From positions 20,634 to 84,633 of the forward strand of contig CAIOAT010000047.1 of NCBI GenBank assembly GCA_903856085.1: a stretch of DNA of 64,000 nt, given 5' to 3'. A model generated the notes under the pieces. That model made no database searches and was not told the origin of the DNA. It worked only from the letters and a program-made list of their open reading frames with translations. How positions within the stretch are numbered: position 1 is the first letter of the stretch; every line of letters begins with the position of its first letter. The position numbers were made by a program, and so were the translations under genes. The stretch is from Candidatus Omnitrophota bacterium (lineage in GTDB: Bacteria > Omnitrophota > Omnitrophia > Omnitrophales > Aquincolibacteriaceae). Shown here piece by piece: positions 1 through 64,000 of this stretch.

Positions 1-1
1 T

Positions 2-394
2 TCCGGTTGTGATGTCCGCGGTTTGGAGCCTAAGGAAAGAGAGGATTATCATGCTTTGTGGCAGGGGTTGGGGATAGCCAGCAAGATTGATGTCGGTCGG
101 ATCGAGCGGTTTAGACCCGTAGGATACCCCGCCACCTATGATTCTATTAGCGCTACGGGAATCTGTTTCGATAGGATAGATAATAACAAAGAAAACTTGT
201 GGGGAGTCGAGGAGTATGTTTTTTTTATCAAGGATGCCTGTGATCATTTGGAACCCGGGGGAGTTCTGTATTTTCGTTTCAATGAGCGGCCGCAAATAGA
301 AGTTTTTAATCTCTTCAAGAGCCTCAACGCTTGGGAGGGCGGGAACCGATTCCGCCTTCGGAGAGAGAATTTTCTAAAATCGCGGCATGCTTAA
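2..394 (+). CDS. Hypothetical protein, 5-prime partial; the frame is open back to position 2 with no in-frame stop. A HLEPGGVLYF segment weakly resembles the post-motif region of class I SAM-dependent methyltransferases.
   Basis: The ORF track frame extended by hand to the window edge; weak motif resemblance only. Confidence 0.3.
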   Translation, partial: SGCDVRGLEPKEREDYHALWQGLGIASKIDVGRIERFRPVGYPATYDSISATGICFDRIDNNKENLWGVEEYVFFIKDACDHLEPGGVLYFRFNERPQIEVFNLFKSLNAWEGGNRFRLRRENFLKSRHA

Positions 395-1469
395 AAAAAT
401 CAAAGCGTTAATAATCTTTCGAAATGTTTTTGGCGTTTCCCTCAATCAAATTTACCCTTTCCGCCTTTTAAAAAATCAATTAAAAAAAACCTTAGGGTTT
501 TATTTTTCAGAAAGGCCTGTCCAGACGCTAACGGATGTCGATATCGAAGAAGCGAATTCGCACGACATTGTTTTTATTCAACTTAAAATTCCTCCCGAGC
601 ATGTAGGCCAACTGAATGAAATGCTCGCGCAAATTTCTAGTCGTAAAGTTTTGCTCGATGATCGCGATAGTTCCGGACAATGTTCTTTTTCCGCAGTTCC
701 GCTGGTCAATCTTTATGTCAAAAAACAGGTTTTGCGAGATCTTAAGAATTACCAGACGCCCTATCGGGATGGCAGAATCCATGCTGACTTTATTGGAAAA
801 TCTTTTTCTTTAAGTTCTGCCGACCTTCCGCGCGTAAAAATTACCGAAGATTTTGAACAGAAGATTTTTACTGGGTGGAATATTGGCGTATCCGAAAGGC
901 TTCGCGGGAGGATTCCCCCCAATGCGGATTCTTTATTCGCAAAGAAGCGCACCGTTGATGTGTGCCTTAGGCTTTCTTTGAGGAACGATAAGGATTGGTG
1001 TTATGTCCATAGGAAAAAATGTTTCGAGGAAGTTCAAAAGCTGAGCGCTTCCATGAAAGTTGTTGTCTCCCAAGAAAATATTCCTCGTCCAGAATACTAC
1101 GAGGAATTGAGTCAGGCAAAAATATGTCCCTCTCCGTGGGGCTACGGGGAAGTGTGCTACAGAGATTTTGAGGCCATTTTGTCAGGAGCTTTGCTTATTA
1201 AGCCCTCCATGGAACATCTTGTGACCCATCCCAATATTTACATACCTTATGAAACATACGTGCCTACCAAGGTGGATTTTAGCGATCTGAATGATATTTG
1301 CAGGTATTATCTTCTTCATGAAAATGAGCGCGAGAGAATTGCCCGAAATGCCCTGCGTGCTTATAGCGACTATTTTGAAAAAAATATATTTCTTGGGCAG
1401 GTGCGAGAGATGTTAAGCCGGACGGGGTTTGAAACGGAGGGCCTTGCGCAGCGCGACTTTAACGGCTAA
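387..1469 (+). CDS. Putative glycosyltransferase (CgeB-like / GT1-like C-terminal region)
   Basis: 360 aa ORF; a C-terminal PWGYGE...RDFEAI...ERERIARNA pattern resembles the CgeB / GT-B glycosyltransferase C-terminal domain. Family assignment is tentative. Confidence 0.4.
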   Translation: MLKKIKALIIFRNVFGVSLNQIYPFRLLKNQLKKTLGFYFSERPVQTLTDVDIEEANSHDIVFIQLKIPPEHVGQLNEMLAQISSRKVLLDDRDSSGQCSFSAVPLVNLYVKKQVLRDLKNYQTPYRDGRIHADFIGKSFSLSSADLPRVKITEDFEQKIFTGWNIGVSERLRGRIPPNADSLFAKKRTVDVCLRLSLRNDKDWCYVHRKKCFEEVQKLSASMKVVVSQENIPRPEYYEELSQAKICPSPWGYGEVCYRDFEAILSGALLIKPSMEHLVTHPNIYIPYETYVPTKVDFSDLNDICRYYLLHENERERIARNALRAYSDYFEKNIFLGQVREMLSRTGFETEGLAQRDFNG

Positions 1470-1581
1470 ACTCACGTATTGGATTTTGCGCTGCCCGTAC
1501 TGTCTGCTTGACTTTGATTTGTCGGTAATCTTGAATGTGGTCAGCCGCTTGAAAAGTAATACAACTCCGGAGTACAACAAA

Positions 1582-2697
1582 ATGAAGATCGACATTATTC
1601 ACGCAACGGCAGGGGAAGGGCATCGCAAGATTGCGATGGCGGTCCAGGATAGCCTTGTGCGGCTTGGCCGAAGCGATCTTCAAGTCCGCTTGATGAACTG
1701 CCTGGACTATACCGACGCTGCTTTTCAGAAAACATACGCCCCTATTTATTACTGGTCCGTCCGGCATGCCCCGAGTCTTTGGGGCGGGAGCTACGAAGTG
1801 TTGGATCACGCGTGGGTCTATCAGCTTATCCGGCCACTGCGTTCTTTGACGAATTCGGTGCATGCGAAACGCCTTCTTGAAGATATTGTCAAAAATCAAC
1901 CTGATGTGATTGTCTCGACGCATTTTCTTCCGCCCGAGATCCTGGGCCGCGCCAAACAGAAGGGCTTGATAAAATCGAAAATGATCACGGTGATTACGGA
2001 TTTTTATCCCCACACGGTTTGGGTCAATCCCGGAACCGATCATTACTGGGTCATGGCCGATGAAACCAAACAAGATCTTATCCGCCGCGGTGTTTCCGAG
2101 GAAATGATCACTGCCGGTGGTATTCCCATCCTGCCGACCTTCCAACCTACGGGAAGGAAACGGGAGATCCTGAAAAAGCACGGCCTTGAGGACAATCGTT
2201 TCACGATCCTTCTTACAAGCGGCAGTTTCGGCCTCGGTCCGCAGGAGGCGATTCTGGAAGAACTTAAGACGTTCAAAGACAAGGTCCAATGTTTCGTGGT
2301 TTGTGCCAACAACAAAGAACTTAAGGCGCTCTTGGAGAGCAAGACTTATCCCTATCCCGTGAAGATCTTCGGCTTTATCGATTTCATGCCTGATCTCATG
2401 GAGGCGAGCGATCTCATGGTTGCGAAATCCGGTGGCTCTACGACCTCCGAAGCTTTGACTAAAGGTGTGGTGATGGTCATTATGGCGCCGATCCCCGGTC
2501 AAGAGACCCGGAATGTGAAGCTTCTTAAAATCCGCGATGCGGCGTATTTTTTGAATGATCCTCATGAAATCCACGGTATCGTCAAGGGCATCTTGGACGA
2601 TCCTTCAACTTTGCAGAAGAAGCGCGATGCCATCAGGCGCCTGGCAAAGCCTCATGCCTCTGAAGATCTCGTCAAGATGATCCTCGCCGGGAAATAG
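1582..2697 (+). CDS. MGDG-synthase / UgtP-like diacylglycerol glycosyltransferase (GT28, MurG-like fold)
   Basis: An MKIDIIHATAGEGHRKIAMAV N-terminus and a G-rich C-terminal GT-B signature (LTSGSFGLG ... AKSGGSTTSEAL) typical of the monogalactosyldiacylglycerol synthase family. The start is placed at the internal Met, which gives a typical ~370 aa length. Confidence 0.6.
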   Translation: MKIDIIHATAGEGHRKIAMAVQDSLVRLGRSDLQVRLMNCLDYTDAAFQKTYAPIYYWSVRHAPSLWGGSYEVLDHAWVYQLIRPLRSLTNSVHAKRLLEDIVKNQPDVIVSTHFLPPEILGRAKQKGLIKSKMITVITDFYPHTVWVNPGTDHYWVMADETKQDLIRRGVSEEMITAGGIPILPTFQPTGRKREILKKHGLEDNRFTILLTSGSFGLGPQEAILEELKTFKDKVQCFVVCANNKELKALLESKTYPYPVKIFGFIDFMPDLMEASDLMVAKSGGSTTSEALTKGVVMVIMAPIPGQETRNVKLLKIRDAAYFLNDPHEIHGIVKGILDDPSTLQKKRDAIRRLAKPHASEDLVKMILAGK

Positions 2698-2702
2698 TTC
2701 TC

Positions 2703-3416
2703 ATGCCGAAAAACGAGTCTCTCTTATTCCTGAAGACCTTGAAAGAAGACGGTATTGAGCACGTGTATGTTTCGAAGAAGAACGAACCGCGGATTTCTGT
2801 TTCGCGTACCGCAGACCTGCCATCGAACAAGCCGGAAACCGTAGACTGCAGTTCGAATGTCGATATCTCAGAACTTCGCGACAAGGTCCTGAAATGCAAA
2901 CTTTGTGCCGAACTCGCGAAGACCCGCAAAAAGGTTGTTTTTGGTTCCGGAAATCTTCAGGCCAAGCTTGTCTTTGTGGGTGAAGCTCCGGGAGCTGATG
3001 AAGATGAACAGGGGCTTCCTTTTGTCGGACGTGCCGGTCAGCTCCTGACCAAGATTATCGAAGCCATGGGGATGGCAAGGGACCAGGTATTCATTTGCAA
3101 TGTTCTCAAGTGCCGGCCGCCGAATAATCGTCCGCCTGCGCCGGGTGAAGTTGTTCACTGCCGGCCCTATCTCAAGCTCCAGCTCGAGCTCATTAAACCT
3201 AAGGTGATCGTGGCGCTTGGGAACCACGCGGTCAAAGCACTTCTGCAAACTGAACAGGGGATCTCGCAGTTGCGCGGTACGTTCCAGAAGTATGAAGGCA
3301 TTCCCGTCATGTGCACTTATCACCCCGCATATCTTCTTCGCAGTCCGGGCGAGAAACGCAAGGTTTGGGACGATATGAAGAAAGTTATCCGATTCCTTGA
3401 AAGGTCTGCGGATTGA
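2703..3416 (+). CDS. Uracil-DNA glycosylase, family 4
   Basis: GEAPGADEDEQGLPFVGRAGQLL motif (GE[AG]PG...PFVG), conserved Cys residues (CKLC...C) and HPAYLLR. Carries an N-terminal extension of about 40 aa relative to typical family-4 UDGs. Confidence 0.8.
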   Translation: MPKNESLLFLKTLKEDGIEHVYVSKKNEPRISVSRTADLPSNKPETVDCSSNVDISELRDKVLKCKLCAELAKTRKKVVFGSGNLQAKLVFVGEAPGADEDEQGLPFVGRAGQLLTKIIEAMGMARDQVFICNVLKCRPPNNRPPAPGEVVHCRPYLKLQLELIKPKVIVALGNHAVKALLQTEQGISQLRGTFQKYEGIPVMCTYHPAYLLRSPGEKRKVWDDMKKVIRFLERSAD

Positions 3417-5545
3417 AAAGTTCTGAAGGCGGACAGCCAGAGAAAGTGCCGGGGCTCTTCAAGGCTCAAGTCGCAGTTCCGCTCCCGATCCCAACGGTTT
3501 TTAGTTATTTGATCCCCGAGCCTTTTCTCCCGAAAGCTATTCCAGGTGTCCGCGTAACTGTTCCATTCCGTAACACTGAAATCACGGGATATATCGTAGC
3601 CGTGGAGCCCCAGTCAACAGGCGTTGCTGAATCGGGCGGCCTCCATGGCAAATTGCGCAGGTTGCCCGTACTCAAATCCCTTCTCGCGGTTTTGGACGAC
3701 CAGCCTGTTCTCTCCTCTGATATGCTCCAACTCACGAAATGGGTGGGCGAATATTATGGTTCTAGCTGGGGAGAAGCGATTGAGAACGCGCTTCCGCGCT
3801 GGGTGAAATACGGAAAAAAGGTTGAGAAGTATATCGAGAAAGCGAAACTCAAAAGCGCGACGCCGGCGCCTTTGCCCCGGGATTACACGCTTTCCGAAGA
3901 ACAGGAAAATGCGTTCCGGATTATTGGAAAAGCATTGGCCTCAAAACATCCCAGGCCCATGCTGATCTATGGCGTTACCGGCAGCGGCAAAAGTGAGCTT
4001 TATATCCGGGCGATTCGCGAGACGCTGAAGCAGAATCGTGCCGCGATCTGTCTTGTTCCCGAGATTGCGCTCACCGAGCAACTCCAGCGATTTTTTGCCG
4101 GACATTTCGGTGATAATCTCGAGATCTTGCACAGCAAAATGACCGATGGCGAGCGATTCCTCACTTGGAAACGAATCGAAATGGGAACTTGTAATGTTGT
4201 TTTGGGTCCGCGTTCCGCGGTGTTTGCCCCGATTCCAAACCTCGGGCTCATCATCATGGACGAGGAGCATGAGGGATCTTACAAACAGGAGACCACGCCG
4301 CGCTACCATGCTCGCGAAGTCGCCGCATGTCGGGCAGAACATGAGGGGGTGCTTTTTTTGATGGGCACCGCCACGCCGTCCTTGGAAAGCATGGCACTTG
4401 CGGAGCAGGGAAAAATCGACCGTGTCAATCTCACGGAACGGATCGATCAAAAGGCCATGCCTAAAGTCGAGGTGATCGATCTCAAGCGTTACGAAGGGGA
4501 CAAACGTCCGAGCCTGCTTTTTTCGCCGCCCTTGATGCGCGAGATCGAAACCAATCTTAAGAACCGGGAAGGGACGATGCTGTTGCTCAATCGCCGGGGG
4601 TTTTCTACTTCGATCCGCTGCCCGAAATGCGGCAAGGTTGAGGAATGTAAGCTCTGTCAGGTCTCACTTACGTTTCATCAGGAAAAGAACCTTCTGCTTT
4701 GTCATTATTGTAATTATCAGAAAAAAGTTCCGAATGTCTGCGGTGAATGCAAAGCCCCCATGCTCCGTTTTATGGGATTCGGGACCGAGAAAGTCGAAAG
4801 TGAGATTGCCCGGTTTTTTCCAAGTGCCCGCATCGCGCGGATGGATGCGGACACCACTCAGAAAAAGGATTCCCACGAAAAAATCCTTGAAAAATTCCGT
4901 GAACAAAAGATCGACATCCTGATCGGAACGCAGATGATTGCCAAAGGTTTTGATTTTCCGCATGTGACCTTGGTGGGTGTGGTGCTCGCGGATGTTGGCT
5001 TGAGGCTTCCGGATTTCCGTTCAAGCGAACGGACGTTTCAGCTTCTCACGCAATTCGCCGGCCGCGCGGGCCGGGGCTTAAAACCCGGACGAGTCATTAT
5101 CCAGACCTGGATGGCGGAACATCCGAGCATTCGGTTCGCACAAGAACATGATTTCCTGAATTTCTATGCTCATGAAAAAAGGTGCCGCGAGGAATTCCAT
5201 TATCCTCCTTACCGTTCGCTAGTGAATATCATTATTCGTTCGCACGATGAAAAGAAGGCTTATCTTTTTGCCCGCGAGATCCGGGATGCCTTTAAAAGCG
5301 AACTCTCGATTACCAATTCTTTCGCCACAGACCGCGTGGAACAGGCTGCGCGTCCCGAGGTGGAGATCCTGGGTCCTGCCCCTTTGCCGTTTTACAAACT
5401 ACGCGGGCATTTCCGCTGGCATGTGATGCTCAAGATTCCTAAAGATCTGCAGCTTACGCCCAAGATCTATGCGCTTCTTATGGGCCTTAAAAAGCCTTCC
5501 GCCGTCGCTTTTCAGCTTGATGTGGATCCCCTCAATATCTTGTGA
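3413..5545 (+). CDS. priA: Primosomal protein N-prime (replication restart helicase PriA)
   Basis: Walker A GVTGSGKSE, DEEH box, a Cys-rich zinc-binding region CPKCG...CKLC...CHYC...CGEC, and a typical ~710 aa length. Confidence 0.9.
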   Translation: MKSSEGGQPEKVPGLFKAQVAVPLPIPTVFSYLIPEPFLPKAIPGVRVTVPFRNTEITGYIVAVEPQSTGVAESGGLHGKLRRLPVLKSLLAVLDDQPVLSSDMLQLTKWVGEYYGSSWGEAIENALPRWVKYGKKVEKYIEKAKLKSATPAPLPRDYTLSEEQENAFRIIGKALASKHPRPMLIYGVTGSGKSELYIRAIRETLKQNRAAICLVPEIALTEQLQRFFAGHFGDNLEILHSKMTDGERFLTWKRIEMGTCNVVLGPRSAVFAPIPNLGLIIMDEEHEGSYKQETTPRYHAREVAACRAEHEGVLFLMGTATPSLESMALAEQGKIDRVNLTERIDQKAMPKVEVIDLKRYEGDKRPSLLFSPPLMREIETNLKNREGTMLLLNRRGFSTSIRCPKCGKVEECKLCQVSLTFHQEKNLLLCHYCNYQKKVPNVCGECKAPMLRFMGFGTEKVESEIARFFPSARIARMDADTTQKKDSHEKILEKFREQKIDILIGTQMIAKGFDFPHVTLVGVVLADVGLRLPDFRSSERTFQLLTQFAGRAGRGLKPGRVIIQTWMAEHPSIRFAQEHDFLNFYAHEKRCREEFHYPPYRSLVNIIIRSHDEKKAYLFAREIRDAFKSELSITNSFATDRVEQAARPEVEILGPAPLPFYKLRGHFRWHVMLKIPKDLQLTPKIYALLMGLKKPSAVAFQLDVDPLNIL

Positions 5546-5686
5546 ATCGAAATATCCTGAGACGGGCTGACTCTTTTGTTTGCCTTTTCCCCGTATTATT
5601 TATTTACCAAATCTTGAAAGCAGTGGATAATAATCCCTGTTTAAATAGATGCGTTGGAATGCACCCGAGCACTTGAGGAGAAGGAT

Positions 5687-6358
5687 ATGCGTCTTAAAAA
5701 AAGCCCTTATCTTCCATGTTGTGTCCTGTTATTGTTTGCGTTGTCGTTTTCCGGGTGTTCGACGGCAAGCGTGGGAACTCCTTCCGGATTTCTAAAGGAT
5801 TACTCAGCCCTTCAGGATGGGACCTATTTCAAACAGGAATATGTCCCTCATGGCACCCGCTTTTCAGGCTATAAAACCGTCAAGGTGGCGCCGGTTAATT
5901 TGAGCCATCTAGACGATCAGAGTTCCTGTGATTCAAACGAACTTGAAGCCCTTGCCCGGGACTTTCGCGAAGATGTCGAGGCTCAGCTTAAAAAAAACAG
6001 TTTTACGGTTTCCTCCGATCCCTCGGGTCACACGCTCGTGATCAGTTTGGCTCTCACGAACATCGAAACTCCGGACCGGCTTTTCAATGTTGGAATGACA
6101 GCCGCATCCATTATGTCCCCTGTGCCGCTTCCTTTTGACAAGGACGGGAAAACCGCGCTTGAGGGGAAGATCGTGGATGGGACGACCGGACAACTTTTGA
6201 TGGAATTCGCAGAAGTGAGATCCGGTGCCGGTGACCAAAGAAGCCTGAAAACTATGACAGTCGGAAAGTATCAGAAATTCACGAATACCCGAGCCGTTTT
6301 TGCAGGTTGGGCTCAAACCCTTGCGAAAATGCTCAAAACCCTGACTGCCTCGACATAA
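5687..6358 (+). CDS. Putative lipoprotein (DUF3313-like)
   Basis: Signal peptide with a lipobox-like LSFSGC; a GAGGAG RBS sits upstream of the MRLKK start. Confidence 0.5.
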   Translation: MRLKKSPYLPCCVLLLFALSFSGCSTASVGTPSGFLKDYSALQDGTYFKQEYVPHGTRFSGYKTVKVAPVNLSHLDDQSSCDSNELEALARDFREDVEAQLKKNSFTVSSDPSGHTLVISLALTNIETPDRLFNVGMTAASIMSPVPLPFDKDGKTALEGKIVDGTTGQLLMEFAEVRSGAGDQRSLKTMTVGKYQKFTNTRAVFAGWAQTLAKMLKTLTAST

Positions 6359-6373
6359 AACGAAAGGAAAAAT

Positions 6374-6688
6374 ATGCAGGAATTTAAAAATGTGACCGTG
6401 GTGAAAAAAGCGAACACCTATTTTGACGGAAAGGTCACGAGCCGGACGGTTCTTTTTCCTGACGGCACAAAGAGGACCCTTGGGATCATGATGCCGGGGG
6501 ATTATGAATTTGGTACTGCCGAAAAAGAGATCATGGAGATCCTTGCGGGCGATATGGAGATTCAACTTCCGGGTTCCAAGGATTGGCAAAGGATTCAAGC
6601 GGGCGGGTCCTTTGAAGTCCCCGCGAAGTCAAAGTTTAAGCTCAAAGTCACTGCGCTAACGGATTATTGCTGTTCGTACATTCAATGA
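6374..6688 (+). CDS. ppnP: Pyrimidine/purine nucleoside phosphorylase PpnP (DUF1255/YaiE)
   Basis: 104 aa; YFDGKVTS ... GEYEFGTAE ... LPGSKDWQ ... CSY closely parallels E. coli PpnP along its full length. Confidence 0.8.
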
Positions 6689-6711
6689 TCGGAACATGAG
6701 AAGATCTCACC

Positions 6712-7227
6712 ATGGCTAAGCTTAAGATTCGAACCTATCCCGATCCTGTTCTTAAGAAAAAAACGGCGCCGGTGACCGATTTTGGTCCCGCGATGCAGAA
6801 GCTTTTTGACGACATGATCGCGACCATGCATGTCTCAGACGGCGTGGGCCTCGCCGCACCCCAGGTAGGGATCTCCCAGCAGATTTTTATCGCATGTCCG
6901 ACCATGCGTCACGGCGAAGAACATGTTATGGTGAACGCCGTGATCGAAAAAAAGTCGGGGACTGTTGTTGGATCCGAAGGATGTTTAAGCCTTCCCGGGA
7001 TCTCCGGTGAGATCGTTCGCGCCAAAAGGCTCCGAATGACTTTTTGGAATCGTTTTGGGAAAAAATACACGGTCGAACTCGAAGATTTTTTTGCCCGCGT
7101 TATCCAGCACGAAATGGATCATCTGAGCGGTATTCTCCTGATCGATCATTTCAAGGGTGCGAAACGGGAAAAAATGATCGCTCAGTATGAGTCGGCTAAA
7201 GCAGCGAAGAGTGCCTCCAAACTATGA
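6712..7227 (+). CDS. def: Peptide deformylase
   Basis: The three canonical motifs are present: GVGLAAPQ, EGCLSLPG and HEMDHL. Confidence 0.95.
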   Translation: MAKLKIRTYPDPVLKKKTAPVTDFGPAMQKLFDDMIATMHVSDGVGLAAPQVGISQQIFIACPTMRHGEEHVMVNAVIEKKSGTVVGSEGCLSLPGISGEIVRAKRLRMTFWNRFGKKYTVELEDFFARVIQHEMDHLSGILLIDHFKGAKREKMIAQYESAKAAKSASKL

Positions 7228-7246
7228 ATTATCAACCCTCATCCAG

Positions 7247-8182
7247 ATGAAAATTGTTTTCTTCGGAACCGACGAATTCTCCATCAAGGCTCTCGAAGCC
7301 TGTCTGCATTCCGGCATGGAGCTCTCACAGGTTGTGACCACCCCGCCAAAGAAAAAAGGCCGTGGTCTTAAACTCGAATCCAGCGAGATTTTTGATTATT
7401 GTCAGACCAAGAATATTCCAGTGATCGAGTATCCGACGCTACGAGAAGCCAAAGTCGGTCAGGATCTGCTCGCCCGCAGGCCGGATATCTTTGTGGTGGC
7501 GTCTTACGGAAAACTCATCCCTAACAACCTGCTCGAGATCCCGAAATACCGGCTCAACGTTCACCCGTCTCTTTTGCCGAAATACCGGGGATCCGCGCCC
7601 ATTCATTGGCCCATTCTGAACGGGGACAAGGAGACCGGTGTGAGCATCATTGATATCGCAGAAAAACTAGATGCCGGCGATATTTATTGTCAGGAAAGGA
7701 TTGCCATCGATCCGCGAACCGATGCCGCGCAACTCGCCTCAGAGCTTGCCCGTTTTTCTTATGGAATTCTTAAAAAAGTCCTCGCTCAGGTCAAAGCCGG
7801 ACAACTTCGGGGTATTCCACAAAATGAAACTGAGGCCACCCTTGCACCTCAGCTCTCCAAAAAAGATGGCGAAGTATCGCTCACAACCATGACGGCTGAA
7901 GTGATCGATCGAAAAGTTCGCGGACTTCAGCCCTGGCCGGGTGCCTATTGTTTTATAAAAAACGAACGTATCGCTCTCCTCGAGACCGATCTTCCCGGAG
8001 CCACGACATCGGGAAAACCGGGGATTCTCCTTGCGATCGAAAAAGAGGGCGGCATCCAGCTAGCAACGCACGACGGGATACTTAAAATCCTCAAAGTCAA
8101 ACCCGAAGGAAAAAAATCCATGCCCGCCGCTGACTTTGTCCGTGGAAGGCATTTGACGCCCGGTATGATTTTGCAGAATTAG
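7247..8182 (+). CDS. fmt: Methionyl-tRNA formyltransferase
   Basis: MKIVFFGTDEFS N-terminus, HPSLLPKYRG motif, and a def-fmt gene pair. The start is placed at the internal Met of the track ORF. Confidence 0.9.
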   Translation: MKIVFFGTDEFSIKALEACLHSGMELSQVVTTPPKKKGRGLKLESSEIFDYCQTKNIPVIEYPTLREAKVGQDLLARRPDIFVVASYGKLIPNNLLEIPKYRLNVHPSLLPKYRGSAPIHWPILNGDKETGVSIIDIAEKLDAGDIYCQERIAIDPRTDAAQLASELARFSYGILKKVLAQVKAGQLRGIPQNETEATLAPQLSKKDGEVSLTTMTAEVIDRKVRGLQPWPGAYCFIKNERIALLETDLPGATTSGKPGILLAIEKEGGIQLATHDGILKILKVKPEGKKSMPAADFVRGRHLTPGMILQN

Positions 8183-8280
8183 ATTCGCACTTCAGTCAAA
8201 ACTTTTCATTTCTCAAAAGGTGTTTTGGATAGCGCTAACTTTAACTTTGCTGAAATTGATAAGTGTTGGGACAGAATTCC

Positions 8281-8308
8281 TTGACACTCGGCAGCGTGCG
8301 CTTATAAT
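8281..8308 (+). promoter_or_regulatory. Near-consensus sigma70 promoter: TTGACA (8281-8286), 16 nt spacer, TATAAT (8303-8308), upstream of gap
   Basis: Exact -35 and -10 hexamers with 16 nt spacing, about 150 nt upstream of the gap start codon. Confidence 0.45.
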
Positions 8309-8416
8309 TAGCACCGTTTTTCATTTATTGCTACGGGTTAACGGTGCAATACTGCAAACCCGTAAAATCAATAATGACGCAGTATTAGCGGGAATTTGAA
8401 ATGTTTCCCCCCGTAA

Positions 8417-9532
<1,116 letters not shown>

Positions 9533-9558
9533 GCAGCTCACCGACTAAGACCTCGACT

Positions 9559-10821
9559 ATGAAAAAGAAAACGGTTAAAGATATCGACGTTCGCGGCAAA
9601 CGCATCCTCATGCGTGTGGATTTCAATGTGCCTATGAAAGATGGCGTGGTGCAGGATGATACCCGTATCAAGGCCGCATTGCCCTCGATCAAGTATGTCC
9701 TTGAGCAGGGAGCCAAAAGCCTGGTGCTCATGTCCCATTTAGGCGATCCCAAGAAGGATATTCCGAAGGCTAAGGAGAAAGCGGAAAAGGATGGCAAGCC
9801 GTTCGATGAAAATAAATTTGTCGAAGGTAAATTTAAGATGGCGCCTGTGGCTGTTCGGCTTGCCAAACTGATCGGGAAAGATGTCAAGCTTGCGCCGGCG
9901 TGTATGGGGCCCGAGACTGAAGCGATGGTCAAGGCTATCCCGCAGGGCGGCATTCTGATGCTTGAGAACACCCGTTTTCACAATGAAGAAACTTCCAAGG
10001 ATGTGGCGGAACGTGAAAAAATGGCAAAAGCGCTGGCGCAGTACGGCGATATTTTTGTCAATGATGCGTTTGGTTCCGCACACCGCGCTCACGCCTCGAC
10101 TGAGACGGTCGCGAAGTATCTGCCGGCCGTAGCCGGATTCCTGATGGAAAAGGAATTGGATTATCTTCAAGAGAAAGTCGTCGATAATCCGGCGCGTCCT
10201 TTTGTTGCCATCATCGGCGGTGCCAAGGTTTCTTCCAAGATCGCGGTGCTTGAAAGTCTGCTTACGAAGGTGGATCGGCTTATTGTCGGCGGCGGTATGG
10301 CCTACACGTTCCTGAAAGCTAAGGGACTTTCGGTCGGCAACTCGCTTGTGGAAGAGGATATGATCGACACCGCACGGCAGATCCTGCAGAAAGCCTACGA
10401 ATCGCATATTTATCTTTATCTTCCGATCGATCATATCGTCACCACAGAGTTTTCCGCGGATGCCGAGGCCAAGCATGTGGCTCGCGGTAATATCGAGGCA
10501 AACCAAATGGGGATGGATATCGGTCCGCTTACGATCGATAAATTCAAAGGCGCGCTCAAGGGCGCCAGGACTGTTTTCTGGAACGGTCCTGTCGGTGTCT
10601 TCGAATTTCCGAAATTTGCCAACGGTACCATGGCTCTTGCGAAAGCGATCTCGGAACTTCCGGATTGCGTGACTGTGATCGGCGGCGGGGATTCGGTTGC
10701 TGCGGTCAATCAATCAGGCGTCGCGGATAAAATCTCTCATATTTCCACGGGGGGCGGCGCGTCGCTTGAACTTGTGGAAGGAAAAGTGCTGCCCGGGGTG
10801 GCCGCGCTTCTTGACAAGTAA
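9559..10821 (+). CDS. pgk: Phosphoglycerate kinase
   Basis: RVDFNVP motif, ~400 aa length, located between gap and tpiA. Confidence 0.95.
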   Translation: MKKKTVKDIDVRGKRILMRVDFNVPMKDGVVQDDTRIKAALPSIKYVLEQGAKSLVLMSHLGDPKKDIPKAKEKAEKDGKPFDENKFVEGKFKMAPVAVRLAKLIGKDVKLAPACMGPETEAMVKAIPQGGILMLENTRFHNEETSKDVAEREKMAKALAQYGDIFVNDAFGSAHRAHASTETVAKYLPAVAGFLMEKELDYLQEKVVDNPARPFVAIIGGAKVSSKIAVLESLLTKVDRLIVGGGMAYTFLKAKGLSVGNSLVEEDMIDTARQILQKAYESHIYLYLPIDHIVTTEFSADAEAKHVARGNIEANQMGMDIGPLTIDKFKGALKGARTVFWNGPVGVFEFPKFANGTMALAKAISELPDCVTVIGGGDSVAAVNQSGVADKISHISTGGGASLELVEGKVLPGVAALLDK

Positions 10822-10884
10822 ACAAATACCGTTTCTCATTTATTTGAACGGGTTTAAAATATAATAAAAGAAAGAGCGGACCTT

Positions 10885-11670
10885 ATGAAAAAAAGACCCT
10901 TGATTGCCGGAAACTGGAAAATGTACAAGACGGCCTCTGAAGCTGTCACGCTTGTTCAGACGCTCAAAGCGGCCGCACACACGGTCTCAAACGTTACAAT
11001 CGTGATCTGTCCGCCTTTTACGGCCCTCAGCGAAGTTTCCAAGGTCCTGAAGGATACGTCGATCAACCTGGGAGCTCAGAACATGTATTGCGCTCCGGAA
11101 GGCGCGTTCACAGGCGAGATTTCACCGACGATGCTTAAAGACAGCGGCTGTCGTTACGTGATCCTCGGGCATTCCGAACGCCGCCAATATTTCAAAGAGG
11201 ATGATATCTTGATCCATGAAAAAGTGAAGACCGCTCTCAAATACAGTATCATTCCGATCGTGTGCGTCGGTGAAACGCTTGCGGAAAGGGACGCCAAGAA
11301 GCATTTCGATGTTGTCAAAACGCAATTCGACGAATCACTCGGCCATCTCGAAAAAGAGGAAATCGCCAAAGTCGTCGTCGCCTACGAACCGGTGTGGGCT
11401 ATTGGCACGGGGAAAACCGCAACCCCGGACCAAGCCGAGCAGATGCATTCTTATATCCGCCGTCTTCTCAATGAACGTTACAGCCAAGAGGTCGGTAACC
11501 GCATTCCGATTCTTTATGGGGGGAGCGTCAAACCGGACAACACGAAATCCTTGATGGAAAAACCCAATATCGACGGCGCCCTGGTCGGAGGCGCATCCCT
11601 TAAGGCCGAATCATTCGCGCAGATCATCCAGGAAGCTCAACAAACTTACGAATTGGGGATTCACTCATGA
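10885..11670 (+). CDS. tpiA: Triosephosphate isomerase
   Basis: AYEPVWAIGTGKTAT, GHSERR and IAGNWKM motifs. Confidence 0.95.
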   Translation: MKKRPLIAGNWKMYKTASEAVTLVQTLKAAAHTVSNVTIVICPPFTALSEVSKVLKDTSINLGAQNMYCAPEGAFTGEISPTMLKDSGCRYVILGHSERRQYFKEDDILIHEKVKTALKYSIIPIVCVGETLAERDAKKHFDVVKTQFDESLGHLEKEEIAKVVVAYEPVWAIGTGKTATPDQAEQMHSYIRRLLNERYSQEVGNRIPILYGGSVKPDNTKSLMEKPNIDGALVGGASLKAESFAQIIQEAQQTYELGIHS

Positions 11671-12140
11671 ACCTTCTTATTGTTTGCATTCACGTCGTCG
11701 TTTGTTTCGTCCTGATTCTCGTCATTTTGCTCCAGGCCGGTCGAGGACAAGGGCTCACGGGAGCCAGTTTCGGCGGAAACGTTCAGTCTCTTTTTGGAAC
11801 GAAAGCTTCATCGTTCCTTACCAAGGCTACGAGCGTTTGTGCGATCATCTTTCTTTTTACGTGCATCGGATTGAATATTATCGAGGTCCAAAAGAGCCGT
11901 TCGCTTTTCAAATCTCCGAGTTCTCAAGCGCCTCTTGATATCGAACAGATCAAGAAAGCGCTTGCGAAGGTCAACAAGACCCGCGCCGCTGGAACAACCA
12001 CGGCAATCAAGACCGTGACGGTCCCGAAAACCGATGCCCAAAAAGTCGCCGAGGCCTCGAAAGCTGAAGCTGCGAAGCTTGCGGAAACTCTTAAAACAGA
12101 AGTTGTCACCACCGCGAAGGCGACGGCTAAGAAATCCTAG
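11667..12140 (+). CDS. secG: Preprotein translocase subunit SecG (with an Ala/Lys-rich C-terminal extension)
   Basis: Two N-terminal TM helices with a Gly-rich loop (LLQAGRGQGLTGASFGG); the conserved tpiA-secG linkage with a 4 nt overlap. Confidence 0.7.
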   Translation: MNLLIVCIHVVVCFVLILVILLQAGRGQGLTGASFGGNVQSLFGTKASSFLTKATSVCAIIFLFTCIGLNIIEVQKSRSLFKSPSSQAPLDIEQIKKALAKVNKTRAAGTTTAIKTVTVPKTDAQKVAEASKAEAAKLAETLKTEVVTTAKATAKKS

Positions 12141-12175
12141 CCGTTCTTACGGTCCTTCTGCCCGATGCGGACCCT

Positions 12176-14239
12176 ATGAAAGTCTCCGAACCGGAAATCG
12201 GAGCTTTGCGTTATATCAAGGGTGTCGGTCCCAAGCGTTCCCTTGTTTTTCAAAAGATTGGCATTCATTCGGTTCGTGATCTGCTCTATCTTTTCCCTCG
12301 TCGTTACGAAGATCGCTCCCATTTCGCCGCGCTCAACAACCTGCCCATGAATGAGCCCATTACATGCCGAGGCGAGATTGTGGATGTGAAATTCAAACCC
12401 ATCCGCGGCATGCCTCTCGTCGAAGTTTTGATCGGCGATGATGTCGGGACCTTGCGCGCTGTCTGGTTCAATCAGCCTTACTTAAAGAAACTTTTTCTTT
12501 GCGGCCAGCAGGTCATTCTTTATGGCAAAGTCGAGCTCTACCAAAAGCGAATCCAGATGTCGAATCCGGAATTCGAGATCGTAGAGAGTTCCGAAGCCGA
12601 ATCCATCCACACCGGGCGCATCACACCGATTTATCCGCTGACCGAAGGACTTTTCCAGAGATCCCTCCGCACCACGCTCAAAGAAGCTATCGAGCATCAT
12701 CTGGAGGGTTCTGTCACGGACATGCTACCGCCAGAATTGCGAAGTGAACTCGATCTCATGACGCTCGACCGCGCCCTTCGTGAAATGCATCTTCCGAGCT
12801 CCTTCGAAGAGCTCGGAAAAGCGCGCCGGCGCATCGTCTTCGATGAGTTCTTCTCTTTTGAGCTACAGCTTTTTTTGAAGGTCAAAGCAATTCGCGCACA
12901 GTATCCAGCTCATGCATTTAAAATTCATCCGGACCTGATGCATGAATTCAAGCGTTCCCTGCCATTCGAACTCACGAAAAGCCAAGAACAAGCGATCTTG
13001 GATCTTGTGAAGGATCTGGGACAAACGGTACCCATGAACCGTCTTCTGCAAGGGGATGTGGGGTCAGGGAAAACAGTAGTCGCGGCGTTCGCATTTTTCG
13101 CGGCGTATCGATCGGGACTTCAATCCGCGTTTCTCATTCCGACCGAGATCCTTGCGGAACAGCATTACCGGACACTTTTGAAATTTCTGGAACCCGTGGG
13201 GATCCGCCTCGAACTTTTGACCAAAAGCACAGAGGCCGACAAGCGTGTGCGGCTTATCGCGGACCTTAAACAGGGGAAAGTTCCCGTCGTGGTCGGAACG
13301 CACGCTCTTTTGCAAGAGGACGTCCGGTTCAAGGACCTGGGGCTTCTCGTAGTCGATGAACAGCATAAATTCGGCGTGCATCAACGTAACCAGCTTTTAC
13401 AAAAAATACCGAGACCGCATCAGCTTGTAATGACCGCCACGCCGATCCCGCGGACTCTGGCTCTCACTGTCTACGCAGATCTGGACATTTCGGTTATGAA
13501 AGAGCTGCCGAAGGGCCGACAGCCAATCAAGACTTACTGGATCACCCGAAAAAAACAATCCGAGATCTTTGAGCGCGTAGCCGCCCGGATCCAAAAGGGG
13601 GAGCAGGCCTATATTGTGTTCCCTCTCATCGAGGAAACTGAGAAAAAGGATTTGCTGGCCGCGAAAAAAGAGTTCGAACGTCTTCGAAAAACTGTATTTA
13701 AGAAATTTCAGCTGGGACTGGTTCATGGCAAGCTGGATCGCCCGGAGAGGGAAGCGATCATGCGTGCCTTTTCCAGAAATGAGATCGATGTCCTTGTCGC
13801 GACTTCCGTGATCGAAGTCGGCGTGGATCAGCCCAATGCCACGATGATGATTATCGAGAATGCTGAGCGGTTTGGGCTCGCGCAGCTCCACCAATTGCGC
13901 GGGCGTATCGGTCGCGGCAAACTCGAATCGGAGTGTTTTCTCTTTGGCGAACCCACGACCGACGAGGGAAAGATGCGCCTCAGACTTCTCACCAAACTGA
14001 ACGACGGATTTCTTATCGCGGACGAAGATCTGAAACTTCGCGGGCAGGGAGATCTTTGGGGAACCCGTCAATCCGGGGAGCCTCTTTTTCGCGTCGCACA
14101 TCCGATCAACGATGAGGCCATCCTGCTTCAAGCGAGGAGAGAAGCTCAAAAATTGATCGCTGGAATTCCCGGGGTCTCACCCCAAAAAACTCCCGCGTGG
14201 GTCCAAAAATATCTCGAACAAATGCCCAAAACCGATTAG
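12176..14239 (+). CDS. recG: ATP-dependent DNA helicase RecG
   Basis: Walker A GDVGSGKT, DEQHKFG, ~690 aa length. Confidence 0.9.
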   Translation: MKVSEPEIGALRYIKGVGPKRSLVFQKIGIHSVRDLLYLFPRRYEDRSHFAALNNLPMNEPITCRGEIVDVKFKPIRGMPLVEVLIGDDVGTLRAVWFNQPYLKKLFLCGQQVILYGKVELYQKRIQMSNPEFEIVESSEAESIHTGRITPIYPLTEGLFQRSLRTTLKEAIEHHLEGSVTDMLPPELRSELDLMTLDRALREMHLPSSFEELGKARRRIVFDEFFSFELQLFLKVKAIRAQYPAHAFKIHPDLMHEFKRSLPFELTKSQEQAILDLVKDLGQTVPMNRLLQGDVGSGKTVVAAFAFFAAYRSGLQSAFLIPTEILAEQHYRTLLKFLEPVGIRLELLTKSTEADKRVRLIADLKQGKVPVVVGTHALLQEDVRFKDLGLLVVDEQHKFGVHQRNQLLQKIPRPHQLVMTATPIPRTLALTVYADLDISVMKELPKGRQPIKTYWITRKKQSEIFERVAARIQKGEQAYIVFPLIEETEKKDLLAAKKEFERLRKTVFKKFQLGLVHGKLDRPEREAIMRAFSRNEIDVLVATSVIEVGVDQPNATMMIIENAERFGLAQLHQLRGRIGRGKLESECFLFGEPTTDEGKMRLRLLTKLNDGFLIADEDLKLRGQGDLWGTRQSGEPLFRVAHPINDEAILLQARREAQKLIAGIPGVSPQKTPAWVQKYLEQMPKTD

Positions 14240-14248
14240 ACTACGACC

Positions 14249-14848
14249 ATGCGTATTATTAGCGGAAAATTTAAATCGCGGAAGATTGATTTCCCCAAGA
14301 ACAAGCTGACCCGTCCGATGACGGACCGGACCAAGGAAACGCTTTTCAATATCGTGGGCTCGTTTGTCTTCGGAAAGCACATTCTGGATCTTTATGCTGG
14401 GTCGGGAAGTCTTGGATTGGAATCTATAAGTCGCGGCGCAATCAGTGCGACTTTTGTCGATCAGGCGCCGTGGGCCAAGAAAATTATCGAGAAGAATTTG
14501 GAAAGTCTCGGGGTTAGCAACCAAGGCACGATCCTTATGACGGATATGCTTCCGGCCATCAAGAGGCTCGAGAAAAGCGGACAAGGATTTTCTCTGATTT
14601 TCGTGGATCCTCCATTCATGAAAGGCTTGGTCAAAAAGACGTTGATGAGGCTGGATACGTCTGATATAGTCCTGCCTTTCGCGCAAGTGGTTGTGGGGCA
14701 TATGTGGCGGGAAGAGCTGCCGAATGCCGAGTTGAAGAACCTCAAATGGGTCCGCACAAAACGGATCGGGCAAGCCTGCCTTTCATTCTTTTTCCGATTG
14801 GAATCAACAAATGAAAAAACGAAAAGCTATATATCCGGGGAGCTTTGA
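14249..14848 (+). CDS. rsmD: 16S rRNA (guanine966-N2)-methyltransferase RsmD
   Basis: DLYAGSGSLGLESISRGA SAM-binding motif and FVDPPF motif. Confidence 0.8.
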   Translation: MRIISGKFKSRKIDFPKNKLTRPMTDRTKETLFNIVGSFVFGKHILDLYAGSGSLGLESISRGAISATFVDQAPWAKKIIEKNLESLGVSNQGTILMTDMLPAIKRLEKSGQGFSLIFVDPPFMKGLVKKTLMRLDTSDIVLPFAQVVVGHMWREELPNAELKNLKWVRTKRIGQACLSFFFRLESTNEKTKSYISGEL

Positions 14849-15308
14849 TCCCGTTACGTTCGGTCATCTGGATCTGATCGAACGGGCTCTCAACCTCTTC
14901 GACGAACTGATCGTGGTCGTCGCCTCAAATCCTTCGAAAAAGACCCTTTTTACGGCGGAGGAGCGTGTGAGTTTCTTAAAAACGGCGCTCAAACATCGCC
15001 CCCAGGTGAAAGTGAAAAGTTCGGAAGGCTTGACGGTCCGTCTTGCGGTGAAAGAAAAAGCGTTCACGCTCATTCGGGGCATCCGGGCGACCTCGGATTT
15101 CGATTATGAGTTTCAGATGGCCCTTACGAACCGCAAGCTAGCTTCCAAGATCGATACGATGTTCCTCATGCCGTCCGAATCGCATTTTTATCTTTCCTCG
15201 CGTCTCATTAAAGAGGTCGCTCAGTTGGGCGGGGATGTGACGCGTTACGTCCCGGCCCTGGTCGCCGACAGGATCAAAAAAAAGTTTTCTAGGGTCGGGG
15301 CGCGTTAA
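14811..15308 (+). CDS. coaD: Phosphopantetheine adenylyltransferase
   Basis: AIYPGSFDPVTFGHLDLIERA (the PPAT HxGH-type motif), ~160 aa. Confidence 0.9.
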   Translation: MKKRKAIYPGSFDPVTFGHLDLIERALNLFDELIVVVASNPSKKTLFTAEERVSFLKTALKHRPQVKVKSSEGLTVRLAVKEKAFTLIRGIRATSDFDYEFQMALTNRKLASKIDTMFLMPSESHFYLSSRLIKEVAQLGGDVTRYVPALVADRIKKKFSRVGAR

Positions 15309-15385
15309 CGCCGCAAGACATTTTAATTTGGGGTATGCGGCATAGTGCTGTTTATCCCTGGAATCAAATGGAGAGTGGCTCTAAT

Positions 15386-15868
15386 ATGAAATTGATCCTT
15401 TCGGAATTTGAGGAGGGCGTTTCGATCCCTGTTCAGGGGTCTTATGATGCGAAGACGATTGAGGTGGAGTTCCCGGACATGCTTTATACGGCGCCTATTC
15501 TTCTGAACGGAGAAGCTGAAAAAAACGGCGGTATGCTTCGTTTGCAGGGAACTCTGAGGACTGCGGTCCAACGGATCTGCGGAAAATGCCTGAAGGAAAA
15601 GAACGAAGATTTATCCTTTGATGTGGATTGGATCTTTGATCTCTCAGGCTTGGATGCGATTGAACCGCTTGAGAATGTGCGTGAGCTATTGATCGTTGAA
15701 CATCCGCTCGTGCATCTGTGCAAGGAGGACTGTCGCGGACTTTGTCCTCATTGCGGCATCGATCTCAATGAAGGCGCTTGCAATTGTAAAGAAAATGGCT
15801 ATCATGCTTCCCCAGTCATCATAAAAAAAGAGAAATCCAAGAAGGAGCGACATCATGGCACATCCTAA
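15386..15868 (+). CDS. yceD: YceD/DUF177 family protein (large ribosomal subunit accumulation factor) located upstream of rpmF
   Basis: Cys clusters (CGKC ... CPHCG ... CNC) and the conserved position immediately upstream of rpmF-plsX. The start could also be at 15335 or 15368. Confidence 0.7.
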   Translation: MKLILSEFEEGVSIPVQGSYDAKTIEVEFPDMLYTAPILLNGEAEKNGGMLRLQGTLRTAVQRICGKCLKEKNEDLSFDVDWIFDLSGLDAIEPLENVRELLIVEHPLVHLCKEDCRGLCPHCGIDLNEGACNCKENGYHASPVIIKKEKSKKERHHGTS

Positions 15869-16052
15869 GAGAAAACATTCGAATACGCGCTCGCGGCTAC
15901 GCCGGGCCAACGATTTTTTGGTCCCGAAGTCTCGTTCGCAGTGTGCGCAATGCGGCGCGTTCATCCTGCCTCATCGCGTCTGCACTTCCTGCGGCTTCTA
16001 TAAAGGGAAGTTGGTGAAGGTGATCAAGGTCAAGACTCGGGAGAAGGAATAA
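15855..16052 (+). CDS. rpmF: 50S ribosomal protein L32
   Basis: MAHPKRKHSNTRSRLRRA N-terminus, C-terminal CxxC zinc ribbon, 65 aa. Confidence 0.85.
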   Translation: MAHPKRKHSNTRSRLRRANDFLVPKSRSQCAQCGAFILPHRVCTSCGFYKGKLVKVIKVKTREKE

Positions 16053-16057
16053 CCCGC

Positions 16058-17107
16058 ATGATCCGGATCGCTCTGGACGGAATGGGCGGGGATTATGCCC
16101 CGCAGGTCGTGGTGGAAGGTGCTGTTATGGCCGCCAACGACTTTGAACATCTAGAAATCGTTCTCGTCGGCCAAACCGCTGCTCTCAAGAGGGAGTTGAA
16201 TAAGCATAAGGTTCTTGGCGGCAAGATCGTTCTCCTGGAAGCAAGCGAGGTCATCGGCATGGGAGAATCGCCGGTCGCCGCGCTCCGCAAGAAAAAAGAT
16301 TCCTCGATCGGCGTCTGTATCGACCTTTTGAAGAAAAAGGATTGTGCCGCGGCCGTTTCTGCAGGGAACACAGGTGCTATGGTCGCTGCCTCCACGCTTC
16401 ATCTCGGCATGTTGCCCGGGATCAAGCGTCCCGGGATCGCCATTGCAACGCCAACACTCCACGGTATGTCGGTCACCGCGGATGTGGGCGCTAACTTGAA
16501 TCCCTCCGCTTATGAACTTTTCCAGTACGCAATCATGGCGGATGTGTTTGCCCGAAGCATCCTCAAGAAGAAACGCCCAACGATTGGACTTCTTAATATC
16601 GGAGAAGAAGAATCCAAGGGCACTGAAGTCATCAAGGAAACCTACAAACTTCTTCGCGAATCCACGCTAAACTTCATCGGGAACATTGAAGGGCGCGATT
16701 TCTTTACAGGGAAAGCGGATTGCATCATCTGTGACGGCTTTGTCGGCAATGTGGTGCTCAAGATGATTGAAAGTGTTTTGGAGACCTCGGTCGCGCTCAT
16801 CGGCCGTGAGCTTCGCAAGAATCCCATCACTTCGATCGCCGCTTGGCTTTTGAAACCCGCTCTTTCCTCGATCCGAAAAGAAACGGACTATGAGGAAGCC
16901 GGGGGCGCGCCGCTTCTCGGCGTGGACGGAAACGTCATTATCAGTCACGGCATCTCTTCCGCTCTCGCCATCCGCAATGCGATCCGTGTCGCGGGAGAGC
17001 TTGTCACCACACGCGTCAATGCACAGATCGTGGAAGCCATCACCCCATACCTGAATCATGCCGTTACGCCCGTGCCTCCGGGTGAACGTAAGCCCAGTAA
17101 TGCGTAA
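16058..17107 (+). CDS. plsX: Phosphate acyltransferase PlsX
   Basis: MGGDYAP motif and the conserved rpmF-plsX-fabH order. Confidence 0.95.
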   Translation: MIRIALDGMGGDYAPQVVVEGAVMAANDFEHLEIVLVGQTAALKRELNKHKVLGGKIVLLEASEVIGMGESPVAALRKKKDSSIGVCIDLLKKKDCAAAVSAGNTGAMVAASTLHLGMLPGIKRPGIAIATPTLHGMSVTADVGANLNPSAYELFQYAIMADVFARSILKKKRPTIGLLNIGEEESKGTEVIKETYKLLRESTLNFIGNIEGRDFFTGKADCIICDGFVGNVVLKMIESVLETSVALIGRELRKNPITSIAAWLLKPALSSIRKETDYEEAGGAPLLGVDGNVIISHGISSALAIRNAIRVAGELVTTRVNAQIVEAITPYLNHAVTPVPPGERKPSNA

Positions 17108-17141
17108 TTAATTTAATCTCGTAACGATCCCAAAAGGAAAC

Positions 17142-18128
17142 ATGACAGCACCTTATCGTGCAGCTATTACAGGGCTCGGAGCATATCTGCCCGAGAAAGT
17201 TTTAACGAATGCGGATATCGAAAAGATCGTCGATACCACGGATGAATGGATCCGTACGCGGACGGGCATTTGTGAGCGCCGGGTCGCTGCCCCGGATCAG
17301 GCCACAAGTGATCTCGCTTTGCCGGCGGCGCAGGAAGCTTTAAAAAACGCCGGCATTACTCCTCAGGATCTGGATCTCATCATTGTTGCGACTACGTCGC
17401 CGGACATGATCTTTCCCTCGGCCTCCTGTTATCTCCAGGCGAAACTCGGCGCTTCTTGCGGAGCTTTTGATCTCGCAGCCGCCTGCTCCGGCTTTGCTTA
17501 TGCCCTTGCTGTAGCGGAAGGATTTGTGAAATCCGGTATTTATAAAAATGTGCTGGTCGTCGGAGCCGAAACGATCACAAGATTCATCAACTGGAAGGAT
17601 CGCGGGACCTGCGTCCTTTTTGGTGATGGCGCCGGAGCGGCTGTCGTTTCAAGGTCCAAAGACGGACATGGAATCTTGGCGTCTTACCTGGGCGCGGATG
17701 GCAATGAAAGTGAAATACTCCAGATTCCTGCGGGGGGATCCCGAATCCCACCGAGTGCTGAGAGCGTCGCGAATGGCCAACATTATATCCGCATGGCCGG
17801 CCCGGAACTTTTTAAGATCGCGGTCAAAACCATGGAACAAGCTGTTCTTAAGGTTCTGGAGCGCGAGAACCTTCAAGTAAAAGACATTAACTGTCTCATT
17901 CCGCATCAGGCGAATAATCGCATCCTTCAAGCCGTTGCGGAACGTCTCAAGATCGCTCCCGAGAAAGTTTTTATCAATGTGGATCGTTACGGCAATATGT
18001 CGAGTGCTTCCACGGTGGTCGCTCTTTATGAAGCTGTGAAAACCGGCGCAGTTAAGAAGGGGGACTATGTTGTCCTCGTCGCATTCGGCGGCGGTCTCAC
18101 CTGGGGCGCGAGCCTGATCAAGTGGTAG
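17142..18128 (+). CDS. fabH: 3-oxoacyl-ACP synthase III
   Basis: Active-site AACSGF, the HQAN and GNMSSAS motifs. Confidence 0.95.
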   Translation: MTAPYRAAITGLGAYLPEKVLTNADIEKIVDTTDEWIRTRTGICERRVAAPDQATSDLALPAAQEALKNAGITPQDLDLIIVATTSPDMIFPSASCYLQAKLGASCGAFDLAAACSGFAYALAVAEGFVKSGIYKNVLVVGAETITRFINWKDRGTCVLFGDGAGAAVVSRSKDGHGILASYLGADGNESEILQIPAGGSRIPPSAESVANGQHYIRMAGPELFKIAVKTMEQAVLKVLERENLQVKDINCLIPHQANNRILQAVAERLKIAPEKVFINVDRYGNMSSASTVVALYEAVKTGAVKKGDYVVLVAFGGGLTWGASLIKW

Positions 18129-18129
18129 C

Positions 18130-19077
18130 TTGTCTATGACCAAACCTATTGGTTTCCTATTTCCGGGGCAAGGCGCGCAATTCGTGGGTATGGGCAAAGA
18201 TCTTTATGCTGAGAGCCTTGCCGCTCGCGAACTTTATAAAAAAGCCGACGAGATCCTGGGATATCCCATCAGCCAATTCTGTTTCGACGGACCTGAAACA
18301 GAATTGACGCGCACCCTTTATGCTCAAACCGGCATTCTTGTCACCAGTCTTGCAGCGTTGGCCGCACTGCGTGAAAAAGATACGGATCTTCAGCCTTCGA
18401 TCGTTGCGGGTTTAAGTTTAGGTGAGTTCACTGCTTTGACCGCATCGGGAGCGATCTCCTTTGAAGATGCGTTGAAACTTGTGCAAGTCCGCGCTGAAGC
18501 CATGGAGGATGCGGCCAAAAATAATCCGGGAACCATGGCTTTCGTCATGGGCCTCACGATCGAGCAATGCATGGACGTAGCCCGGGAAGCAGGTTGCGAG
18601 GTCGCAAATCTTAATGCTCCGGATCAGACGGTGCTTTCAGGAGCTCTCCAGGCGATTGAACAGGCCTGCAAAATCGCAGAAACTAAAGGCGCTAAACGTG
18701 CGATGCCTCTTAAAGTCGGCGGTGCCTTTCATTCGTCCCTTATGGGGGAGGCTAAATCGCGGCTTGAGGATGCGCTTGCTCATACCCCGATCCATGAACC
18801 TAAGTGTGCTTTTATCCCCAATGTTACCGCTCTAAAAGTTTCTAATCCGGAAGAGATACGATCCTTACTTGCGAAGCAGCTGACGAGTTCGGTTCAGTGG
18901 GTCCGGACGATGGCAACCGCCAAGGAATCCGGGATTACGACTTATCTGGAAATCGGTCCTGGGAAAATACTCAAAGGACTGGCGCGTAAGTGTCAGCCAG
19001 AACTCGAAGTCTTTTCATTTTGTAGCGTGGCCGATTTTAAAGGCCTGGAATCGCTTACGGGGTTGGCAAAATCGTAA
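18130..19077 (+). CDS. fabD: Malonyl-CoA:ACP transacylase
   Basis: FPGQGAQ and GLSLGEFTAL motifs (active-site Ser). Confidence 0.95.
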   Translation: MSMTKPIGFLFPGQGAQFVGMGKDLYAESLAARELYKKADEILGYPISQFCFDGPETELTRTLYAQTGILVTSLAALAALREKDTDLQPSIVAGLSLGEFTALTASGAISFEDALKLVQVRAEAMEDAAKNNPGTMAFVMGLTIEQCMDVAREAGCEVANLNAPDQTVLSGALQAIEQACKIAETKGAKRAMPLKVGGAFHSSLMGEAKSRLEDALAHTPIHEPKCAFIPNVTALKVSNPEEIRSLLAKQLTSSVQWVRTMATAKESGITTYLEIGPGKILKGLARKCQPELEVFSFCSVADFKGLESLTGLAKS

Positions 19078-19103
19078 CAATCATAACAATAAGGAGATAA
19101 ATC

Positions 19104-19847
19104 ATGATGCTGAAAGATAAAGTCGCGCTTGTCACCGGTGCCGGTCGCGGGATCGGCCAAGCGATCGCCCTTGCGTTCGCAAAAGAGGGCGCTATTTTGG
19201 TCCTTTCGGACCTCAAAACCGAGTTTTTGACAGAGACCGAAGCCCTTGCAAAACAGGCGGGATCCCCGAAATGCATTTTGACGCAAGCCAATGTGGCTAA
19301 TGGAGATGAAGTGGACCAAGTTGTCAAAATTGCCCTTGACACGTTTGAGCGCATCGATATACTCGTCAACGTTGCGGGCATCACGAAGGACGGATTGCTC
19401 GCGACCATGTCCGAACAGGACTGGGACGATGTTCTTTCGATCAATTTGAAGAGCGCATTCCTCTTCACCAAGGCGTGCGCAAGGCCCATGATGAAGCAGC
19501 GTGCTGGAGTGATCATCAATATCGCTTCCATCATTGGGATCGCCGGGAACGCTGGGCAGGCGAATTACGCAGCCTCCAAAGGCGGCATGATCGCCCTGAC
19601 GAAGAGCACCGCGAAAGAGTTGGCCAAACGGAATATCCGGGCCAACGCGATCGCCCCGGGGTTCATCAAGAGTAAGATGACCGACAAGCTTCCGCCGGAT
19701 CTGGTCGAGAAAATGAAGGAACGGATCGGGCTAAGGCGTCTCGGAGAGCCTCAAGATGTAGCGAATGTTGCCGTATTTCTGGCATCGGAAGCTTCAGCCT
19801 ATGTCACCGGTCAGACGATCGTCGTGGACGGTGGGCTCGTACTCTGA
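19104..19847 (+). CDS. fabG: 3-oxoacyl-ACP reductase
   Basis: TGAGRGIGQAIA Rossmann motif and the YAASKGG catalytic triad region. Confidence 0.9.
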   Translation: MMLKDKVALVTGAGRGIGQAIALAFAKEGAILVLSDLKTEFLTETEALAKQAGSPKCILTQANVANGDEVDQVVKIALDTFERIDILVNVAGITKDGLLATMSEQDWDDVLSINLKSAFLFTKACARPMMKQRAGVIINIASIIGIAGNAGQANYAASKGGMIALTKSTAKELAKRNIRANAIAPGFIKSKMTDKLPPDLVEKMKERIGLRRLGEPQDVANVAVFLASEASAYVTGQTIVVDGGLVL

Positions 19848-19896
19848 TTCGATTATCACGCAATAAAGCTTTAAATCATTAAAGGAGGAAACATCA

Positions 19897-20136
19897 ATGG
19901 GCGTTCAAGAAAAGATCACAGAAATTATCGTCGAGCAACTTGGTGTGAAGCCTGAGGAAGTCGTTCCCGAAGCATCTTTCGTAGATGATCTCGGTGCGGA
20001 TTCTTTAGACACCGTCGAGTTGGTCATGGCCTTCGAAGAAGAGTTTGGTGCGGAAATTCCGGACGAAGATGCCGAAAAACTCCAGACCGTTGGGGATGCC
20101 ATTAAGTACGTCTCGGAAAAGACGAGCCAGAAGTAG
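19897..20136 (+). CDS. acpP: Acyl carrier protein
   Basis: [20 protein letters not shown] phosphopantetheine-attachment motif; AAGGAGG RBS. Confidence 0.95.
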
Positions 20137-20190
20137 TCGGCCCGTTCTTTCAATCCTAAAAATCCTTCTACCTAAGGAAGTACAACTATC

Positions 20191-21432
20191 ATGCGTCGTG
20201 TAGTTATTACCGGTATTGGCATGATTACGCCTGTGGCCAATACGGCCGAAGAATCTTGGCATGGCTTTTTGAAAGGCAAGAGCGGGACGGGTCCTCTGAC
20301 CCAGATCGACTCGACGCCTTTCAATTCCAAGGTCGCTGCCGAAGTTAAGAACTTCGAGCCCACCAAGTACATGTCCCTGAAAGAGATCAAAAAGACGGAT
20401 ATCTTTGTCCAGTTCGGTGTCGCTACAGCTAAGATGGCTATGGAAGACGCCAAGTTGGACATTTCCAAGGTCGACGCACATCGCGTTGGTATTCTGGTCG
20501 GTTCGGGAATCGGCGGACTTCGCGTGATTGAGGAGCAGCATCGTCAGATGATGGAAAAAGGACCTGGTCGTATTTCTCCCTTCCTGATTCCGATGCTTAT
20601 TGTGAATATGGCTCCCGGGGCGATTTCGATCGCTTTGGGGCTCAAAGGACCCAGCACTTGCGTGGCAACGGCCTGCGCAACGGGCTCTAATGCCATAGGA
20701 GATGCTTTCAAAATCATTCAGCGCAACGAAGCGGATATCATGTTTGCCGGCGGGACGGAATCATGCATCACAAATCTCGGATTTGGCGGCTTCGATGCGA
20801 TGAAAGCTTTAAGCACTCACAACGAAAATCCAGCGACTGCCTCGCGCCCGTTCGATAAGACGCGCAGCGGGTTCGTGATGGGCGAGGGCTGTGCGGTTCT
20901 GATCATGGAAGAGCTGGAGCACGCGAAAAAACGTGGGGCCAAGATTTACGCAGAAATGGCGGGTTACGGAATGACATCTGACGCGAGTCATATTACGGCT
21001 CCGGACCCAAGCGGGGAAGGTGCCGCCCGCTGCATGGTGATCGCCATGAAAGATGCAGGCATCCGGCCCGAAGACGTCGACTACATCAACGCCCACGGAA
21101 CCTCGACGCCTTTAAACGATAAGGTCGAGACCTTGGCCATCAAGAAAGCCTTGGGGGAAGATGTCGCGCGCAAGGTAAGGATCAGCTCGACGAAATCCAT
21201 GACCGGACATCTCCTGGGAGCAGCCGGTGCCGTCGAAGGTGCGGTTTGCGTGTTGGCTATACGCGATCAGATTGTTCCGCCGACGATCAATTACAAACAT
21301 CCAGACCCGGATTGCGATCTAAATTACGTTCCGAACGAAGCTCAAGCCTGCCGCGTTCGTTTCACTTTGTCGAACTCGTTGGGTTTTGGGGGGCATAACG
21401 CCTGTGTCGCATTCAAAGCGTATCAGGAATAG
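20191..21432 (+). CDS. fabF: 3-oxoacyl-ACP synthase II
   Basis: ACATGS (active Cys), HGTSTPLND and GHLLGAAG motifs. Confidence 0.95.
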   Translation: MRRVVITGIGMITPVANTAEESWHGFLKGKSGTGPLTQIDSTPFNSKVAAEVKNFEPTKYMSLKEIKKTDIFVQFGVATAKMAMEDAKLDISKVDAHRVGILVGSGIGGLRVIEEQHRQMMEKGPGRISPFLIPMLIVNMAPGAISIALGLKGPSTCVATACATGSNAIGDAFKIIQRNEADIMFAGGTESCITNLGFGGFDAMKALSTHNENPATASRPFDKTRSGFVMGEGCAVLIMEELEHAKKRGAKIYAEMAGYGMTSDASHITAPDPSGEGAARCMVIAMKDAGIRPEDVDYINAHGTSTPLNDKVETLAIKKALGEDVARKVRISSTKSMTGHLLGAAGAVEGAVCVLAIRDQIVPPTINYKHPDPDCDLNYVPNEAQACRVRFTLSNSLGFGGHNACVAFKAYQE

Positions 21433-21532
21433 GCCTTATTTTCTCTCTTCAGACAGTACCCTTTTCTGCCGAAATAATAGCTGTAAGAGTTAACCCTAAA
21501 GGGGATCAGCTCTATCCTAAGAGCGTGCCAGC

Positions 21533-24500
21533 ATGCGCCTTAAAAAACTTGAGCTTCTAGGTTTCAAATCCTTCGCCGAAAAAACCGAGGTTGCCTTTGA
21601 CCAAGGGGTCACTTGCATCGTCGGTCCTAACGGTTGTGGTAAGAGCAATGTCTCTGACGCTATCCGTTGGGTTCTGGGCGAGCGTAGCGCTAAACTTTTG
21701 CGCGGCTCGACCATGGAAGATGTTATCTTCAACGGAACTGAAGTCCGAAAACCCCTTGCTTTTGCCGAAGTCTCCCTCACGATCGATAATGCGGACCGTG
21801 GCATGCCGATCGAATATAACGAAGTCACGCTCACGCGTCGTCTTTACCGCACCGGCGAAAGTGAATATCTTCTCAACAAGACTCAATGCCGCCTCAAAGA
21901 TATCCAGGATCTGATCCTCGACACCGGAATAGGATCATCTTCTTATTCTATGATCGAACAGGGAAGGATCGACTACATCCTCAAGGCTGACCCCGAAGAA
22001 CGCCGTTTCCTCATTGAAGAAGCTGCGGGTATTGCCAAGTATAAGGTCAAGAAGGACGAATCGATTCGCAAGCTCGAACGCACGGAAGAGAATTTGAAAC
22101 GGCTTCAGGATATTGTTTTCGAAGTTCAAAAAAATATTCAGTACGCCGAGCGTCAGGCTAAACGCGCTGAACGTTACAAGCTCGAGCTCGAACGCCTTAA
22201 AACGCTTGAGATTAAACGCGCTTTTCATGACCAGCGTCAGATCGAGCAAAAAAAACTCGACCTCACACAAAGCTTCCAGTCCAAAAAAGACGAACTCACG
22301 TCTCTTGAGTTAACACTCCAAGCACAGCATCAAACGATCGAGGATCAAGAAACCCGTGTTCGAGGGATTGGTCAGCGCTGCCATGTTAAAGAGGGCGAGC
22401 GCTATCAGGCCCTTGCGCAGATTGAGACGAACGATCAAAAACTCCAATTTATCCGGGACAAACGCGTGGAGCTTGCCCAACAGCGTGGCCAGTTACTTCA
22501 AGAGCAGGCCCAGTTGCGCCAAGCGATCGAAGCTGCTGCCACTCAAAAAAATGAGCTTCAGAAACTTCTAAAAACCCGGGAAAGTGAAAGCTCCCAGGTT
22601 CAAACGCGCCTCGCGGAAGTTACGCAGGAACTTCAGCGACAGGAGTCTCTGATCCAGGAAGCCAAGAGCGCCCTTGAAACAGCCCGAAGAGAATTTTTTG
22701 AAGCTGCTCAAATCACGACCCAAGCCCGCAACGAATTCCACCGCACCAAAGCCCTCGGTGAGAATTTAGAATCGCAGCATCGCCGGGAACAAGCTAATTC
22801 AAGCCGTCTTGCCGAGCAAATCGCGGCTTGGAATGAAAAATCGAAACTTTGTCTTCAGTCGCTTGAGCGTACGAACTCCGAGCTTCAGAATACCCTGAGC
22901 GGTCATCAGGGGCTTCGGGCCACCACCCATGCTTTTGAGCATGAGCTCGCAGAGCTCCGTAAACAGGCGCATGAGACTCGACTTGCGCTTCGTGAAAAGG
23001 AATCCCGGCTTCACACGCTCACGGAGATGGAAGGTGTGAGTTCCAACGCATTCCAGGAATTTCTAACCGAGGCGACGCAACAGGTTCCGGGGCTTGTCCG
23101 GAGTCTTCAGGAAGTCGTGAAAGTTCAAGAAGGCTATGAGTGGGCCATCGATGTGGCTCTGGGGCAATTCGCTAGATCCCTGGTTGCTGGAGACGTAGCG
23201 ACCGCCCGGACACTCGTAGAACGATTGAATGCCAAGCATTCCCTTGCTACCGGGATATTTCTTAAAGCTCAAACTCCATTCTCTCCAGAAGCCTCCCAGC
23301 ACTACGCGTCTTTTGGATTTCGCCCCCTTGCCGACTTTGTTCAGATTGAATCTGGATTTGAAGGAATTTTTGGAAATGTTTTTATCAGCGAAACATTTCC
23401 GCTCCATCAGCTGGAGGAGCTCCTCGCAGCGTCCATTCCAGCCAATCTTGTTTCGCGTGACGGTCTTTTCTTGAGTTCTGACCGCAGACTCTTTTTTTGG
23501 AACGATCAGAGTCGCTCTCAGTTCTTTTTTTCACGAGATTCTGAAACATCGAAGATCCGCGGCGAAATCGTAACGCTCACGTCGGAAGCGCAAGAAAAAG
23601 AAATGAAGATTGGTTACCTTGAAGCCGAACTCGTGACCTTGCGTGCCCAAGGAACTGAAGTAGACGAACAGAAAACGTCGACCCTTGTTGAAAAAGAATC
23701 GCTCGAGAGTGAGAAGAAGAACATTGAAGAGCGTCTTCTGGGGTTTAAATCCGAAAAAGAATTGTCCGTTTCTGAGATCCGTGATCTGGAACAAGAGACC
23801 GAGCAGGTTCGAGTCACTCTCGAACAAGTTCAGACGTCTCTGACTCAAAGGGAACAGGAAGAATCAAGGTTTGGGGAGATCCAGCACCAGAAGGAGAAAG
23901 ACCTAGAGCAGAACACAATCGCCCGTGAAGAAGTCCTGAACGTGGTCCGGCAATGCCAGACGCAGGCCGAGCAATTCCAACAGGGAATGCGACACCTTGA
24001 GGAATCCTTGAGACTTGTCGGAGAGCACGCCCAAAAAGACCAGGAGAGGGAAGCCTTTCTTGAACAGGGGAAAGAACGCATCGCATCAAAAGAACAGGAG
24101 TTGGACCAGGAGGAGGTTGTGTGCGTCCGTCTTGCCGAGGAACACCAGCAGCGGCTGCATGCCGTAGATGTTGATCTTGAATTGCTACGCAAAGATCAGC
24201 GGGAGCAGGAAGAACTGCTGACGGGGCAGCGTCACTCTTTGGATCAACTGATTCACTCTCAAAAGGTTCTGCAGGAAGAAGAGCACCATATCTCACTCCA
24301 GCAGATGGACCTCGACTATCAGCTCAAGAATGTGGGGGAACGGCTCCTGCAGCGCTACCGGCTGAATCTTTCAGAACTTAATTCGCAGGATTTTGTTTTT
24401 ACGGAAGAAGAATTATCCTCCGCCGCGGAGACGATCACGGCGCTTCAAACGAAGGTCGATTCCCTTGGTACGGTCAACCTCCTCGCCATCGAGGAATACC

Positions 24501-25159
24501 AGGAATTGAAAACGCGCTACGATTTTCTTTTAGCCCAGCAAAAGGACCTCGACGATGCGCGGAATTCTCTCATGGAAGCCATTCGCAAGATCAATCAAAC
24601 CACCAAACAGCTTTTCGAGGATACCTTCAAGCAGGTTCAGGAAACCTTCAAACAATATTACCAGATACTTTTCCGCGGCGGTGAAGCGCGGATCTTCCTG
24701 ATCGACGAAGCGCATCCCCTCGAATCGGGGATTGATATTGTCGTGCGCCCTCCTGGAAAGAAGTTGCAGAATATGTCGCTGCTTTCAGGAGGAGAGAAGG
24801 CCTTGACCGCTGTGGCACTTCTTTTTGCGCTTTTTAAGATCAAGCCGTCGCCTTTCTGTCTTTTGGATGAGATTGATGCCCCTCTCGACGAAGCTAATAT
24901 TGACCGCTTCTTGGCGGTGCTCAACACGTTCATTGAGCAATCGCAATTCATCATTATCACGCATAACCGTAAGACTATCGCCATGGGGGATTCTCTCTAC
25001 GGTGTTACCATGGAAGAACCCGGCATCTCCAAGATCGTCTCTGTCAAAGTGCGTTCCGGCGATGAATCCCTGCCCGGCGAAGATCTTCACCCGAAAGTTG
25101 CCGCCGAGGTCGAGGCCGATGCTTCGGCCGCCGAACCTACGGATACCGTCAGCGCTTGA
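21533..25159 (+). CDS. smc: Chromosome partition protein Smc
   Basis: N-terminal Walker A GPNGCGKSN, long coiled-coil middle, C-terminal LSGGEKAL ... LLDEIDAPLDEAN; 1208 aa. Confidence 0.9.
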   Translation: MRLKKLELLGFKSFAEKTEVAFDQGVTCIVGPNGCGKSNVSDAIRWVLGERSAKLLRGSTMEDVIFNGTEVRKPLAFAEVSLTIDNADRGMPIEYNEVTLTRRLYRTGESEYLLNKTQCRLKDIQDLILDTGIGSSSYSMIEQGRIDYILKADPEERRFLIEEAAGIAKYKVKKDESIRKLERTEENLKRLQDIVFEVQKNIQYAERQAKRAERYKLELERLKTLEIKRAFHDQRQIEQKKLDLTQSFQSKKDELTSLELTLQAQHQTIEDQETRVRGIGQRCHVKEGERYQALAQIETNDQKLQFIRDKRVELAQQRGQLLQEQAQLRQAIEAAATQKNELQKLLKTRESESSQVQTRLAEVTQELQRQESLIQEAKSALETARREFFEAAQITTQARNEFHRTKALGENLESQHRREQANSSRLAEQIAAWNEKSKLCLQSLERTNSELQNTLSGHQGLRATTHAFEHELAELRKQAHETRLALREKESRLHTLTEMEGVSSNAFQEFLTEATQQVPGLVRSLQEVVKVQEGYEWAIDVALGQFARSLVAGDVATARTLVERLNAKHSLATGIFLKAQTPFSPEASQHYASFGFRPLADFVQIESGFEGIFGNVFISETFPLHQLEELLAASIPANLVSRDGLFLSSDRRLFFWNDQSRSQFFFSRDSETSKIRGEIVTLTSEAQEKEMKIGYLEAELVTLRAQGTEVDEQKTSTLVEKESLESEKKNIEERLLGFKSEKELSVSEIRDLEQETEQVRVTLEQVQTSLTQREQEESRFGEIQHQKEKDLEQNTIAREEVLNVVRQCQTQAEQFQQGMRHLEESLRLVGEHAQKDQEREAFLEQGKERIASKEQELDQEEVVCVRLAEEHQQRLHAVDVDLELLRKDQREQEELLTGQRHSLDQLIHSQKVLQEEEHHISLQQMDLDYQLKNVGERLLQRYRLNLSELNSQDFVFTEEELSSAAETITALQTKVDSLGTVNLLAIEEYQELKTRYDFLLAQQKDLDDARNSLMEAIRKINQTTKQLFEDTFKQVQETFKQYYQILFRGGEARIFLIDEAHPLESGIDIVVRPPGKKLQNMSLLSGGEKALTAVALLFALFKIKPSPFCLLDEIDAPLDEANIDRFLAVLNTFIEQSQFIIITHNRKTIAMGDSLYGVTMEEPGISKIVSVKVRSGDESLPGEDLHPKVAAEVEADASAAEPTDTVSA

Positions 25160-25692
25160 GCATTCCGAATTACCTAACCCTTTTCCGAATCCTTCTCACC
25201 CCAGTTTTTTTTATTTCACTTGTTTCTTACACTCCGGAAAAAGAAGGTTTTCGCCTCATCGCCCTCGCGATCTTCGTGGTCGCCGCCCTGACCGACGCGC
25301 TCGACGGACTTTTAGCCCGGTTCCTGAAACAACGAACAGCGTTGGGACAAATGTTGGATCCTCTTGCGGACAAAATACTCCTCGTGAGTGCTTTTATAGG
25401 CCTTCTTTTTGTGCCCACGCTTCCTTTTCGTCCGCCACTTTGGATCACGATCACAATTATCTTTCGCGACATGATCCTTCTCTTTGGCTTTCTCACCCTG
25501 AACTTTGCCGCCGTGAAGATTGAGGTGCAACCCAACCTCTGGGGAAAACTAACGACCGTATCCCAAATGCTCCTTTTATGTTTCATCCTCCTCGAATGGC
25601 CGGTTGCAATCCCGCTGGCATTTCTCACGGTGACATTCACAATCGTCTCAGGCATCATCTACATCACGCGGGGGTTAAAGTTTCTCCAATGA
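25156..25692 (+). CDS. pgsA: CDP-diacylglycerol--glycerol-3-phosphate 3-phosphatidyltransferase (CDP-alcohol phosphatidyltransferase family)
   Basis: DALDGLLAR ... G ... LDPLADK motif (D-x2-DG-x2-AR...G-x3-D-x3-D); multi-TM. Confidence 0.8.
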   Translation: MSIPNYLTLFRILLTPVFFISLVSYTPEKEGFRLIALAIFVVAALTDALDGLLARFLKQRTALGQMLDPLADKILLVSAFIGLLFVPTLPFRPPLWITITIIFRDMILLFGFLTLNFAAVKIEVQPNLWGKLTTVSQMLLLCFILLEWPVAIPLAFLTVTFTIVSGIIYITRGLKFLQ

Positions 25693-26300
25693 ACAACCTT
25701 TTCTTGTCCGCTTTCTTTATTCTCGCGGCTTATCTCCTAGGCTCTGTTCCATTCGGTCTCATCGCCGGGCTCAAAGTGAAAGGCCTGGATATCCGGGAGC
25801 ATGGCAGCAAGAATATCGGCGCAACTAACGTTTTCCGCGTAGTTGGGAAAAAGTGGGGGATCTTGGTCCTTTTTCTAGACGTCCTCAAAGGTTATATGGC
25901 CTGCATTCTTCCGGCTTTATTCGGCAAAAGTTTTGCTCTCCCGTTCCAATTGCTTCTGGGTATTAGCGCCATTCTGGGACATAGCTTCCCGGTCTGGCTC
26001 AAGTTTAAGGGCGGGAAGGGTGTGGCGACCTCGCTTGGAGTGTTCCTGGCTATCGCCTGGCTTCCGACGCTTATCACGTTCGGCCTCTGGATCCTTTGCT
26101 TCACGGTCACCCACATCATCTCATTTTCTTCGCTTGTGGCCGCCGTGGTTTTCCCAATCATGATCGCCTGGCGCTATGCAGGCACCCCTGGGTTCCGATT
26201 TCTTCTGCCTATCAGCATCATTTTGACCGTTTTTATCCTCTATACCCACCGCGCCAACATCCAACGCCTCCGTCAAGGGATCGAAAAAAAGCTTTTTTGA
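25689..26300 (+). CDS. plsY: Glycerol-3-phosphate acyltransferase PlsY
   Basis: LLGSVPFG ... GSKNIGATN ... motifs typical of PlsY. The start at the internal Met overlaps the pgsA stop by 4 nt (ATGA). Confidence 0.85.
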   Translation: MNNLFLSAFFILAAYLLGSVPFGLIAGLKVKGLDIREHGSKNIGATNVFRVVGKKWGILVLFLDVLKGYMACILPALFGKSFALPFQLLLGISAILGHSFPVWLKFKGGKGVATSLGVFLAIAWLPTLITFGLWILCFTVTHIISFSSLVAAVVFPIMIAWRYAGTPGFRFLLPISIILTVFILYTHRANIQRLRQGIEKKLF

Positions 26301-26445
26301 CTTTCTTCTTGACAATCACTTATAATCATATATTATTTCCAAAAAGATAATATTCTATAGCGTCGCATTCGCGTAAATTGTCTTTACAGGAGAAGGGCGG
26401 CCCGATAGAATTTTGAAACTAAAGTCTTTCTAAAGGAGAAAAATT

Positions 26446-27525
26446 ATGAGCGCTCGAAAAGCATCAGAGAAATCTACCGCAGCGGAAGTCAAAAAATCCA
26501 CGGACAAACAGAAAGCCCTCGAACTCACGCTGCAGCAGATCGAAAAACAGTTCGGTAAAGGGTCTATCATGAAACTCGGCGACCAGCATCACGAAAATAT
26601 CGCCGCGCTTGCCACGGGAGCCCTGAGTCTTGATATCGCTACGGGGATTGGCGGCATCCCGCGCGGCCGCATCGTGGAGATCTTTGGCCCTGAGTCGAGC
26701 GGCAAAACAACTCTCACGCTCAATATTATCGCCCGACTTCAATCGACAGGCGGGGTTGCGGCTTTCATTGATGCAGAACATGCCTTGGATCCTCAGTACG
26801 CCCAGAAGATCGGCGTCAAGGTTGATGAACTGCTGATTTCACAACCCGATTCCGGAGAGCAAGCGCTCCAGATCGCGGAGATGCTCGTTCGCTCGAATTC
26901 TGTCGACCTTATTGTCGTTGATTCTGTGGCAGCGCTCGTTCCGCGCGCAGAGATCGAAGGCGACATGGGGCAGGCGCAAATGGGGCTTCAGGCGCGCTTG
27001 ATGTCTCAAGCTATGAGGAAACTCACAGCCATTATCAGCAAATCCAAAACCTGCATCGTTTTCATTAATCAGTTGCGGGAGAAGATCGGAGTTATGTTCG
27101 GAAACCCTGAGACGACGCCCGGCGGCAAGGCGCTTAAGTTCTACGCCTCTATGCGATTGGACATCCGCAGGGTCGCGAGTCTAAAAAAAGGCGACGCGAT
27201 TGTTGGGAACCGTGTACGCGTTAAAGTCGTCAAGAACAAGGTCGCGGCACCTTTCCGTCAGGCGGAATTCGACATCTTGTTTGATGAAGGCATTTCGCGC
27301 TCTTCAAACGTTGTGGAGCTCGGCACCCAATATCAGGTCATCGATAAGTCCGGGACCTGGTTTGCGTATAACGATCAGAAACTCGGTCAAGGTAAGGATG
27401 CCGCACGAATTTTCCTGAAAGACAATAAGAAGCTTCTCGAAGAGATCGAACTGAAGATCCTGGAGAAAGTTGCTGCCGGAGAAAGCTCTGTCGTGGGCGA
27501 AGTCGTCGGCGCGGTCGCCGAATAA
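26446..27525 (+). CDS. recA: Recombinase RecA
   Basis: GPESSGKTT Walker A and high overall similarity to canonical RecA. Confidence 0.95.
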
Positions 27526-27532
27526 TCCTCAC

Positions 27533-27563
27533 CCGTACCGGTTTCTATGGGGTAACGGTACGG
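27533..27563 (+). terminator. Stem-loop between recA and recX (CCGTACCG / 15-nt loop / CGGTACGG). It has no T-tract, so it may be a partial terminator or attenuator.
   Basis: A perfect 8-bp inverted repeat 8 nt after the recA stop. A leaky terminator between recA and recX is known in E. coli. Confidence 0.3.
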
Positions 27564-27626
27564 CGCCGCGAACCGCTCTAGCTAATATTTATGGAGTTCC
27601 AGGTGCGTGCCGTCCTTTCTTAATCT

Positions 27627-28124
27627 ATGGATAAAACGCTGGAAGAAGAACAGACCAAGCAGGCGCTCATCACCTGCCTGAGGTTGCTCGCCGCCAGTCC
27701 AAAAAGCGGTCAGGAATTAAAAAAGAAGCTCGCTGACAAAGGCTACTCCGTCGCGATCATTGATCAAGCGCTCAATAATCTCAGGACCCAAGGCGTTCTG
27801 GATGATACGCTATACGCCAAAGATTTGGTGGCTCGGCTCACTCTCGGGAAAGCCGCGGGCCGCCACAAGATAGCGTTTGAATTGAAACGCCATGGGCTTT
27901 CGAAAAAGATCAGCGATGAACTTCTAGGAACGCTATCGAACGAGGATGAAGCTGAACGCGCGCTTGAGCTGGCCCGTCTAAAATGGGCCGGCTGGGGCAA
28001 AGTGGATCTGCAAAAACGCAAGAAGCGGCTTTATGATTTTCTAATACGGAAAGGATATGATTTTCAGGTCGTGCAAGACGTCCTTCAAAAGCTCTTGAAG
28101 GGGTCAGGGGACGACGAGATCTGA
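27627..28124 (+). CDS. recX: Regulatory protein RecX
   Basis: 165 aa all-helical protein immediately downstream of recA, and the conserved recA-recX-alaS order. Confidence 0.65.
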   Translation: MDKTLEEEQTKQALITCLRLLAASPKSGQELKKKLADKGYSVAIIDQALNNLRTQGVLDDTLYAKDLVARLTLGKAAGRHKIAFELKRHGLSKKISDELLGTLSNEDEAERALELARLKWAGWGKVDLQKRKKRLYDFLIRKGYDFQVVQDVLQKLLKGSGDDEI

Positions 28125-28130
28125 CGCTTT

Positions 28131-30749
28131 ATGAAAACAGCCACGAACGATCTTCGGAAAGCTTACCTGGAATTTTTTAAATCCAAAGGCCACAGCGTAG
28201 TCGCAAGCGATTCCCTGGTACCCCAAAACGACCCCTCCTTGCTATTCACCGGGGCGGGGATGAATCAATTCAAGGAATACTTCCTTGGGGTCAAAAAGGA
28301 CCTTAAAAGGGCCACAACAAGCCAAAAATGCCTTAGGACGGGCGATCTTGACGAGGTGGGGCGTACACCCTTTCACCACTCGTTTTTCGAGATGCTGGGC
28401 AATTTCTCGTTCGGCGATTACTTCAAAAAAGAGGCCATCGTATGGGCCTGGGAATTTCTGACCCAAACACTTTCTATTCCCAAGGAGCGGCTCCGGATCA
28501 CCGTCCACGAGAAGGACACCGAGGCCTTTGAAATATGGCACAAGGTGATCGGGCTACCCCAAGAGTGGATTTTTCTGTGTGGGGACAAATCGAATTTCTG
28601 GCCCGCGAATGCGCCCCAGGATGGTCCGAACGGTCCTTGCGGCCCCTGTTCCGAGATCTACTTTGACCAACATCCGGAGATTCAGGGAACCCCGATCGAT
28701 GATTCCGGAAAATTCGCAGAGATTTGGAATCTTGTTTTTACACAGTATGACCGTCAGGACGGCGGCAAGCTCATTCCTCTCGCAAATAAGAATATCGACA
28801 CCGGCATGGGACTTGAACGTCTCGCGTGTGTTCTCCAGGGGAAGGCCTCCAACTTCGAGATCGATATCTTTCAGCCTATCCACGAATCCATTCTTAAGGC
28901 TCTAGGTCTCGATCCTGAAAAGGTTCAAACCAAACAACTTTACACGATCTCGGATCATTTACGGGCGGCCGTTTTTTCCATTGCCGATGGCGTTGTTCCA
29001 TCGAATGAAGGCCGTGGATATGTAATTCGGAAACTGATCCGCCGTGCGATTTGGCAGGCGCATCAATTAATGCCACAGCAAAGACTGGCTCAACCTTTTC
29101 TTTTCAACGCTGTCGCGTCAGTCATCGCGGCCATGGGAGAGGCCTATCCCGAGCTTCGGGAAGCAGAAGAAAGCATACGCATGGTTCTCTCCCAGGAAGA
29201 AGGGCGGTTCCTCCGTGCGTTGGAGGACGGGCTTCGCATGCTCAAAATGCAACTTATAAATTATAAAAAAGGTGGTTCAAAAACTGTCCCGGCCGAAACT
29301 GTCTTCGAACTTTATGATACTTTCGGGTTCCCGGAAGAATTGACCTGTGCCATTGCAAAAGCGGAAGGATTTGCAATCGACCATAAGGGGTTTGAGAAGC
29401 TTATGGAGGATCAACGCGCACGTTCCAAAGAAGGCAGCAAGATCACCGCCGAAATTTTCGCCTCATCGGGGCTCGACAAAATCCCGGCCAATATCCCGGC
29501 CACCACATTTTGCGGCTATGACGCACTTCAGACAAAATCTAAGATTCTCTGGCATCAGAACGAAGGAAAACAAGCGACCGTCATTCTTGACCAAACATCT
29601 TTCTATGCGGAAAGCGGCGGGCAGGTTGGAGATCAAGGTGTGATCGAAGGAGAAGGACTCAAGCTTAAAGTGCTGGATACGAAAAAACTCGACAAGTATT
29701 TTTTACATCATGTTGAGGTGCTTCAAGGTGTCATCAAAGACGGTTTGGCCGTAAGCGTCGCCGTTAATAGGGCGCTCCGTGAGGACATTATGCGTAATCA
29801 CACCGCCACGCATCTTTTGCACGCAGCGCTACGGACCACGCTCGGAAGTTCCGTGCGCCAACTCGGATCGCTTGTTGCGCCCGACCGTCTGCGCTTTGAT
29901 TTTTCATTTGGTCGTGCCGTGACGCCTGAAGAACTCCGTACGATCGAGAAAGCGGCAAATGATCAGATTCTAAGTGATCGTCCGGTCCAAAAAGAATCTA
30001 AAAGCCTGGAAGATGCCAAAAAAGAAGGCGCTTTGGCTTTCTTTGGCGACAAATACGGGGATAAAGTCCGTATGATCAGCATTCCAGAGTTTAGTAAAGA
30101 GCTCTGCGGGGGAACTCATTGCGATCGAACAGGACAGATCGGCCTTCTGATTGTCACTGGTGAATCGTCGGTGGCGAGCGGCGTTCGCCGTATTGAAGCT
30201 GTTACCGGAACTCACGCCCTAAACTACGTCCGAAACTTGCAGGATCAAATCTCCGGAATTGCCAAGATATTGAAAGTCGGAACGGCGGATATCCCGGCCC
30301 GCATTGCGAAACTTATGGAAAATCTGAAGGCTCAGAAGAAAATCGGAGCGCAAGCTTCCGGGAATCTTGCAGATGTCAAAACGCTTCTTGGAAGTTCCAA
30401 AGAAGCCGGTTCATGCCGCATCGCCGTCGCAATGCTGGAGAATGCCGGAATTCCAGCGCTACGCGATCTTTCCAATAGACTCCGCGAAGAAGGACAAAAA
30501 CTGGTTTACGTGGTCGCTACATCTCAAGAGGAAAAGCTCCATGTGATCGTTGGTCTTAGCACGGACCTCCAGAAAACGCCCTTGGACATGAAGGCCCTTT
30601 TTGGTAGGCTATCCAAATTGCTGAACTTAAGCGGTGGCGGACGGTCGGATCTCGTGCAGGCGGGCGGACCCGATCAGGGGCAATTTGCGACTGCCAAAGC
30701 TGCGGTCGAAGAAGCCGTTGCAACTTATATAACGGAAAAGGGAATGTAA
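28131..30749 (+). CDS. alaS: Alanine--tRNA ligase
   Basis: HHSFFEMLGNFSFGDYFK class-II motif and a HxxxH...C editing domain; 872 aa. Confidence 0.95.
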   Translation: MKTATNDLRKAYLEFFKSKGHSVVASDSLVPQNDPSLLFTGAGMNQFKEYFLGVKKDLKRATTSQKCLRTGDLDEVGRTPFHHSFFEMLGNFSFGDYFKKEAIVWAWEFLTQTLSIPKERLRITVHEKDTEAFEIWHKVIGLPQEWIFLCGDKSNFWPANAPQDGPNGPCGPCSEIYFDQHPEIQGTPIDDSGKFAEIWNLVFTQYDRQDGGKLIPLANKNIDTGMGLERLACVLQGKASNFEIDIFQPIHESILKALGLDPEKVQTKQLYTISDHLRAAVFSIADGVVPSNEGRGYVIRKLIRRAIWQAHQLMPQQRLAQPFLFNAVASVIAAMGEAYPELREAEESIRMVLSQEEGRFLRALEDGLRMLKMQLINYKKGGSKTVPAETVFELYDTFGFPEELTCAIAKAEGFAIDHKGFEKLMEDQRARSKEGSKITAEIFASSGLDKIPANIPATTFCGYDALQTKSKILWHQNEGKQATVILDQTSFYAESGGQVGDQGVIEGEGLKLKVLDTKKLDKYFLHHVEVLQGVIKDGLAVSVAVNRALREDIMRNHTATHLLHAALRTTLGSSVRQLGSLVAPDRLRFDFSFGRAVTPEELRTIEKAANDQILSDRPVQKESKSLEDAKKEGALAFFGDKYGDKVRMISIPEFSKELCGGTHCDRTGQIGLLIVTGESSVASGVRRIEAVTGTHALNYVRNLQDQISGIAKILKVGTADIPARIAKLMENLKAQKKIGAQASGNLADVKTLLGSSKEAGSCRIAVAMLENAGIPALRDLSNRLREEGQKLVYVVATSQEEKLHVIVGLSTDLQKTPLDMKALFGRLSKLLNLSGGGRSDLVQAGGPDQGQFATAKAAVEEAVATYITEKGM

Positions 30750-30752
30750 TTC

Positions 30753-32015
30753 ATGCAAGTGCTTAGTTGGGACAAACAAACTCAGAAAAAGATTCGGCGC
30801 GACTACGCCACGTTCTTCGATCCGACGATCTTTAAAAAGGTCACCCGCATTCTTTCCGAAGTGCGTCAGTCCGGGGATGCGGCACTTCGCCGCTACACCC
30901 GCGAATTCGACGGCATCGACCTTCCAATCAAACGGATTGCTGTCACTCAGGGAGATATCAACCGCGCGTTCGAGAAGATCCAGGTTCCGTTCGTGCCCCT
31001 TCTCAAGCAGATTACGGAGAATGTTCGCGAATATTACGAAAAAGAACTGAAAAAATCTTTTGAGATCACTGGTCCGAATGGCGTTCGTCTTGGGAAACGC
31101 TACGCGGCGCTGGATCGTGTGGGGATATATATTCCTGCAGGGACCGCTCCACTTGTTTCGACTGTCTACATGACCGTCATTCCCGCGATGGTTGCAGGCG
31201 TAAAACAGATCGCCATTGCCACGCCGCCACGGCGTGATACCGGAGATATTGATCCCCATATTTTGGCAGTTGCCAATCTCTTGGGTGTAAATGAAATTTA
31301 TCGCGTGGGCGGGGTTCAGGCTATCGGCGGACTCGCGTTCGGCACCAAAACCATCCCCAAGGTCGACAAGATCGTCGGCCCGGGCAATGCTTACGTCACA
31401 GAAGCCAAGCGACAGGTTTATGGCTTTGTGGATATTGACATGGTCGCCGGTCCGAGCGAAGTTGCCATTCTCGCTGACGCAACCGCGAATCCGGATTTTG
31501 TCACCTGCGATCTTCTCGCCCAGACTGAGCATCATGGCGGCATGGGGTATCTGATCACGAACTCTAAAAAATTGGTGGAAGTTATGCGTAAACGCGTGGA
31601 TTCTGGCATCATCATCCAGGTTAAATCCGTAGCGGAGGGCTGCGACGTTGCAAATGAGATCGCAGCCGAACACTTAGAGATCATGACAGAAGATCCCGAA
31701 AAAGTGGCGCAATCGATACGTCACGCCGGCGCGATCTTCCTCGGGCCTTATTCGCCGGCCGTGATCGGGGACTATATCGCAGGACCCAGCCATGTGCTCC
31801 CAACGGGCGGCACTGCGCGCTATTTTTCGCCCCTCAGCGCATCGACTTTCATCAAGAGTTCCCAGATCATCCGTTATACTCCCGAGGCGCTGGAGGCAGC
31901 AAAAGAGCATGTCCAGAAGCTGACAGACATGGAGGGCCTTTTTCTACACAGGATCTCCCTGGAAGCACGCCTTGTTAAGAAGAACGCAGAACCGGAAAAG
32001 GAGTCCAAATCATGA
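30753..32015 (+). CDS. hisD: Histidinol dehydrogenase
   Basis: GPSHVLPTGGTARYFSPL motif, ~420 aa. Confidence 0.95.
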   Translation: MQVLSWDKQTQKKIRRDYATFFDPTIFKKVTRILSEVRQSGDAALRRYTREFDGIDLPIKRIAVTQGDINRAFEKIQVPFVPLLKQITENVREYYEKELKKSFEITGPNGVRLGKRYAALDRVGIYIPAGTAPLVSTVYMTVIPAMVAGVKQIAIATPPRRDTGDIDPHILAVANLLGVNEIYRVGGVQAIGGLAFGTKTIPKVDKIVGPGNAYVTEAKRQVYGFVDIDMVAGPSEVAILADATANPDFVTCDLLAQTEHHGGMGYLITNSKKLVEVMRKRVDSGIIIQVKSVAEGCDVANEIAAEHLEIMTEDPEKVAQSIRHAGAIFLGPYSPAVIGDYIAGPSHVLPTGGTARYFSPLSASTFIKSSQIIRYTPEALEAAKEHVQKLTDMEGLFLHRISLEARLVKKNAEPEKESKS

Positions 32016-32608
32016 AAGTAAGAAAGGCCGCGGTCAAACGCAAAACTTCCGAAACCGACATCCAGCTCGAGTTCGTGGTTGACGGAAAAGGATCGTCAAA
32101 AGTCGATACCCTGATTCCGTTCCTCGATCACATGCTAACACTTCTCTCGAAGCATGGGCTTTTTGATTTAAAACTCAAAGCGCGCGGAGATCTGGAAGTC
32201 GATATCCATCACACCAATGAAGACATCGGGATTGCCCTCGGGCAAGCCTTGTCGAAAGCGCTTGGAGACAAGAAAGGGATACGGCGCTATGGCTCTTTTG
32301 CTGTCCCGATGGATGAAGCGCTCATTCGCGTCACCTTGGACATTTCCGGGAGACCATCGCTTTACGTGACAAAGGCCAAAGGTGTTCGTTTGTCCCGCCA
32401 GCCGAAATACTCGTTCGATGATGCGGTTGACTTTCTGCGTTCTTTTTGTCAGCACGCGGGAATCAACATGCATATCGGTGTGCTTGCCGGGGAAGACACG
32501 CACCACATTATCGAAGGCATCTTTAAAGGAATCGCAAAAGCATTGGATATGGCGACCTGTCTAGACCCTCGCGTTCACGGTATCCCTTCAACAAAAGGAC
32601 GGCTGTGA
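32012..32608 (+). CDS. hisB: Imidazoleglycerol-phosphate dehydratase
   Basis: DIHHTNEDIGIALGQA motif and the conserved HH...E pattern; ~198 aa. Confidence 0.95.
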   Translation: MKVRKAAVKRKTSETDIQLEFVVDGKGSSKVDTLIPFLDHMLTLLSKHGLFDLKLKARGDLEVDIHHTNEDIGIALGQALSKALGDKKGIRRYGSFAVPMDEALIRVTLDISGRPSLYVTKAKGVRLSRQPKYSFDDAVDFLRSFCQHAGINMHIGVLAGEDTHHIIEGIFKGIAKALDMATCLDPRVHGIPSTKGRL

Positions 32609-32662
32609 TGACGGGGAACGCGCAACGGTGAGCTGCGCTTCTCGCTTCTCCAGGTTTTTTTT

Positions 32663-33268
32663 ATGATCGCCATCATTGATTACGGGATGGGCAATCTCCG
32701 CAGTGTGTCCAAGGCCCTCGAATATCTTGGCGTTTCGTACAAACTTTGCTCCCAAGGAAAAGATCTTGCTCGTGCCACAAAAGTAATACTCCCTGGGGTC
32801 GGTGCTTTTGGGGATGCGATGAAAGAGTTGCGTTCTCGGGGCTTCATCAACCCAATCCGTGAACTTGTCGCTCGCAAGGTAAAACTTATGGGCGTCTGTC
32901 TCGGCCTCCAGCTTTTTTTTGAAAAAAGCGAAGAGAATCCCGGCGTCAAGGGTTTGGGGATATTCAAAGGCGCAGTCCGGAAATTCCGTTCCACGAACGT
33001 CAAGATTCCTCATATGGGCTGGAATGATCTCAAGATCCTAAAAAAGCATCCATTGCTTGAGGGCATTCCGAGCGGGGAATATTTCTATTTCGTGCACTCA
33101 TATTTTGGGGTTCCTTCGGCCAAGGGCCTAACGCTAGCGTCCTGTAAATACGGTCGTGAGAATTTTGCGGCTGTTTTGGGAAATGGACATGTTTTTGCGA
33201 CCCAATTCCATCCTGAGAAAAGTCAGGAAGCGGGGTTGTGTATACTAAAAAATTTCGTCAGGTGGTGA
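32663..33268 (+). CDS. hisH: Imidazole glycerol phosphate synthase, glutaminase subunit
   Basis: IIDYGMGNLRSV N-terminus and the GVCLGLQ active-site Cys. Confidence 0.95.
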   Translation: MIAIIDYGMGNLRSVSKALEYLGVSYKLCSQGKDLARATKVILPGVGAFGDAMKELRSRGFINPIRELVARKVKLMGVCLGLQLFFEKSEENPGVKGLGIFKGAVRKFRSTNVKIPHMGWNDLKILKKHPLLEGIPSGEYFYFVHSYFGVPSAKGLTLASCKYGRENFAAVLGNGHVFATQFHPEKSQEAGLCILKNFVRW

Positions 33269-33269
33269 T

Positions 33270-33989
33270 ATGAACCTTTATCCGGCGATTGATCTTTACC
33301 AGGGCAAAGTCGTACGCCTCACGCAAGGCGATTATAATTCTTGTGTTGTCTATTCCAAGGACCCTGGGGCTATGGCAAAGGTTTGGGAGCAGGAAGGGGC
33401 TCAGTGGATCCATGTCGTCGACCTCGAAGGCGCAAAGACAGGATCCCTCACCAATGAGGCATCGCTCAAGGCCATTTGCCAAAGCGTCAAAGCCAAGATC
33501 CAATTTGGTGGCGGCGTGCGAAGTTTGAAGGATATCGAAACCATCCTTGGGATGGGCGTTTCGCGGGTTATTCTTGGAACCAAAGCCCTGGACAAGACCT
33601 TTTTGGAGGGCGCTCTCTTAAAATTTGGGGATAAGATCGCTGTGGGACTGGACGTGCGTCGCGACCAAGTAAAAACCGCGGGATGGATGTGCGATGGGAA
33701 CATGACGATCCGGGAAGCCTTGACGCTTTTTGATCAACTCGGCGTCTCGACACTGATATACACCGACATTGAAAAAGATGGTGTCTTAGCAGGTCCGAAT
33801 TGGGAAAAACTTGCGGTGGTGCTTGCGAACACTCAATCGCGAGTCATTTTATCAGGCGGAATCAGTCAGATTTCCGATATCGAGAAATGCCGGGACATCC
33901 GTGCGCCGAATTTTGAGGGTGTGATCATTGGTAAGGCGCTTTACGACAAACGCTTCCAGCTATCCGAGGCCGTGCGGCTCACGGCATAA
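33270..33989 (+). CDS. hisA: ProFAR isomerase HisA
   Basis: LYPAIDLYQGKVVRL N-terminus, (beta/alpha)8 pattern. Confidence 0.9.
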   Translation: MNLYPAIDLYQGKVVRLTQGDYNSCVVYSKDPGAMAKVWEQEGAQWIHVVDLEGAKTGSLTNEASLKAICQSVKAKIQFGGGVRSLKDIETILGMGVSRVILGTKALDKTFLEGALLKFGDKIAVGLDVRRDQVKTAGWMCDGNMTIREALTLFDQLGVSTLIYTDIEKDGVLAGPNWEKLAVVLANTQSRVILSGGISQISDIEKCRDIRAPNFEGVIIGKALYDKRFQLSEAVRLTA

Positions 33990-34005
33990 TGGGGGAAAGA
34001 GATTT

Positions 34006-34410
34006 ATGGATAACCTTACGAACCTTTGGAATATGATCCTCACGCAACGCACCTGGTCTTGGGCCGTGATCGGAATCGGATATCTCCTCGCGTTTCTTTT
34101 GGCGAGAAGTTTTTTTCTGTACGGACTTATCAAACGCGGCCGATCCCTTAACTCCAAGTGGTACCATGAGATCAAAAAGATCTACATGAAAAAGTGTCTT
34201 GCCGGATGGATCCTGTTCCTAATCTCATTCCTGATCTTGATCTTTTTTTGGCAAACCGCGAACTTCAAACAAGCCTCGCTCTACGAGGTCGGCATGCTCT
34301 TCCTGATTATCTTGACCGTTCTATTTGCAATCATGTCCCACTTGATAGCATTCGGCAATTCTGTGATCCATGTTCTCAAACAACTTGAGAACAACCAAAT
34401 GACCCTTTGA
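34006..34410 (+). CDS. Small integral membrane protein (3 predicted TM helices) inserted between hisA and hisF
   Basis: ATG at 34006 preceded by a G-rich RBS; three hydrophobic segments; no recognisable family. Confidence 0.5.
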   Translation: MDNLTNLWNMILTQRTWSWAVIGIGYLLAFLLARSFFLYGLIKRGRSLNSKWYHEIKKIYMKKCLAGWILFLISFLILIFFWQTANFKQASLYEVGMLFLIILTVLFAIMSHLIAFGNSVIHVLKQLENNQMTL

Positions 34411-34413
34411 TCC

Positions 34414-35172
34414 ATGTTCGCCCGACGCATCATCCCATGTCTTGATATTGACCGTGGCAGGGTCGTAAAAGGTGTCAAATTTGTATCCCTGAAGGACGCG
34501 GGCGATCCTGTGTCTTGCGCCCAAGCTTATGATCAGCAGAAAGCCGATGAGCTGGTTTTCCTCGACATTACGGCTTCTCATGAAAAACGTCGCACGATGA
34601 TCGATGTCGCCGAGAAAGTTGCCGCCACGATTTTTATTCCATTTACAGTCGGGGGTGGCATCAACAAAGTTCAGGATATCCGCGAACTCCTTGCAACAGG
34701 CTGTGATAAGGTTTCTATCAACACAAGCGCCATCAAAAACCCAAAGTTCATTCTGGAAGCCAGCAAGCGATTTGGCAGCCAATGCATCGTGGTCGCAATT
34801 GACGCAAAACGCGAAACGAAGGATCGTTGGGGTGTTTACACGCACGGCGGTCGAAATCCTGCAGGACTTGATGCGATCCAGTGGGCAAAAAAAGCTGCGA
34901 AGCTTGGTGCGGGGGAGATCCTTCTCACGAGCATGGATTGTGACGGCACGAAGGACGGCTACGATCTTGAACTTACGCGCCGCGTCTCCGAATCAGTCCG
35001 CATTCCGGTCATTGCCTCGGGCGGAGCTGGAAACTTGAATCATCTCTATGAAGCCTTCACCGCCGGCAAAGCCGATGCGTGCCTCGCAGCCTCCATTTTT
35101 CACTTCGGAGAATTCACCATCCCTGAGACCAAGGCCTTCCTCCGGGCCAAAGGTATTCCCGTTCGACTTTGA
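34414..35172 (+). CDS. hisF: Imidazole glycerol phosphate synthase, cyclase subunit
   Basis: [17 protein letters not shown]-terminus and a GAGE...TSMDCDGT motif. Confidence 0.95.
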
Positions 35173-35981
35173 TCCCTCTTATGTCCAAGAAAGTCTTCTT
35201 TGTCCTAGCTGTTTCCATCCTCTGCGGGTGCGCTTCTTTTCCAAAAACACCGGCGATCACGTTGAATGTCGAAAAACTATCCCCTGAGCATATTGCAGAA
35301 GTCAAAGCGCTTGTCGCCAAACTCGAGCCTTTCATTCATACAAAGGACCAGGCGGGAAGACTTCCGATGCTCACCTTTAAAGAATTGGAGTCTCCTTTAA
35401 ATGCCAGTGAAAAACGATTCCTGCGCTCATTTCGAGATCTCGAAGCCGCGACGGTCGGGGTTAGGATTCCGTTTCATGGGATTTCGCAGGGAAACAATGA
35501 TTTGGTGCGGTTGGACGGACAGAAGATCCGACTTCATGGAAAATGGACAGAGCTTCCTCCGCAATTTCTGAGTCCTCAGGTTTATCCATCTTACCAGTTC
35601 ATGATGCGTGCTATGGAACGCGCTATAGGAAAACGGCTTTTCGTGGAATCCGGGTATCGCTCAAGCGCCCATCAGCTATATCTTTTTATCTTCTATCTCA
35701 GCAACCATGATTATTCCATTCGCGAAACCGTGAAATGGGTCGCTTTGCCCGGCTACAGCGAGCATGGGGATCCCGAACATTTGGCGATCGATTTCATCAA
35801 CGAGGATGGAATCAACGGGGAGGAGAATGTCGCAGAATTTGAGGATCTGCAAGAATATCAGTGGCTCCTGGAGAACGCCGGACGCTTCGGATTCGTCCTG
35901 TCTTATCCCAAAAATGCTCCGGCAGGGATCACCTACGAGCCATGGCATTGGCGTTACGACAGCATTTCGCGGCCCCGTTAA
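35169..35981 (+). CDS. Peptidase M15B family (VanY / LdcB-like D-Ala-D-Ala or LD-carboxypeptidase) lipoprotein, inserted between hisF and hisI
   Basis: Lipobox LCGC; [19 protein letters not shown] (SxHxxGxAxD) and EPWHWRY motifs characteristic of VanY/LdcB zinc peptidases. Confidence 0.7.
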
Positions 35982-36115
35982 TCCTGAATTCATGTCGCTT
36001 CAGGAAAAGTGTATCCCCTTGACACATAGTTCATTTGTGGCATACTCGACGTCACTTCAGTAAAGAAGAATGTAATTTTGCCGTAACTCCATTATTCAAA
36101 GGAGAATACATCCAA

Positions 36116-36496
36116 ATGGAAGACCTCAAATATAACGCTCAGGGATTGTTGCCAGTCATTATTCAAGACGCTCATTCCGGTGAAGTTCTTATGCTGGCTT
36201 ACATGGATAAAGTCGCTGTGGAGCGCACTTTGAAAGAGAAACACACTGTTTTTTATTCCCGGTCTCGCAATAAATATTGGGTGAAGGGGGAGGAGTCGGG
36301 CCACACGCAAGGCGTCGTGCAAGTGCTTACGGACTGCGACAAAGACACTCTGCTTGTCCGTGTAACCCAAAATAAGGGCGGGGCGTGCCATCTTGGTTAT
36401 CGCACCTGCTTCGTTCATGAAATGAATGAGCAGGGAGATGTCGTGAAGATCACGCAAGAGAAAGTCTTTGACCCGGAAAAGATTTATAAAAAATGA
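36116..36496 (+). CDS. hisI: Phosphoribosyl-AMP cyclohydrolase
   Basis: LLPVIIQD ... VLMLAYMDKVAVERT ... SRSRNKYW ... C-x-H-C pattern. A monofunctional HisI with no HisE moiety. Confidence 0.9.
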   Translation: MEDLKYNAQGLLPVIIQDAHSGEVLMLAYMDKVAVERTLKEKHTVFYSRSRNKYWVKGEESGHTQGVVQVLTDCDKDTLLVRVTQNKGGACHLGYRTCFVHEMNEQGDVVKITQEKVFDPEKIYKK

Positions 36497-37965
36497 TCGC
36501 TCCTGATATTGTCACTTTCACAAAACTGGCGCGCAAAGGAAATATTGTTGCGCTCTCCGAGACATTTCCCGCGGATCTCGAGACGCCGGTCTCTAGCTTT
36601 CTGAAGATCAGCCAGAAAGCACGTCATGCATTCCTTCTTGAATCCGCGGAGCAGGAAGAGAAGATCGGTCGTTTTTCATTTCTGGGAATTGAGCCGGCTG
36701 CCGTTTATGAATCCTCCGGAGAAAATGTCGCGATTACAGCACGGGGAAGCAAACGGATTCTAAAGAATGCCAAGCTTTTGGATGTGATCGAGGCGGAACT
36801 TTCCACGCGTAAACTGGCTAATCCCGAGGCCTTCCCGGGATTTCGTGGTGGGTTCGTGGGTTATCTTGCCTATGAGAATGTCCGCGATTTTGAGACCGTC
36901 CGGCTTGCGAAGAAAAAAGGACCCGGATTTCCTCTGGGTATCTTTTTCCGCATCGAAGATTTTCTCGTATTTGACCATTTTCGCAAGACCCTTTCAGTCG
37001 TCATCCTCGTGAATCTGAAAAAGGCCCAAAACGCGGAGACTGCTTACAAAAATGCCCTCAGGCAGATGGCGAAATACAAAAGCCTTCTTCAGAAACCGCT
37101 GCGTGTACCCGCGATGACAAGGGCAGCATCACTACCTGAAGTGCAATCAAACATGTCACGCAAAAGCTATGAATCCAAAGTCAAACGGATCAAGGAATAC
37201 ATCCGCGCCGGAGATTGCATTCAGGTCGTATTGTCGCAACGTTTCCAACTCGCGCATCACGGCCACGATTTTCAGATCTACCGCTCGCTGAGGTCCATCA
37301 ACCCCTCACCTTATATGTTCTATTTTAGAAGCGGACCGTTCCGTCTGATCGGCTCCTCGCCCGAAATGCTCGTCAAAAAAACAAGGCGCATGGCGGAGGT
37401 CCGGCCCATCGCTGGCACGCGACCGCGAGGACTTACGGAGCAACAAGACATGCAGTATGAAAAACAGTTGCGGTCTTCAGTGAAGGAAATGGCGGAGCAT
37501 CTCATGCTTGTTGATCTCGGCCGCAACGATCTCGGCCGCGTTTCGGATTTTAAATCGGTCAAAGTTGAACGTTTTGCTTTTGTCGAGCGCTATTCCCATG
37601 TGATGCATTTGGTCAGCCGGGTACAGAGCAAGCTCAAGGCGGGAAAGTCGGCGATGGATCTTTTGCGCGCAACCTTTCCGGCCGGAACGCTTTCCGGCGC
37701 ACCCAAGGTACGCGCCATGCAGATCATTGACGAACTCGAACCTGAGGCTCGAGGCCCTTACGGCGGCTGTCTCGGCTATTTCGGTTTTGACGGGGACATG
37801 GACATGTGTATTACGATTCGAACTCTGATGCTTCATAAAGACAGGATTTTTCTCCAAGCCGGGGCCGGGATCGTCAAAGATTCGGACCCGGGACGGGAAT
37901 ACGAGGAAACGGTCAATAAATCCAAAGCTTTGATCAAGGCCATTGAAGAGAGGTTTCTTTTCTAA
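36493..37965 (+). CDS. trpE: Anthranilate synthase component I
   Basis: LMLVDLGRNDLGRV motif plus a C-terminal chorismate-binding domain. Confidence 0.95.
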   Translation: MIAPDIVTFTKLARKGNIVALSETFPADLETPVSSFLKISQKARHAFLLESAEQEEKIGRFSFLGIEPAAVYESSGENVAITARGSKRILKNAKLLDVIEAELSTRKLANPEAFPGFRGGFVGYLAYENVRDFETVRLAKKKGPGFPLGIFFRIEDFLVFDHFRKTLSVVILVNLKKAQNAETAYKNALRQMAKYKSLLQKPLRVPAMTRAASLPEVQSNMSRKSYESKVKRIKEYIRAGDCIQVVLSQRFQLAHHGHDFQIYRSLRSINPSPYMFYFRSGPFRLIGSSPEMLVKKTRRMAEVRPIAGTRPRGLTEQQDMQYEKQLRSSVKEMAEHLMLVDLGRNDLGRVSDFKSVKVERFAFVERYSHVMHLVSRVQSKLKAGKSAMDLLRATFPAGTLSGAPKVRAMQIIDELEPEARGPYGGCLGYFGFDGDMDMCITIRTLMLHKDRIFLQAGAGIVKDSDPGREYEETVNKSKALIKAIEERFLF

Positions 37966-38041
37966 TACGGCATTCCTATAATTTAAAAGGGCTCGCAGTA
38001 CTGTAGCGTTAACGCTTTAAATCAAACGGAGAACGGTATTA

Positions 38042-38611
38042 ATGCTCCTGGTCATCGATAATTACGATTCTTTCACCTACAATCTGGTCCAATATCTCGG
38101 AGAGCTCGGCGCGAACCCGCGTGTCTGGCGTAACGACGAGATCACGATTTCAAAAATCAAACGCCTGCGTCCCAAGCGCATCGTCATTTCGCCGGGACCT
38201 AAAACGCCCAAAGAAGCTGGGATCTCCTGCGAGGTGATACGGACTTTTAGCGGTAAGGTTCCGATCCTGGGTGTCTGCTTAGGCCATCAGTCGATAGGAT
38301 ACGTTTTTGGCGGCAAAGTCATCCGCGCAGCTAATATCATGCATGGCAAGACGTCCAAGATTTATCACGACAAGGATCCTCTCTTTAAAGGGATTCCGAA
38401 TCCGTTCGTCGCCACTCGCTATCACTCACTTCTCGTTGAAAAAAAATCACTACCTGACACGCTCGAGATCACGGCTTGGACTCGGGAGCAGGAAATCATG
38501 GGGCTCAAGCATAAATCCCATCCGACCTGGGGCGTTCAATTTCATCCCGAATCCATCATGACTGCCTCCGGCATGCAGCTACTCAAAAACTTTCTGGACC
38601 TTTCCAAGTGA
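38042..38611 (+). CDS. trpG: Anthranilate synthase component II (glutamine amidotransferase)
   Basis: [19 protein letters not shown]-terminus, GVCLGHQ active-site Cys, and HSL. Confidence 0.9.
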
Positions 38612-39651
38612 TCAAAAAATCTGAACAAAAGGACCAGTCCTGGTTCAACGGACTTTTGCTCAAGCTCATCACGGGGCGGTCGCTGTCGCTTGCGGACGCT
38701 CGAAAATTCTTCCGGCTTCTTTTTATTGGAGTCATTCCGTTCACGAAAGCCAAAAGCTTTTTGCTTCTTCTTGCACAAAAAGGGGAGACGGCTGAAGAAC
38801 TTCTCGGTTGTCTTCAGGCGCTCCAAGCCCTCGAAAAACCTATCGGACCCAAAATCCAAGGACTCATGGACACATGTGGCACCGGAGGAGATGGTCGGCA
38901 AACGATCAATATTTCAACCCTGGTAGCCCTGGTCATCGCAGGAGCGGGAGGGAAGATCGCCAAGCATGGCAATCGTGCGATCTCCTCAAAATCCGGAAGC
39001 TCCGATCTCATGGAAGCCTTTGGCGTCAAACTCGACACGCCCCCAAAAAAGATCATCGCTGCTATTAAAAGCTCCGGCCTTGGCTATTTTCACGCACCTT
39101 TTCATCATCCCATTTTTGCCAAGATGCACCCATTGCGTAAAGCTTTGAAGCGGAGGACCATCTTGAACATGCTCGGACCTTTAGTCAATCCGATGCGCCT
39201 GGATCATCAGCTCGTGGGCGTTTCCGAAAAGCGAATGCTTCCGCTTTACGCCAAAGTTCTTTCAAAATCAGGCCTTAAAAACGCTCTTGTATGTCACAGC
39301 GGCGACGGAATGGACGAGATCTCCACTTCGGTGCCAACAACGGTCGCCTGGGTGACACCGAACAACATACGGATGTCTTTGATCCGGCCGAAAATTTATT
39401 GCCTCAAGAATGCGACACTGAAGCATCTTTGGGTCAATTCGGTCGAAAAAAGCAAGCGCCGAGCCCAAAACATTTTGGCTGGAAAAGAAAAAGGGCCTGC
39501 GCGCGACACGATCATTCTGAATGCTGCCTACGGACTTTTGCTTTGTGGAAAAACGGATTCTGTCCATGAGGGTATCGCGCTCGCCCAAGAGTCCATCGAT
39601 TCAGGAAGAGCTTTACAATCCCTGAATCTACTTAAAGCTCGGACAAATTGA
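38608..39651 (+). CDS. trpD: Anthranilate phosphoribosyltransferase
   Basis: DTCGTGGDG motif and NISTL. Confidence 0.95.
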
Positions 39652-39652
39652 T

Positions 39653-40465
39653 ATGATCCTGAACGATATCCTTCTCCAGAAACGGAAAGACCTCGACGAG
39701 TTGAAGCAGCGCATGCCGCTCGTGCGTCTCCAGCGCATTATTGAAAAAGCCGAACGGCCAAAACCTCGATCTTTCCGCAACGCGCTCTTGTCCACACGGC
39801 ACCTCAACATCATCGCCGAACTTAAAAAGGCATCGCCCTCCGAAGGAGTGCTGCGCGAGAACTTTCAACCCCTTCGCATCGCGAGCTTGTATGAATATGC
39901 CGGCGCCTGCGCCATCTCGGTCTTGACAGAGCCCCATTTTTTCAAAGGACGACCCAGTTATCTTAAGACCGTTCGCCAAGTGACGCGGCTGCCGCTTTTA
40001 AGAAAGGATTTCATTTTTGATCGGTTTCAACTTTACGAAACCGCTCTTTTGGAAGCCGACGCGTTCCTCTTGATTGCCTCGATCCTGAGTGAAGAGGAAT
40101 TGAAAGACCTAGTCGCGCTTGGAAAAGAACTCCAGATGGACGCTCTGGTTGAAGTCCATTCAGACGCAGAACTCAAAAAAGCCGTAGGTGCCGGCGCCAC
40201 CATTATCGGGATCAACAATCGGGATCTCAAAACACTCAAAGTCGATCCGGAGCGCGCCAAGCAGCTGATCCCGCATATTCCGAAGGGGACTGCCATCGTG
40301 GTGGAAAGCGGTCTCAGCACGCACGAGGAACTGATGACGTATAAAAGTCTCGGGGCTAACGCTTTTCTCATCGGATCAACTTTGATGCGATCCCCAGATA
40401 TCACCGCCACGCTCCAGAAGCTTCTTGGGAAAAAAGAGGTTTCTATTGCGGAGGAATCTGTATGA
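39653..40465 (+). CDS. trpC: Indole-3-glycerol phosphate synthase
   Basis: IIAELKKASPSEGVL motif. Confidence 0.95.
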   Translation: MILNDILLQKRKDLDELKQRMPLVRLQRIIEKAERPKPRSFRNALLSTRHLNIIAELKKASPSEGVLRENFQPLRIASLYEYAGACAISVLTEPHFFKGRPSYLKTVRQVTRLPLLRKDFIFDRFQLYETALLEADAFLLIASILSEEELKDLVALGKELQMDALVEVHSDAELKKAVGAGATIIGINNRDLKTLKVDPERAKQLIPHIPKGTAIVVESGLSTHEELMTYKSLGANAFLIGSTLMRSPDITATLQKLLGKKEVSIAEESV

Positions 40466-41109
40466 CCCGAGTCAAGATCTGCGGCAATACAAATTACGAA
40501 CATGCGCGGCTAGCTGTCGATCTTGGAGCAGACTATCTCGGCTTTATTTTTGTTCCCTCGAGCAAGCGTGTGATCGCGGTCGAAAAGGCAGCGGAAATTC
40601 TCACGAAGCTCGCGGACTTTGAAAATACTGTCGGAGTCTTTTGTAATCAGCCTAAAAAAGAAGTGGCCTTGATCGCCGAACGTCTTCAGCTTAAATTCCT
40701 CCAGTTCCACGGCGAGGAAACTGCGCTTTACTGCGATTCATTCATGCAGAAGGGTTATGAAATCATCAAGACCTTTCATGTGAAAGACGCCATGAGCCTG
40801 AAACGGATCGGTGAATACAATGTCAGCGCGTTTCTTTTTGACACGTATTCACATTCCGAGAAAGGCGGCTCCGGCATACCGTTTGACTGGAGCATCATAG
40901 AAGACAAGCCGTATGTTCACGACAAACTGTTCCTGGCAGGAGGACTCAACGCGCTCAATGTGGTGCAAGCCATTGAAAAGGTTCGTCCGTTTGCCGTCGA
41001 TGTCGCGAGCGGCGTCGAGTCCGCTTCCGGCGCAAAAGACCCCGTCTTGCTGCGAGCTTTCATTGAGAATGCCAAGGAAGTGAAAGAAAGCCATGAGCGA
41101 AAAGCTTGA
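40462..41109 (+). CDS. trpF: Phosphoribosylanthranilate isomerase
   Basis: VKICGNT N-terminus and LAGGLN. Confidence 0.9.
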   Translation: MTRVKICGNTNYEHARLAVDLGADYLGFIFVPSSKRVIAVEKAAEILTKLADFENTVGVFCNQPKKEVALIAERLQLKFLQFHGEETALYCDSFMQKGYEIIKTFHVKDAMSLKRIGEYNVSAFLFDTYSHSEKGGSGIPFDWSIIEDKPYVHDKLFLAGGLNALNVVQAIEKVRPFAVDVASGVESASGAKDPVLLRAFIENAKEVKESHERKA

Positions 41110-42274
41110 TTTTGTAAAACGATTAAAGCCACGCCTGCAACAAATCGAAAAAGATTCGCTCTACCTCAAGCTTCTTGAGGCTACCCAGCAAAATCTCCAG
41201 CTTGAAGACATATGCGAAAGCCTGGAAGAGGGCATCGTCATTACGGACGGGAAAGGGCATCCAGTTTTTGTCAACCGAAAGGCTGATGACTGGCTCGGAG
41301 GTGTCCGCACTGCTGCAAAGCAGCCCATCTGGAATCAGACTCAGGATCCGTCCTTTGCGTCCTTTCTGAAAGAGAATGTAGTGACCGCCCGAACCCGCAC
41401 GGTCCATGATGTCAGGATTCTTTCGCCGCGGGAAATGCAACTCCGCATCACGATTCTCCCGCGAGAAGAGGATGTGAAAATGAATTTCGTCATACTCCTT
41501 TCGGACATTACATCGCGTGCGGAACAGGGATTCGAAGCTGCCATGCTCTCCCGCATGGAAAGCCTGGTGCGACTTGCCGGCGGCATCGCTCATGAGATCG
41601 GCAACCCGCTCAACGCCATTACGATCCATCTGGAACTTTTAAAAAAACGCCTCGCTGGACTTCCCGACAATAAGCGAAAGGAGATCGCCGATTCATTGAG
41701 CGATATTCAGGATGAGACGCGGCGACTTGATCGCATCATCCGGAATTTCCTCAAGGCTACACGCAAACCGCCGCTTCGCTTCCGGTTGGATGATCTGAAC
41801 GAAGTGATTGCCGATGCTCTCTCTTTCCTAAAACCGCAGCTAGACGTCGCGAAGATCCTCGTAAAATTCTCGAAAGATAAAGGACTGCCGCCATTCCTGA
41901 TGGATCGAGAGCGTCTTTATTATGCATTTATGAACATGATCAAGAACGCCTTGGAGGCCATGCCTCACGGAGGGATGCTCAAGATAGCGATTACACGCAA
42001 GCAAAATTGCGCCATCGTTGCCATTGCGGACACGGGCTGTGGTATTGCTGAGAAAGATCTCGTCAGGATCTTTGACATCTATTACACCACCAAACCGGAG
42101 GGATCGGGACTCGGTCTTATGATGGTCTATGACGCCATAGCCGAACATGGCGGAAAGATCGAGGTTGCAAGCAAATTGAACAAGGGGACCGTATTCAAGG
42201 TGCTGTTACCTATCCGAGAACCCCAACTGCAATTACCGGATTACCATTCTAGGGAGGTTGATCGCCATGTTTGA
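41093..42274 (+). CDS. Sensor histidine kinase (PAS + HisKA + HATPase_c), cytoplasmic
   Basis: H-box HEIGNPLNAI and the N / G1 / G2 boxes (NALEAM, DTGCGI, GSGLGL). No TM segments. Confidence 0.85.
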   Translation: MSEKLDFVKRLKPRLQQIEKDSLYLKLLEATQQNLQLEDICESLEEGIVITDGKGHPVFVNRKADDWLGGVRTAAKQPIWNQTQDPSFASFLKENVVTARTRTVHDVRILSPREMQLRITILPREEDVKMNFVILLSDITSRAEQGFEAAMLSRMESLVRLAGGIAHEIGNPLNAITIHLELLKKRLAGLPDNKRKEIADSLSDIQDETRRLDRIIRNFLKATRKPPLRFRLDDLNEVIADALSFLKPQLDVAKILVKFSKDKGLPPFLMDRERLYYAFMNMIKNALEAMPHGGMLKIAITRKQNCAIVAIADTGCGIAEKDLVRIFDIYYTTKPEGSGLGLMMVYDAIAEHGGKIEVASKLNKGTVFKVLLPIREPQLQLPDYHSREVDRHV

Positions 42275-43631
42275 AAGCATCCTGCTCGTCGATGATGAAG
42301 CGAATGCCCGCAAAGGCATGACGCAATTCCTTCAAGGTTTGGACTACGATGTGATGACTGCCACGAACGGCAAGGAGGGCCTTGAACTTTTTAAAAAGGA
42401 GAGCCCCGACCTTGTCATTTCGGACATTCGAATGCCAGAAATGGATGGCATAGAGCTTCTGGAATCGATCAAAGCCGAAGCCCCTTCCGCAAAAGTCATT
42501 CTTCTCACCGCCTATGGTTCCGTGGAAGATGCTGTCAAGGCCATGAAAAAAGGCGCTTTCTATTATCTAACGAAGCCAGTCAACCTTGAAGAACTTGAAT
42601 TCCTCGTCCGAAAAGCGTTCAGCAGTTATCAGTTGGAAGAAGAAAATCGAGAGCTCAAACAAGAGCTTTTCAGAGAACGCTATGACCAGGGCCGACTGAT
42701 CGCACACTCTCCCAAGATGAAGGAACTTCTCAAGACCGTCGATAAGATCGCGGCCTCCAATGCTTCTGTCCTGATTGAGGGAGAAAGTGGTACCGGCAAA
42801 GAACTCATCGCACGGCGCATTCATGATCTCAGCCCGAGAAAACAACATCCTTTTATTGCAGTCCATTGTGCCGCCTTGACCGAAACGCTTCTTGCCAGCG
42901 AACTCTTCGGCCACGAAAAAGGCGCATTCACCGGCGCCGCGGACAGGAAAAAAGGACGTTTCGAACGTGCGGATCATGGCAGCCTCTTTCTGGACGAAAT
43001 CGGCGAAATCACCCAAGATACCCAGGTGAAGCTTCTTCGGGTGCTCCAGGAAGGAGAGTTTGAACGCGTGGGCGGCACCAAGACGATCAAGGTGGATGTC
43101 CGGCTTATCGCCGCAACAAACAAAACTCTTCTGGACGAAGTGCAACATCAGAAATTCCGGGAGGATCTCTACTACCGTATCAATGTCATTTATCTCAAGA
43201 TTCCACCCCTCCGGGACCGGAAAGAGGATATCCCACCGCTCGTGGATGCCTTTATCCGCCAATATGCTGCGCTCAATGCTAAAAAAATTCATGGCATCGA
43301 AAAAGATGCTCGCGAGGCGCTAGTACAATACGACTGGCCCGGAAATATTCGCGAATTGAAGAATATTGTTGAGCGTATGATCGTTTTAAGTTCCGCGGGT
43401 ATGCTAACTTTAGACCAAGTCCCCGAGGATATCCGACAGGGAAGTCCTCATGTGGCGGGCCCCCTTGGGAATGTTGCGCTGCACGGGATCACAAAAATCA
43501 GCGACGCCGAACAGGAACTCATCCGTAGTGCTCTCCGAGAAACCAAGGGGAACAAGTCCAACGCTGCCGAAAAACTCGGCATCTCGCGAAGAACCCTCTA
43601 CCGAAAGCTTGAGGAATACAAAATCCTTTAA
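42258..43631 (+). CDS. Sigma54-dependent response regulator (NtrC family: REC + AAA+ + Fis-type HTH)
   Basis: LLVDDE phospho-acceptor region, GESGTGKE Walker A, GAFTGA sigma54-contact motif, and a C-terminal HTH. Confidence 0.9.
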   Translation: MIAMFESILLVDDEANARKGMTQFLQGLDYDVMTATNGKEGLELFKKESPDLVISDIRMPEMDGIELLESIKAEAPSAKVILLTAYGSVEDAVKAMKKGAFYYLTKPVNLEELEFLVRKAFSSYQLEEENRELKQELFRERYDQGRLIAHSPKMKELLKTVDKIAASNASVLIEGESGTGKELIARRIHDLSPRKQHPFIAVHCAALTETLLASELFGHEKGAFTGAADRKKGRFERADHGSLFLDEIGEITQDTQVKLLRVLQEGEFERVGGTKTIKVDVRLIAATNKTLLDEVQHQKFREDLYYRINVIYLKIPPLRDRKEDIPPLVDAFIRQYAALNAKKIHGIEKDAREALVQYDWPGNIRELKNIVERMIVLSSAGMLTLDQVPEDIRQGSPHVAGPLGNVALHGITKISDAEQELIRSALRETKGNKSNAAEKLGISRRTLYRKLEEYKIL

Positions 43632-43763
43632 ATTGTTTTGCCGTTTAGTTACACTCTTTGCGTCATTATGGCGCACTCGCACAGTTTGATTCTTGGTCAT
43701 TGATTGAGTGCTATATAACCCATTGAAATTAATAGAGTTACAAAGTCGTAATTTTAAGAACAA

Positions 43764-43778
43764 TGGCATGTTAATTGT
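43764..43778 (+). promoter_or_regulatory. Candidate sigma54 (-24/-12) promoter TGGCATG-N4-TTGT upstream of dnaK
   Basis: Correct -24 GG element and spacing, with a non-canonical -12 (GT instead of GC), about 50 nt before the dnaK ATG. An NtrC-type activator is encoded immediately upstream. Confidence 0.3.
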
Positions 43779-43831
43779 TGTTATAAAGGCGTAAGTGCCG
43801 TAATTAACGAACATAAAAAGGAGAAACTAAC

Positions 43832-45757
43832 ATGGGAAAAATCTTAGGAATTGACTTAGGAACGACTAATTCGTGTATGGCGATTATCGAGGGATCGGAT
43901 CCCAAGGTCATCGAAAACAAGGAAGGCAACCGAACCACACCCTCCATTGTCGCATTCACAAAAAACGGCGAGCAATTGGTGGGACAAACGGCTAAACGCC
44001 AGGCGGTTACGAATCCTGAAAACACGATTTTCAGTGCGAAGCGCTTCATGGGGCGCCGGCAAGAAGAAGCCTCTCACGAATGCCAGCTCGTTCCCTTCAA
44101 GGTGAAGGCCGGCAAACACGGTGAGGCGGTCTTCAATATCCCGCAGGAAAAACGGGATTATACGCCCCCGGAGATCTCGGCGAAAATCCTTCAGAAGCTC
44201 AAGGCCGACGCGGAAATGTATTTAGGGGAACCCATCACGCAGGCCGTGATCACTGTGCCCGCGTATTTTAATGATTCCCAGCGCCAAGCCACCAAAGACG
44301 CTGGACAGATCGCTGGGCTAGAAGTCCTGCGCATCATCAATGAACCGACTGCGGCGGCACTTGCGTACGGTATGGATAAAAAAAAGGATGAAACTATCGC
44401 GGTCTATGACCTTGGCGGCGGAACATTCGATATTTCCATCCTCGATATCGGCGAGGGCGTATTCGAAGTCAAGGCGACGAATGGCGATACACATTTGGGG
44501 GGAGATGACTTCGACCAAAAGGTCATTGATTGGCTCATCGCGGAGTTCAAAAAGACCGATGGTATCGATCTCTCGAAGGATCGCATGGCCATTCAGCGTC
44601 TTAAAGAAGCCGCTGAAAAAGCCAAATGTGAACTCTCCACAGCCCAAAGCACGGAGATCAATTTGCCGTTCATCACAGCCGATGCGTCCGGCCCCAAGCA
44701 TCTGCTCTTGACGCTGACCCGTGCGAAACTCGAGCAATTAGTTGCCGATCTGATCGAACGCACCGTCGCGCCATGCCTGCAAGCGATGAAAGACGCCGGC
44801 GTAAAACCCGAGGACATCGATGAGGTGATCATGGTAGGTGGCATGACCCGTATGCCAGCGGTGGTACAAAAAGCAAAAGATCTTTTCAAAAAGGTCCCGC
44901 ATCAGGGCGTTAACCCGGATGAGGTCGTGGCGATCGGTGCTGCAATTCAGGGAGGCGTTTTAAAAGGAGATGTGAAAGATATCCTTCTCCTGGACGTGAC
45001 TCCGCTTTCACTCGGCATCGAAACACTCGGCGGTGTCATGACCAAGCTGATCGAGCGCAACACCACGATCCCGACACGGAAATCCGAGATCTTCTCAACT
45101 GCCGCGGACAGTCAGACTGCCGTGACAGTGAAAGTTCTTCAGGGCGAACGTGAAATAGCTTCCAACAACCGTGTCCTCGGGCTCTTCAATCTTGAAGGAA
45201 TTCCGCCCGCGCCGCGCGGCGTTCCTCAGGTCGAAGTGACTTTTGATATCGACGCGAACGGTATTGTCCACGTGTCGGCAAAAGATCTCGGCACGGGCAA
45301 GGAACAAAAAATCCGTATCGAGTCTTCGTCCGGACTTTCTAAAGATGAGGTCGAGAAGCTCGTCAAGGAAGGTCAGGCCCATGCGGACGAGGATAAACAA
45401 AAGCATGAAGTTATCACGGCCCGCAACCAGCTCGACAACCTTATCTACGCGACTGAAAAGACCCTGAAAGAACACGGAGACAAGGTCTCGGAAGATGAGA
45501 AAAAGAAAGTCGAAGAGGCCTTGAAGGAAGCGAAAACCTCGCTCACGAGTGAATCCAAGGACGAGCTTGAAAAAGCCGGACAGAAACTCGCGACCGCATC
45601 CCATACCATCGCACAAAAAATGTATGAAGAGGCCGCAAAAAAATCAGGGAACAAAGATGCGGCGACTCCCGGTACCGAAGAAAAAAAAGACGACGGCGTT
45701 GTGGACGCAGACTATGAAGTTGTTGATGACGAGGAAAAGAAGAAGAAAAAAGAGTAA
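43832..45757 (+). CDS. dnaK: Chaperone DnaK (Hsp70)
   Basis: [16 protein letters not shown] and the other canonical Hsp70 motifs, plus a Glu/Lys-rich C-terminus. Confidence 0.97.
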
Positions 45758-45771
45758 GGTGCTCGGGGAAC

Positions 45772-45817
45772 GGGGAACGTTCGGCGTTTAACGCAAGCGT
45801 TCCCCGTTCTGTATTTC
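45772..45817 (+). terminator. Putative Rho-independent terminator of dnaK (GGGGAACG ... CGTTCCCC stem followed by GTTCTGTATTT)
   Basis: A GC-rich inverted repeat 15 nt after the dnaK stop, followed by a T-rich tract. Confidence 0.45.
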
Positions 45818-45845
45818 CCGAAATAAACAGACGAAAGAAGATCTG

Positions 45846-46709
45846 ATGTCTTACGGCATGAAGTGCTTTCTGTTATGCTCGACACTGACGTTTTGCGCGC
45901 TCACACCAATGGGCTTTGCAACTCCTCGTCTCAATATTGAACCTCTCCCCAAACGGATCACCACCGACCAGAGCATTACCCTGAAGATCCGACTCGAATG
46001 GCCGCAGACCGAAGATCCGTACGAAATCAATTCCTTAGAACCGAAACTAGAAAATCTGGTTCTTGAAAATCAAAACCAATCGCAAGAAACGGGTGCGATT
46101 GTTTCTCAAACCTTGCTCTACGAATTCCGCCCTCTGTCTGCAGGAACGGCCGTCATTTATCCCTTTGAGATCAGTTATCGCAAGAGCGATGCGGAACCAT
46201 GGATACCTATCCTCATCCCGGAACGAACGATCAAAGTAGTCTCAAACTTTCTTTCTAAAATGATCCTAATCTGGCTGGGTATAGCGATAGGCCTTTCGGT
46301 GGGAATATTCGCAGGCTTAAAAGGGTGGAAACTTTTGAAAACCCGAGAGGCTATCAGAAATGCTCCGCCGCCAGATCCGAAACAACGTGTTTACGCGAAG
46401 GCAGAGGAATCCATCACGACTTTCACTTCGCCGGATTCTAAAGAAAAAATGACTCATTGGTCCAATCAATTGCGAACCGTTCTCGTGACCTATTATGATG
46501 TCTCCTCCAAGACCACCACGAGTGCGGAGGTTCTTTCAGCCTTGAAAGCCAAGGGACTTCCGACGGGGGAGTGGAACGAGATTTCCCGACTTTTCGAGCA
46601 ACTGACCGAGATGCAATTTTCGCAACAGGACATCCCGGCATACGATCTCGACCGCCTTCAAAAGAGCCTCTTGCAATATGTGAGAGGCAAGATTATCATT
46701 GGGAATTAA
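45846..46709 (+). CDS. Hypothetical membrane protein: signal peptide, ~130 aa extracytoplasmic domain, one TM, ~130 aa cytoplasmic helical domain. It is a paralog-like partner of the ORF at 48834-49781 and possibly BatD/DUF4381-like.
   Basis: Hydrophobic N-terminus and a central TM (ILIWLGIAIGLSVGIFAGL); the same architecture recurs at 48834. Confidence 0.5.
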   Translation: MSYGMKCFLLCSTLTFCALTPMGFATPRLNIEPLPKRITTDQSITLKIRLEWPQTEDPYEINSLEPKLENLVLENQNQSQETGAIVSQTLLYEFRPLSAGTAVIYPFEISYRKSDAEPWIPILIPERTIKVVSNFLSKMILIWLGIAIGLSVGIFAGLKGWKLLKTREAIRNAPPPDPKQRVYAKAEESITTFTSPDSKEKMTHWSNQLRTVLVTYYDVSSKTTTSAEVLSALKAKGLPTGEWNEISRLFEQLTEMQFSQQDIPAYDLDRLQKSLLQYVRGKIIIGN

Positions 46710-46847
46710 TCTCTTAATTCTCTTTCACCCCGTTAGAGATTTCAGCAATCGGGGTGGATTGTTTTGATTCAAAGGGTCCTTGAATTTAACTATGAAACGC
46801 ACCGTTCGGGCTCGGAAGATCTTGAACGATGCAAGAAGGAGAACTTT

Positions 46848-47837
46848 ATGGACAACTCGATCCAAGAAGTAAACGCCAAGATTCGTGATGCTAACTCGTC
46901 TCTGAAAGACCTCACACGCGAGATTGGAAAGGTCATCGTCGGGCAGCAATATCTCGTGGACCGGCTTCTTATGGCTCTTTTAGCGGATGGGCATATCTTG
47001 ATCGAGGGCGTTCCGGGGCTTGCCAAAACTCTTTCCGTCAGAACTCTCTCCCAGGCCATTGACGCTCAATTTCAGCGCATCCAGTTCACCCCCGACCTTT
47101 TACCGGCGGACGTGGTTGGAACCTTGGTCTATAACCCCAAGGATGGTCATTTTACGACCAAAAAGGGCCCTATTTTCACAAATATCGTCCTGGCGGATGA
47201 AATCAACCGGGCTCCTTCTAAGGTCCAAAGCGCGCTTCTGGAAGCCATGCAGGAGCGCCAGGTTACGATTGGGAACGAAACCTTCCCCTTACCGGTCCCG
47301 TTCCTCGTCCTCGCCACCCAGAACCCGATCGAGCAGGAGGGGACCTATCCTCTTCCCGAAGCTCAAGTCGACCGTTTTATGCTGAAGCTCGTTGTTAGCT
47401 ATCCGAGTAAAAAAGAAGAAAAAGAGATCCTGGAGCGCATGGCAATTGGCAAAACCGTCCAGATCAAGCCCGTGTTGGATATCGACCGCATCATAGCCTT
47501 GCGCCAACTCATGCATCAAATTTACATCGATGAAAAAGTGAAGGATTATATCCTTGATCTTGTATTCGCAACGCGCAATCCCCAGGATTACAAGCTCGCG
47601 GATCTGAAACCCCTCATTTCGTACGGAGCTTCGCCGCGTGCGAGCATCATGCTGACATTGGCAGCTAAAGCCAACGCCTTTCTCCAGGGCCGCGGTTATG
47701 TGACCCCGGATGACGTCAAGCAGATCGGAACGGATGTTCTCCGGCATCGTGTGCTCGTAACTTACGAAGCTGAGGCCGAAGACATCACGTCCGACGATCT
47801 TGTGAAGAAGATTTTCGATCAAGTCGAAGTCCCGTAA
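46848..47837 (+). CDS. MoxR-family AAA+ ATPase
   Basis: Walker A LIEGVPGLAKT, Walker B VLADEINRA, ~330 aa. The start is at the internal ATG, which has an AAGGAG RBS. Confidence 0.9.
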   Translation: MDNSIQEVNAKIRDANSSLKDLTREIGKVIVGQQYLVDRLLMALLADGHILIEGVPGLAKTLSVRTLSQAIDAQFQRIQFTPDLLPADVVGTLVYNPKDGHFTTKKGPIFTNIVLADEINRAPSKVQSALLEAMQERQVTIGNETFPLPVPFLVLATQNPIEQEGTYPLPEAQVDRFMLKLVVSYPSKKEEKEILERMAIGKTVQIKPVLDIDRIIALRQLMHQIYIDEKVKDYILDLVFATRNPQDYKLADLKPLISYGASPRASIMLTLAAKANAFLQGRGYVTPDDVKQIGTDVLRHRVLVTYEAEAEDITSDDLVKKIFDQVEVP

Positions 47838-47964
47838 TTCTCTGCGAAACAAGATTGAAATTGCGAAGCGAGAAACAATTTTAAATGTTTCGGATTCTTC
47901 AAAACAAATATTTCCATTTCGAATTCGTTGCTGTTTGATCACTTTACTGGAGTTATCATAATCC

Positions 47965-48837
47965 ATGAGCCTCGCCGCGCTCCTAAAGAAGGTCCGGAAG
48001 ATCGAAATTCGCACGACGCGACTGGTCAACGATCTCTTCGGAGGTGAGTATGAATCCGTCTTTAAAGGCCAGGGGATCGAGTTTTCAGACGTCCGGGAAT
48101 ACGTGCCGGGCGATGATATCCGCACCATTGATTGGAACGTCACCGCGCGCTCACAGAATCCCTTCGTTAAAAAGTTCGTCGAGACCCGCGAACTTACAGT
48201 GCTTTTCGCCGTCGATATGTCCGGCTCCCAATATTTCGGATCGACAGATAAGCTCAAGTCAGAGATCGCTGCGGAGATCACGGCCATTCTCGCTTTTTCC
48301 GCCGTTAAGAATAATGACAAGACCGGACTCCTCATCGCTACGGAGGGCGTTGAGAAATTCATCCCTGTCAAAAAGGGGCGCAATCACGCCCTCCGTGTCA
48401 TCCGCGAAATTCTTGGGTACCAACCCAAGAAAAAAAAGACGCGGCTTGCCGGCGCTCTGGAATATCTCTATCGGGTCCAGACAAGGACTTCGGTCATTTT
48501 TCTGATCTCGGACTTCATGGATGACGGCTATGAAAAAGCTTTAAAAATCCTTAGCCAGAAACACGACGTGATTGCCATCTATCTGCACGACCAACTCGAA
48601 CAACAATTCCCGAAGATCGGACTGGTGGAGCTTGCGGACAGGGAAACAGGGAACACCATGCTTGTTGACACGACCTCGTCCCAATTCCAAGACCGGTTTC
48701 GTCAGACAGCCAATGAAAAACAGATCGCACTCTCCAGACTTTTTAAACGTCTTCAGATCGACTGTATCGATATCCCTGCAAATACTTCCTATGTCGAACC
48801 TCTTTTTAAGTTCTTCAAGGGAAGGGAACGTAAATGA
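47965..48837 (+). CDS. DUF58 protein (the VWA-like partner of MoxR)
   Basis: VREYVPGDDIRTIDWNVTAR signature and the typical MoxR-DUF58 pairing. Confidence 0.85.
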   Translation: MSLAALLKKVRKIEIRTTRLVNDLFGGEYESVFKGQGIEFSDVREYVPGDDIRTIDWNVTARSQNPFVKKFVETRELTVLFAVDMSGSQYFGSTDKLKSEIAAEITAILAFSAVKNNDKTGLLIATEGVEKFIPVKKGRNHALRVIREILGYQPKKKKTRLAGALEYLYRVQTRTSVIFLISDFMDDGYEKALKILSQKHDVIAIYLHDQLEQQFPKIGLVELADRETGNTMLVDTTSSQFQDRFRQTANEKQIALSRLFKRLQIDCIDIPANTSYVEPLFKFFKGRERK

Positions 48838-49781
48838 GAAAGTCATTTTTCTTTGCGCTTCTGTTTGTCGCAGCTTTTTGCGTCCCTTGCCTTGCGGCAA
48901 ATACAGACGACATTCGCGTCAAAGCCGAGGTCGATAAAGCATTCCTCACGATCGGTGACCCGGTCACCTACACCGTTACCGTCGAGCATTCTCCGGACAT
49001 CCGAATCCTTTCCGAGATCCCTGCGCCTTCTTCGGATATCCTCGAGATCAAGAAAGTCGAAGACATCCATAAAAAACTAAAGAAAAATATTGTTACAGGC
49101 CGTAAATTCATCCTCACAAGCTATCGGCTTGGCGAATTCGTCCTCGATCCTGTGATCCTCAAATACCAAAAGGATGGACAGCCCGAGAAAAGCATTCCAA
49201 CGAACAAACTCTACCTGACTGTCAAAAGTGTTACGAATGGTGCTCCCCAAGAAGATATCCGCGATGTTAAATCCGTTGTTCCGTACAAACTGCACCTGGG
49301 AAAATTCCTCTGGACACTTCTTGCCCTGTCGCTTCTCATGGCCGGCTACTTCCTCTACCGTGCTCTTCGCAAGAAAAAGAATGTGTTTCAACCCGCGCCT
49401 TCGCCTTTGACAGCTGAAGAGGAGGCTTTTCTGCATCTCGGGGAACTTTTCGAATCCGATCTTCTCAAGCGCGGGCTCATCAAAATGTATTACTTGCGTC
49501 TTTCCGAGATTTTGCGGGTCTATTTTGAAAAACGCTATCAGATCCTTGCGGTAGAATTAACCACCGTCGAAATCCTTCGCGCTCTCCGGCCCCAGCATCT
49601 TGAGACCGGCCTTTATCAGAAGATCCAGTATGTCCTCGACGCCTCAGATCTTGCGAAATTCGCAAAGTGGATCCCCACGGCTCCTGAGATCATGCAGATC
49701 AACAAGAAAGCCGAAGAGATCATCAAAGAATCCGTTCCGGTCCTAGAGCAAGCCCTTGCAGAGGCATCCCATGGTGTTTAG
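48834..49781 (+). CDS. Hypothetical membrane protein with a signal peptide, an extracytoplasmic beta-rich domain, one TM and a cytoplasmic helical domain (DUF4381-like, as found in Bat operons)
   Basis: N-terminal signal (FALLFVAAFCVPCLA), a TM (FLWTLLALSLLMAGYFLY), and its position between DUF58 and BatA. Confidence 0.55.
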   Translation: MRKSFFFALLFVAAFCVPCLAANTDDIRVKAEVDKAFLTIGDPVTYTVTVEHSPDIRILSEIPAPSSDILEIKKVEDIHKKLKKNIVTGRKFILTSYRLGEFVLDPVILKYQKDGQPEKSIPTNKLYLTVKSVTNGAPQEDIRDVKSVVPYKLHLGKFLWTLLALSLLMAGYFLYRALRKKKNVFQPAPSPLTAEEEAFLHLGELFESDLLKRGLIKMYYLRLSEILRVYFEKRYQILAVELTTVEILRALRPQHLETGLYQKIQYVLDASDLAKFAKWIPTAPEIMQINKKAEEIIKESVPVLEQALAEASHGV

Positions 49782-50751
49782 GTACCCGGTATTCTTTCTT
49801 CTTTTGCTTCTCCTGCCACCCCTCTTTCTTTGGGCCAAACGGCGCGAAAAGCTCGAATTCGCATTCTCATCCTTTGAACTTCTCAAAGGGCAGTCCACGA
49901 CACCGCGGATGTTTCTATCTAAAACCCTGCCGTTCCTGCGTGCCGCAATATTACTGCTTGTGATTGCCGCGCTCGCACGACCGTCCAGCGTCTCCAGCGA
50001 CAAGGAATACACGACCCGTGGGGTAGATATCATGATCGCTCTCGACATCTCGGGCTCCATGCTGGCAGAAGATTTTCAGCCCGAGAACCGTGTTTATGTC
50101 GCCAAGCAAGAGGCTATCAATTTCATCAAAGGGCGCGAGAACGACCGAGTCGGGCTCGTGGTTTTTGCCAAAAAAGCGTTTACGCAGTGTCCGCTTACCC
50201 TGGATTATCGCATTCTGACCGAGTTGCTGGCCGAGATCCGGGTCGGTATGATTGCGGATGGCACCGCTATCGGCATGGGCCTCGCGACCGCCGTAAATCG
50301 TCTCCGGGACAGCAACGCGAAAAGCAAGATCATTATCCTGATCACGGACGGTGAAAATAATGCCGGCAATATCGACCCGGTTACCGCCGCGGAGCTTGCC
50401 AAAAGCTTTGGCATCAGAGTCTACACAATCGGAGTCGGCAAGGGTGGGATGGTGCCATTCCCGGTCGATGACCCACTTTTTGGCAAACGTTATGTTCAGG
50501 CCAACGTTGAAATCGACGAGACAACCCTGAAGCGCATCGCCGACATTACCGGCGGCCTTTTCTTCCGGGCGCGCGATTCTGGGGCGCTCTCTGAGATCTA
50601 TGAACGGATCAATAAACTTGAAAAAAGCGACGTCAAGGTCAAGGAATATAGAAGTTATAATGAGATGTTCCCGATATTCTTGATCCCCGCACTTTTTTTA
50701 CTCCTAATTGAGATCTTGTTACGTCGAACAGTGCTTTTGAAGGTGCCCTGA
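49756..50751 (+). CDS. BatA-like membrane-anchored von Willebrand factor A domain protein
   Basis: Two N-terminal TM helices, a VWA MIDAS motif DIMIALDISGSM, ITDGENN, and a C-terminal TM. Confidence 0.8.
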   Translation: MQRHPMVFRYPVFFLLLLLLPPLFLWAKRREKLEFAFSSFELLKGQSTTPRMFLSKTLPFLRAAILLLVIAALARPSSVSSDKEYTTRGVDIMIALDISGSMLAEDFQPENRVYVAKQEAINFIKGRENDRVGLVVFAKKAFTQCPLTLDYRILTELLAEIRVGMIADGTAIGMGLATAVNRLRDSNAKSKIIILITDGENNAGNIDPVTAAELAKSFGIRVYTIGVGKGGMVPFPVDDPLFGKRYVQANVEIDETTLKRIADITGGLFFRARDSGALSEIYERINKLEKSDVKVKEYRSYNEMFPIFLIPALFLLLIEILLRRTVLLKVP

Positions 50752-50833
50752 TGGATATCTTTATTTTCCAGATGATTCATGAGGGCAACACTGACTTCCC
50801 GATATTTTTTTCAATGGAAAGCCAGGTGCCCTG

Positions 50834-52894
50834 ATGCAATTTTTCAGACCTGAACATTTAATTTTTTTATGGTTGGTGCCGACGGTACTGGCCTTCTATG
50901 TCTTTTCGCGAAGGCTATGGCAAAAGCGCATGCATCGGTTGGTTCAGGATGAAACACTCCTTTCCAAATTGATCGAGGGTTACAGGAAAAGCGAGTGGCT
51001 TATCCGTACGATTCTCATGACGCTTGCCGTGCTTTGTCTCGTGCTCGCGCTCGCACGTCCTCAATGGGGCGACGAAAAACGGAGGGCCCAGCGCAAGGGC
51101 GTAGACATCATTTTCATGGTCGACACATCTCTGAGCATGCTTGCAGAGGATATTAAGCCCAACCGCCTCGAAAAAGCCAAGTTTGAGATCGAAACCTTTA
51201 TCCGCAACCTTCGCGGCGACCGTATTGGCATGGTTACTTTTGCAGGTTCGGGATTTCTCCAAACACCGCTGACGCTCGATCATGCAGCCTTTCTCCTGTT
51301 TCTGGATGCCGTTCAAGTGGGATTTCTTCCGGATCCCGGGACATCACTCGTCCAAGCCTTCCAGTTGGCTTTGCGTGCCTTTCCCGAAAAGGAGCTCAAA
51401 TACAAAGCCTTGATCCTCTTTACGGACGGGGAAGACCATGAAGGCGGAATTGAAAAGACTATCGAAGAGGCCAAGCAGGCTAATATCAGGATCTATTGCG
51501 TAGGCCTTGGAACGGCGGAAGGGGAGCCCATCCCCCTCAAGAACGAAAGAGGGGAGCGATCGGGATTCAAGAAGGATCGAAATGGGCAAATGGTGCTCAC
51601 ACGGCTCAACCAGCCGCTTCTCGAACGGCTCGCCAAAGAAACGGGCGGGATCTACCTTCCCGCTTCGCCGTCAGAAAAAGAGGTCGATGTCATCTTAAAA
51701 CATCTTCGTGGGTGGGGAGAGCAGCAATTCGCAGAAAAAATGGTGGTGGAGCGCGAAGACCAATACCAAGGGTTCCTGATCCTCGCCCTAATCTTTCTGG
51801 CTGCCGAAATGCTTATCCGACGAAAAAACAGCAAAAGTCCGGCCTTGATGGCCTGCCTCGCTGTCTTTTTCCTTTTCACGGGATTTCTTGAGACCTCACA
51901 GGGTACGGTCAAAAAAGGTAACGATCACTTTCAAAACAAGCGCTTTCAATCCGCCCTTGATGCCTACCGCAAGGTTCAGGTCAAGAATCCTGACGCTCCG
52001 GAAGTGCTCTATGATCTTGGAACAACGCTCTACAAAGTTGACTCTTTTCAAGAATCGGCCCAGGATCTCGAGACCGCTTCTAAAACCGCCCAGGATCCGC
52101 AGCTGAAAGCCCGCGCGCTCTACAACGCTGGGAACGTCCAGTACAGGCTCGGAAATTTCGAAAAGGCCATTGATTCCTATAAAAAGGCTCTCGCCCTGGA
52201 CCCGAACGACAAGGACGCCAAGTATAATCTCGAATTCCTTCAAAAACAGAAGAACAAGATTGATAAAAAGGACAAAGATAAGAAGAAAGACGATCAGAAA
52301 AAAGACAAACAAAAGAAAGAGCAGCAGAAGAATAAGCAGGACCAAAAAGATCAACAAGATCAAAAAGATCAGCAACAACAGCAGCAACCTAAGCCTCAGG
52401 ATCAGCAGGATCAAAAAGATCAGCAACAACAGCAGCAACCTAAGCCTCAGGATCAGCAGGATCAAAAAGATCAGCAGCAACAGCAGCAACCGAAGCCTCA
52501 GGATCAGCAAGATCAAAAAGATCAACAGCAACAGCAGCAACCGAAGCCTCAGGATCAGCAAGATCAAAAAGATCAGCAACAGCAACAACAGCCTAAGCCT
52601 CAGGATCAGCAAGATCAAAAAGATCAGCAACAGCAACAACAACAGCAGCAACCTAAGCCTCAGGACCAGCAGGATCAACAGAAGGAGCAAGAGGAACAGC
52701 AAAACCCGCCGGAGCAGCAGAAAAGCCCTCAAGATGAGAGCCAAGGGCAATCCAAACGTCCGCTCCAGGGGCAGATGAGCATGGATAATGCCCTCAACCT
52801 ATTGGATGCTCTGAAAGAATCTGAAAAAGAGCTTCAGGACCTCCGTCGTCCACCGGTTAACAAGAATCCGCCGCCGGTGGATAAAGATTGGTAA
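50834..52894 (+). CDS. BatB-like VWA + TPR protein with an internal Gln-rich tandem-repeat region
   Basis: N-terminal TM helices, MIDAS DIIFMVDTSLSM, FTDGEDH, TPR repeats (ALYNAGNVQYRLGNFEKAIDSYKKALALDPND), then a 6 x 17-aa repeat. Confidence 0.8.
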   Translation: MQFFRPEHLIFLWLVPTVLAFYVFSRRLWQKRMHRLVQDETLLSKLIEGYRKSEWLIRTILMTLAVLCLVLALARPQWGDEKRRAQRKGVDIIFMVDTSLSMLAEDIKPNRLEKAKFEIETFIRNLRGDRIGMVTFAGSGFLQTPLTLDHAAFLLFLDAVQVGFLPDPGTSLVQAFQLALRAFPEKELKYKALILFTDGEDHEGGIEKTIEEAKQANIRIYCVGLGTAEGEPIPLKNERGERSGFKKDRNGQMVLTRLNQPLLERLAKETGGIYLPASPSEKEVDVILKHLRGWGEQQFAEKMVVEREDQYQGFLILALIFLAAEMLIRRKNSKSPALMACLAVFFLFTGFLETSQGTVKKGNDHFQNKRFQSALDAYRKVQVKNPDAPEVLYDLGTTLYKVDSFQESAQDLETASKTAQDPQLKARALYNAGNVQYRLGNFEKAIDSYKKALALDPNDKDAKYNLEFLQKQKNKIDKKDKDKKKDDQKKDKQKKEQQKNKQDQKDQQDQKDQQQQQQPKPQDQQDQKDQQQQQQPKPQDQQDQKDQQQQQQPKPQDQQDQKDQQQQQQPKPQDQQDQKDQQQQQQPKPQDQQDQKDQQQQQQQQQPKPQDQQDQQKEQEEQQNPPEQQKSPQDESQGQSKRPLQGQMSMDNALNLLDALKESEKELQDLRRPPVNKNPPPVDKDW
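52340..52690 (+). repeat. Imperfect 51-nt tandem repeat (~6.5 copies) within the BatB CDS encoding (PKPQDQQDQKDQQQQQQ)n
   Basis: Directly visible periodicity, with synonymous differences between copies (cct/ccg, cag/caa). Confidence 0.85.
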
Positions 52895-53021
52895 TAAGCC
52901 TTACGCAACGCGCAGTATTGCGTTTGGCGAGAACCCTTTGTTTTCCACTTTCGCCGCGTGTCAGGATTGTCTTTATAAACTATAAAGCTGGCTTTTTTTA
53001 AGCCATCAAAGGAGAGAAGTC

Positions 53022-53468
53022 ATGAGCCTTATCGAGCAAATCGAAAAAGATATCATCGCAGCTATGAAAGCTAAGGAACCTGTTAAGGTCTCAACCTTAC
53101 GAATGCTTAAAAGCGCCCTTGGGAACCATCTGATCCAGGTCAAAAAAGACAAGCCAGAAGACGCGGATGTCCTCAGTATTATTGCTAAACAGGCGAAACA
53201 GCGTCGTGAAAGCGTTGAGAGTTTTGAGAAGGCTGGCCGCAAAGACCTTGCTGATAAAGAAAAGGACGAGTTAGCGATCCTGGAAACCTATTTGCCCAAG
53301 CAGTTGACTGACGAAGAGCTAGCGGGGGCAGTCCGAAATGCCATCGCTATATCAGGCGCTAAAAGCCCCGCAGACATAGGAAAACTCATGAAGGTCCTTA
53401 TGCCTTCTATTCAGGGTAAAGCCGATGGCAAACGCGTCCAGGACGCCGTAAAAGCCATCCTAAAGTAG
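53022..53468 (+). CDS. yqeY: GatB/YqeY domain protein
   Basis: 148 aa; MSLIEQIEKDIIAAMKAKE ... LRMLKSAL matches the YqeY family N-terminus; AAAGGAGAG RBS. Confidence 0.8.
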   Translation: MSLIEQIEKDIIAAMKAKEPVKVSTLRMLKSALGNHLIQVKKDKPEDADVLSIIAKQAKQRRESVESFEKAGRKDLADKEKDELAILETYLPKQLTDEELAGAVRNAIAISGAKSPADIGKLMKVLMPSIQGKADGKRVQDAVKAILK

Positions 53469-54242
53469 CCTTCCGAATACCTTCTTGGCAAGGCCAGTTC
53501 TCCCTGGGAACTACTTTACATAAGATACATTATAGGACGTGAATACTTCAGACGAAGCGTTCCTCCTATAGGGTTAAAGCACTGTGCCTGGTCTTGTAAT
53601 TCGAGCAACCCGGAGCAAGTAAATGATATCGTCGCGATCAATCCGAGAAGGTCACCCTCAACAAATTACAAGCCCTGGTCAACTGAAACGGATTAGCGCA
53701 GACACCCGTCAGGGCTTCTCGAGACGAAGCGCATTTTCCCGCACAAATTTAACGCTTTTTCAATAGAGAGGCTTGAAACGGTTCCGGAAGATTGTTCTTA
53801 GGTGACCTCTGCCCCTCCCATTTCGGAGTCAAGGCTATAAATAATATACTCGGGACCTGCCCGGAGACTGCCACTGAACATCCTTGATCCTTTTTGGCCA
53901 TAGACGACCAAAGACCGGTTTTTATCGACAGGACAGATTCGGGAGGATTATTAGAGGAAAAATTGCCGCCCCAAGAGCCATTACCTCGTGCGAACATCCA
54001 CGACAGATTTCATCACATACTCAAAACGGCTGGCCCATAAACCGAAGGGCTTGTTCTTGCACAATTCTCTTATCAACCGTTCAGTTTTCATTTTTATTCG
54101 CCTGTCATTTCTGCGACGCTCAGAACTCAACGCGGATTTGCGCGGAATAAACCAAGGATTTCAAAGAAAGAATAGGAAGTTCTTTGGGTTTAATCAGGGG
54201 CTTTATAACCCCTCGAGGCTTTTAGAAAATCTCGGGTAAAGC

Positions 54243-57200
54243 TTATGCCGCTGTAGCGACGGACTTTTGGGCGGCAACCTCGCCAAGGAGGGCCTTCATG
54301 AATTGGTTGGCAAAGAATGCGGCGACAGCATAATCGTTACCGACTTTGGGATTCTTGATGCCGGCGTGATCGATCACCAGGTCAATTCCGATGGTCGCAA
54401 TGGCATTGGTCGCCGCGGCAAGGGATTGCCGTCCTTCAGGGGTTTCAGCCCACTCCGGAGGATAGACAAAGGTGCCTTTATATCCCTTGCTCTGAACAGC
54501 CTCGCGCACCTGATCCAAGCTTAACGCGTTGCCAAGGAAGATCACGTGCTCCGGACTCACGCCTCGCAGCTTCAACTTTGCAACGATCTCTGGGATCTCA
54601 GCACCGATCTTATCAGGAGCAATGACCCTGACCCCCGGAACATCCTCGAAATTCTTATCTCCTACGACAAACACGTAAGGATTCGTGCGGGCAGCCATAG
54701 CATCAAGGGTCTTCATTTTCTCGACACTGCCGTTCACGATGATCTGCTGGGCAATCTCGACCATTTTGGCGTCGAACGGCTGGAGGGTCTCGGACTTGTT
54801 CCTCGCCATACTCACGAGAGCTTTGATCAGATCGATCTGCGAGCGGATACTTGCCGCGAATTCGGGATCCTCAGTCGCTATCTCCGGGTGATTCGCAAGG
54901 AGCGACCCCATGAACGCCGCGGTATCCTCGTAGGCCAAAAATTCCTGCTCAAGATCACCGAGGCGTTGATTTTCAGGGAGCGCGTGCGAATTCTCATGGA
55001 CCATGCCCCACGCCAAGGTAAATTGCACGCGCCGCTCCAGATTTGCGAGTTCTAGCTTCGAAAGCGTCTCGGACGCCAAGGCTTTGGTATAATCCGCGAG
55101 CTTATCGCCATTCAGAACCACTCCGCCATTCCGGAAATAGCCGACATGCCCCTGGATCAGCTCGCGCTCTTCAGGCGTTGTAGCCATCTTCCAATTCGCG
55201 CCCGCCCAATGATTTCCCTTATAGTTCTTCGCCATATCATAAGCCGCTCTCGCCACCTTATCTGCTGAATTCAACTCCGCTGGGGCAACCTCGGACGCAG
55301 AAACTCTCTTCGCTTCAGATCGCGGAGCTTCGACGGATCTCAATACCTCCGGCTCGTCCCGTAGTTCCGCGCGCGGAGAGTTCATTTTTTCAACAGACTT
55401 TTGCATCACGACGGAGGCCGGGGCGATATAATCGATATACTCCCTGCCATCCTCCCCCTTACGCTCCCCTGCCTTCGAGAAACCAAGCCGCTCGTACAGC
55501 TTGATCGCCTTGGTGTTCTTGGGCTCGACGGAAAGGGCGATCGGGACGCTTGAGAAACCTCTTTCTGAAAGGTTCTTCGCAAGGCCGTAGATCATCGCCG
55601 TCCCGAGTCCTGAGCCTTGGGCGGCTTGGGCCACACCCACGTTATAAATATAAGCCATGTCCCCCTGAATCGGAGCCGCCAGGAGATACCCTTGCACCTT
55701 TCCGTTCACTTCATAAACCATGCTAAATCCAGAGGCCGCATCTGCCTGCAAGATTTTTGCGAAGGATTCGGCAGAAAAATCTGTCAGTTCGTTCTGTTTC
55801 CCGGTCTCATCACTGACAGCAATGGCTTGTCTGATCCGATCACCTGAGGCAGAATTGAGAGCCCTAAAACTTCCCGGGAGCCCCGTCTCTTTCATATTGA
55901 GCGTTTCATTTTTCACGAGTTCACCGCGGAATTTTGCTAAAAATTGAGCGCTGAACTTTTGAGCGTCGGATCCGGCGGCCAGCATGGGATCGGCCCCCAT
56001 TCTTCCCAGGATATCCATCGCGAACATAGCCAACTGCTCCTTGACCATCTTCGCCTCGTCCGCTGATAAAGAAAATCCCGCATAGCTCGTATCCGTCAGG
56101 TTGCGAGCAACCTTCTCCAGATACCCCGGCAAAAACTGAGTCGCGATCATTGAAATGTGGCTCGCGATCAGATGTTTTCTCTCAGCCTCCTGGGCCTGCA
56201 GATCCGTCATCTTTTGCATGGCAATCCACTCAGGAGAAGCAAAGATCTCGCGCAGGAATGAGTGCAATTCCGCACCGATCAGCGACGCTTTCTTAAACAT
56301 AAAATCCTGTTTATCCCGGAAGCCGTAGATCCTTCCGTCGTAATCGAAAGCATGAAGATTATCCAGATCATGACCTTCTTCGTGGATCGCCGTATGCTTT
56401 TCGTAATTATTCAGCATGAATGTGTAGCGCAGATACTGTTGAGGTTTGCCGAACGGTTCGCTTGCTCCAGATTCTCCATCTTCCATAAAGAAACCGGCCG
56501 GTAAATGCTGGGGATCAAGAATAATATTGCCGCCAACACCATTAGCTTTGGGCTGGAAGGAAGCGTGCATCAGGGTTTCTTCATTCAGCCCGTATCTTGA
56601 GATCAGATGATCCAGGGAATCATCCAGGTTCTCCAGAATCCATTTCACCGCTTCCCGTTTAACGTTGGCGTCTGTGGAGTTCAACTTTTGGAGCATTTGA
56701 TCTTTCTCACGGTGCTCAAGAATGCTGATCATGCCTCGCAGTCCGCGTAACTTTTGAGCCGCCGCATCCGATCCAAATACGGACGTCAGAGCGACTTTTA
56801 GAGAAAGCATCAGCGTGCTTTCGTAATCCGCCCAATTTCCGGCCGCGGCAAGCGCATCGAGGTCGTTTTTCGCAGCTTCGGACAGATAGGGATCGAGCAA
56901 CGGACGGAGAAGGCGCCAAGCGCTCGGACGGCCTGTTCCGGAAATCGCAGGGTTATTTTCCAGGGTCTCGATGACAAGCGCTAGAAGGGCATTCGCGTTC
57001 CGAGGATCAAGGTTTTTGATCATTTCCGGATCGAGCAATTCGCCCTCCGGCGTAAGGAACCGGATCGAAAAACGATCGGACAAGTATTTACGGCGGGACT
57101 GATCGCGCATAACTTCATCCCGCGAAACGGGAGCAAGGGTTCTTCGTATGCCGGGCTGACCCATCCTGAAATAAACGGCAGTCATTTCAGAGATGCAGTC

Positions 57201-60200
57201 GGACGTACCGCAAAAAACAAGTTCGTCCCAAGAGCGGATGTTCCGACCGTTCAAAGCCAGGCCGTTGCGCACCGCATCCGCATAATTTCCTTTAAGACTC
57301 GTCCGGACTTCGAAAGCGTATCTTTCAAACTCAGCACGGCTCGGATTCGTCAAAACGGTAAGCGACTGATCGGCGTGTCCTGCGGGCGATCTGAGCCGCA
57401 TCCGCTCCAAATCCATGGCGGCATAGAGGCGGTTCGCGGCATCGCGGCGAAGCAATGCCTGCGCCCAGTCAACGCGGCCTTCCGCGATAAGGTTATTGAT
57501 CAGCTCGGCTGTTTGTTGCGAGGTAAAATTCCTGGGAATAAAATAACCTCCCAGACCGTCCATGACAACCCGCATCAGGTCGTCTACGGACCTGAATTGA
57601 TGGAAAGCGATCAGGTCATCCAGGCTCGTCGCGTTGCGCCGTATCCGGGCTACGATCCCCGAAACAGTTATGTTGTGTGCCTGAAGAGCTGCAGCAAATT
57701 CCGTGCCTGGCTGATCCTGTTCCTTAAGGATATCCTCAAGCCGGAAGAGAGAATCAAGAGCTTGCTGAACTCTTTCTCTCATCGCGCGCGCAGCCTTCTC
57801 GCGCCAGCCCACGACGTAGCCGCTCGGGTTCTTCGGGTCAGTGTAGAGCCGAAGTTTTTCAACGATCTCTCGGCGATCGTAAATATGGGCCTCGTCCGGA
57901 TCGTAAACACGGCCGTGTTGTTGGGCATAGAAGGTCAGGAGCTCTTCTAAGAGATTCTGGTCTGTATCGCGGAAGTCAGATCCCTCGAGACCTCTGGGAT
58001 CATTAAAGTGGATCGTTTCATGCAACCATGACGGTTGATAGTACTGTTCGGACAGCAAGATCACAGGGAGTTTTTCAAAAATCGTCCCTTTGAAAGTGCC
58101 TACCGATTGGGTATTACTGCCAAACCATCCAGGGTTGGTAACAGGCATCCAGCCGGCGGCTCTAAGTTGTTTTTCAATCTTATAGGGCATCACAACCGAC
58201 AGCGTCGGATGGTCCGAAATATTCTCCTGGATCATATAGGCCCTGCGGTAGTACACCTCTTGCTCGCGGACGCTAAGGGACTCCCACATTTTCCCGTCCC
58301 TTTCAGCAAGAGATTTCGCGAAAGAAATAAATTCAGCGTCTCCCTTACGGAAAGCGAGTTCAGGAATAGGAACATCCAAGTTTTCCGATGGACTGGCCGT
58401 TACGACCTTGATGCCGATCAGCATTTCGGGCGTGATCGCGGAACCGGCCGGCATTTTAACGTTAAGAATTTTTGCCAGTTCTTCACGCGCTTTCAGATTC
58501 TCCGGAGAATTTTCGGGAGAATTCAATCCGTTCACGATCTGATCATTAATTTGATCGATAATACCTAGCCGCGCATTGAGCACATCCTCTGAAAGCTCAA
58601 GCGGCGGCTCGCCCACAAGCGTCACGGCACGATCCTTATTCCGGGCGAAATGCAGGATATCCGAGCGCAGGAAGTCCTGTCCTTTGCGACGATCGCGATT
58701 CTCCCGGTTGATCGACAGCAACAGGTCGGAAAGACCGGGCGCAATAGCATCCAGACGGCCTTGCATTTCCTCACGAAGTTTGCTGTCCATAATCGTTCGC
58801 GCTTTCTCGATCTCTGTGTAAGCCCTCCCGAATTTCACAACATCCTCAGTGGAGACACCGGCGATTTGCAGGGGCTCTACAGCCTTCTGGAGTTTCCCTT
58901 GAATCTCCTGCGCGGCAGCCGAATTTTTATCTTCGATGGCGCTGAGCTGTTCAAAAAGCGTCCGGATTTCCAGAAGCTGGAAAATCGTAAGATTGGTTTG
59001 TTTTCCGATCTGCTCGAGTTCCTTTTTCGCTTCGTTGCTTTCCTGCTCGACTTGTCTGACCACACTGTTGAGCTCGATCTCCGGCACCAGTTTTTCTCCG
59101 GCTTTAATGCGCTGCATGAGTTCAGCCTTAGGCGCATTCTGGATCGCCACGTAGGCAAGCATCAGCGCGGTCCAGGAATTGACCGGGACCTTTTGTTCGC
59201 GAATAGCCTTCATGATATCGCTCAGCACCATCTGGCGGCGAAACTCTGTCGAAAAGAACCCACCCACCACACGACCGAAAGCGCGGGAAATCATCATTAA
59301 GTTGCCAAATTCCCCTTTCTCGGTCCGGAACTTGTTGTCCCTCTTGATCAGCCATGTAGAAAGTGCGACACCCATTGCAAGGCCTGACGCCCACCCACTC
59401 ATGAAAACAAGGGCCGCCGGCAACAGAGGTGCCGCCAGGACCGAGACGAGCAAGGTAGGACCAAGAGTGACCGCAACCGCCAAGGTGGCGGCAACCAAAC
59501 CAAGTCCGATGCTGCCCGACGTCAGGAGCCCGTAATTACCGATCATGGTCGCTATCTTCCACGACCATTTCTGTCCCATCGTAAGCTCCGCTGCCAGGGC
59601 ATAGCGGCCCTGGTTGGACTGGAGATTCGCGATGACAGGTCTAAGATTCTCGAGAGCCGCGATTTCAGCTTTAAGTTTGGCATCATCGGCAGCTTCATCC
59701 ACGGGTTGGCCTTCTGCCTTCCTAGCCGCCTGGTCCTTCAGGGCTTTTTCGATAAGGGATTGGCGCATACTCGCCAAGACGTCGTCCACGCCAGTCTTGG
59801 ATCCCAGGCGCGCATCGACAAAATCGCGCTTCTGCTTGATGAGCTGATCGAGTTCTGTGAGGCTAAGCTTTAACACCTTTGGATTTTTCGCGGCATATTC
59901 CTGAAGCTCGTCGGCATTGCGATAAGCCGACTGATGATCCCAATGGATCACGTGAGCCAGGTTCAGGAACGCGAACATCGTCTTCCAGATGGCCGCTTCA
60001 TAGGCGGCCTCATCGCCAAACGCTTGCTTGTCCCCCACAAGCTTTATCGCCACTTTGCGCACATCGCCCAGGGAATCATAACGGGCTTTGCCAAACTGGA
60101 AAGCATCCATCAGCGAGACTCCAAGCACCGTTCCGAGAGTCACGGCAACAGCCGATCCCAGGAGCAGCGGTAGCAGCGCGACACCAAAGATAAGACCCGC

Positions 60201-63200
60201 CCAAGGCACGGCTACAGCGGCAACAACCGCTGCGGGAATGGCTGCTCTTGCCCATTTGTTCTCTGTCAGGAACCGCGATGTCTTCGTCAGCATTTGAGAC
60301 GCGCTGAATTTGAATTTTTTCCACCCGCGCTGGAACCGGCTTGCACCTTCGGACTCTGTTTTCTGGTAGTCAAGCCAGAACTTTCTCTGCGTCTGATAAT
60401 CCTTCTGATCACGTTCGAATTGACTGATCATTCCGTCATAGATCCGGTGCATTTCACGAAGGATCTTGGGATCAGAAACCTTGCCCATGGCTAATTGAAC
60501 CAATGCCACGGAGAAGGCCTGTTCGCGGTTCCGATCAAGGGACGCGGCATTGCGGGCGGTAAGCGCCGTGCGGAAGTCGGCCACGGACAACGCTCTGGCG
60601 TCAAAGACCGTTTCCTCCTGGAAATTCCCGAACTTGGCGAGGTAATCAAGCGCCGTGGAATCGATCTCAGCGGCGTTGTAAAAACCAAGATCAATCATCT
60701 GCCGAACGAAGAACAGGGCTTCTTTTGAAGCATCGCCCGCTTCACCTTGAGGGACTAATCCGAGCAATTTCTGCAGCATGCTGTTGAGTTGCCCCCCTTG
60801 CGGTTCCCCGAGACGCTTGGCAAGCGCTGACACGAGCGCGAGGATCTTCTCGCCCTGCGAATTGAGGTTACCTTGAGCGTCGAATCCTCCGTTGGCTTCA
60901 ATGAGCTCCCGATGGGCGGCTGCTAATGCTTCCGCTGCCGCGGTTTCCGCCGTTACGTCAAGCGTCTGGGCCGCCCTTTCCATTCCCTCCCGGGTCTGGA
61001 TCGCTGCCTGCATTCCTGCAGAGGCACGAGGCGCAGTCTGGGTCGCCTTCATATCATGGGGACCAACCACCTGACCCGCAACTTCCACAAACCGGACAAT
61101 GTCGCCCTGTGAACCGACGCCTTCGTCATGTTTGTGCTGACGTTCAAATTCCTGGGCCTTCGCAAGAAGCTCCTGATAGGTTTTTTGATCCTGTATCCGA
61201 GCCTCAAGTTCCTTGAGGCGGTTACCTTGCTCTTCGCTAGGTGTCGCAAGCCCCTTCAGTTGCCCGAGCTCGGTCATTTCCGCGGCTGTCAGCTGATCGA
61301 ACCACACGGGATCGATATCTTTTAAGCCCTGGAGGCGACGGAACTCGGTTGTTTCTTCGGCCGTCATTTTCGCACCGGCAAGTTTCAGCACGATCTCAGC
61401 ATTCGCGGTGAGGGCCCGTTCCGCCACCAGCAGTTTGTTTTCCGGGGAGACAACGGACGAGTCACTCACTTCCGTCCACAGCTCACGAGCCTCATCCAGC
61501 ATCCGGTTGAGCCTCATTTGAAGCACATCCACGGCCTCCGACTCTTTCTTCGGCCGTTCCCAGCTATCGTTTTTACTGAGAGAATTCTGGATCTCCATCA
61601 GTTTTTGAGCGAAAAATCCCTGCTCCTCTGGGGTCTTGGAATTCTGGATAAGCTGACGGAAGAAATTTTCGGCTTCGGCTTCCAACGCTTCCATCATGCT
61701 GTTAAAGGTGGCCCGCTCGCCCTCAGGATCGTTTTCCGCATTCATCCAGGTCCAAAAAGCCTGGATCCGCTCGGCATCGGTCTTGGCCTCTTCGATCTTC
61801 CCTCCGAATCTTTTTCCGACCGCCACAATGTAAGGCGAAGGCACTTTAAAATCCTGGAGAGAAAAGACCTGATCCAGCTTGGTGCCAAAATAGATCTTCA
61901 TCCTGTCGTTCAGGTTCTGGTTCTGGGCCGCCAATTTTTCATTGGAGAAGCGCTCATGATTGCCGAGGTAATTGAACTGCCAGACGTAGGGGGCTTCACG
62001 CGAAGGCACATCGCCTTTTCTATACACGGACTCGCCGGTAGCCGTATTGATCTCCCAGTAACCCACGGCTTGCCCCTTCACGAGGTCACGGACGACCGCG
62101 ATCAGAGCTCCGTCGCCCATTCCGACAAACTGCCCTTTATTATCCTTCAGGAATTCTGTCGCGGTTCCCGCTTCAGCCTTATGAATAATGCCTTTTTCGT
62201 CCGTATAAGTGAGCGCGTCATGACTATAGGCATAATGAGCAAACTCGTCCAGTTTGGCTGCGACACCGCGGAGACGTCCCAACAACTGGTCCAGCATTTC
62301 CATGTCCACGCCTTCACCGACAAGCATTGCCGGCACCGTCGTGTTATCCATCATCATGCTGAACCCAACCGTTCTTTGCGTAAACAGAACCCGGCGCTTC
62401 GTACTGAGCTCCGTTCCGGCCAACTGCTGTCCTAACCTCTCCGCGAACCATTGGTTTTTAAGTTCTTTATACTCCGTCGCGTCTCCTTGTTCACTTATGA
62501 GCACCGGCACTTCATAGCCCGACCCATCCGCCTTCAGGCGGTAAACCTTGAAGCCGCCTTCTTCGTCGATAACCACCTCTTCAATCTTGTGAGCCAGAGC
62601 CTCCCGCAAAACCTCCCCGATAGCATTGGTCACATGGTCTTGTGTCACCGCACTAAAAATAGCAAGATTCTTTGGTTGACCGTCCGCCTCCATGGATTTC
62701 ATATATTTTTCGAAGACATTTCCGATAGCCTTCCGGATGTCGCCCGCCCCCGAGATCTGATAACCATGCAACCGGGCTTCGGCATTAAGCGCCATATACC
62801 GCTGTGCCGCGCGAACCGTAGCGGAAACGACCCCGAAAATAGCCCGGAACGACTGCCCGAATTTTTGCACCGTCGCGGACGTAAAAATGGCATTACCGCC
62901 AAGCCGGCGGATACTGTCGACTATGATGCTCAGTTGGGTTTGAAGTCCAAACCCCGATACTTCCACATTCCGCTGCGGGTTCGCCTCAGCGCCCTCCAGA
63001 GGCTTGAAGATCATTTCAAGCGCAACGGAATAGGATGCGGAATGGAAAGTCATCCTGGGTTCGGCCTTGTTCTGGGAAAAGGGTGCTACTTTATAGATCC
63101 ATTTCTTATTCCCCTGTTTATCCTGCGTCTCGTACCAAACCACCGTAACGCCTTGCCCGCCCTCAGCCCGCTGGCTCTGCATCAAAGCCATCGCCCACTG

Positions 63201-64000
63201 ATTCGCTGCATCACGGACATCCCGATGCGCAATATCTTGAGACTCGTTGAACTTCTGCCATGTCTCTTCGGGGGTTTTACCCTTGAATTTTCCACCGCCC
63301 ACCTCTTCGGCGATGAAGGCCTGGAAAGCGTCGGTGAACATAAAACGCTTGTTCGGAAATTCCTTAACCACTTCACGCATTTTGAGGTTCAAAACATTGG
63401 CGATCGCTTTAGCGGTCAGAACCCTCTTCTCCAGCTCCGAGTATTCTTTGGTTAAATTAACAAGCTCATCGAGTCTGGACTTCTGTTCTTTGGACAGGCT
63501 GGGCAATGCCTCGAGAGTTGCTTTTTCGGTCTCATGCTGCGTTTTTTGTTCGGTCAGCCATTTGAAGCGATCCACTTCGCTGGGAGTCTTGGCGCCCGGA
63601 CGGTCCTTGAGGACCAGCTTACTTAATTCTTTCCAAGCCTGGGTAGCGCTCATCGAAAAAGCTTTGTCTGTCTTCGGATCCGTCCACTCGATCGGAATGC
63701 CCTCTTTATCAAGCCATTTCAGGAGCAAAGTCCGTATCAGCGCGCCGTTTCTGGCTTCCGTGACAGTCGCTCCCCGGGTCCCGCCACCTTCGCGGAAATG
63801 CTTATTAAAGAGCAACTGCGATTCATCAAAAAGCGCGAGTGAGCGACCGAAAATTTCCTGGAAAGCCGTCTGGACCTCGGGAGATTTGATCGTCCCTAAC
63901 GTAAGGAAACCCAGTGAGCTGAAGGTGATATCGACGATCTTAGCGTTCGTGATCCGGCTCAGTATATCCGTTACGACAGCCGCATCCCCGCTTTGCAGTT
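54243..64000 (-). CDS. Giant multi-domain membrane protein, 5-prime partial (at least 3250 codons; the ORF is still open at the window end). It has a long N-terminal region of unknown function, 2+3 predicted TM helices, a C-terminal region containing a GNAT acetyltransferase fold and three HExxH motifs, and a C-terminal alpha/beta domain.
   Basis: An uninterrupted 9.75 kb reading frame on the minus strand. The track start at 63815 is a TTG, and hand translation shows no in-frame stop from 63816 to 64000. Motif positions are given in the findings. Confidence 0.85.
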   Translation of the reverse strand, partial: LQSGDAAVVTDILSRITNAKIVDITFSSLGFLTLGTIKSPEVQTAFQEIFGRSLALFDESQLLFNKHFREGGGTRGATVTEARNGALIRTLLLKWLDKEGIPIEWTDPKTDKAFSMSATQAWKELSKLVLKDRPGAKTPSEVDRFKWLTEQKTQHETEKATLEALPSLSKEQKSRLDELVNLTKEYSELEKRVLTAKAIANVLNLKMREVVKEFPNKRFMFTDAFQAFIAEEVGGGKFKGKTPEETWQKFNESQDIAHRDVRDAANQWAMALMQSQRAEGGQGVTVVWYETQDKQGNKKWIYKVAPFSQNKAEPRMTFHSASYSVALEMIFKPLEGAEANPQRNVEVSGFGLQTQLSIIVDSIRRLGGNAIFTSATVQKFGQSFRAIFGVVSATVRAAQRYMALNAEARLHGYQISGAGDIRKAIGNVFEKYMKSMEADGQPKNLAIFSAVTQDHVTNAIGEVLREALAHKIEEVVIDEEGGFKVYRLKADGSGYEVPVLISEQGDATEYKELKNQWFAERLGQQLAGTELSTKRRVLFTQRTVGFSMMMDNTTVPAMLVGEGVDMEMLDQLLGRLRGVAAKLDEFAHYAYSHDALTYTDEKGIIHKAEAGTATEFLKDNKGQFVGMGDGALIAVVRDLVKGQAVGYWEINTATGESVYRKGDVPSREAPYVWQFNYLGNHERFSNEKLAAQNQNLNDRMKIYFGTKLDQVFSLQDFKVPSPYIVAVGKRFGGKIEEAKTDAERIQAFWTWMNAENDPEGERATFNSMMEALEAEAENFFRQLIQNSKTPEEQGFFAQKLMEIQNSLSKNDSWERPKKESEAVDVLQMRLNRMLDEARELWTEVSDSSVVSPENKLLVAERALTANAEIVLKLAGAKMTAEETTEFRRLQGLKDIDPVWFDQLTAAEMTELGQLKGLATPSEEQGNRLKELEARIQDQKTYQELLAKAQEFERQHKHDEGVGSQGDIVRFVEVAGQVVGPHDMKATQTAPRASAGMQAAIQTREGMERAAQTLDVTAETAAAEALAAAHRELIEANGGFDAQGNLNSQGEKILALVSALAKRLGEPQGGQLNSMLQKLLGLVPQGEAGDASKEALFFVRQMIDLGFYNAAEIDSTALDYLAKFGNFQEETVFDARALSVADFRTALTARNAASLDRNREQAFSVALVQLAMGKVSDPKILREMHRIYDGMISQFERDQKDYQTQRKFWLDYQKTESEGASRFQRGWKKFKFSASQMLTKTSRFLTENKWARAAIPAAVVAAVAVPWAGLIFGVALLPLLLGSAVAVTLGTVLGVSLMDAFQFGKARYDSLGDVRKVAIKLVGDKQAFGDEAAYEAAIWKTMFAFLNLAHVIHWDHQSAYRNADELQEYAAKNPKVLKLSLTELDQLIKQKRDFVDARLGSKTGVDDVLASMRQSLIEKALKDQAARKAEGQPVDEAADDAKLKAEIAALENLRPVIANLQSNQGRYALAAELTMGQKWSWKIATMIGNYGLLTSGSIGLGLVAATLAVAVTLGPTLLVSVLAAPLLPAALVFMSGWASGLAMGVALSTWLIKRDNKFRTEKGEFGNLMMISRAFGRVVGGFFSTEFRRQMVLSDIMKAIREQKVPVNSWTALMLAYVAIQNAPKAELMQRIKAGEKLVPEIELNSVVRQVEQESNEAKKELEQIGKQTNLTIFQLLEIRTLFEQLSAIEDKNSAAAQEIQGKLQKAVEPLQIAGVSTEDVVKFGRAYTEIEKARTIMDSKLREEMQGRLDAIAPGLSDLLLSINRENRDRRKGQDFLRSDILHFARNKDRAVTLVGEPPLELSEDVLNARLGIIDQINDQIVNGLNSPENSPENLKAREELAKILNVKMPAGSAITPEMLIGIKVVTASPSENLDVPIPELAFRKGDAEFISFAKSLAERDGKMWESLSVREQEVYYRRAYMIQENISDHPTLSVVMPYKIEKQLRAAGWMPVTNPGWFGSNTQSVGTFKGTIFEKLPVILLSEQYYQPSWLHETIHFNDPRGLEGSDFRDTDQNLLEELLTFYAQQHGRVYDPDEAHIYDRREIVEKLRLYTDPKNPSGYVVGWREKAARAMRERVQQALDSLFRLEDILKEQDQPGTEFAAALQAHNITVSGIVARIRRNATSLDDLIAFHQFRSVDDLMRVVMDGLGGYFIPRNFTSQQTAELINNLIAEGRVDWAQALLRRDAANRLYAAMDLERMRLRSPAGHADQSLTVLTNPSRAEFERYAFEVRTSLKGNYADAVRNGLALNGRNIRSWDELVFCGTSDCISEMTAVYFRMGQPGIRRTLAPVSRDEVMRDQSRRKYLSDRFSIRFLTPEGELLDPEMIKNLDPRNANALLALVIETLENNPAISGTGRPSAWRLLRPLLDPYLSEAAKNDLDALAAAGNWADYESTLMLSLKVALTSVFGSDAAAQKLRGLRGMISILEHREKDQMLQKLNSTDANVKREAVKWILENLDDSLDHLISRYGLNEETLMHASFQPKANGVGGNIILDPQHLPAGFFMEDGESGASEPFGKPQQYLRYTFMLNNYEKHTAIHEEGHDLDNLHAFDYDGRIYGFRDKQDFMFKKASLIGAELHSFLREIFASPEWIAMQKMTDLQAQEAERKHLIASHISMIATQFLPGYLEKVARNLTDTSYAGFSLSADEAKMVKEQLAMFAMDILGRMGADPMLAAGSDAQKFSAQFLAKFRGELVKNETLNMKETGLPGSFRALNSASGDRIRQAIAVSDETGKQNELTDFSAESFAKILQADAASGFSMVYEVNGKVQGYLLAAPIQGDMAYIYNVGVAQAAQGSGLGTAMIYGLAKNLSERGFSSVPIALSVEPKNTKAIKLYERLGFSKAGERKGEDGREYIDYIAPASVVMQKSVEKMNSPRAELRDEPEVLRSVEAPRSEAKRVSASEVAPAELNSADKVARAAYDMAKNYKGNHWAGANWKMATTPEERELIQGHVGYFRNGGVVLNGDKLADYTKALASETLSKLELANLERRVQFTLAWGMVHENSHALPENQRLGDLEQEFLAYEDTAAFMGSLLANHPEIATEDPEFAASIRSQIDLIKALVSMARNKSETLQPFDAKMVEIAQQIIVNGSVEKMKTLDAMAARTNPYVFVVGDKNFEDVPGVRVIAPDKIGAEIPEIVAKLKLRGVSPEHVIFLGNALSLDQVREAVQSKGYKGTFVYPPEWAETPEGRQSLAAATNAIATIGIDLVIDHAGIKNPKVGNDYAVAAFFANQFMKALLGEVAAQKSVATAA

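Follow-up and report, generated by a model that had tools for sequence, protein, structure and literature searches.

An embedded GNAT acetyltransferase domain near the C-terminus of a giant Omnitrophota protein

Does a protein of giant size carry a genuine acetyltransferase near its C-terminus, and if so, where and on what would the enzyme act? The locus raises this question through an earlier note that had placed a GNAT-type N-acetyltransferase fold at 55470-55830, inside what it described as a >3000 aa membrane protein. The window is the whole stretch of DNA that was analysed, 64,000 nucleotides in length. Residues of its protein are numbered from the TTG at 63815 (residue 1), which gives the 3,190-aa query used in the searches.

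The giant gene and its host

The gene enters the window with its 3' end:

54243..64000, minus strand: 3' end of the giant gene (last 3,251 codons and the stop), with the reading frame open to the window edge

Over the C-terminal 9.2 kb, eight independent assemblies were found to be 100% identical to the window. Gene calls on these assemblies range from 11,867 to 48,655 aa, and the six long ones (31,210-48,655 aa; checked by arithmetic) reach the end of their contig, so that each of the six exceeds the single reading frame of more than 30,000 aa by which Omnitrophota giant proteins are defined. Taking the longest of these calls, made on other contigs that share the identical 9.2 kb, as a lower bound, the host gene of the GNAT domain has at least 48,655 codons, and the domain is located about 400 residues before its end. 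The earlier description was thus right about the embedding in a continuous giant reading frame with hydrophobic blocks, while its size was an underestimate. Because all eight assemblies are identical over the 9.2 kb, selection cannot be measured from strain variation.

The neighbouring DnaK is 97% identical to that of an Omnitrophota MAG. Among the best DnaK matches (86-97% identity), every record that names a phylum is an Omnitrophota/Omnitrophica MAG and three are labelled 'uncultured bacterium', while identity to other phyla is at most 70%. By this marker, the gene comes from a genome of the Omnitrophota. Scanning the window for Rfam families and tRNAs gave no match, and a PADLOC match of only 14.8 bits, inside a hydrophobic block, was disregarded.

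Identity, fold and conserved residues of the domain

The minus-strand translation of 55584-55658 is MAYIYNVGVAQAAQGSGLGTAMIYG, followed directly by LAKNLSERGFSSVPIALSVEPKNTKAIKLYERLGFSK; the same residues had been read by the earlier note, with coordinates off by 1-2 nt. The V-x-V-x4-Q-G-x-G-x-G motif that it had singled out is present, with Q2733, G2736 and G2738. Profile search and structure prediction delimit the domain as follows:

55479..55748, minus strand: match to Pfam Acetyltransf_1 (PF00583), aa 2690-2779, 53.3 bits (cut-off 20.7) and E 4.2e-14 on the whole reading frame
55419..55871, minus strand: complete GNAT fold, aa 2649-2799, in AF2 model mb8ac7afecf60 (pLDDT 90.8, pTM 0.87)

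On the isolated segment, PF00583 scores 58.8 bits (gathering cut-off 20.7), and the cut-offs of PF08445, PF13508 and PF13673 are passed as well. Among PHROG families with a named function, all matches are to acetyltransferases. By these sequence profiles, the GNAT match is far above chance. The best NCBIfam match is RimI (TIGR01575), at 43.7 bits for the whole reading frame and 49.3 for the segment, short of the equivalog cut-off of 86.4. Sequence matches in the PDB are to RimI (5isv, E 1.8e-7), phosphinothricin N-acetyltransferase (5dwm, E 3e-7) and YpeA (2pdo, E 5e-6); the latter two come close to RimI, although the window protein scores far below their NCBIfam equivalog cut-offs (26-31 bits versus 300).

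The predicted topology, beta1-alpha1-alpha2-beta2-beta3-beta4-alpha3-beta5-alpha4-beta6-beta7, is that of a canonical GNAT. Foldseek returned 642 PDB matches at E <= 1e-3, and the best 50 of the 642 are nearly all acetyltransferases, headed by RimI, Ard1/NAT, Naa30, Naa50 and Naa10. E. coli RimI 5isv is the best match (E 3.6e-9, with E about 4e-9 to RimI and Ard1 alike), and the target-normalised TM to archaeal Ard1 4pv6 is 0.85-0.89. Both the significant profile match and the beta-alpha-beta core that the earlier note had anticipated were therefore found, and the flagged span needs only a slight widening to hold the full fold. No second GNAT domain was found in the window. Recent insertion of the GNAT was rejected on composition, its GC3 of 0.596 lying close to the mean of the gene (0.607 +/- 0.038). 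We conclude that the flagged stretch is a real, well-conserved GNAT acetyltransferase domain.

Its closest known counterparts differ from it in context. RimI, the ribosomal protein S18 N-alpha-acetyltransferase (5isv, 2cnm), has the same size and topology and is the best match in both sequence and structure, yet it is a free protein of about 150 aa, whereas the window GNAT is embedded in a giant polypeptide. The archaeal and eukaryotic N-terminal acetyltransferases Ard1/Naa10, Naa30 and Naa50 (4pv6, 5c88, 4lx9, 7mx2, 6yzz) share the fold and give the highest structural overlap, but identity is only 15-22%, and the window GNAT lacks their auxiliary subunits and ribosome-anchoring context.

Conservation was read from alignment A1, which comprises 62 aligned GNAT sequences. 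Three features stand out:

55602..55619, minus strand: acetyl-CoA pyrophosphate-binding loop Q2733-G-S-G2736-L-G2738 (motif A), between beta4 and alpha3
55524..55532, minus strand: beta5 S2762-V-E2764, with Ser in place of the usual Glu and a Glu two residues on (alignment A1)
55494..55496, minus strand: invariant Tyr2774 in alpha4, within L-Y-E-R-L-G-F (Y in 62/62 of A1)

The motif A glycines (G2736 in 61/62, G2738 in 56/62), N2767 and Y2774 are 90-100% conserved across A1, and 55/62 sequences have Q or R at position 2733. RimI has the same Q-x-x-G-x-G loop and the same Tyr in L-Y-E-x-L-G-F; Tyr2774 aligns with the Tyr of ALYESLGF in E. coli RimI, and we take its position to be that of the general-acid Tyr of RimI-like GNATs. 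In Salmonella RimI, the catalytic pair consists of Glu103 on beta5 and Tyr115 on alpha4. By comparison, the Tyr is present and invariant in the window GNAT, while the Glu position is occupied by Ser2762 and a Glu follows at 2764. In A1, 38/62 sequences have E in column 2762, where the window protein and its relatives P0001, P0003 and P0004 have S; column 2764 is R in 31/62, and E in the same four proteins and P0009. A second departure from RimI is an insertion of 5 residues in the beta6-beta7 hairpin, which P0001, P0003 and P0004 share in full.

The C-terminal tail and its swappable slot

The GNAT is flanked by modules that recur in related giant proteins:

55881..56948, minus strand: upstream module, aa 2290-2645, with invariant T..H-E-x(2-3)-H...N....D-Y-D.R-I (alignment A2, 7 sequences)
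55359..55376, minus strand: linker motif P-R-A-E-L-R directly after the GNAT, as in P0001, P0003 and P0004
54246..55328, minus strand: C-terminal module, aa 2830-3190, which contains HENSH (54984-54998) and ends in ...VATAA

The AF2 model of the upstream module has a pLDDT of 76.6; neither a PDB match by Foldseek (best E 0.46) nor a Pfam match was found for it. With these results, and with HExxH/HExxxH spacing that varies among homologues, a zincin metalloprotease reading of its HEEGH was rejected. Copies of P-R-A-E-L-R also occur toward the C-termini of P0001 and P0002, and P0007 has variants of it. The C-terminal module has its homologues in the C-termini of P0004 and P0008, and its [AS]A-COOH tail is found in 9/10 giant relatives versus 3/141 other matches. 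Self-BLASTP found no internal repeats, and thus no sign that the three H-E-x-x-H regions arose from one another by duplication.

Identity of the GNAT segment to P0003, P0004 and P0001 is 48-52%, and longer alignments that include the flanking modules give 32-53%; the comparison with P0003 and P0004 would fit a stronger constraint on the GNAT than on its flanks. In the related giant proteins P0002 and P0005, the GNAT is absent and a different module occupies the same slot. Hence, the GNAT is not essential to this giant-protein family. The slot lies between two conserved H-E-x-x-H modules, and in the window protein, P0001 and P0003 it holds a GNAT resembling N-terminal acetyltransferases. The slot module of P0002 and P0005 has faint M20-aminopeptidase-like motifs, and the end of the tail is a conserved [AS]-A-COOH. 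An M20-peptidase assignment for that module was rejected, as it has no Pfam match and two M20 PDB members appear only at E 0.7-1.0, which is at most a hint.

Word-indexed homology searches gave no match to the 3,190-aa query and P0001 only for the last 954 aa, very long proteins apparently being missing from the index. No relatives of aa 2440-3190 were found in genome and metagenome contig collections.

Site of action, substrate and place among giant proteins

A Kyte-Doolittle scan identified two hydrophobic blocks, both upstream of the GNAT:

60099..60248, minus strand: hydrophobic block 1, aa 1190-1239, about 2 transmembrane helices
59355..59546, minus strand: hydrophobic block 2, aa 1424-1487, 2-3 transmembrane helices

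After aa 1487, nothing further qualifies as a candidate transmembrane segment (best 19-residue hydropathy 1.35), which places the GNAT in a transmembrane-free tail of about 1,700 residues. The membrane blocks have Lys/Arg-rich flanks, on both sides in the case of block 1. Membrane topology is uncertain, block 2 being either 2 or 3 helices, and published papers on Omnitrophota giant proteins themselves call topology predictions for them unreliable. The earlier note had suggested modification of host, prey or own surface; a cytoplasmic site of action appears more likely than one at the cell surface, because the enzyme needs acetyl-CoA, the tail is free of transmembrane segments and the flanks are positively charged.

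Our preferred reading, which we consider somewhat probable, is that of an intact and probably catalytically competent GNAT in a cytoplasmic tail, whose most likely substrate is an amino group of a protein or peptide. This substrate class is favoured because the nearest relatives are N-alpha protein acetyltransferases and because the tail is presumed to be cytoplasmic. This is its simplest placement, as acetyl-CoA is at hand in the cytoplasm. The Q-x-x-G-x-G loop between beta4 and alpha3 would bind the acetyl-CoA pyrophosphate, and a substrate lodged between the alpha1-alpha2 and beta6-beta7 loops would receive the acetyl group on a primary amine. Tyr2774 would protonate the leaving CoA thiolate, with Glu2764 or an ordered water as the putative base. 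The substrate could belong to the giant protein, to fragments processed from it or to a partner.

The GNAT fold alone does not tell the substrate class, and small-molecule GNATs (phosphinothricin acetyltransferase, YpeA, EctA and SpeG) come close in score to the protein N-alpha acetyltransferases. Acetylation of a small molecule or amino sugar instead of a protein (for example of a polyamine, an antibiotic-like amine or a precursor of the cell envelope) has to be weighed accordingly. Matches to these four families and to AAC families are significant or near-significant, and such an activity would suit the role in carbohydrate and cell-wall processing that has been proposed for Omnitrophota giant proteins, those of the 2026 catalogue being rich in sugar-metabolism domains (bioRxiv 10.64898/2026.06.07.730766). 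The top-ranked matches in sequence and structure are, however, N-alpha protein acetyltransferases, and no glycosyl or sugar-handling Pfam domain was found in the 3,251 residues of the window. On balance, we regard a small-molecule substrate as unlikely, but as the first alternative to keep in mind.

GNAT toxins and secreted GNAT effectors acetylate targets in victim cells. It would be consistent with such a function, in which the module is cleaved off or delivered into prey or host and uses the victim's acetyl-CoA on a target there, that the literature describes Omnitrophota as predatory or host-dependent and a giant protein as up-regulated on prey contact, that the P-R-A-E-L-R linker could be a processing site, and that the GNAT is a swappable module. 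Several observations argue otherwise: toxins of the TacT/AtaT type are absent from the best 50 of the 642 structural matches and from the PDB sequence matches; these toxins are small and free-standing with an antitoxin, whereas the GNAT here is embedded, and the window holds no antitoxin-like neighbour, secretion signal or delivery apparatus; and there is no sign that the tail is exported. We thus hold an effector or toxin role to be improbable. Slightly more doubtful still is the idea that the tail is a modular cassette for processing protein N-termini, in which the GNAT would cap N-termini cut from the giant polypeptide or from prey proteins, e.g. at P-R-A-E-L-R. Least credible is a catalytically dead fold that serves only for structure or binding: Ser stands in place of the canonical beta5 Glu and some relatives do without the domain, but N2767, the invariant Tyr and the glycines of the acetyl-CoA loop all persist in relatives at 25-52% identity over the domain, the subfamily-specific Glu stands two residues further along the same strand, and a dedicated Glu base is missing in many active GNATs.

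The window protein resembles the known Omnitrophota giant proteins in its phylum, in a gene of more than 30,000 aa, in its putative transmembrane blocks and in the PF00583 domain embedded in it. Numerous transmembrane regions and a divergent SecA DEAD domain are ascribed to these giants; the last 3,251 residues (of at least 48,655) of the window protein hold the two hydrophobic blocks, and none of the hallmark domains (SecA_DEAD, dockerin/TSP3, glycosyltransferase or C39) was found there. GNATs have been reported on both Archaeovorin and Dockerin-type Omnitrophota giants (West-Roberts et al. 2023, bioRxiv 10.1101/2023.11.21.568195), and PF00583 occurs in 93/916 long proteins of the 2026 catalogue; the window protein was not traced to either paper. 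As GNAT domains on Omnitrophota giants have already been reported, the present one is a new example of a known arrangement and adds detail, not a new concept. The additions are its affinity to N-terminal acetyltransferases, the Ser/Glu shift and the hairpin insertion that mark its subfamily, the slot with exchangeable modules, and a C-terminal tail that is conserved.

The giants of Omnitrophota rank with the largest proteins predicted for any organism. The GNAT, whether it acts on a protein or peptide amino group as we favour or otherwise, is one of the few directly assayable parts of such a protein. As a conserved, confidently folded enzyme domain of about 150 residues that could be expressed and assayed, it therefore offers a practical entry to the role of the tail.

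The GNAT domain

Translation of the minus strand at 55584-55658 gives MAYIYNVGVAQAAQGSGLGTAMIYG, followed immediately by LAKNLSERGFSSVPIALSVEPKNTKAIKLYERLGFSK, which reproduces the peptide reading of the earlier note with coordinates shifted by 1-2 nt. Within the whole ORF (residues numbered from the TTG at 63815), aa 2690-2779 match the Pfam profile Acetyltransf_1 (PF00583) at 53.3 bits (E 4e-14; curated cut-off 20.7 bits), and a 174-aa segment alone reaches 58.8 bits. FR47, Acetyltransf_7 and Acetyltransf_10 also score above their own Pfam cut-offs, and all function-annotated PHROG families that match are acetyltransferases. The segment was modelled with AlphaFold2 (mean pLDDT 90.8, pTM 0.87) from an alignment, A1, of 62 sequences: aa 2630-2820 of the window protein, six GNAT segments taken from proteins that are long or cut off by a contig end (four being clear relatives of the giant protein), and 55 GNATs that stand as separate proteins. 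The predicted elements follow the canonical order beta1-alpha1-alpha2-beta2-beta3-beta4-alpha3-beta5-alpha4-beta6-beta7. Thus, the GNAT acetyltransferase interpretation first proposed for this stretch is supported by both the profile match and the predicted fold.

GNAT domain and its conserved residues (counts in A1)
55419-55871, minus strand: complete GNAT fold (aa 2649-2799, AlphaFold2 model)
Q2733: Q or R in 55/62
G2736: 61/62
G2738: 56/62
L2761: 61/62
V2763: 59/62
N2767: 61/62
A2770: 60/62
Y2774: 62/62
G2778: 60/62
F2779: 58/62

Foldseek returned 642 PDB matches at E <= 1e-3, the top group including E. coli RimI (5isv, E 3.6e-9), archaeal Ard1/NAT (5c88, 4lx9 and 4pv6, with a target-normalised TM of 0.85-0.89 for 4pv6), Naa30 of NatC and Naa50. 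By sequence, the best PDB matches are RimI 5isv (E 1.8e-7), phosphinothricin acetyltransferase 5dwm (3.3e-7) and YpeA. In NCBIfam the RimI family TIGR01575 ranks first, yet its score of 44-49 bits falls well short of the 86.4-bit cut-off. Given these Foldseek, PDB-sequence and NCBIfam results, the domain is, by sequence and predicted structure, a GNAT nearest to the N-alpha protein acetyltransferases but not a RimI equivalog.

Best supported is an active N-acetyltransferase that depends on acetyl-CoA. If it works as RimI-type enzymes do, acetyl-CoA would be bound by motif A, Tyr2774 would act as the general acid, and Glu2764 or an ordered water would serve as the base. The ranking of relatives favours protein or peptide amino groups as the likely substrate. 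Small-molecule GNATs, with scores close to those of the protein N-alpha acetyltransferases, would fit almost as well, and cell-wall compounds are favoured by West-Roberts et al. 2023. Set beside an active N-acetyltransferase, an effector or toxin module and a dead domain are both less likely.

A conserved module in a swappable slot

With the last 1,200 aa as query, HMMER was run exhaustively against 1.84 billion representative proteins and gave 279 matches at E <= 1e-3 and only 9 at E <= 1e-10, the strong matches being C-terminal pieces of other giant proteins. Among these relatives, P0001, P0004 and P0009 each start where the open frame meets a contig edge. The P0004 locus is syntenic (giant-gene end, inserted toxin-antitoxin genes, YqeY, VWA-TPR), and P0004 is probably an orthologue from a related species.

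Directly upstream of the GNAT domain lies a second conserved module:

55881-56948, minus strand: HEEGH module (aa 2290-2645), conserved in seven giant-protein sequences

In joint alignments, this module and the GNAT are common to the window protein, P0001 (53% identity) and P0003 (41%), while the GNAT and the C-terminal module are common to the window protein and P0004 (32%). The GNAT segment alone is 48-52% identical to P0001, P0003 and P0004, exceeding the identity over the longer alignment for P0003 and P0004, but not for P0001. P0002 (7,417 aa) and P0005 (6,046 aa) have the HEEGH module and no GNAT by local profile; the slot (aa ~6600-6900 and ~5270-5600, respectively) is filled by a different module bearing H-x-D, D-N-R-x-G and T-(T/K)-E-E-x-G motifs. 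This replacement has no Pfam match, and its PDB matches, to ureidoglycolate hydrolase and peptidase T of the M20 family, are non-significant (E 0.7-1.0). Since three relatives keep the GNAT and these two carry another module, the GNAT is conserved yet swappable.

Two traits in the alignment set the giant-embedded copies apart, a Ser/Glu pattern at 2762/2764 and a hairpin insertion. Position 2762 corresponds to the general base of RimI on beta5; it is Glu in 38 of the 62 A1 sequences and Ser in the window protein, P0001, P0003 and P0004. Position 2764 is Glu in these four and in P0009, and Arg in 31/62. In the beta6-beta7 hairpin, five extra residues (K-G-E-D-G) fill what is a gap in about 56/62.

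All seven HEEGH-module sequences share the invariant pattern T..H-E-x(2-3)-H...N....D-Y-D.R-I, with a His-His spacing that differs among homologues. The AlphaFold2 model (pLDDT 76.6) places H-E-x-x-H within a helix after a small sheet; the module matches nothing in Pfam, nor any PDB structure by Foldseek (best E 0.46). Short motifs also occur nearby:

58008-58022, minus strand: HETIH, similar H-E-x-x-H site (aa 1932)
55359-55376, minus strand: P-R-A/S-E-L-R, directly after the GNAT (aa 2814-2819)
54984-54998, minus strand: HENSH, similar H-E-x-x-H site (aa 2940)
54246-54260, minus strand: C-terminus VATAA (aa 3186-3190)

P-R-A/S-E-L-R occupies the same place in P0001, P0003 and P0004, recurs at other C-terminal sites in P0001 and P0002, takes a variant form in P0007, and could be a module boundary or processing site. 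An [A/S]-A-COOH ending is found in 9 of 10 related giant-protein ends, window counted (the window protein, P0001-P0005 and P0007-P0009), versus 3 of 141 unrelated matches. The endings (ATAA, ASAA, ARAA, AQSA, EASA, GKSA, LTSA) come after a stretch reading (A/S)-E-(I/L/V). This tail looks similar to an ssrA-like degron or sorting signal, and is unmentioned in West-Roberts et al. 2023 and in the 2026 giant-gene preprint.

The giant gene and its locus

From its stop codon at 54243 the giant-gene frame (minus strand) continues without interruption to 64000, the window edge; an ORF length of ~3,190 aa is wrong, as the frame passes this edge. Exact-sequence look-up of the neighbouring YqeY protein located the window locus on JGI, ENA and Logan assemblies. 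Over 9,226 overlapping bases of the giant gene, eight assemblies show zero mismatches to the window, and gene calls on contigs with identical DNA range from 11,867 to 48,655 aa. By coordinate arithmetic, the six longest calls (31,210-48,655 aa) each reach the contig end exactly; for locus L008, 1911 + 145,968 - 1 = 147,878, the contig-end coordinate. Hence, the gene has no fewer than 48,655 codons and measures 146 kb or more, and the earlier note's host protein of >3000 aa was far too small. The gene start is absent from every assembly examined, and breaks inside the gene fall at different points. L004 (JGI 3300009502) and L006 (ENA ERZ27313164), from different sources, are identical to window 43022-63468 over 20.4 kb; given these two and the eight matching over 9.2 kb, one clone appears to be present in many samples.

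The window DnaK shares 97% identity with its counterpart in a Candidatus Omnitrophota MAG; roughly twelve more MAGs, mostly labelled Omnitrophota, lie at 86-94%, with other phyla at <= 70%. The giant gene's neighbours are ordinary chromosomal genes: DnaK, a MoxR-DUF58-VWA-BatA-TPR operon, YqeY and a sigma-54 two-component pair. The 774 bp from yqeY to the giant-gene stop (53469-54242) lack a convincing ORF and gave no match in Rfam and tRNA scans; in L092, a syntenic locus of a related species, the equivalent gap is filled by inserted toxin-antitoxin genes (PhdYeFM/ParE, AbiEii). The VWA-TPR gene contains a repeat coding for a Q/D/K/P-rich tract:

52349-52643, plus strand: 51-bp tandem repeat, 5.8 copies, 94% matches, within VWA-TPR gene 50834-52894

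Downstream of about 52,408, loci L005 and L007 agree with the window base for base; upstream they are out of register, pointing to an indel within this repeat or close to it. The VWA-TPR protein is called 17 aa shorter, one repeat unit, in L007, and its gene is not called as a single ORF in L005.

Membrane placement and known giant proteins

The GNAT is the only Pfam domain within all 3,251 window residues, and self-BLASTP found no internal repeats. GC3 over the GNAT, 0.596, is in line with 0.607 +/- 0.038 for the rest of the gene, giving no sign of recent insertion. Two hydrophobic blocks precede the domain:

aa 1190-1239, minus strand: block 1, Lys/Arg-rich flanks
aa 1424-1487, minus strand: block 2, Lys/Arg-rich flanks, two or three helices possible

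As no candidate transmembrane segment was found in the tail after block 2, the last ~1,700 residues, GNAT included, would all lie on one membrane side. Both the positive charge of the flanks and the enzyme's acetyl-CoA requirement point weakly to the cytoplasm, weakly because block 2 could be two or three helices. For architectures with transmembrane helices and without a signal peptide, the bulk is read as cytoplasmic-face in the 2026 preprint (bioRxiv 10.64898/2026.06.07.730766), which finds PF00583 in 93/916 long Omnitrophota proteins and groups it with methyltransferase, histidine-kinase ATPase and HAD domains. GNAT family acetyltransferases are also reported on Archaeovorin and Dockerin-type Omnitrophota giant proteins (West-Roberts et al. 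2023, bioRxiv 10.1101/2023.11.21.568195). The window gene is like these in its embedded PF00583 and in its giant size, here at least 48,655 aa. Since both papers report GNATs on Omnitrophota giant proteins, the association was already known, and the window domain adds a further example.

Follow-up and report, generated by a model that had tools for sequence, protein, structure and literature searches.

On which side of the membrane the giant proteins of Omnitrophota hold their tens of thousands of residues is the main open question about them. On it depends whether they act as surface coats or degrade prey, or instead serve as cytoplasmic scaffolds, and published predictors contradict one another here. 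The 64,000-nucleotide stretch of DNA analysed here (the window) contains the 3' part of one such gene, whose product carries two hydrophobic clusters. An initial annotation had read them as two plus three transmembrane helices and took the odd count to place the N- and C-terminal regions on opposite sides of the membrane.

Transmembrane segments in a giant protein of this kind are expected in themselves. Omnitrophota giant genes encoding dozens of such helices have already been described, and the giant protein of Velamenicoccus archaeovorus (39,678 aa) has 42 predicted ones. 'Archaeovorin' and 'Dockerin-type' giant proteins were reported by West-Roberts et al. 2023 (bioRxiv 10.1101/2023.11.21.568195), and 916 proteins are listed in a catalogue of Omnitrophota giants (bioRxiv 10.64898/2026.06.07.730766). 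In the published surveys, proteins of at least 30,000 aa average about 48 transmembrane helices, and the giant Omnitrophota proteins have about 2% of their residues in such helices, at one helix per 370–1,000 aa. The predicted class for 46% of the long proteins surveyed is one with transmembrane helices, without signal peptide and with most of the chain facing the cytoplasm. Published TMHMM localisation placed the vast majority of the detected giant-protein domains outside the cell, in predictions that the authors themselves call unreliable.

The giant gene, its host and its syntenic relatives

The C-terminal 3,251 codons and the stop codon of the giant gene occupy positions 54243..63998 on the minus strand, the frame remaining open over 9,753 nt up to the window edge. 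On the 218-kb public JGI contig Ga0114951_10000020 (218,192 bp), the product of the same locus is called with 47,762 aa and reaches to one base or less from the contig end; an ENA contig also carries the locus, with a product called at 46,558 aa that is likewise cut by the contig end. The value of 47,762 aa is thus a lower bound, and our own reading covers the last 3,251 codons of the protein, with at least 44,500 residues upstream lying beyond the window. Over 2,525 codons, a strain variant (L094) shows 27 synonymous and 8 non-synonymous differences from the window gene, with a single change from Gly to Val within the second cluster; judged by its codons, the gene is under purifying selection. 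The window DnaK is 97% identical to that of the Candidatus Omnitrophota MAG JBAZER01, and its 15 best genome matches (86–97% identity) all belong to Omnitrophota/Omnitrophica or to unnamed MAGs, while other phyla reach at most 70%. By this marker, the host taxon is Omnitrophota. The other genes of the window are housekeeping genes.

The window gene belongs to a family which we defined by a giant gene convergent with the yqeY gene that lies downstream of the DnaK and MoxR/Bat operon, and by a C-terminal domain of about 370 aa that contains an invariant HExxH and ends in ...VA(T/V)AA-stop. This synteny is present in L083, L085, L088, L089, L092 and L095, and the C-terminal domain is common to all syntenic giant genes examined. 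In the window protein it comprises the last 370 aa (54246..55355, minus strand), with HENSH at 54984-54998 and the tail ...QKSVATAA-stop. Alignments of the domain show H139, E140 and H143 as well as a terminal V-A-x-A-A to be invariant, and the C-terminal HExxH lies 217–263 aa from the C-terminus in all family members. A search of two preprints on Omnitrophota giant proteins yielded neither this domain with its ...VA(T/V)AA tail nor hairpin-sized clusters paired ahead of an HExxH module.

The window protein is a member of an already known kind, the giant membrane-associated proteins of Omnitrophota. It shares with them the phylum, a product of more than 30,000 aa, transmembrane segments that are sparse but recurrent as far as the visible 3,251 aa show, a GNAT domain, few annotatable domains and very fast divergence. 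It differs in that SecA_DEAD, dockerin, TSP3 and C39 domains were all absent from the visible 3,251 aa in Pfam searches; for SecA_DEAD and the SecA preprotein-binding domain, which in divergent form occur in most, but not all, Omnitrophota giants, there was no match in the visible part at E values up to 1. Dockerin-type proteins are marked by dockerin, TSP3 and discoidin domains and Archaeovorins by many transmembrane helices together with sugar-metabolism domains (West-Roberts 2023). Only GNAT, which is common to both subtypes, is visible in the window, and the diagnostic domains would lie upstream. The Dockerin-type proteins also have their transmembrane anchors near the C-terminus, as does the window protein.

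Two hydrophobic clusters and their statistics

Cluster 1 is encoded at 60099..60248 on the minus strand and corresponds to residues 1251-1300 of the visible protein (RAAIPAAVV...SLMDAF), with a charge-free core of 46 aa; the minus-strand translation of 60099-60263 reads ENKWARAAIPAAVV...SLMDAF. Cluster 2 is encoded at 59346..59531 (minus strand, residues 1490-1551, GLLTSGSIG...STWLI). It forms part of a charge-free run of 70 aa which starts at residue 1482 (window position 59555), and the translation of 59346-59561 reads WKIATMIGNYGLL...STWLI. Between them lies a soluble linker (59532..60098, minus strand, residues 1301-1489) of ordinary charged composition (14% K+R, 14% D+E), whose ends adjoining both clusters are rich in K/R. 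Compared with the initial annotation, the end of cluster 2 moves from 59390 to 59346 and the linker shrinks from about 210 to 189 aa. The clusters had also been placed in the middle of the protein, yet they are located 1,705–2,000 aa from the C-terminus of a product of at least 47,762 aa, i.e., in the last 4% or so of its visible length.

The two clusters exceed chance expectation. The 19-residue Kyte-Doolittle mean is above 1.6 in clusters 1 and 2 and nowhere else in the 3,251 visible residues. Runs free of D/E/K/R averaged 24 residues in 1,000 shuffles and never exceeded 45; those of the two clusters reach 46 and 70. Their 45-residue hydropathy peaks are 2.07 and 1.82; the maxima of shuffled sequences average 1.10 (sd 0.19), and the rest of the protein gives 0.69. 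With four to five helices, the two clusters would account for about 3.5% of the visible residues.

Because of these hydrophobicity statistics and the precedent in this protein class, the clusters are best read from their sequence as membrane-embedded helices tethering the protein, and this part of the initial annotation is supported. The composition, rich in Ala, Gly, Val and Leu (24% Ala and 10% Gly in cluster 1), might instead point to the buried core of a soluble domain or to a functionless low-complexity tract, and AlphaFold2 draws cluster 1 within one long helix, albeit at low confidence. We regard such a non-membrane origin as extremely improbable: the charge-free runs surpass those of all shuffles in a protein which otherwise contains about 26% charged residues, soluble cores are not built from 50–70 contiguous apolar residues, and the flanks carry belts of aromatic residues and Lys/Arg (KWSWK..., ...TWLIKRDNKFR). 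The selection acting on the gene speaks against it as well, as do the paired clusters of syntenic relatives, which recur at the same position although the sequence there is otherwise unalignable. Database searches including 1.84 billion representative proteins returned no detectable sequence homologue of the transmembrane region, so conservation provides no evidence for this particular sequence.

Helix count and sidedness

Cluster 1 most likely folds back on itself near L-P 1276-1277, giving a hairpin of two helices with a tight turn. For cluster 2, geometry would allow either two long or three short helices. Its 62 hydrophobic residues (70 if the whole charge-free run is counted) fit three helices of 17–23 aa, separated at about the thirds by Pro/Gly turns (GP 1513-1514, SG 1534-1535) of the same tight style as that of cluster 1, and a GxxxGxxxG motif (glycine zipper) at 1535-1543 suggests that the last third may also pack inside the membrane. 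This third segment is, however, the weakest one, with a Hessa-type summed hydrophobicity of +1.7 to +2.8 kcal/mol compared to about 0 for the first. AlphaFold2 breaks cluster 2 only once, at AAP 1522-1524, in two independent single-sequence runs of low confidence (pLDDT 51-58, without alignment), and a greedy TopPred-style scan gave inconsistent counts, with one helix in cluster 1 and two in cluster 2. The charges of the flanks, the comparison with relatives and the single break in the AlphaFold2 models favour two helices in cluster 2 over three, and the three helices assigned by the initial annotation are not established by the sequence.

The distribution of charges was evaluated by counting K+R in the flanking residues. 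The 15-residue flanks of cluster 1 contain 4 and 3 of these residues and those of cluster 2 contain 2 and 5; in 25-residue flanks the counts are 7, 6, 3 and 7 in the same order. The putative turns within both clusters carry zero charge. A model with two helices in each cluster and all flanks inside leaves 14 K/R inside and none outside, whereas models with two plus three helices result in ratios of 9:5 or 5:9. The positive-inside rule, which is statistical and weaker for long loops, thus favours an even helix count locally; even parity is the likelier one, but not proven.

Further evidence is provided by three syntenic relatives, which carry paired clusters of 38–51 aa at 1,230–2,010 aa from the C-terminus. 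The pairs comprise 43 and 46 aa in L085, 51 and 46 aa in L088 and 46 and 38 aa in L095, which is the size of two helices each. In L088 and L095, the clusters are only 25 and 27 aa apart, respectively, and the loops between them contain 4 and 5 K/R, which suggests a four-helix unit with an N-in/C-in arrangement. Five of the nine family members have no cluster in their last 2,400–3,100 aa.

Several modules follow downstream of the clusters. A first HExxH module (57549..58301, minus strand, residues 1900-2150, HETIH at 58008-58022) lies about 440 aa past cluster 2 and is the only region of the visible protein with matches among the 1.84 billion representative proteins. It is homologous to the modules that follow the cluster pair in relatives (blastp E value of 9e-6 to L095), and its invariant residues (H, H and EE) are reminiscent of a gluzincin motif at the level of sequence, one family member having HAEKH in place of HExxH. 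A second HExxH motif, recognised from the sequence only, is HEEGH at 56370..56384 (minus strand, residues 2539-2543). It is followed by a GNAT acetyltransferase domain (55431..55778, minus strand, residues 2741-2856), whose acetyl-CoA motif QxxGxG is intact (QGSGLG at 2794). Because acetyl-CoA is a cytoplasmic cofactor, this domain argues for a probable cytoplasmic location of the C-terminal 1,700 aa.

If cluster 2 did contain three helices, the chain would switch sides there, and the C-terminal 1,700 aa would reside in another compartment than the linker and the region upstream. Such an arrangement would agree with the published TMHMM-based localisation of most detected domains outside the cell and with the geometry of cluster 2, but we consider it rather unlikely. 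Both flanks of both clusters are rich in K/R, and any model of this type leaves 5–9 of these residues outside. With the GNAT-bearing C-terminus inside, it would also require the export of the 189-aa linker and of the region beyond cluster 1, which extends over at least 1,250 aa without a transmembrane segment in the window. The proposed separation of the N- and C-terminal regions by an odd count is therefore not supported by flank charges, paired clusters or the GNAT domain. Moreover, a local count is uninformative on an N-terminus more than 44,500 aa away, and the parity of the whole protein is not readable from two clusters.

The reading to which we lean, with somewhat more confidence than doubt, is that the clusters are two helical hairpins stapling a cytoplasmic polypeptide to the inner membrane, with helix count, sidedness and insertion route all inferred. 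In each cluster, the chain would cross the membrane as one helix, make a very tight turn without charges at the outer face and return as a second helix, so that the hairpin would begin and end on the cytoplasmic side. Everything visible outside the hairpins would then face the cytoplasm, namely the 1,250 aa ahead of cluster 1, the linker and the C-terminal 1,700 aa with their three HExxH modules, GNAT and the conserved C-terminal domain. Since hairpins of this type have almost no exported loop, no large hydrophilic domain would need to be translocated, and co-translational insertion of the YidC/SRP type would suit them, making the membrane attachment of so long a chain feasible.

A more far-reaching version is doubtful: in this family, and perhaps in Omnitrophota giants generally, paired hairpins may hold a mega-polypeptide that is essentially cytoplasmic against the inner face of the membrane, no large domain being exported, with the C-terminal supermodule of hairpin, hairpin and gluzincin-like HExxH serving as a membrane-docked processing unit. 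If this were true, the published TMHMM localisations placing most domains outside the cell would represent parity errors, and the giants would act not as surface coats but as enzyme scaffolds tethered to the membrane inside the cell. The region analysed comprises about 440 aa, is short enough to clone, and has two clusters with a clear charge asymmetry; related loci show the pair compressed into a four-helix unit. It is therefore a practical site for experimental topology work.

Comparison with known membrane hairpins and proteases

Hairpins of this form also occur as latent insertion elements, as in the buried hydrophobic hairpin of pore-forming colicins, the T domain of diphtheria toxin and the bilobed hydrophobic domain of chlamydial Inc proteins. 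The latter are type III secreted proteins of a hundred to about a thousand residues, which are inserted into a host-derived membrane, and Omnitrophota are usually placed with the Planctomycetota-Verrucomicrobiota-Chlamydiota (PVC) group. The Inc proteins share with the window protein a charge-free bilobed segment of 40–60 aa, interpreted as a pair of helices around a tight turn whose two flanks lie on the same side. In contrast to these small proteins, the element described here is part of a chain of at least 47,762 aa with no type III secretion context seen, and the match is one of shape of the hydrophobic domain only, as no sequence similarity between Inc and the window protein was found. 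The hairpins might enter a prey or host membrane upon processing or delivery instead of serving as permanent anchors in the producer's own membrane. The form of such segments within a long, helical soluble sequence would fit, Omnitrophota are proposed predators or parasites whose giant proteins were proposed to act on prey, and the three HExxH modules could process the chain. We nevertheless judge this to be improbable, because searches revealed no similarity in sequence or fold to the colicin, diphtheria-toxin or Inc families, and neither a secretion signal nor a delivery system could be recognised in the window. In addition, flanks rich in K/R are the mark of ordinary insertion into the inner membrane, and the GNAT domain of the chain suggests the cytoplasm of the producer.

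Parallels to the putative cytoplasm-facing hairpins are the small inner-membrane proteins inserted by YidC, such as subunit c of F-ATPase and M13 procoat. These likewise consist of two hydrophobic helices with a very short exported loop and positive cytoplasmic flanks, but represent whole small proteins, whereas the putative hairpins of the window protein are internal modules amid thousands of residues. Among membrane-anchored zinc metalloproteases with a cytoplasm-facing HExxH site, FtsH, HtpX/M48 and BlaR1/M56 would be similar in having a set of transmembrane helices followed by an HExxH module on the cytoplasmic side. No Pfam or PDB match to them was obtained for the window protein, and its spacing between the transmembrane helices and HExxH is much longer. 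The putative order of two helices, two helices and an HExxH about 280–440 aa later is common to the window protein and L095, in which the cluster pair precedes an HExxHFN module homologous to that past cluster 2.

The giant gene and its two hydrophobic clusters

The stop codon of the giant gene lies at 54243-54245 on the reverse strand, and its frame remains open as far as 63998, where the window's last complete codon lies; therefore, only the C-terminal 3,251 codons are inside the window, and residues are numbered 1-3251 from the window edge. Using the exact sequence of the neighbouring 686-aa VWA/TPR protein, we found the locus again on JGI contig Ga0114951_10000020 (218,192 bp), where the minus-strand call for the giant gene starts at record position 74903 and encodes 47,762 residues. 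Adding 3 × 47,762 nt to this position gives 218,189, so the gene runs off the contig end, as does a second call of 46,558 residues on a 215-kb contig of an ENA assembly, and the protein comprises at least 47,762 aa. Both assemblies break inside the gene (window 54243-63998, reverse strand; 13410-22061 in locus L001), so both calls are minimum lengths. Judged by DnaK, which is 97% identical to that of a Candidatus Omnitrophota MAG, the window belongs to Omnitrophota: the best 15 genome matches are all from this phylum, and matches in other phyla reach at most 70% identity. The remaining genes of the window are housekeeping genes (RecA, AlaRS, His and Trp biosynthesis, RecG, SMC, DnaK and a MoxR/Bat operon).

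Comparison with the strain variant L094 (99.7% identity across 2,525 residues) gave 27 synonymous versus 8 non-synonymous codon differences, among them a single change in cluster 2 (Gly to Val). The resulting dN/dS of roughly 0.1 indicates that the giant gene is real and constrained by overall purifying selection, beyond which so near a variant cannot show conservation of the transmembrane segments. The 3,251 visible residues (54246-63998, reverse strand) contain only two cysteines, C2263 and C2268, five residues apart.

A Kyte-Doolittle scan of all 3,251 residues (19-residue span, cut-off 1.6) yielded two regions only, both on the reverse strand: cluster 1, RAAIPAAVV...SLMDAF, at residues 1251-1300 (60099-60248), and cluster 2, GLLTSGSIG...STWLI, at residues 1490-1551 (59346-59531). 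The peptides reported in the initial annotation were reproduced on retranslation, with the lower end of cluster 2 moving from 59390 to 59346 and the linker shrinking from about 210 to 189 aa. The clusters had also been placed in the middle of the protein; they actually lie 1,705-2,000 aa from the C-terminus, in the final ~4% of the 47,762 aa called. Their runs free of D, E, K and R extend over 46 and 70 residues, while 1,000 shuffled versions of the 3,251 residues gave longest runs of 24 on average and of 45 at most. Hydropathy averaged over 45 residues peaks at 2.07 and 1.82, against at most 0.69 in the rest of the protein and an average shuffle maximum of 1.10 (sd 0.19). A lone 19-residue peak is not significant, the shuffle maximum averaging 1.99; what exceeds chance is how long the clusters are, not how high a single peak is. 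These runs and peaks argue for genuine membrane segments, and it is very improbable that the clusters are not membrane segments at all.

Searches for relatives of the visible protein returned little. The whole 3,251-aa query had no match among 5.8 billion proteins, querying genome and metagenome collections with degenerate peptides of the whole protein revealed no relative, and Pfam, NCBIfam and PDB sequence searches recognized only a GNAT domain. When residues 1000-2199 were searched exhaustively by HMMER in 1.84 billion representative proteins, three matches emerged, none of them to the transmembrane region or linker, for which these databases thus contained no sequence homologue. Among published giant proteins, that of V. 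archaeovorus (39,678 aa) has 42 predicted transmembrane helices (PMC10066038). DeepTMHMM assigned membrane-spanning helices or a signal peptide to 94% of 916 long proteins, with ~2% of residues in helices and on average 48 helices in proteins of at least 30,000 aa; 46% of the 916 have helices without a signal peptide and a predicted cytoplasmic chain bulk (bioRxiv 10.64898/2026.06.07.730766). From these frequencies, four to five helices per 3,251 residues are expected for such proteins. TMHMM and DeepTMHMM disagree on helix number and placement in such proteins, so that localisation is unreliable (bioRxiv 10.1101/2023.11.21.568195).

Number and orientation of the helices

The initial annotation counted two helices in cluster 1 and three in cluster 2 and took this odd number to place the huge N- and C-terminal regions on opposite sides of the membrane. 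Cluster 1, with its charge-free core of 46 aa, has room for two helices but not for three. The 62 hydrophobic residues of cluster 2 are interrupted at GP 1513-1514, PLLP 1524-1527 and SG 1534-1535; they would accommodate either two long helices or three, of 23, 19 and 17 residues. The length of cluster 2 thus also suits three helices, and a GxxxGxxxG zipper at residues 1535-1543 likewise counts against an even number.

The charges on the flanking loops point the other way. Neither cluster contains a charge, and K and R were found on all flanks, with 4 and 3 of them within 15 residues of cluster 1 and 2 and 5 within 15 residues of cluster 2 (7 and 6 or 3 and 7, respectively, within 25 residues). 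If both clusters formed two-helix hairpins with all flanks in the cytoplasm, 14 of these residues would be inside and none outside, as compared to 9:5 and 5:9 for the two orientations of the two-plus-three arrangement, which leaves five or nine outside. The flank charges therefore argue for an even helix number, with the reservation that the positive-inside rule is weaker where loops are long. The GNAT domain (residues 2741-2856; E 4e-14; motif QGSGLG at 2794) needs acetyl-CoA, a need which established biochemistry puts in the cytoplasm; the C-terminal region should therefore be cytoplasmic, and three helices in cluster 2 would then force the linker to be exported together with 1,250 or more upstream aa. 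Single-sequence AlphaFold2 models of residues 1180-1620 and 1455-1590 both broke cluster 2 only once, at AAP 1522-1524, which is a weak hint against three helices given the low pLDDT (51 and 58) and the lack of an alignment. Hessa-scale sums, taken without length or position terms, did not separate two from three helices. A TopPred-style greedy scan on the GES scale counted a single helix in cluster 1 versus two in cluster 2; it was discarded as unreliable, having also called several "certain" segments within plainly soluble regions.

Taken together, we consider two hairpins with all flanks cytoplasmic to have a slightly better than even chance of being correct, whereas the two-plus-three arrangement appears rather unlikely and latent insertion hairpins improbable. 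The odd count is thus not supported, and the position of the N-terminal region relative to the membrane cannot be inferred from the window.

Relatives at the yqeY locus

Because no sequence homologue of the transmembrane region or linker was available, we sought relatives through homologues of the conserved neighbour yqeY (53022-53468), which led to syntenic loci. The 775-nt stretch between the yqeY stop and the convergent giant-gene stop (53469-54242) contains no convincing ORF. Giant genes convergent with yqeY were present in L083 (21,902 aa, ended by the contig end), L088 (20,128 aa) and L095 (9,554 aa), the latter two complete, in L085 (5,235 aa), L089 (6,305 aa) and L092 (6,264 aa), all three cut, and on an ENA contig (15,793 aa, protein call only). 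L090 and L091 were added by a metagenome scan with a three-sequence C-terminal alignment. What lies downstream of yqeY differs among relatives: in place of a giant gene, a radical-SAM/B12-binding/glycosyltransferase cluster is found in L086 and L087 (10881-20447), phage-like genes on the ENA ERZ1426829 contig, and IS21-type and Mu-type transposase genes in L093 (10664-13965). In L092, a ParE/Phd toxin-antitoxin pair sits ahead of the giant gene (10814-12984). On the other side of yqeY, the VWA/TPR (BatB-like) protein (50834-52894, forward strand) carries a long, perfect, Gln-, Asp-, Lys- and Pro-rich tandem repeat in its tail (residues ~500-620; about five copies of QQQQQPKPQDQQDQKDQ), and its size varies by strain (651, 668, 685 or 686 aa).

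While DnaK and YqeY of the L085 genome are 93% and 83% identical to their window counterparts, the C-terminal 3,162 aa of its giant protein gave no match to the window protein by BLAST or phmmer, the sole likeness being a terminal motif in the multiple alignment. Outside the C-terminal domain, giant-gene divergence is extreme relative to the neighbouring genes.

Clusters occur as a pair in every cluster-bearing protein. The window (50 and 62 aa, spacing 189, 1,705-2,000 aa from the C-terminus) is joined by L085 (43 and 46 aa, spacing 167, 1,230-1,486 aa), L088 (51 and 46 aa, spacing 25, 1,725-1,847 aa) and L095 (46 and 38 aa, spacing 27, 1,897-2,008 aa). No strong cluster was detected in the last 2,400-3,100 aa of L083, L089, L090 and L092, and none in the 870 visible aa of L091. 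Except for window cluster 2, all clusters are of two-helix size, which again speaks against an odd count. In L088 and L095, a short loop with four to five K/R joins the pair and the outer flanks are basic too; this charge pattern is the one that textbooks give for a four-helix, N-in/C-in unit.

In the mechanism proposed here, the clusters work as staples: each would be a helical hairpin that exports almost no loop, and the two would fix the cytoplasmic chain to the inner membrane. No hydrophilic domain would have to be translocated for this, and co-translational insertion, presumably of the YidC/SRP type, would therefore be workable even though the chain runs to tens of thousands of residues.

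HExxH modules and the C-terminal domain

Three HExxH motifs lie within the C-terminal 1,260 aa, all on the reverse strand: HETIH in a module at 57549-58301, HEEGH at 56370-56384 and HENSH at 54984-54998. The three HMMER matches all fall in the first module, in which H, H, EE, Q, K and Y are invariant over eight sequences; the invariant H, H and EE resemble a gluzincin motif. A profile of this module matched anthrax lethal factor in the PDB (E 0.003), which was rejected as HExxH falls on YEQVH in a non-catalytic part. The HETIHFN module of the window follows cluster 2 by ~440 aa, and a homologous HELCHFN module (blastp E 9e-6; module alignment A4) follows the L095 pair by ~280 aa, so the order of pair and HExxH module is shared. 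These downstream modules would act at the membrane face and might, speculatively, process the giant chain.

According to the family alignments, the window protein, L083, L085, L088-L092 and L095 also have a conserved C-terminal domain in common, ~370 aa long (54246-55355 in the window, reverse strand) and bearing an invariant HExxH. Pfam searches on three relatives gave nothing but a weak, sub-threshold SprT-like match (L085). Neither this domain nor the paired-hairpin pattern was found in two Omnitrophota giant-protein preprints (bioRxiv 10.1101/2023.11.21.568195, 10.64898/2026.06.07.730766); both are modest additions to these, the domain marking a syntenic, very fast-evolving family. The domain ends in an almost invariant tail, ...Q(Q/K)(V/S)A(V/T)AA-stop, which recalls ssrA-like tags for C-terminal degradation or recognition. 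Similar ends, ...VRASA, ...FMAAA and ...FARSA, occur in three shorter proteins retrieved by HMMER (P0121-P0123; 1,500-2,000 aa).
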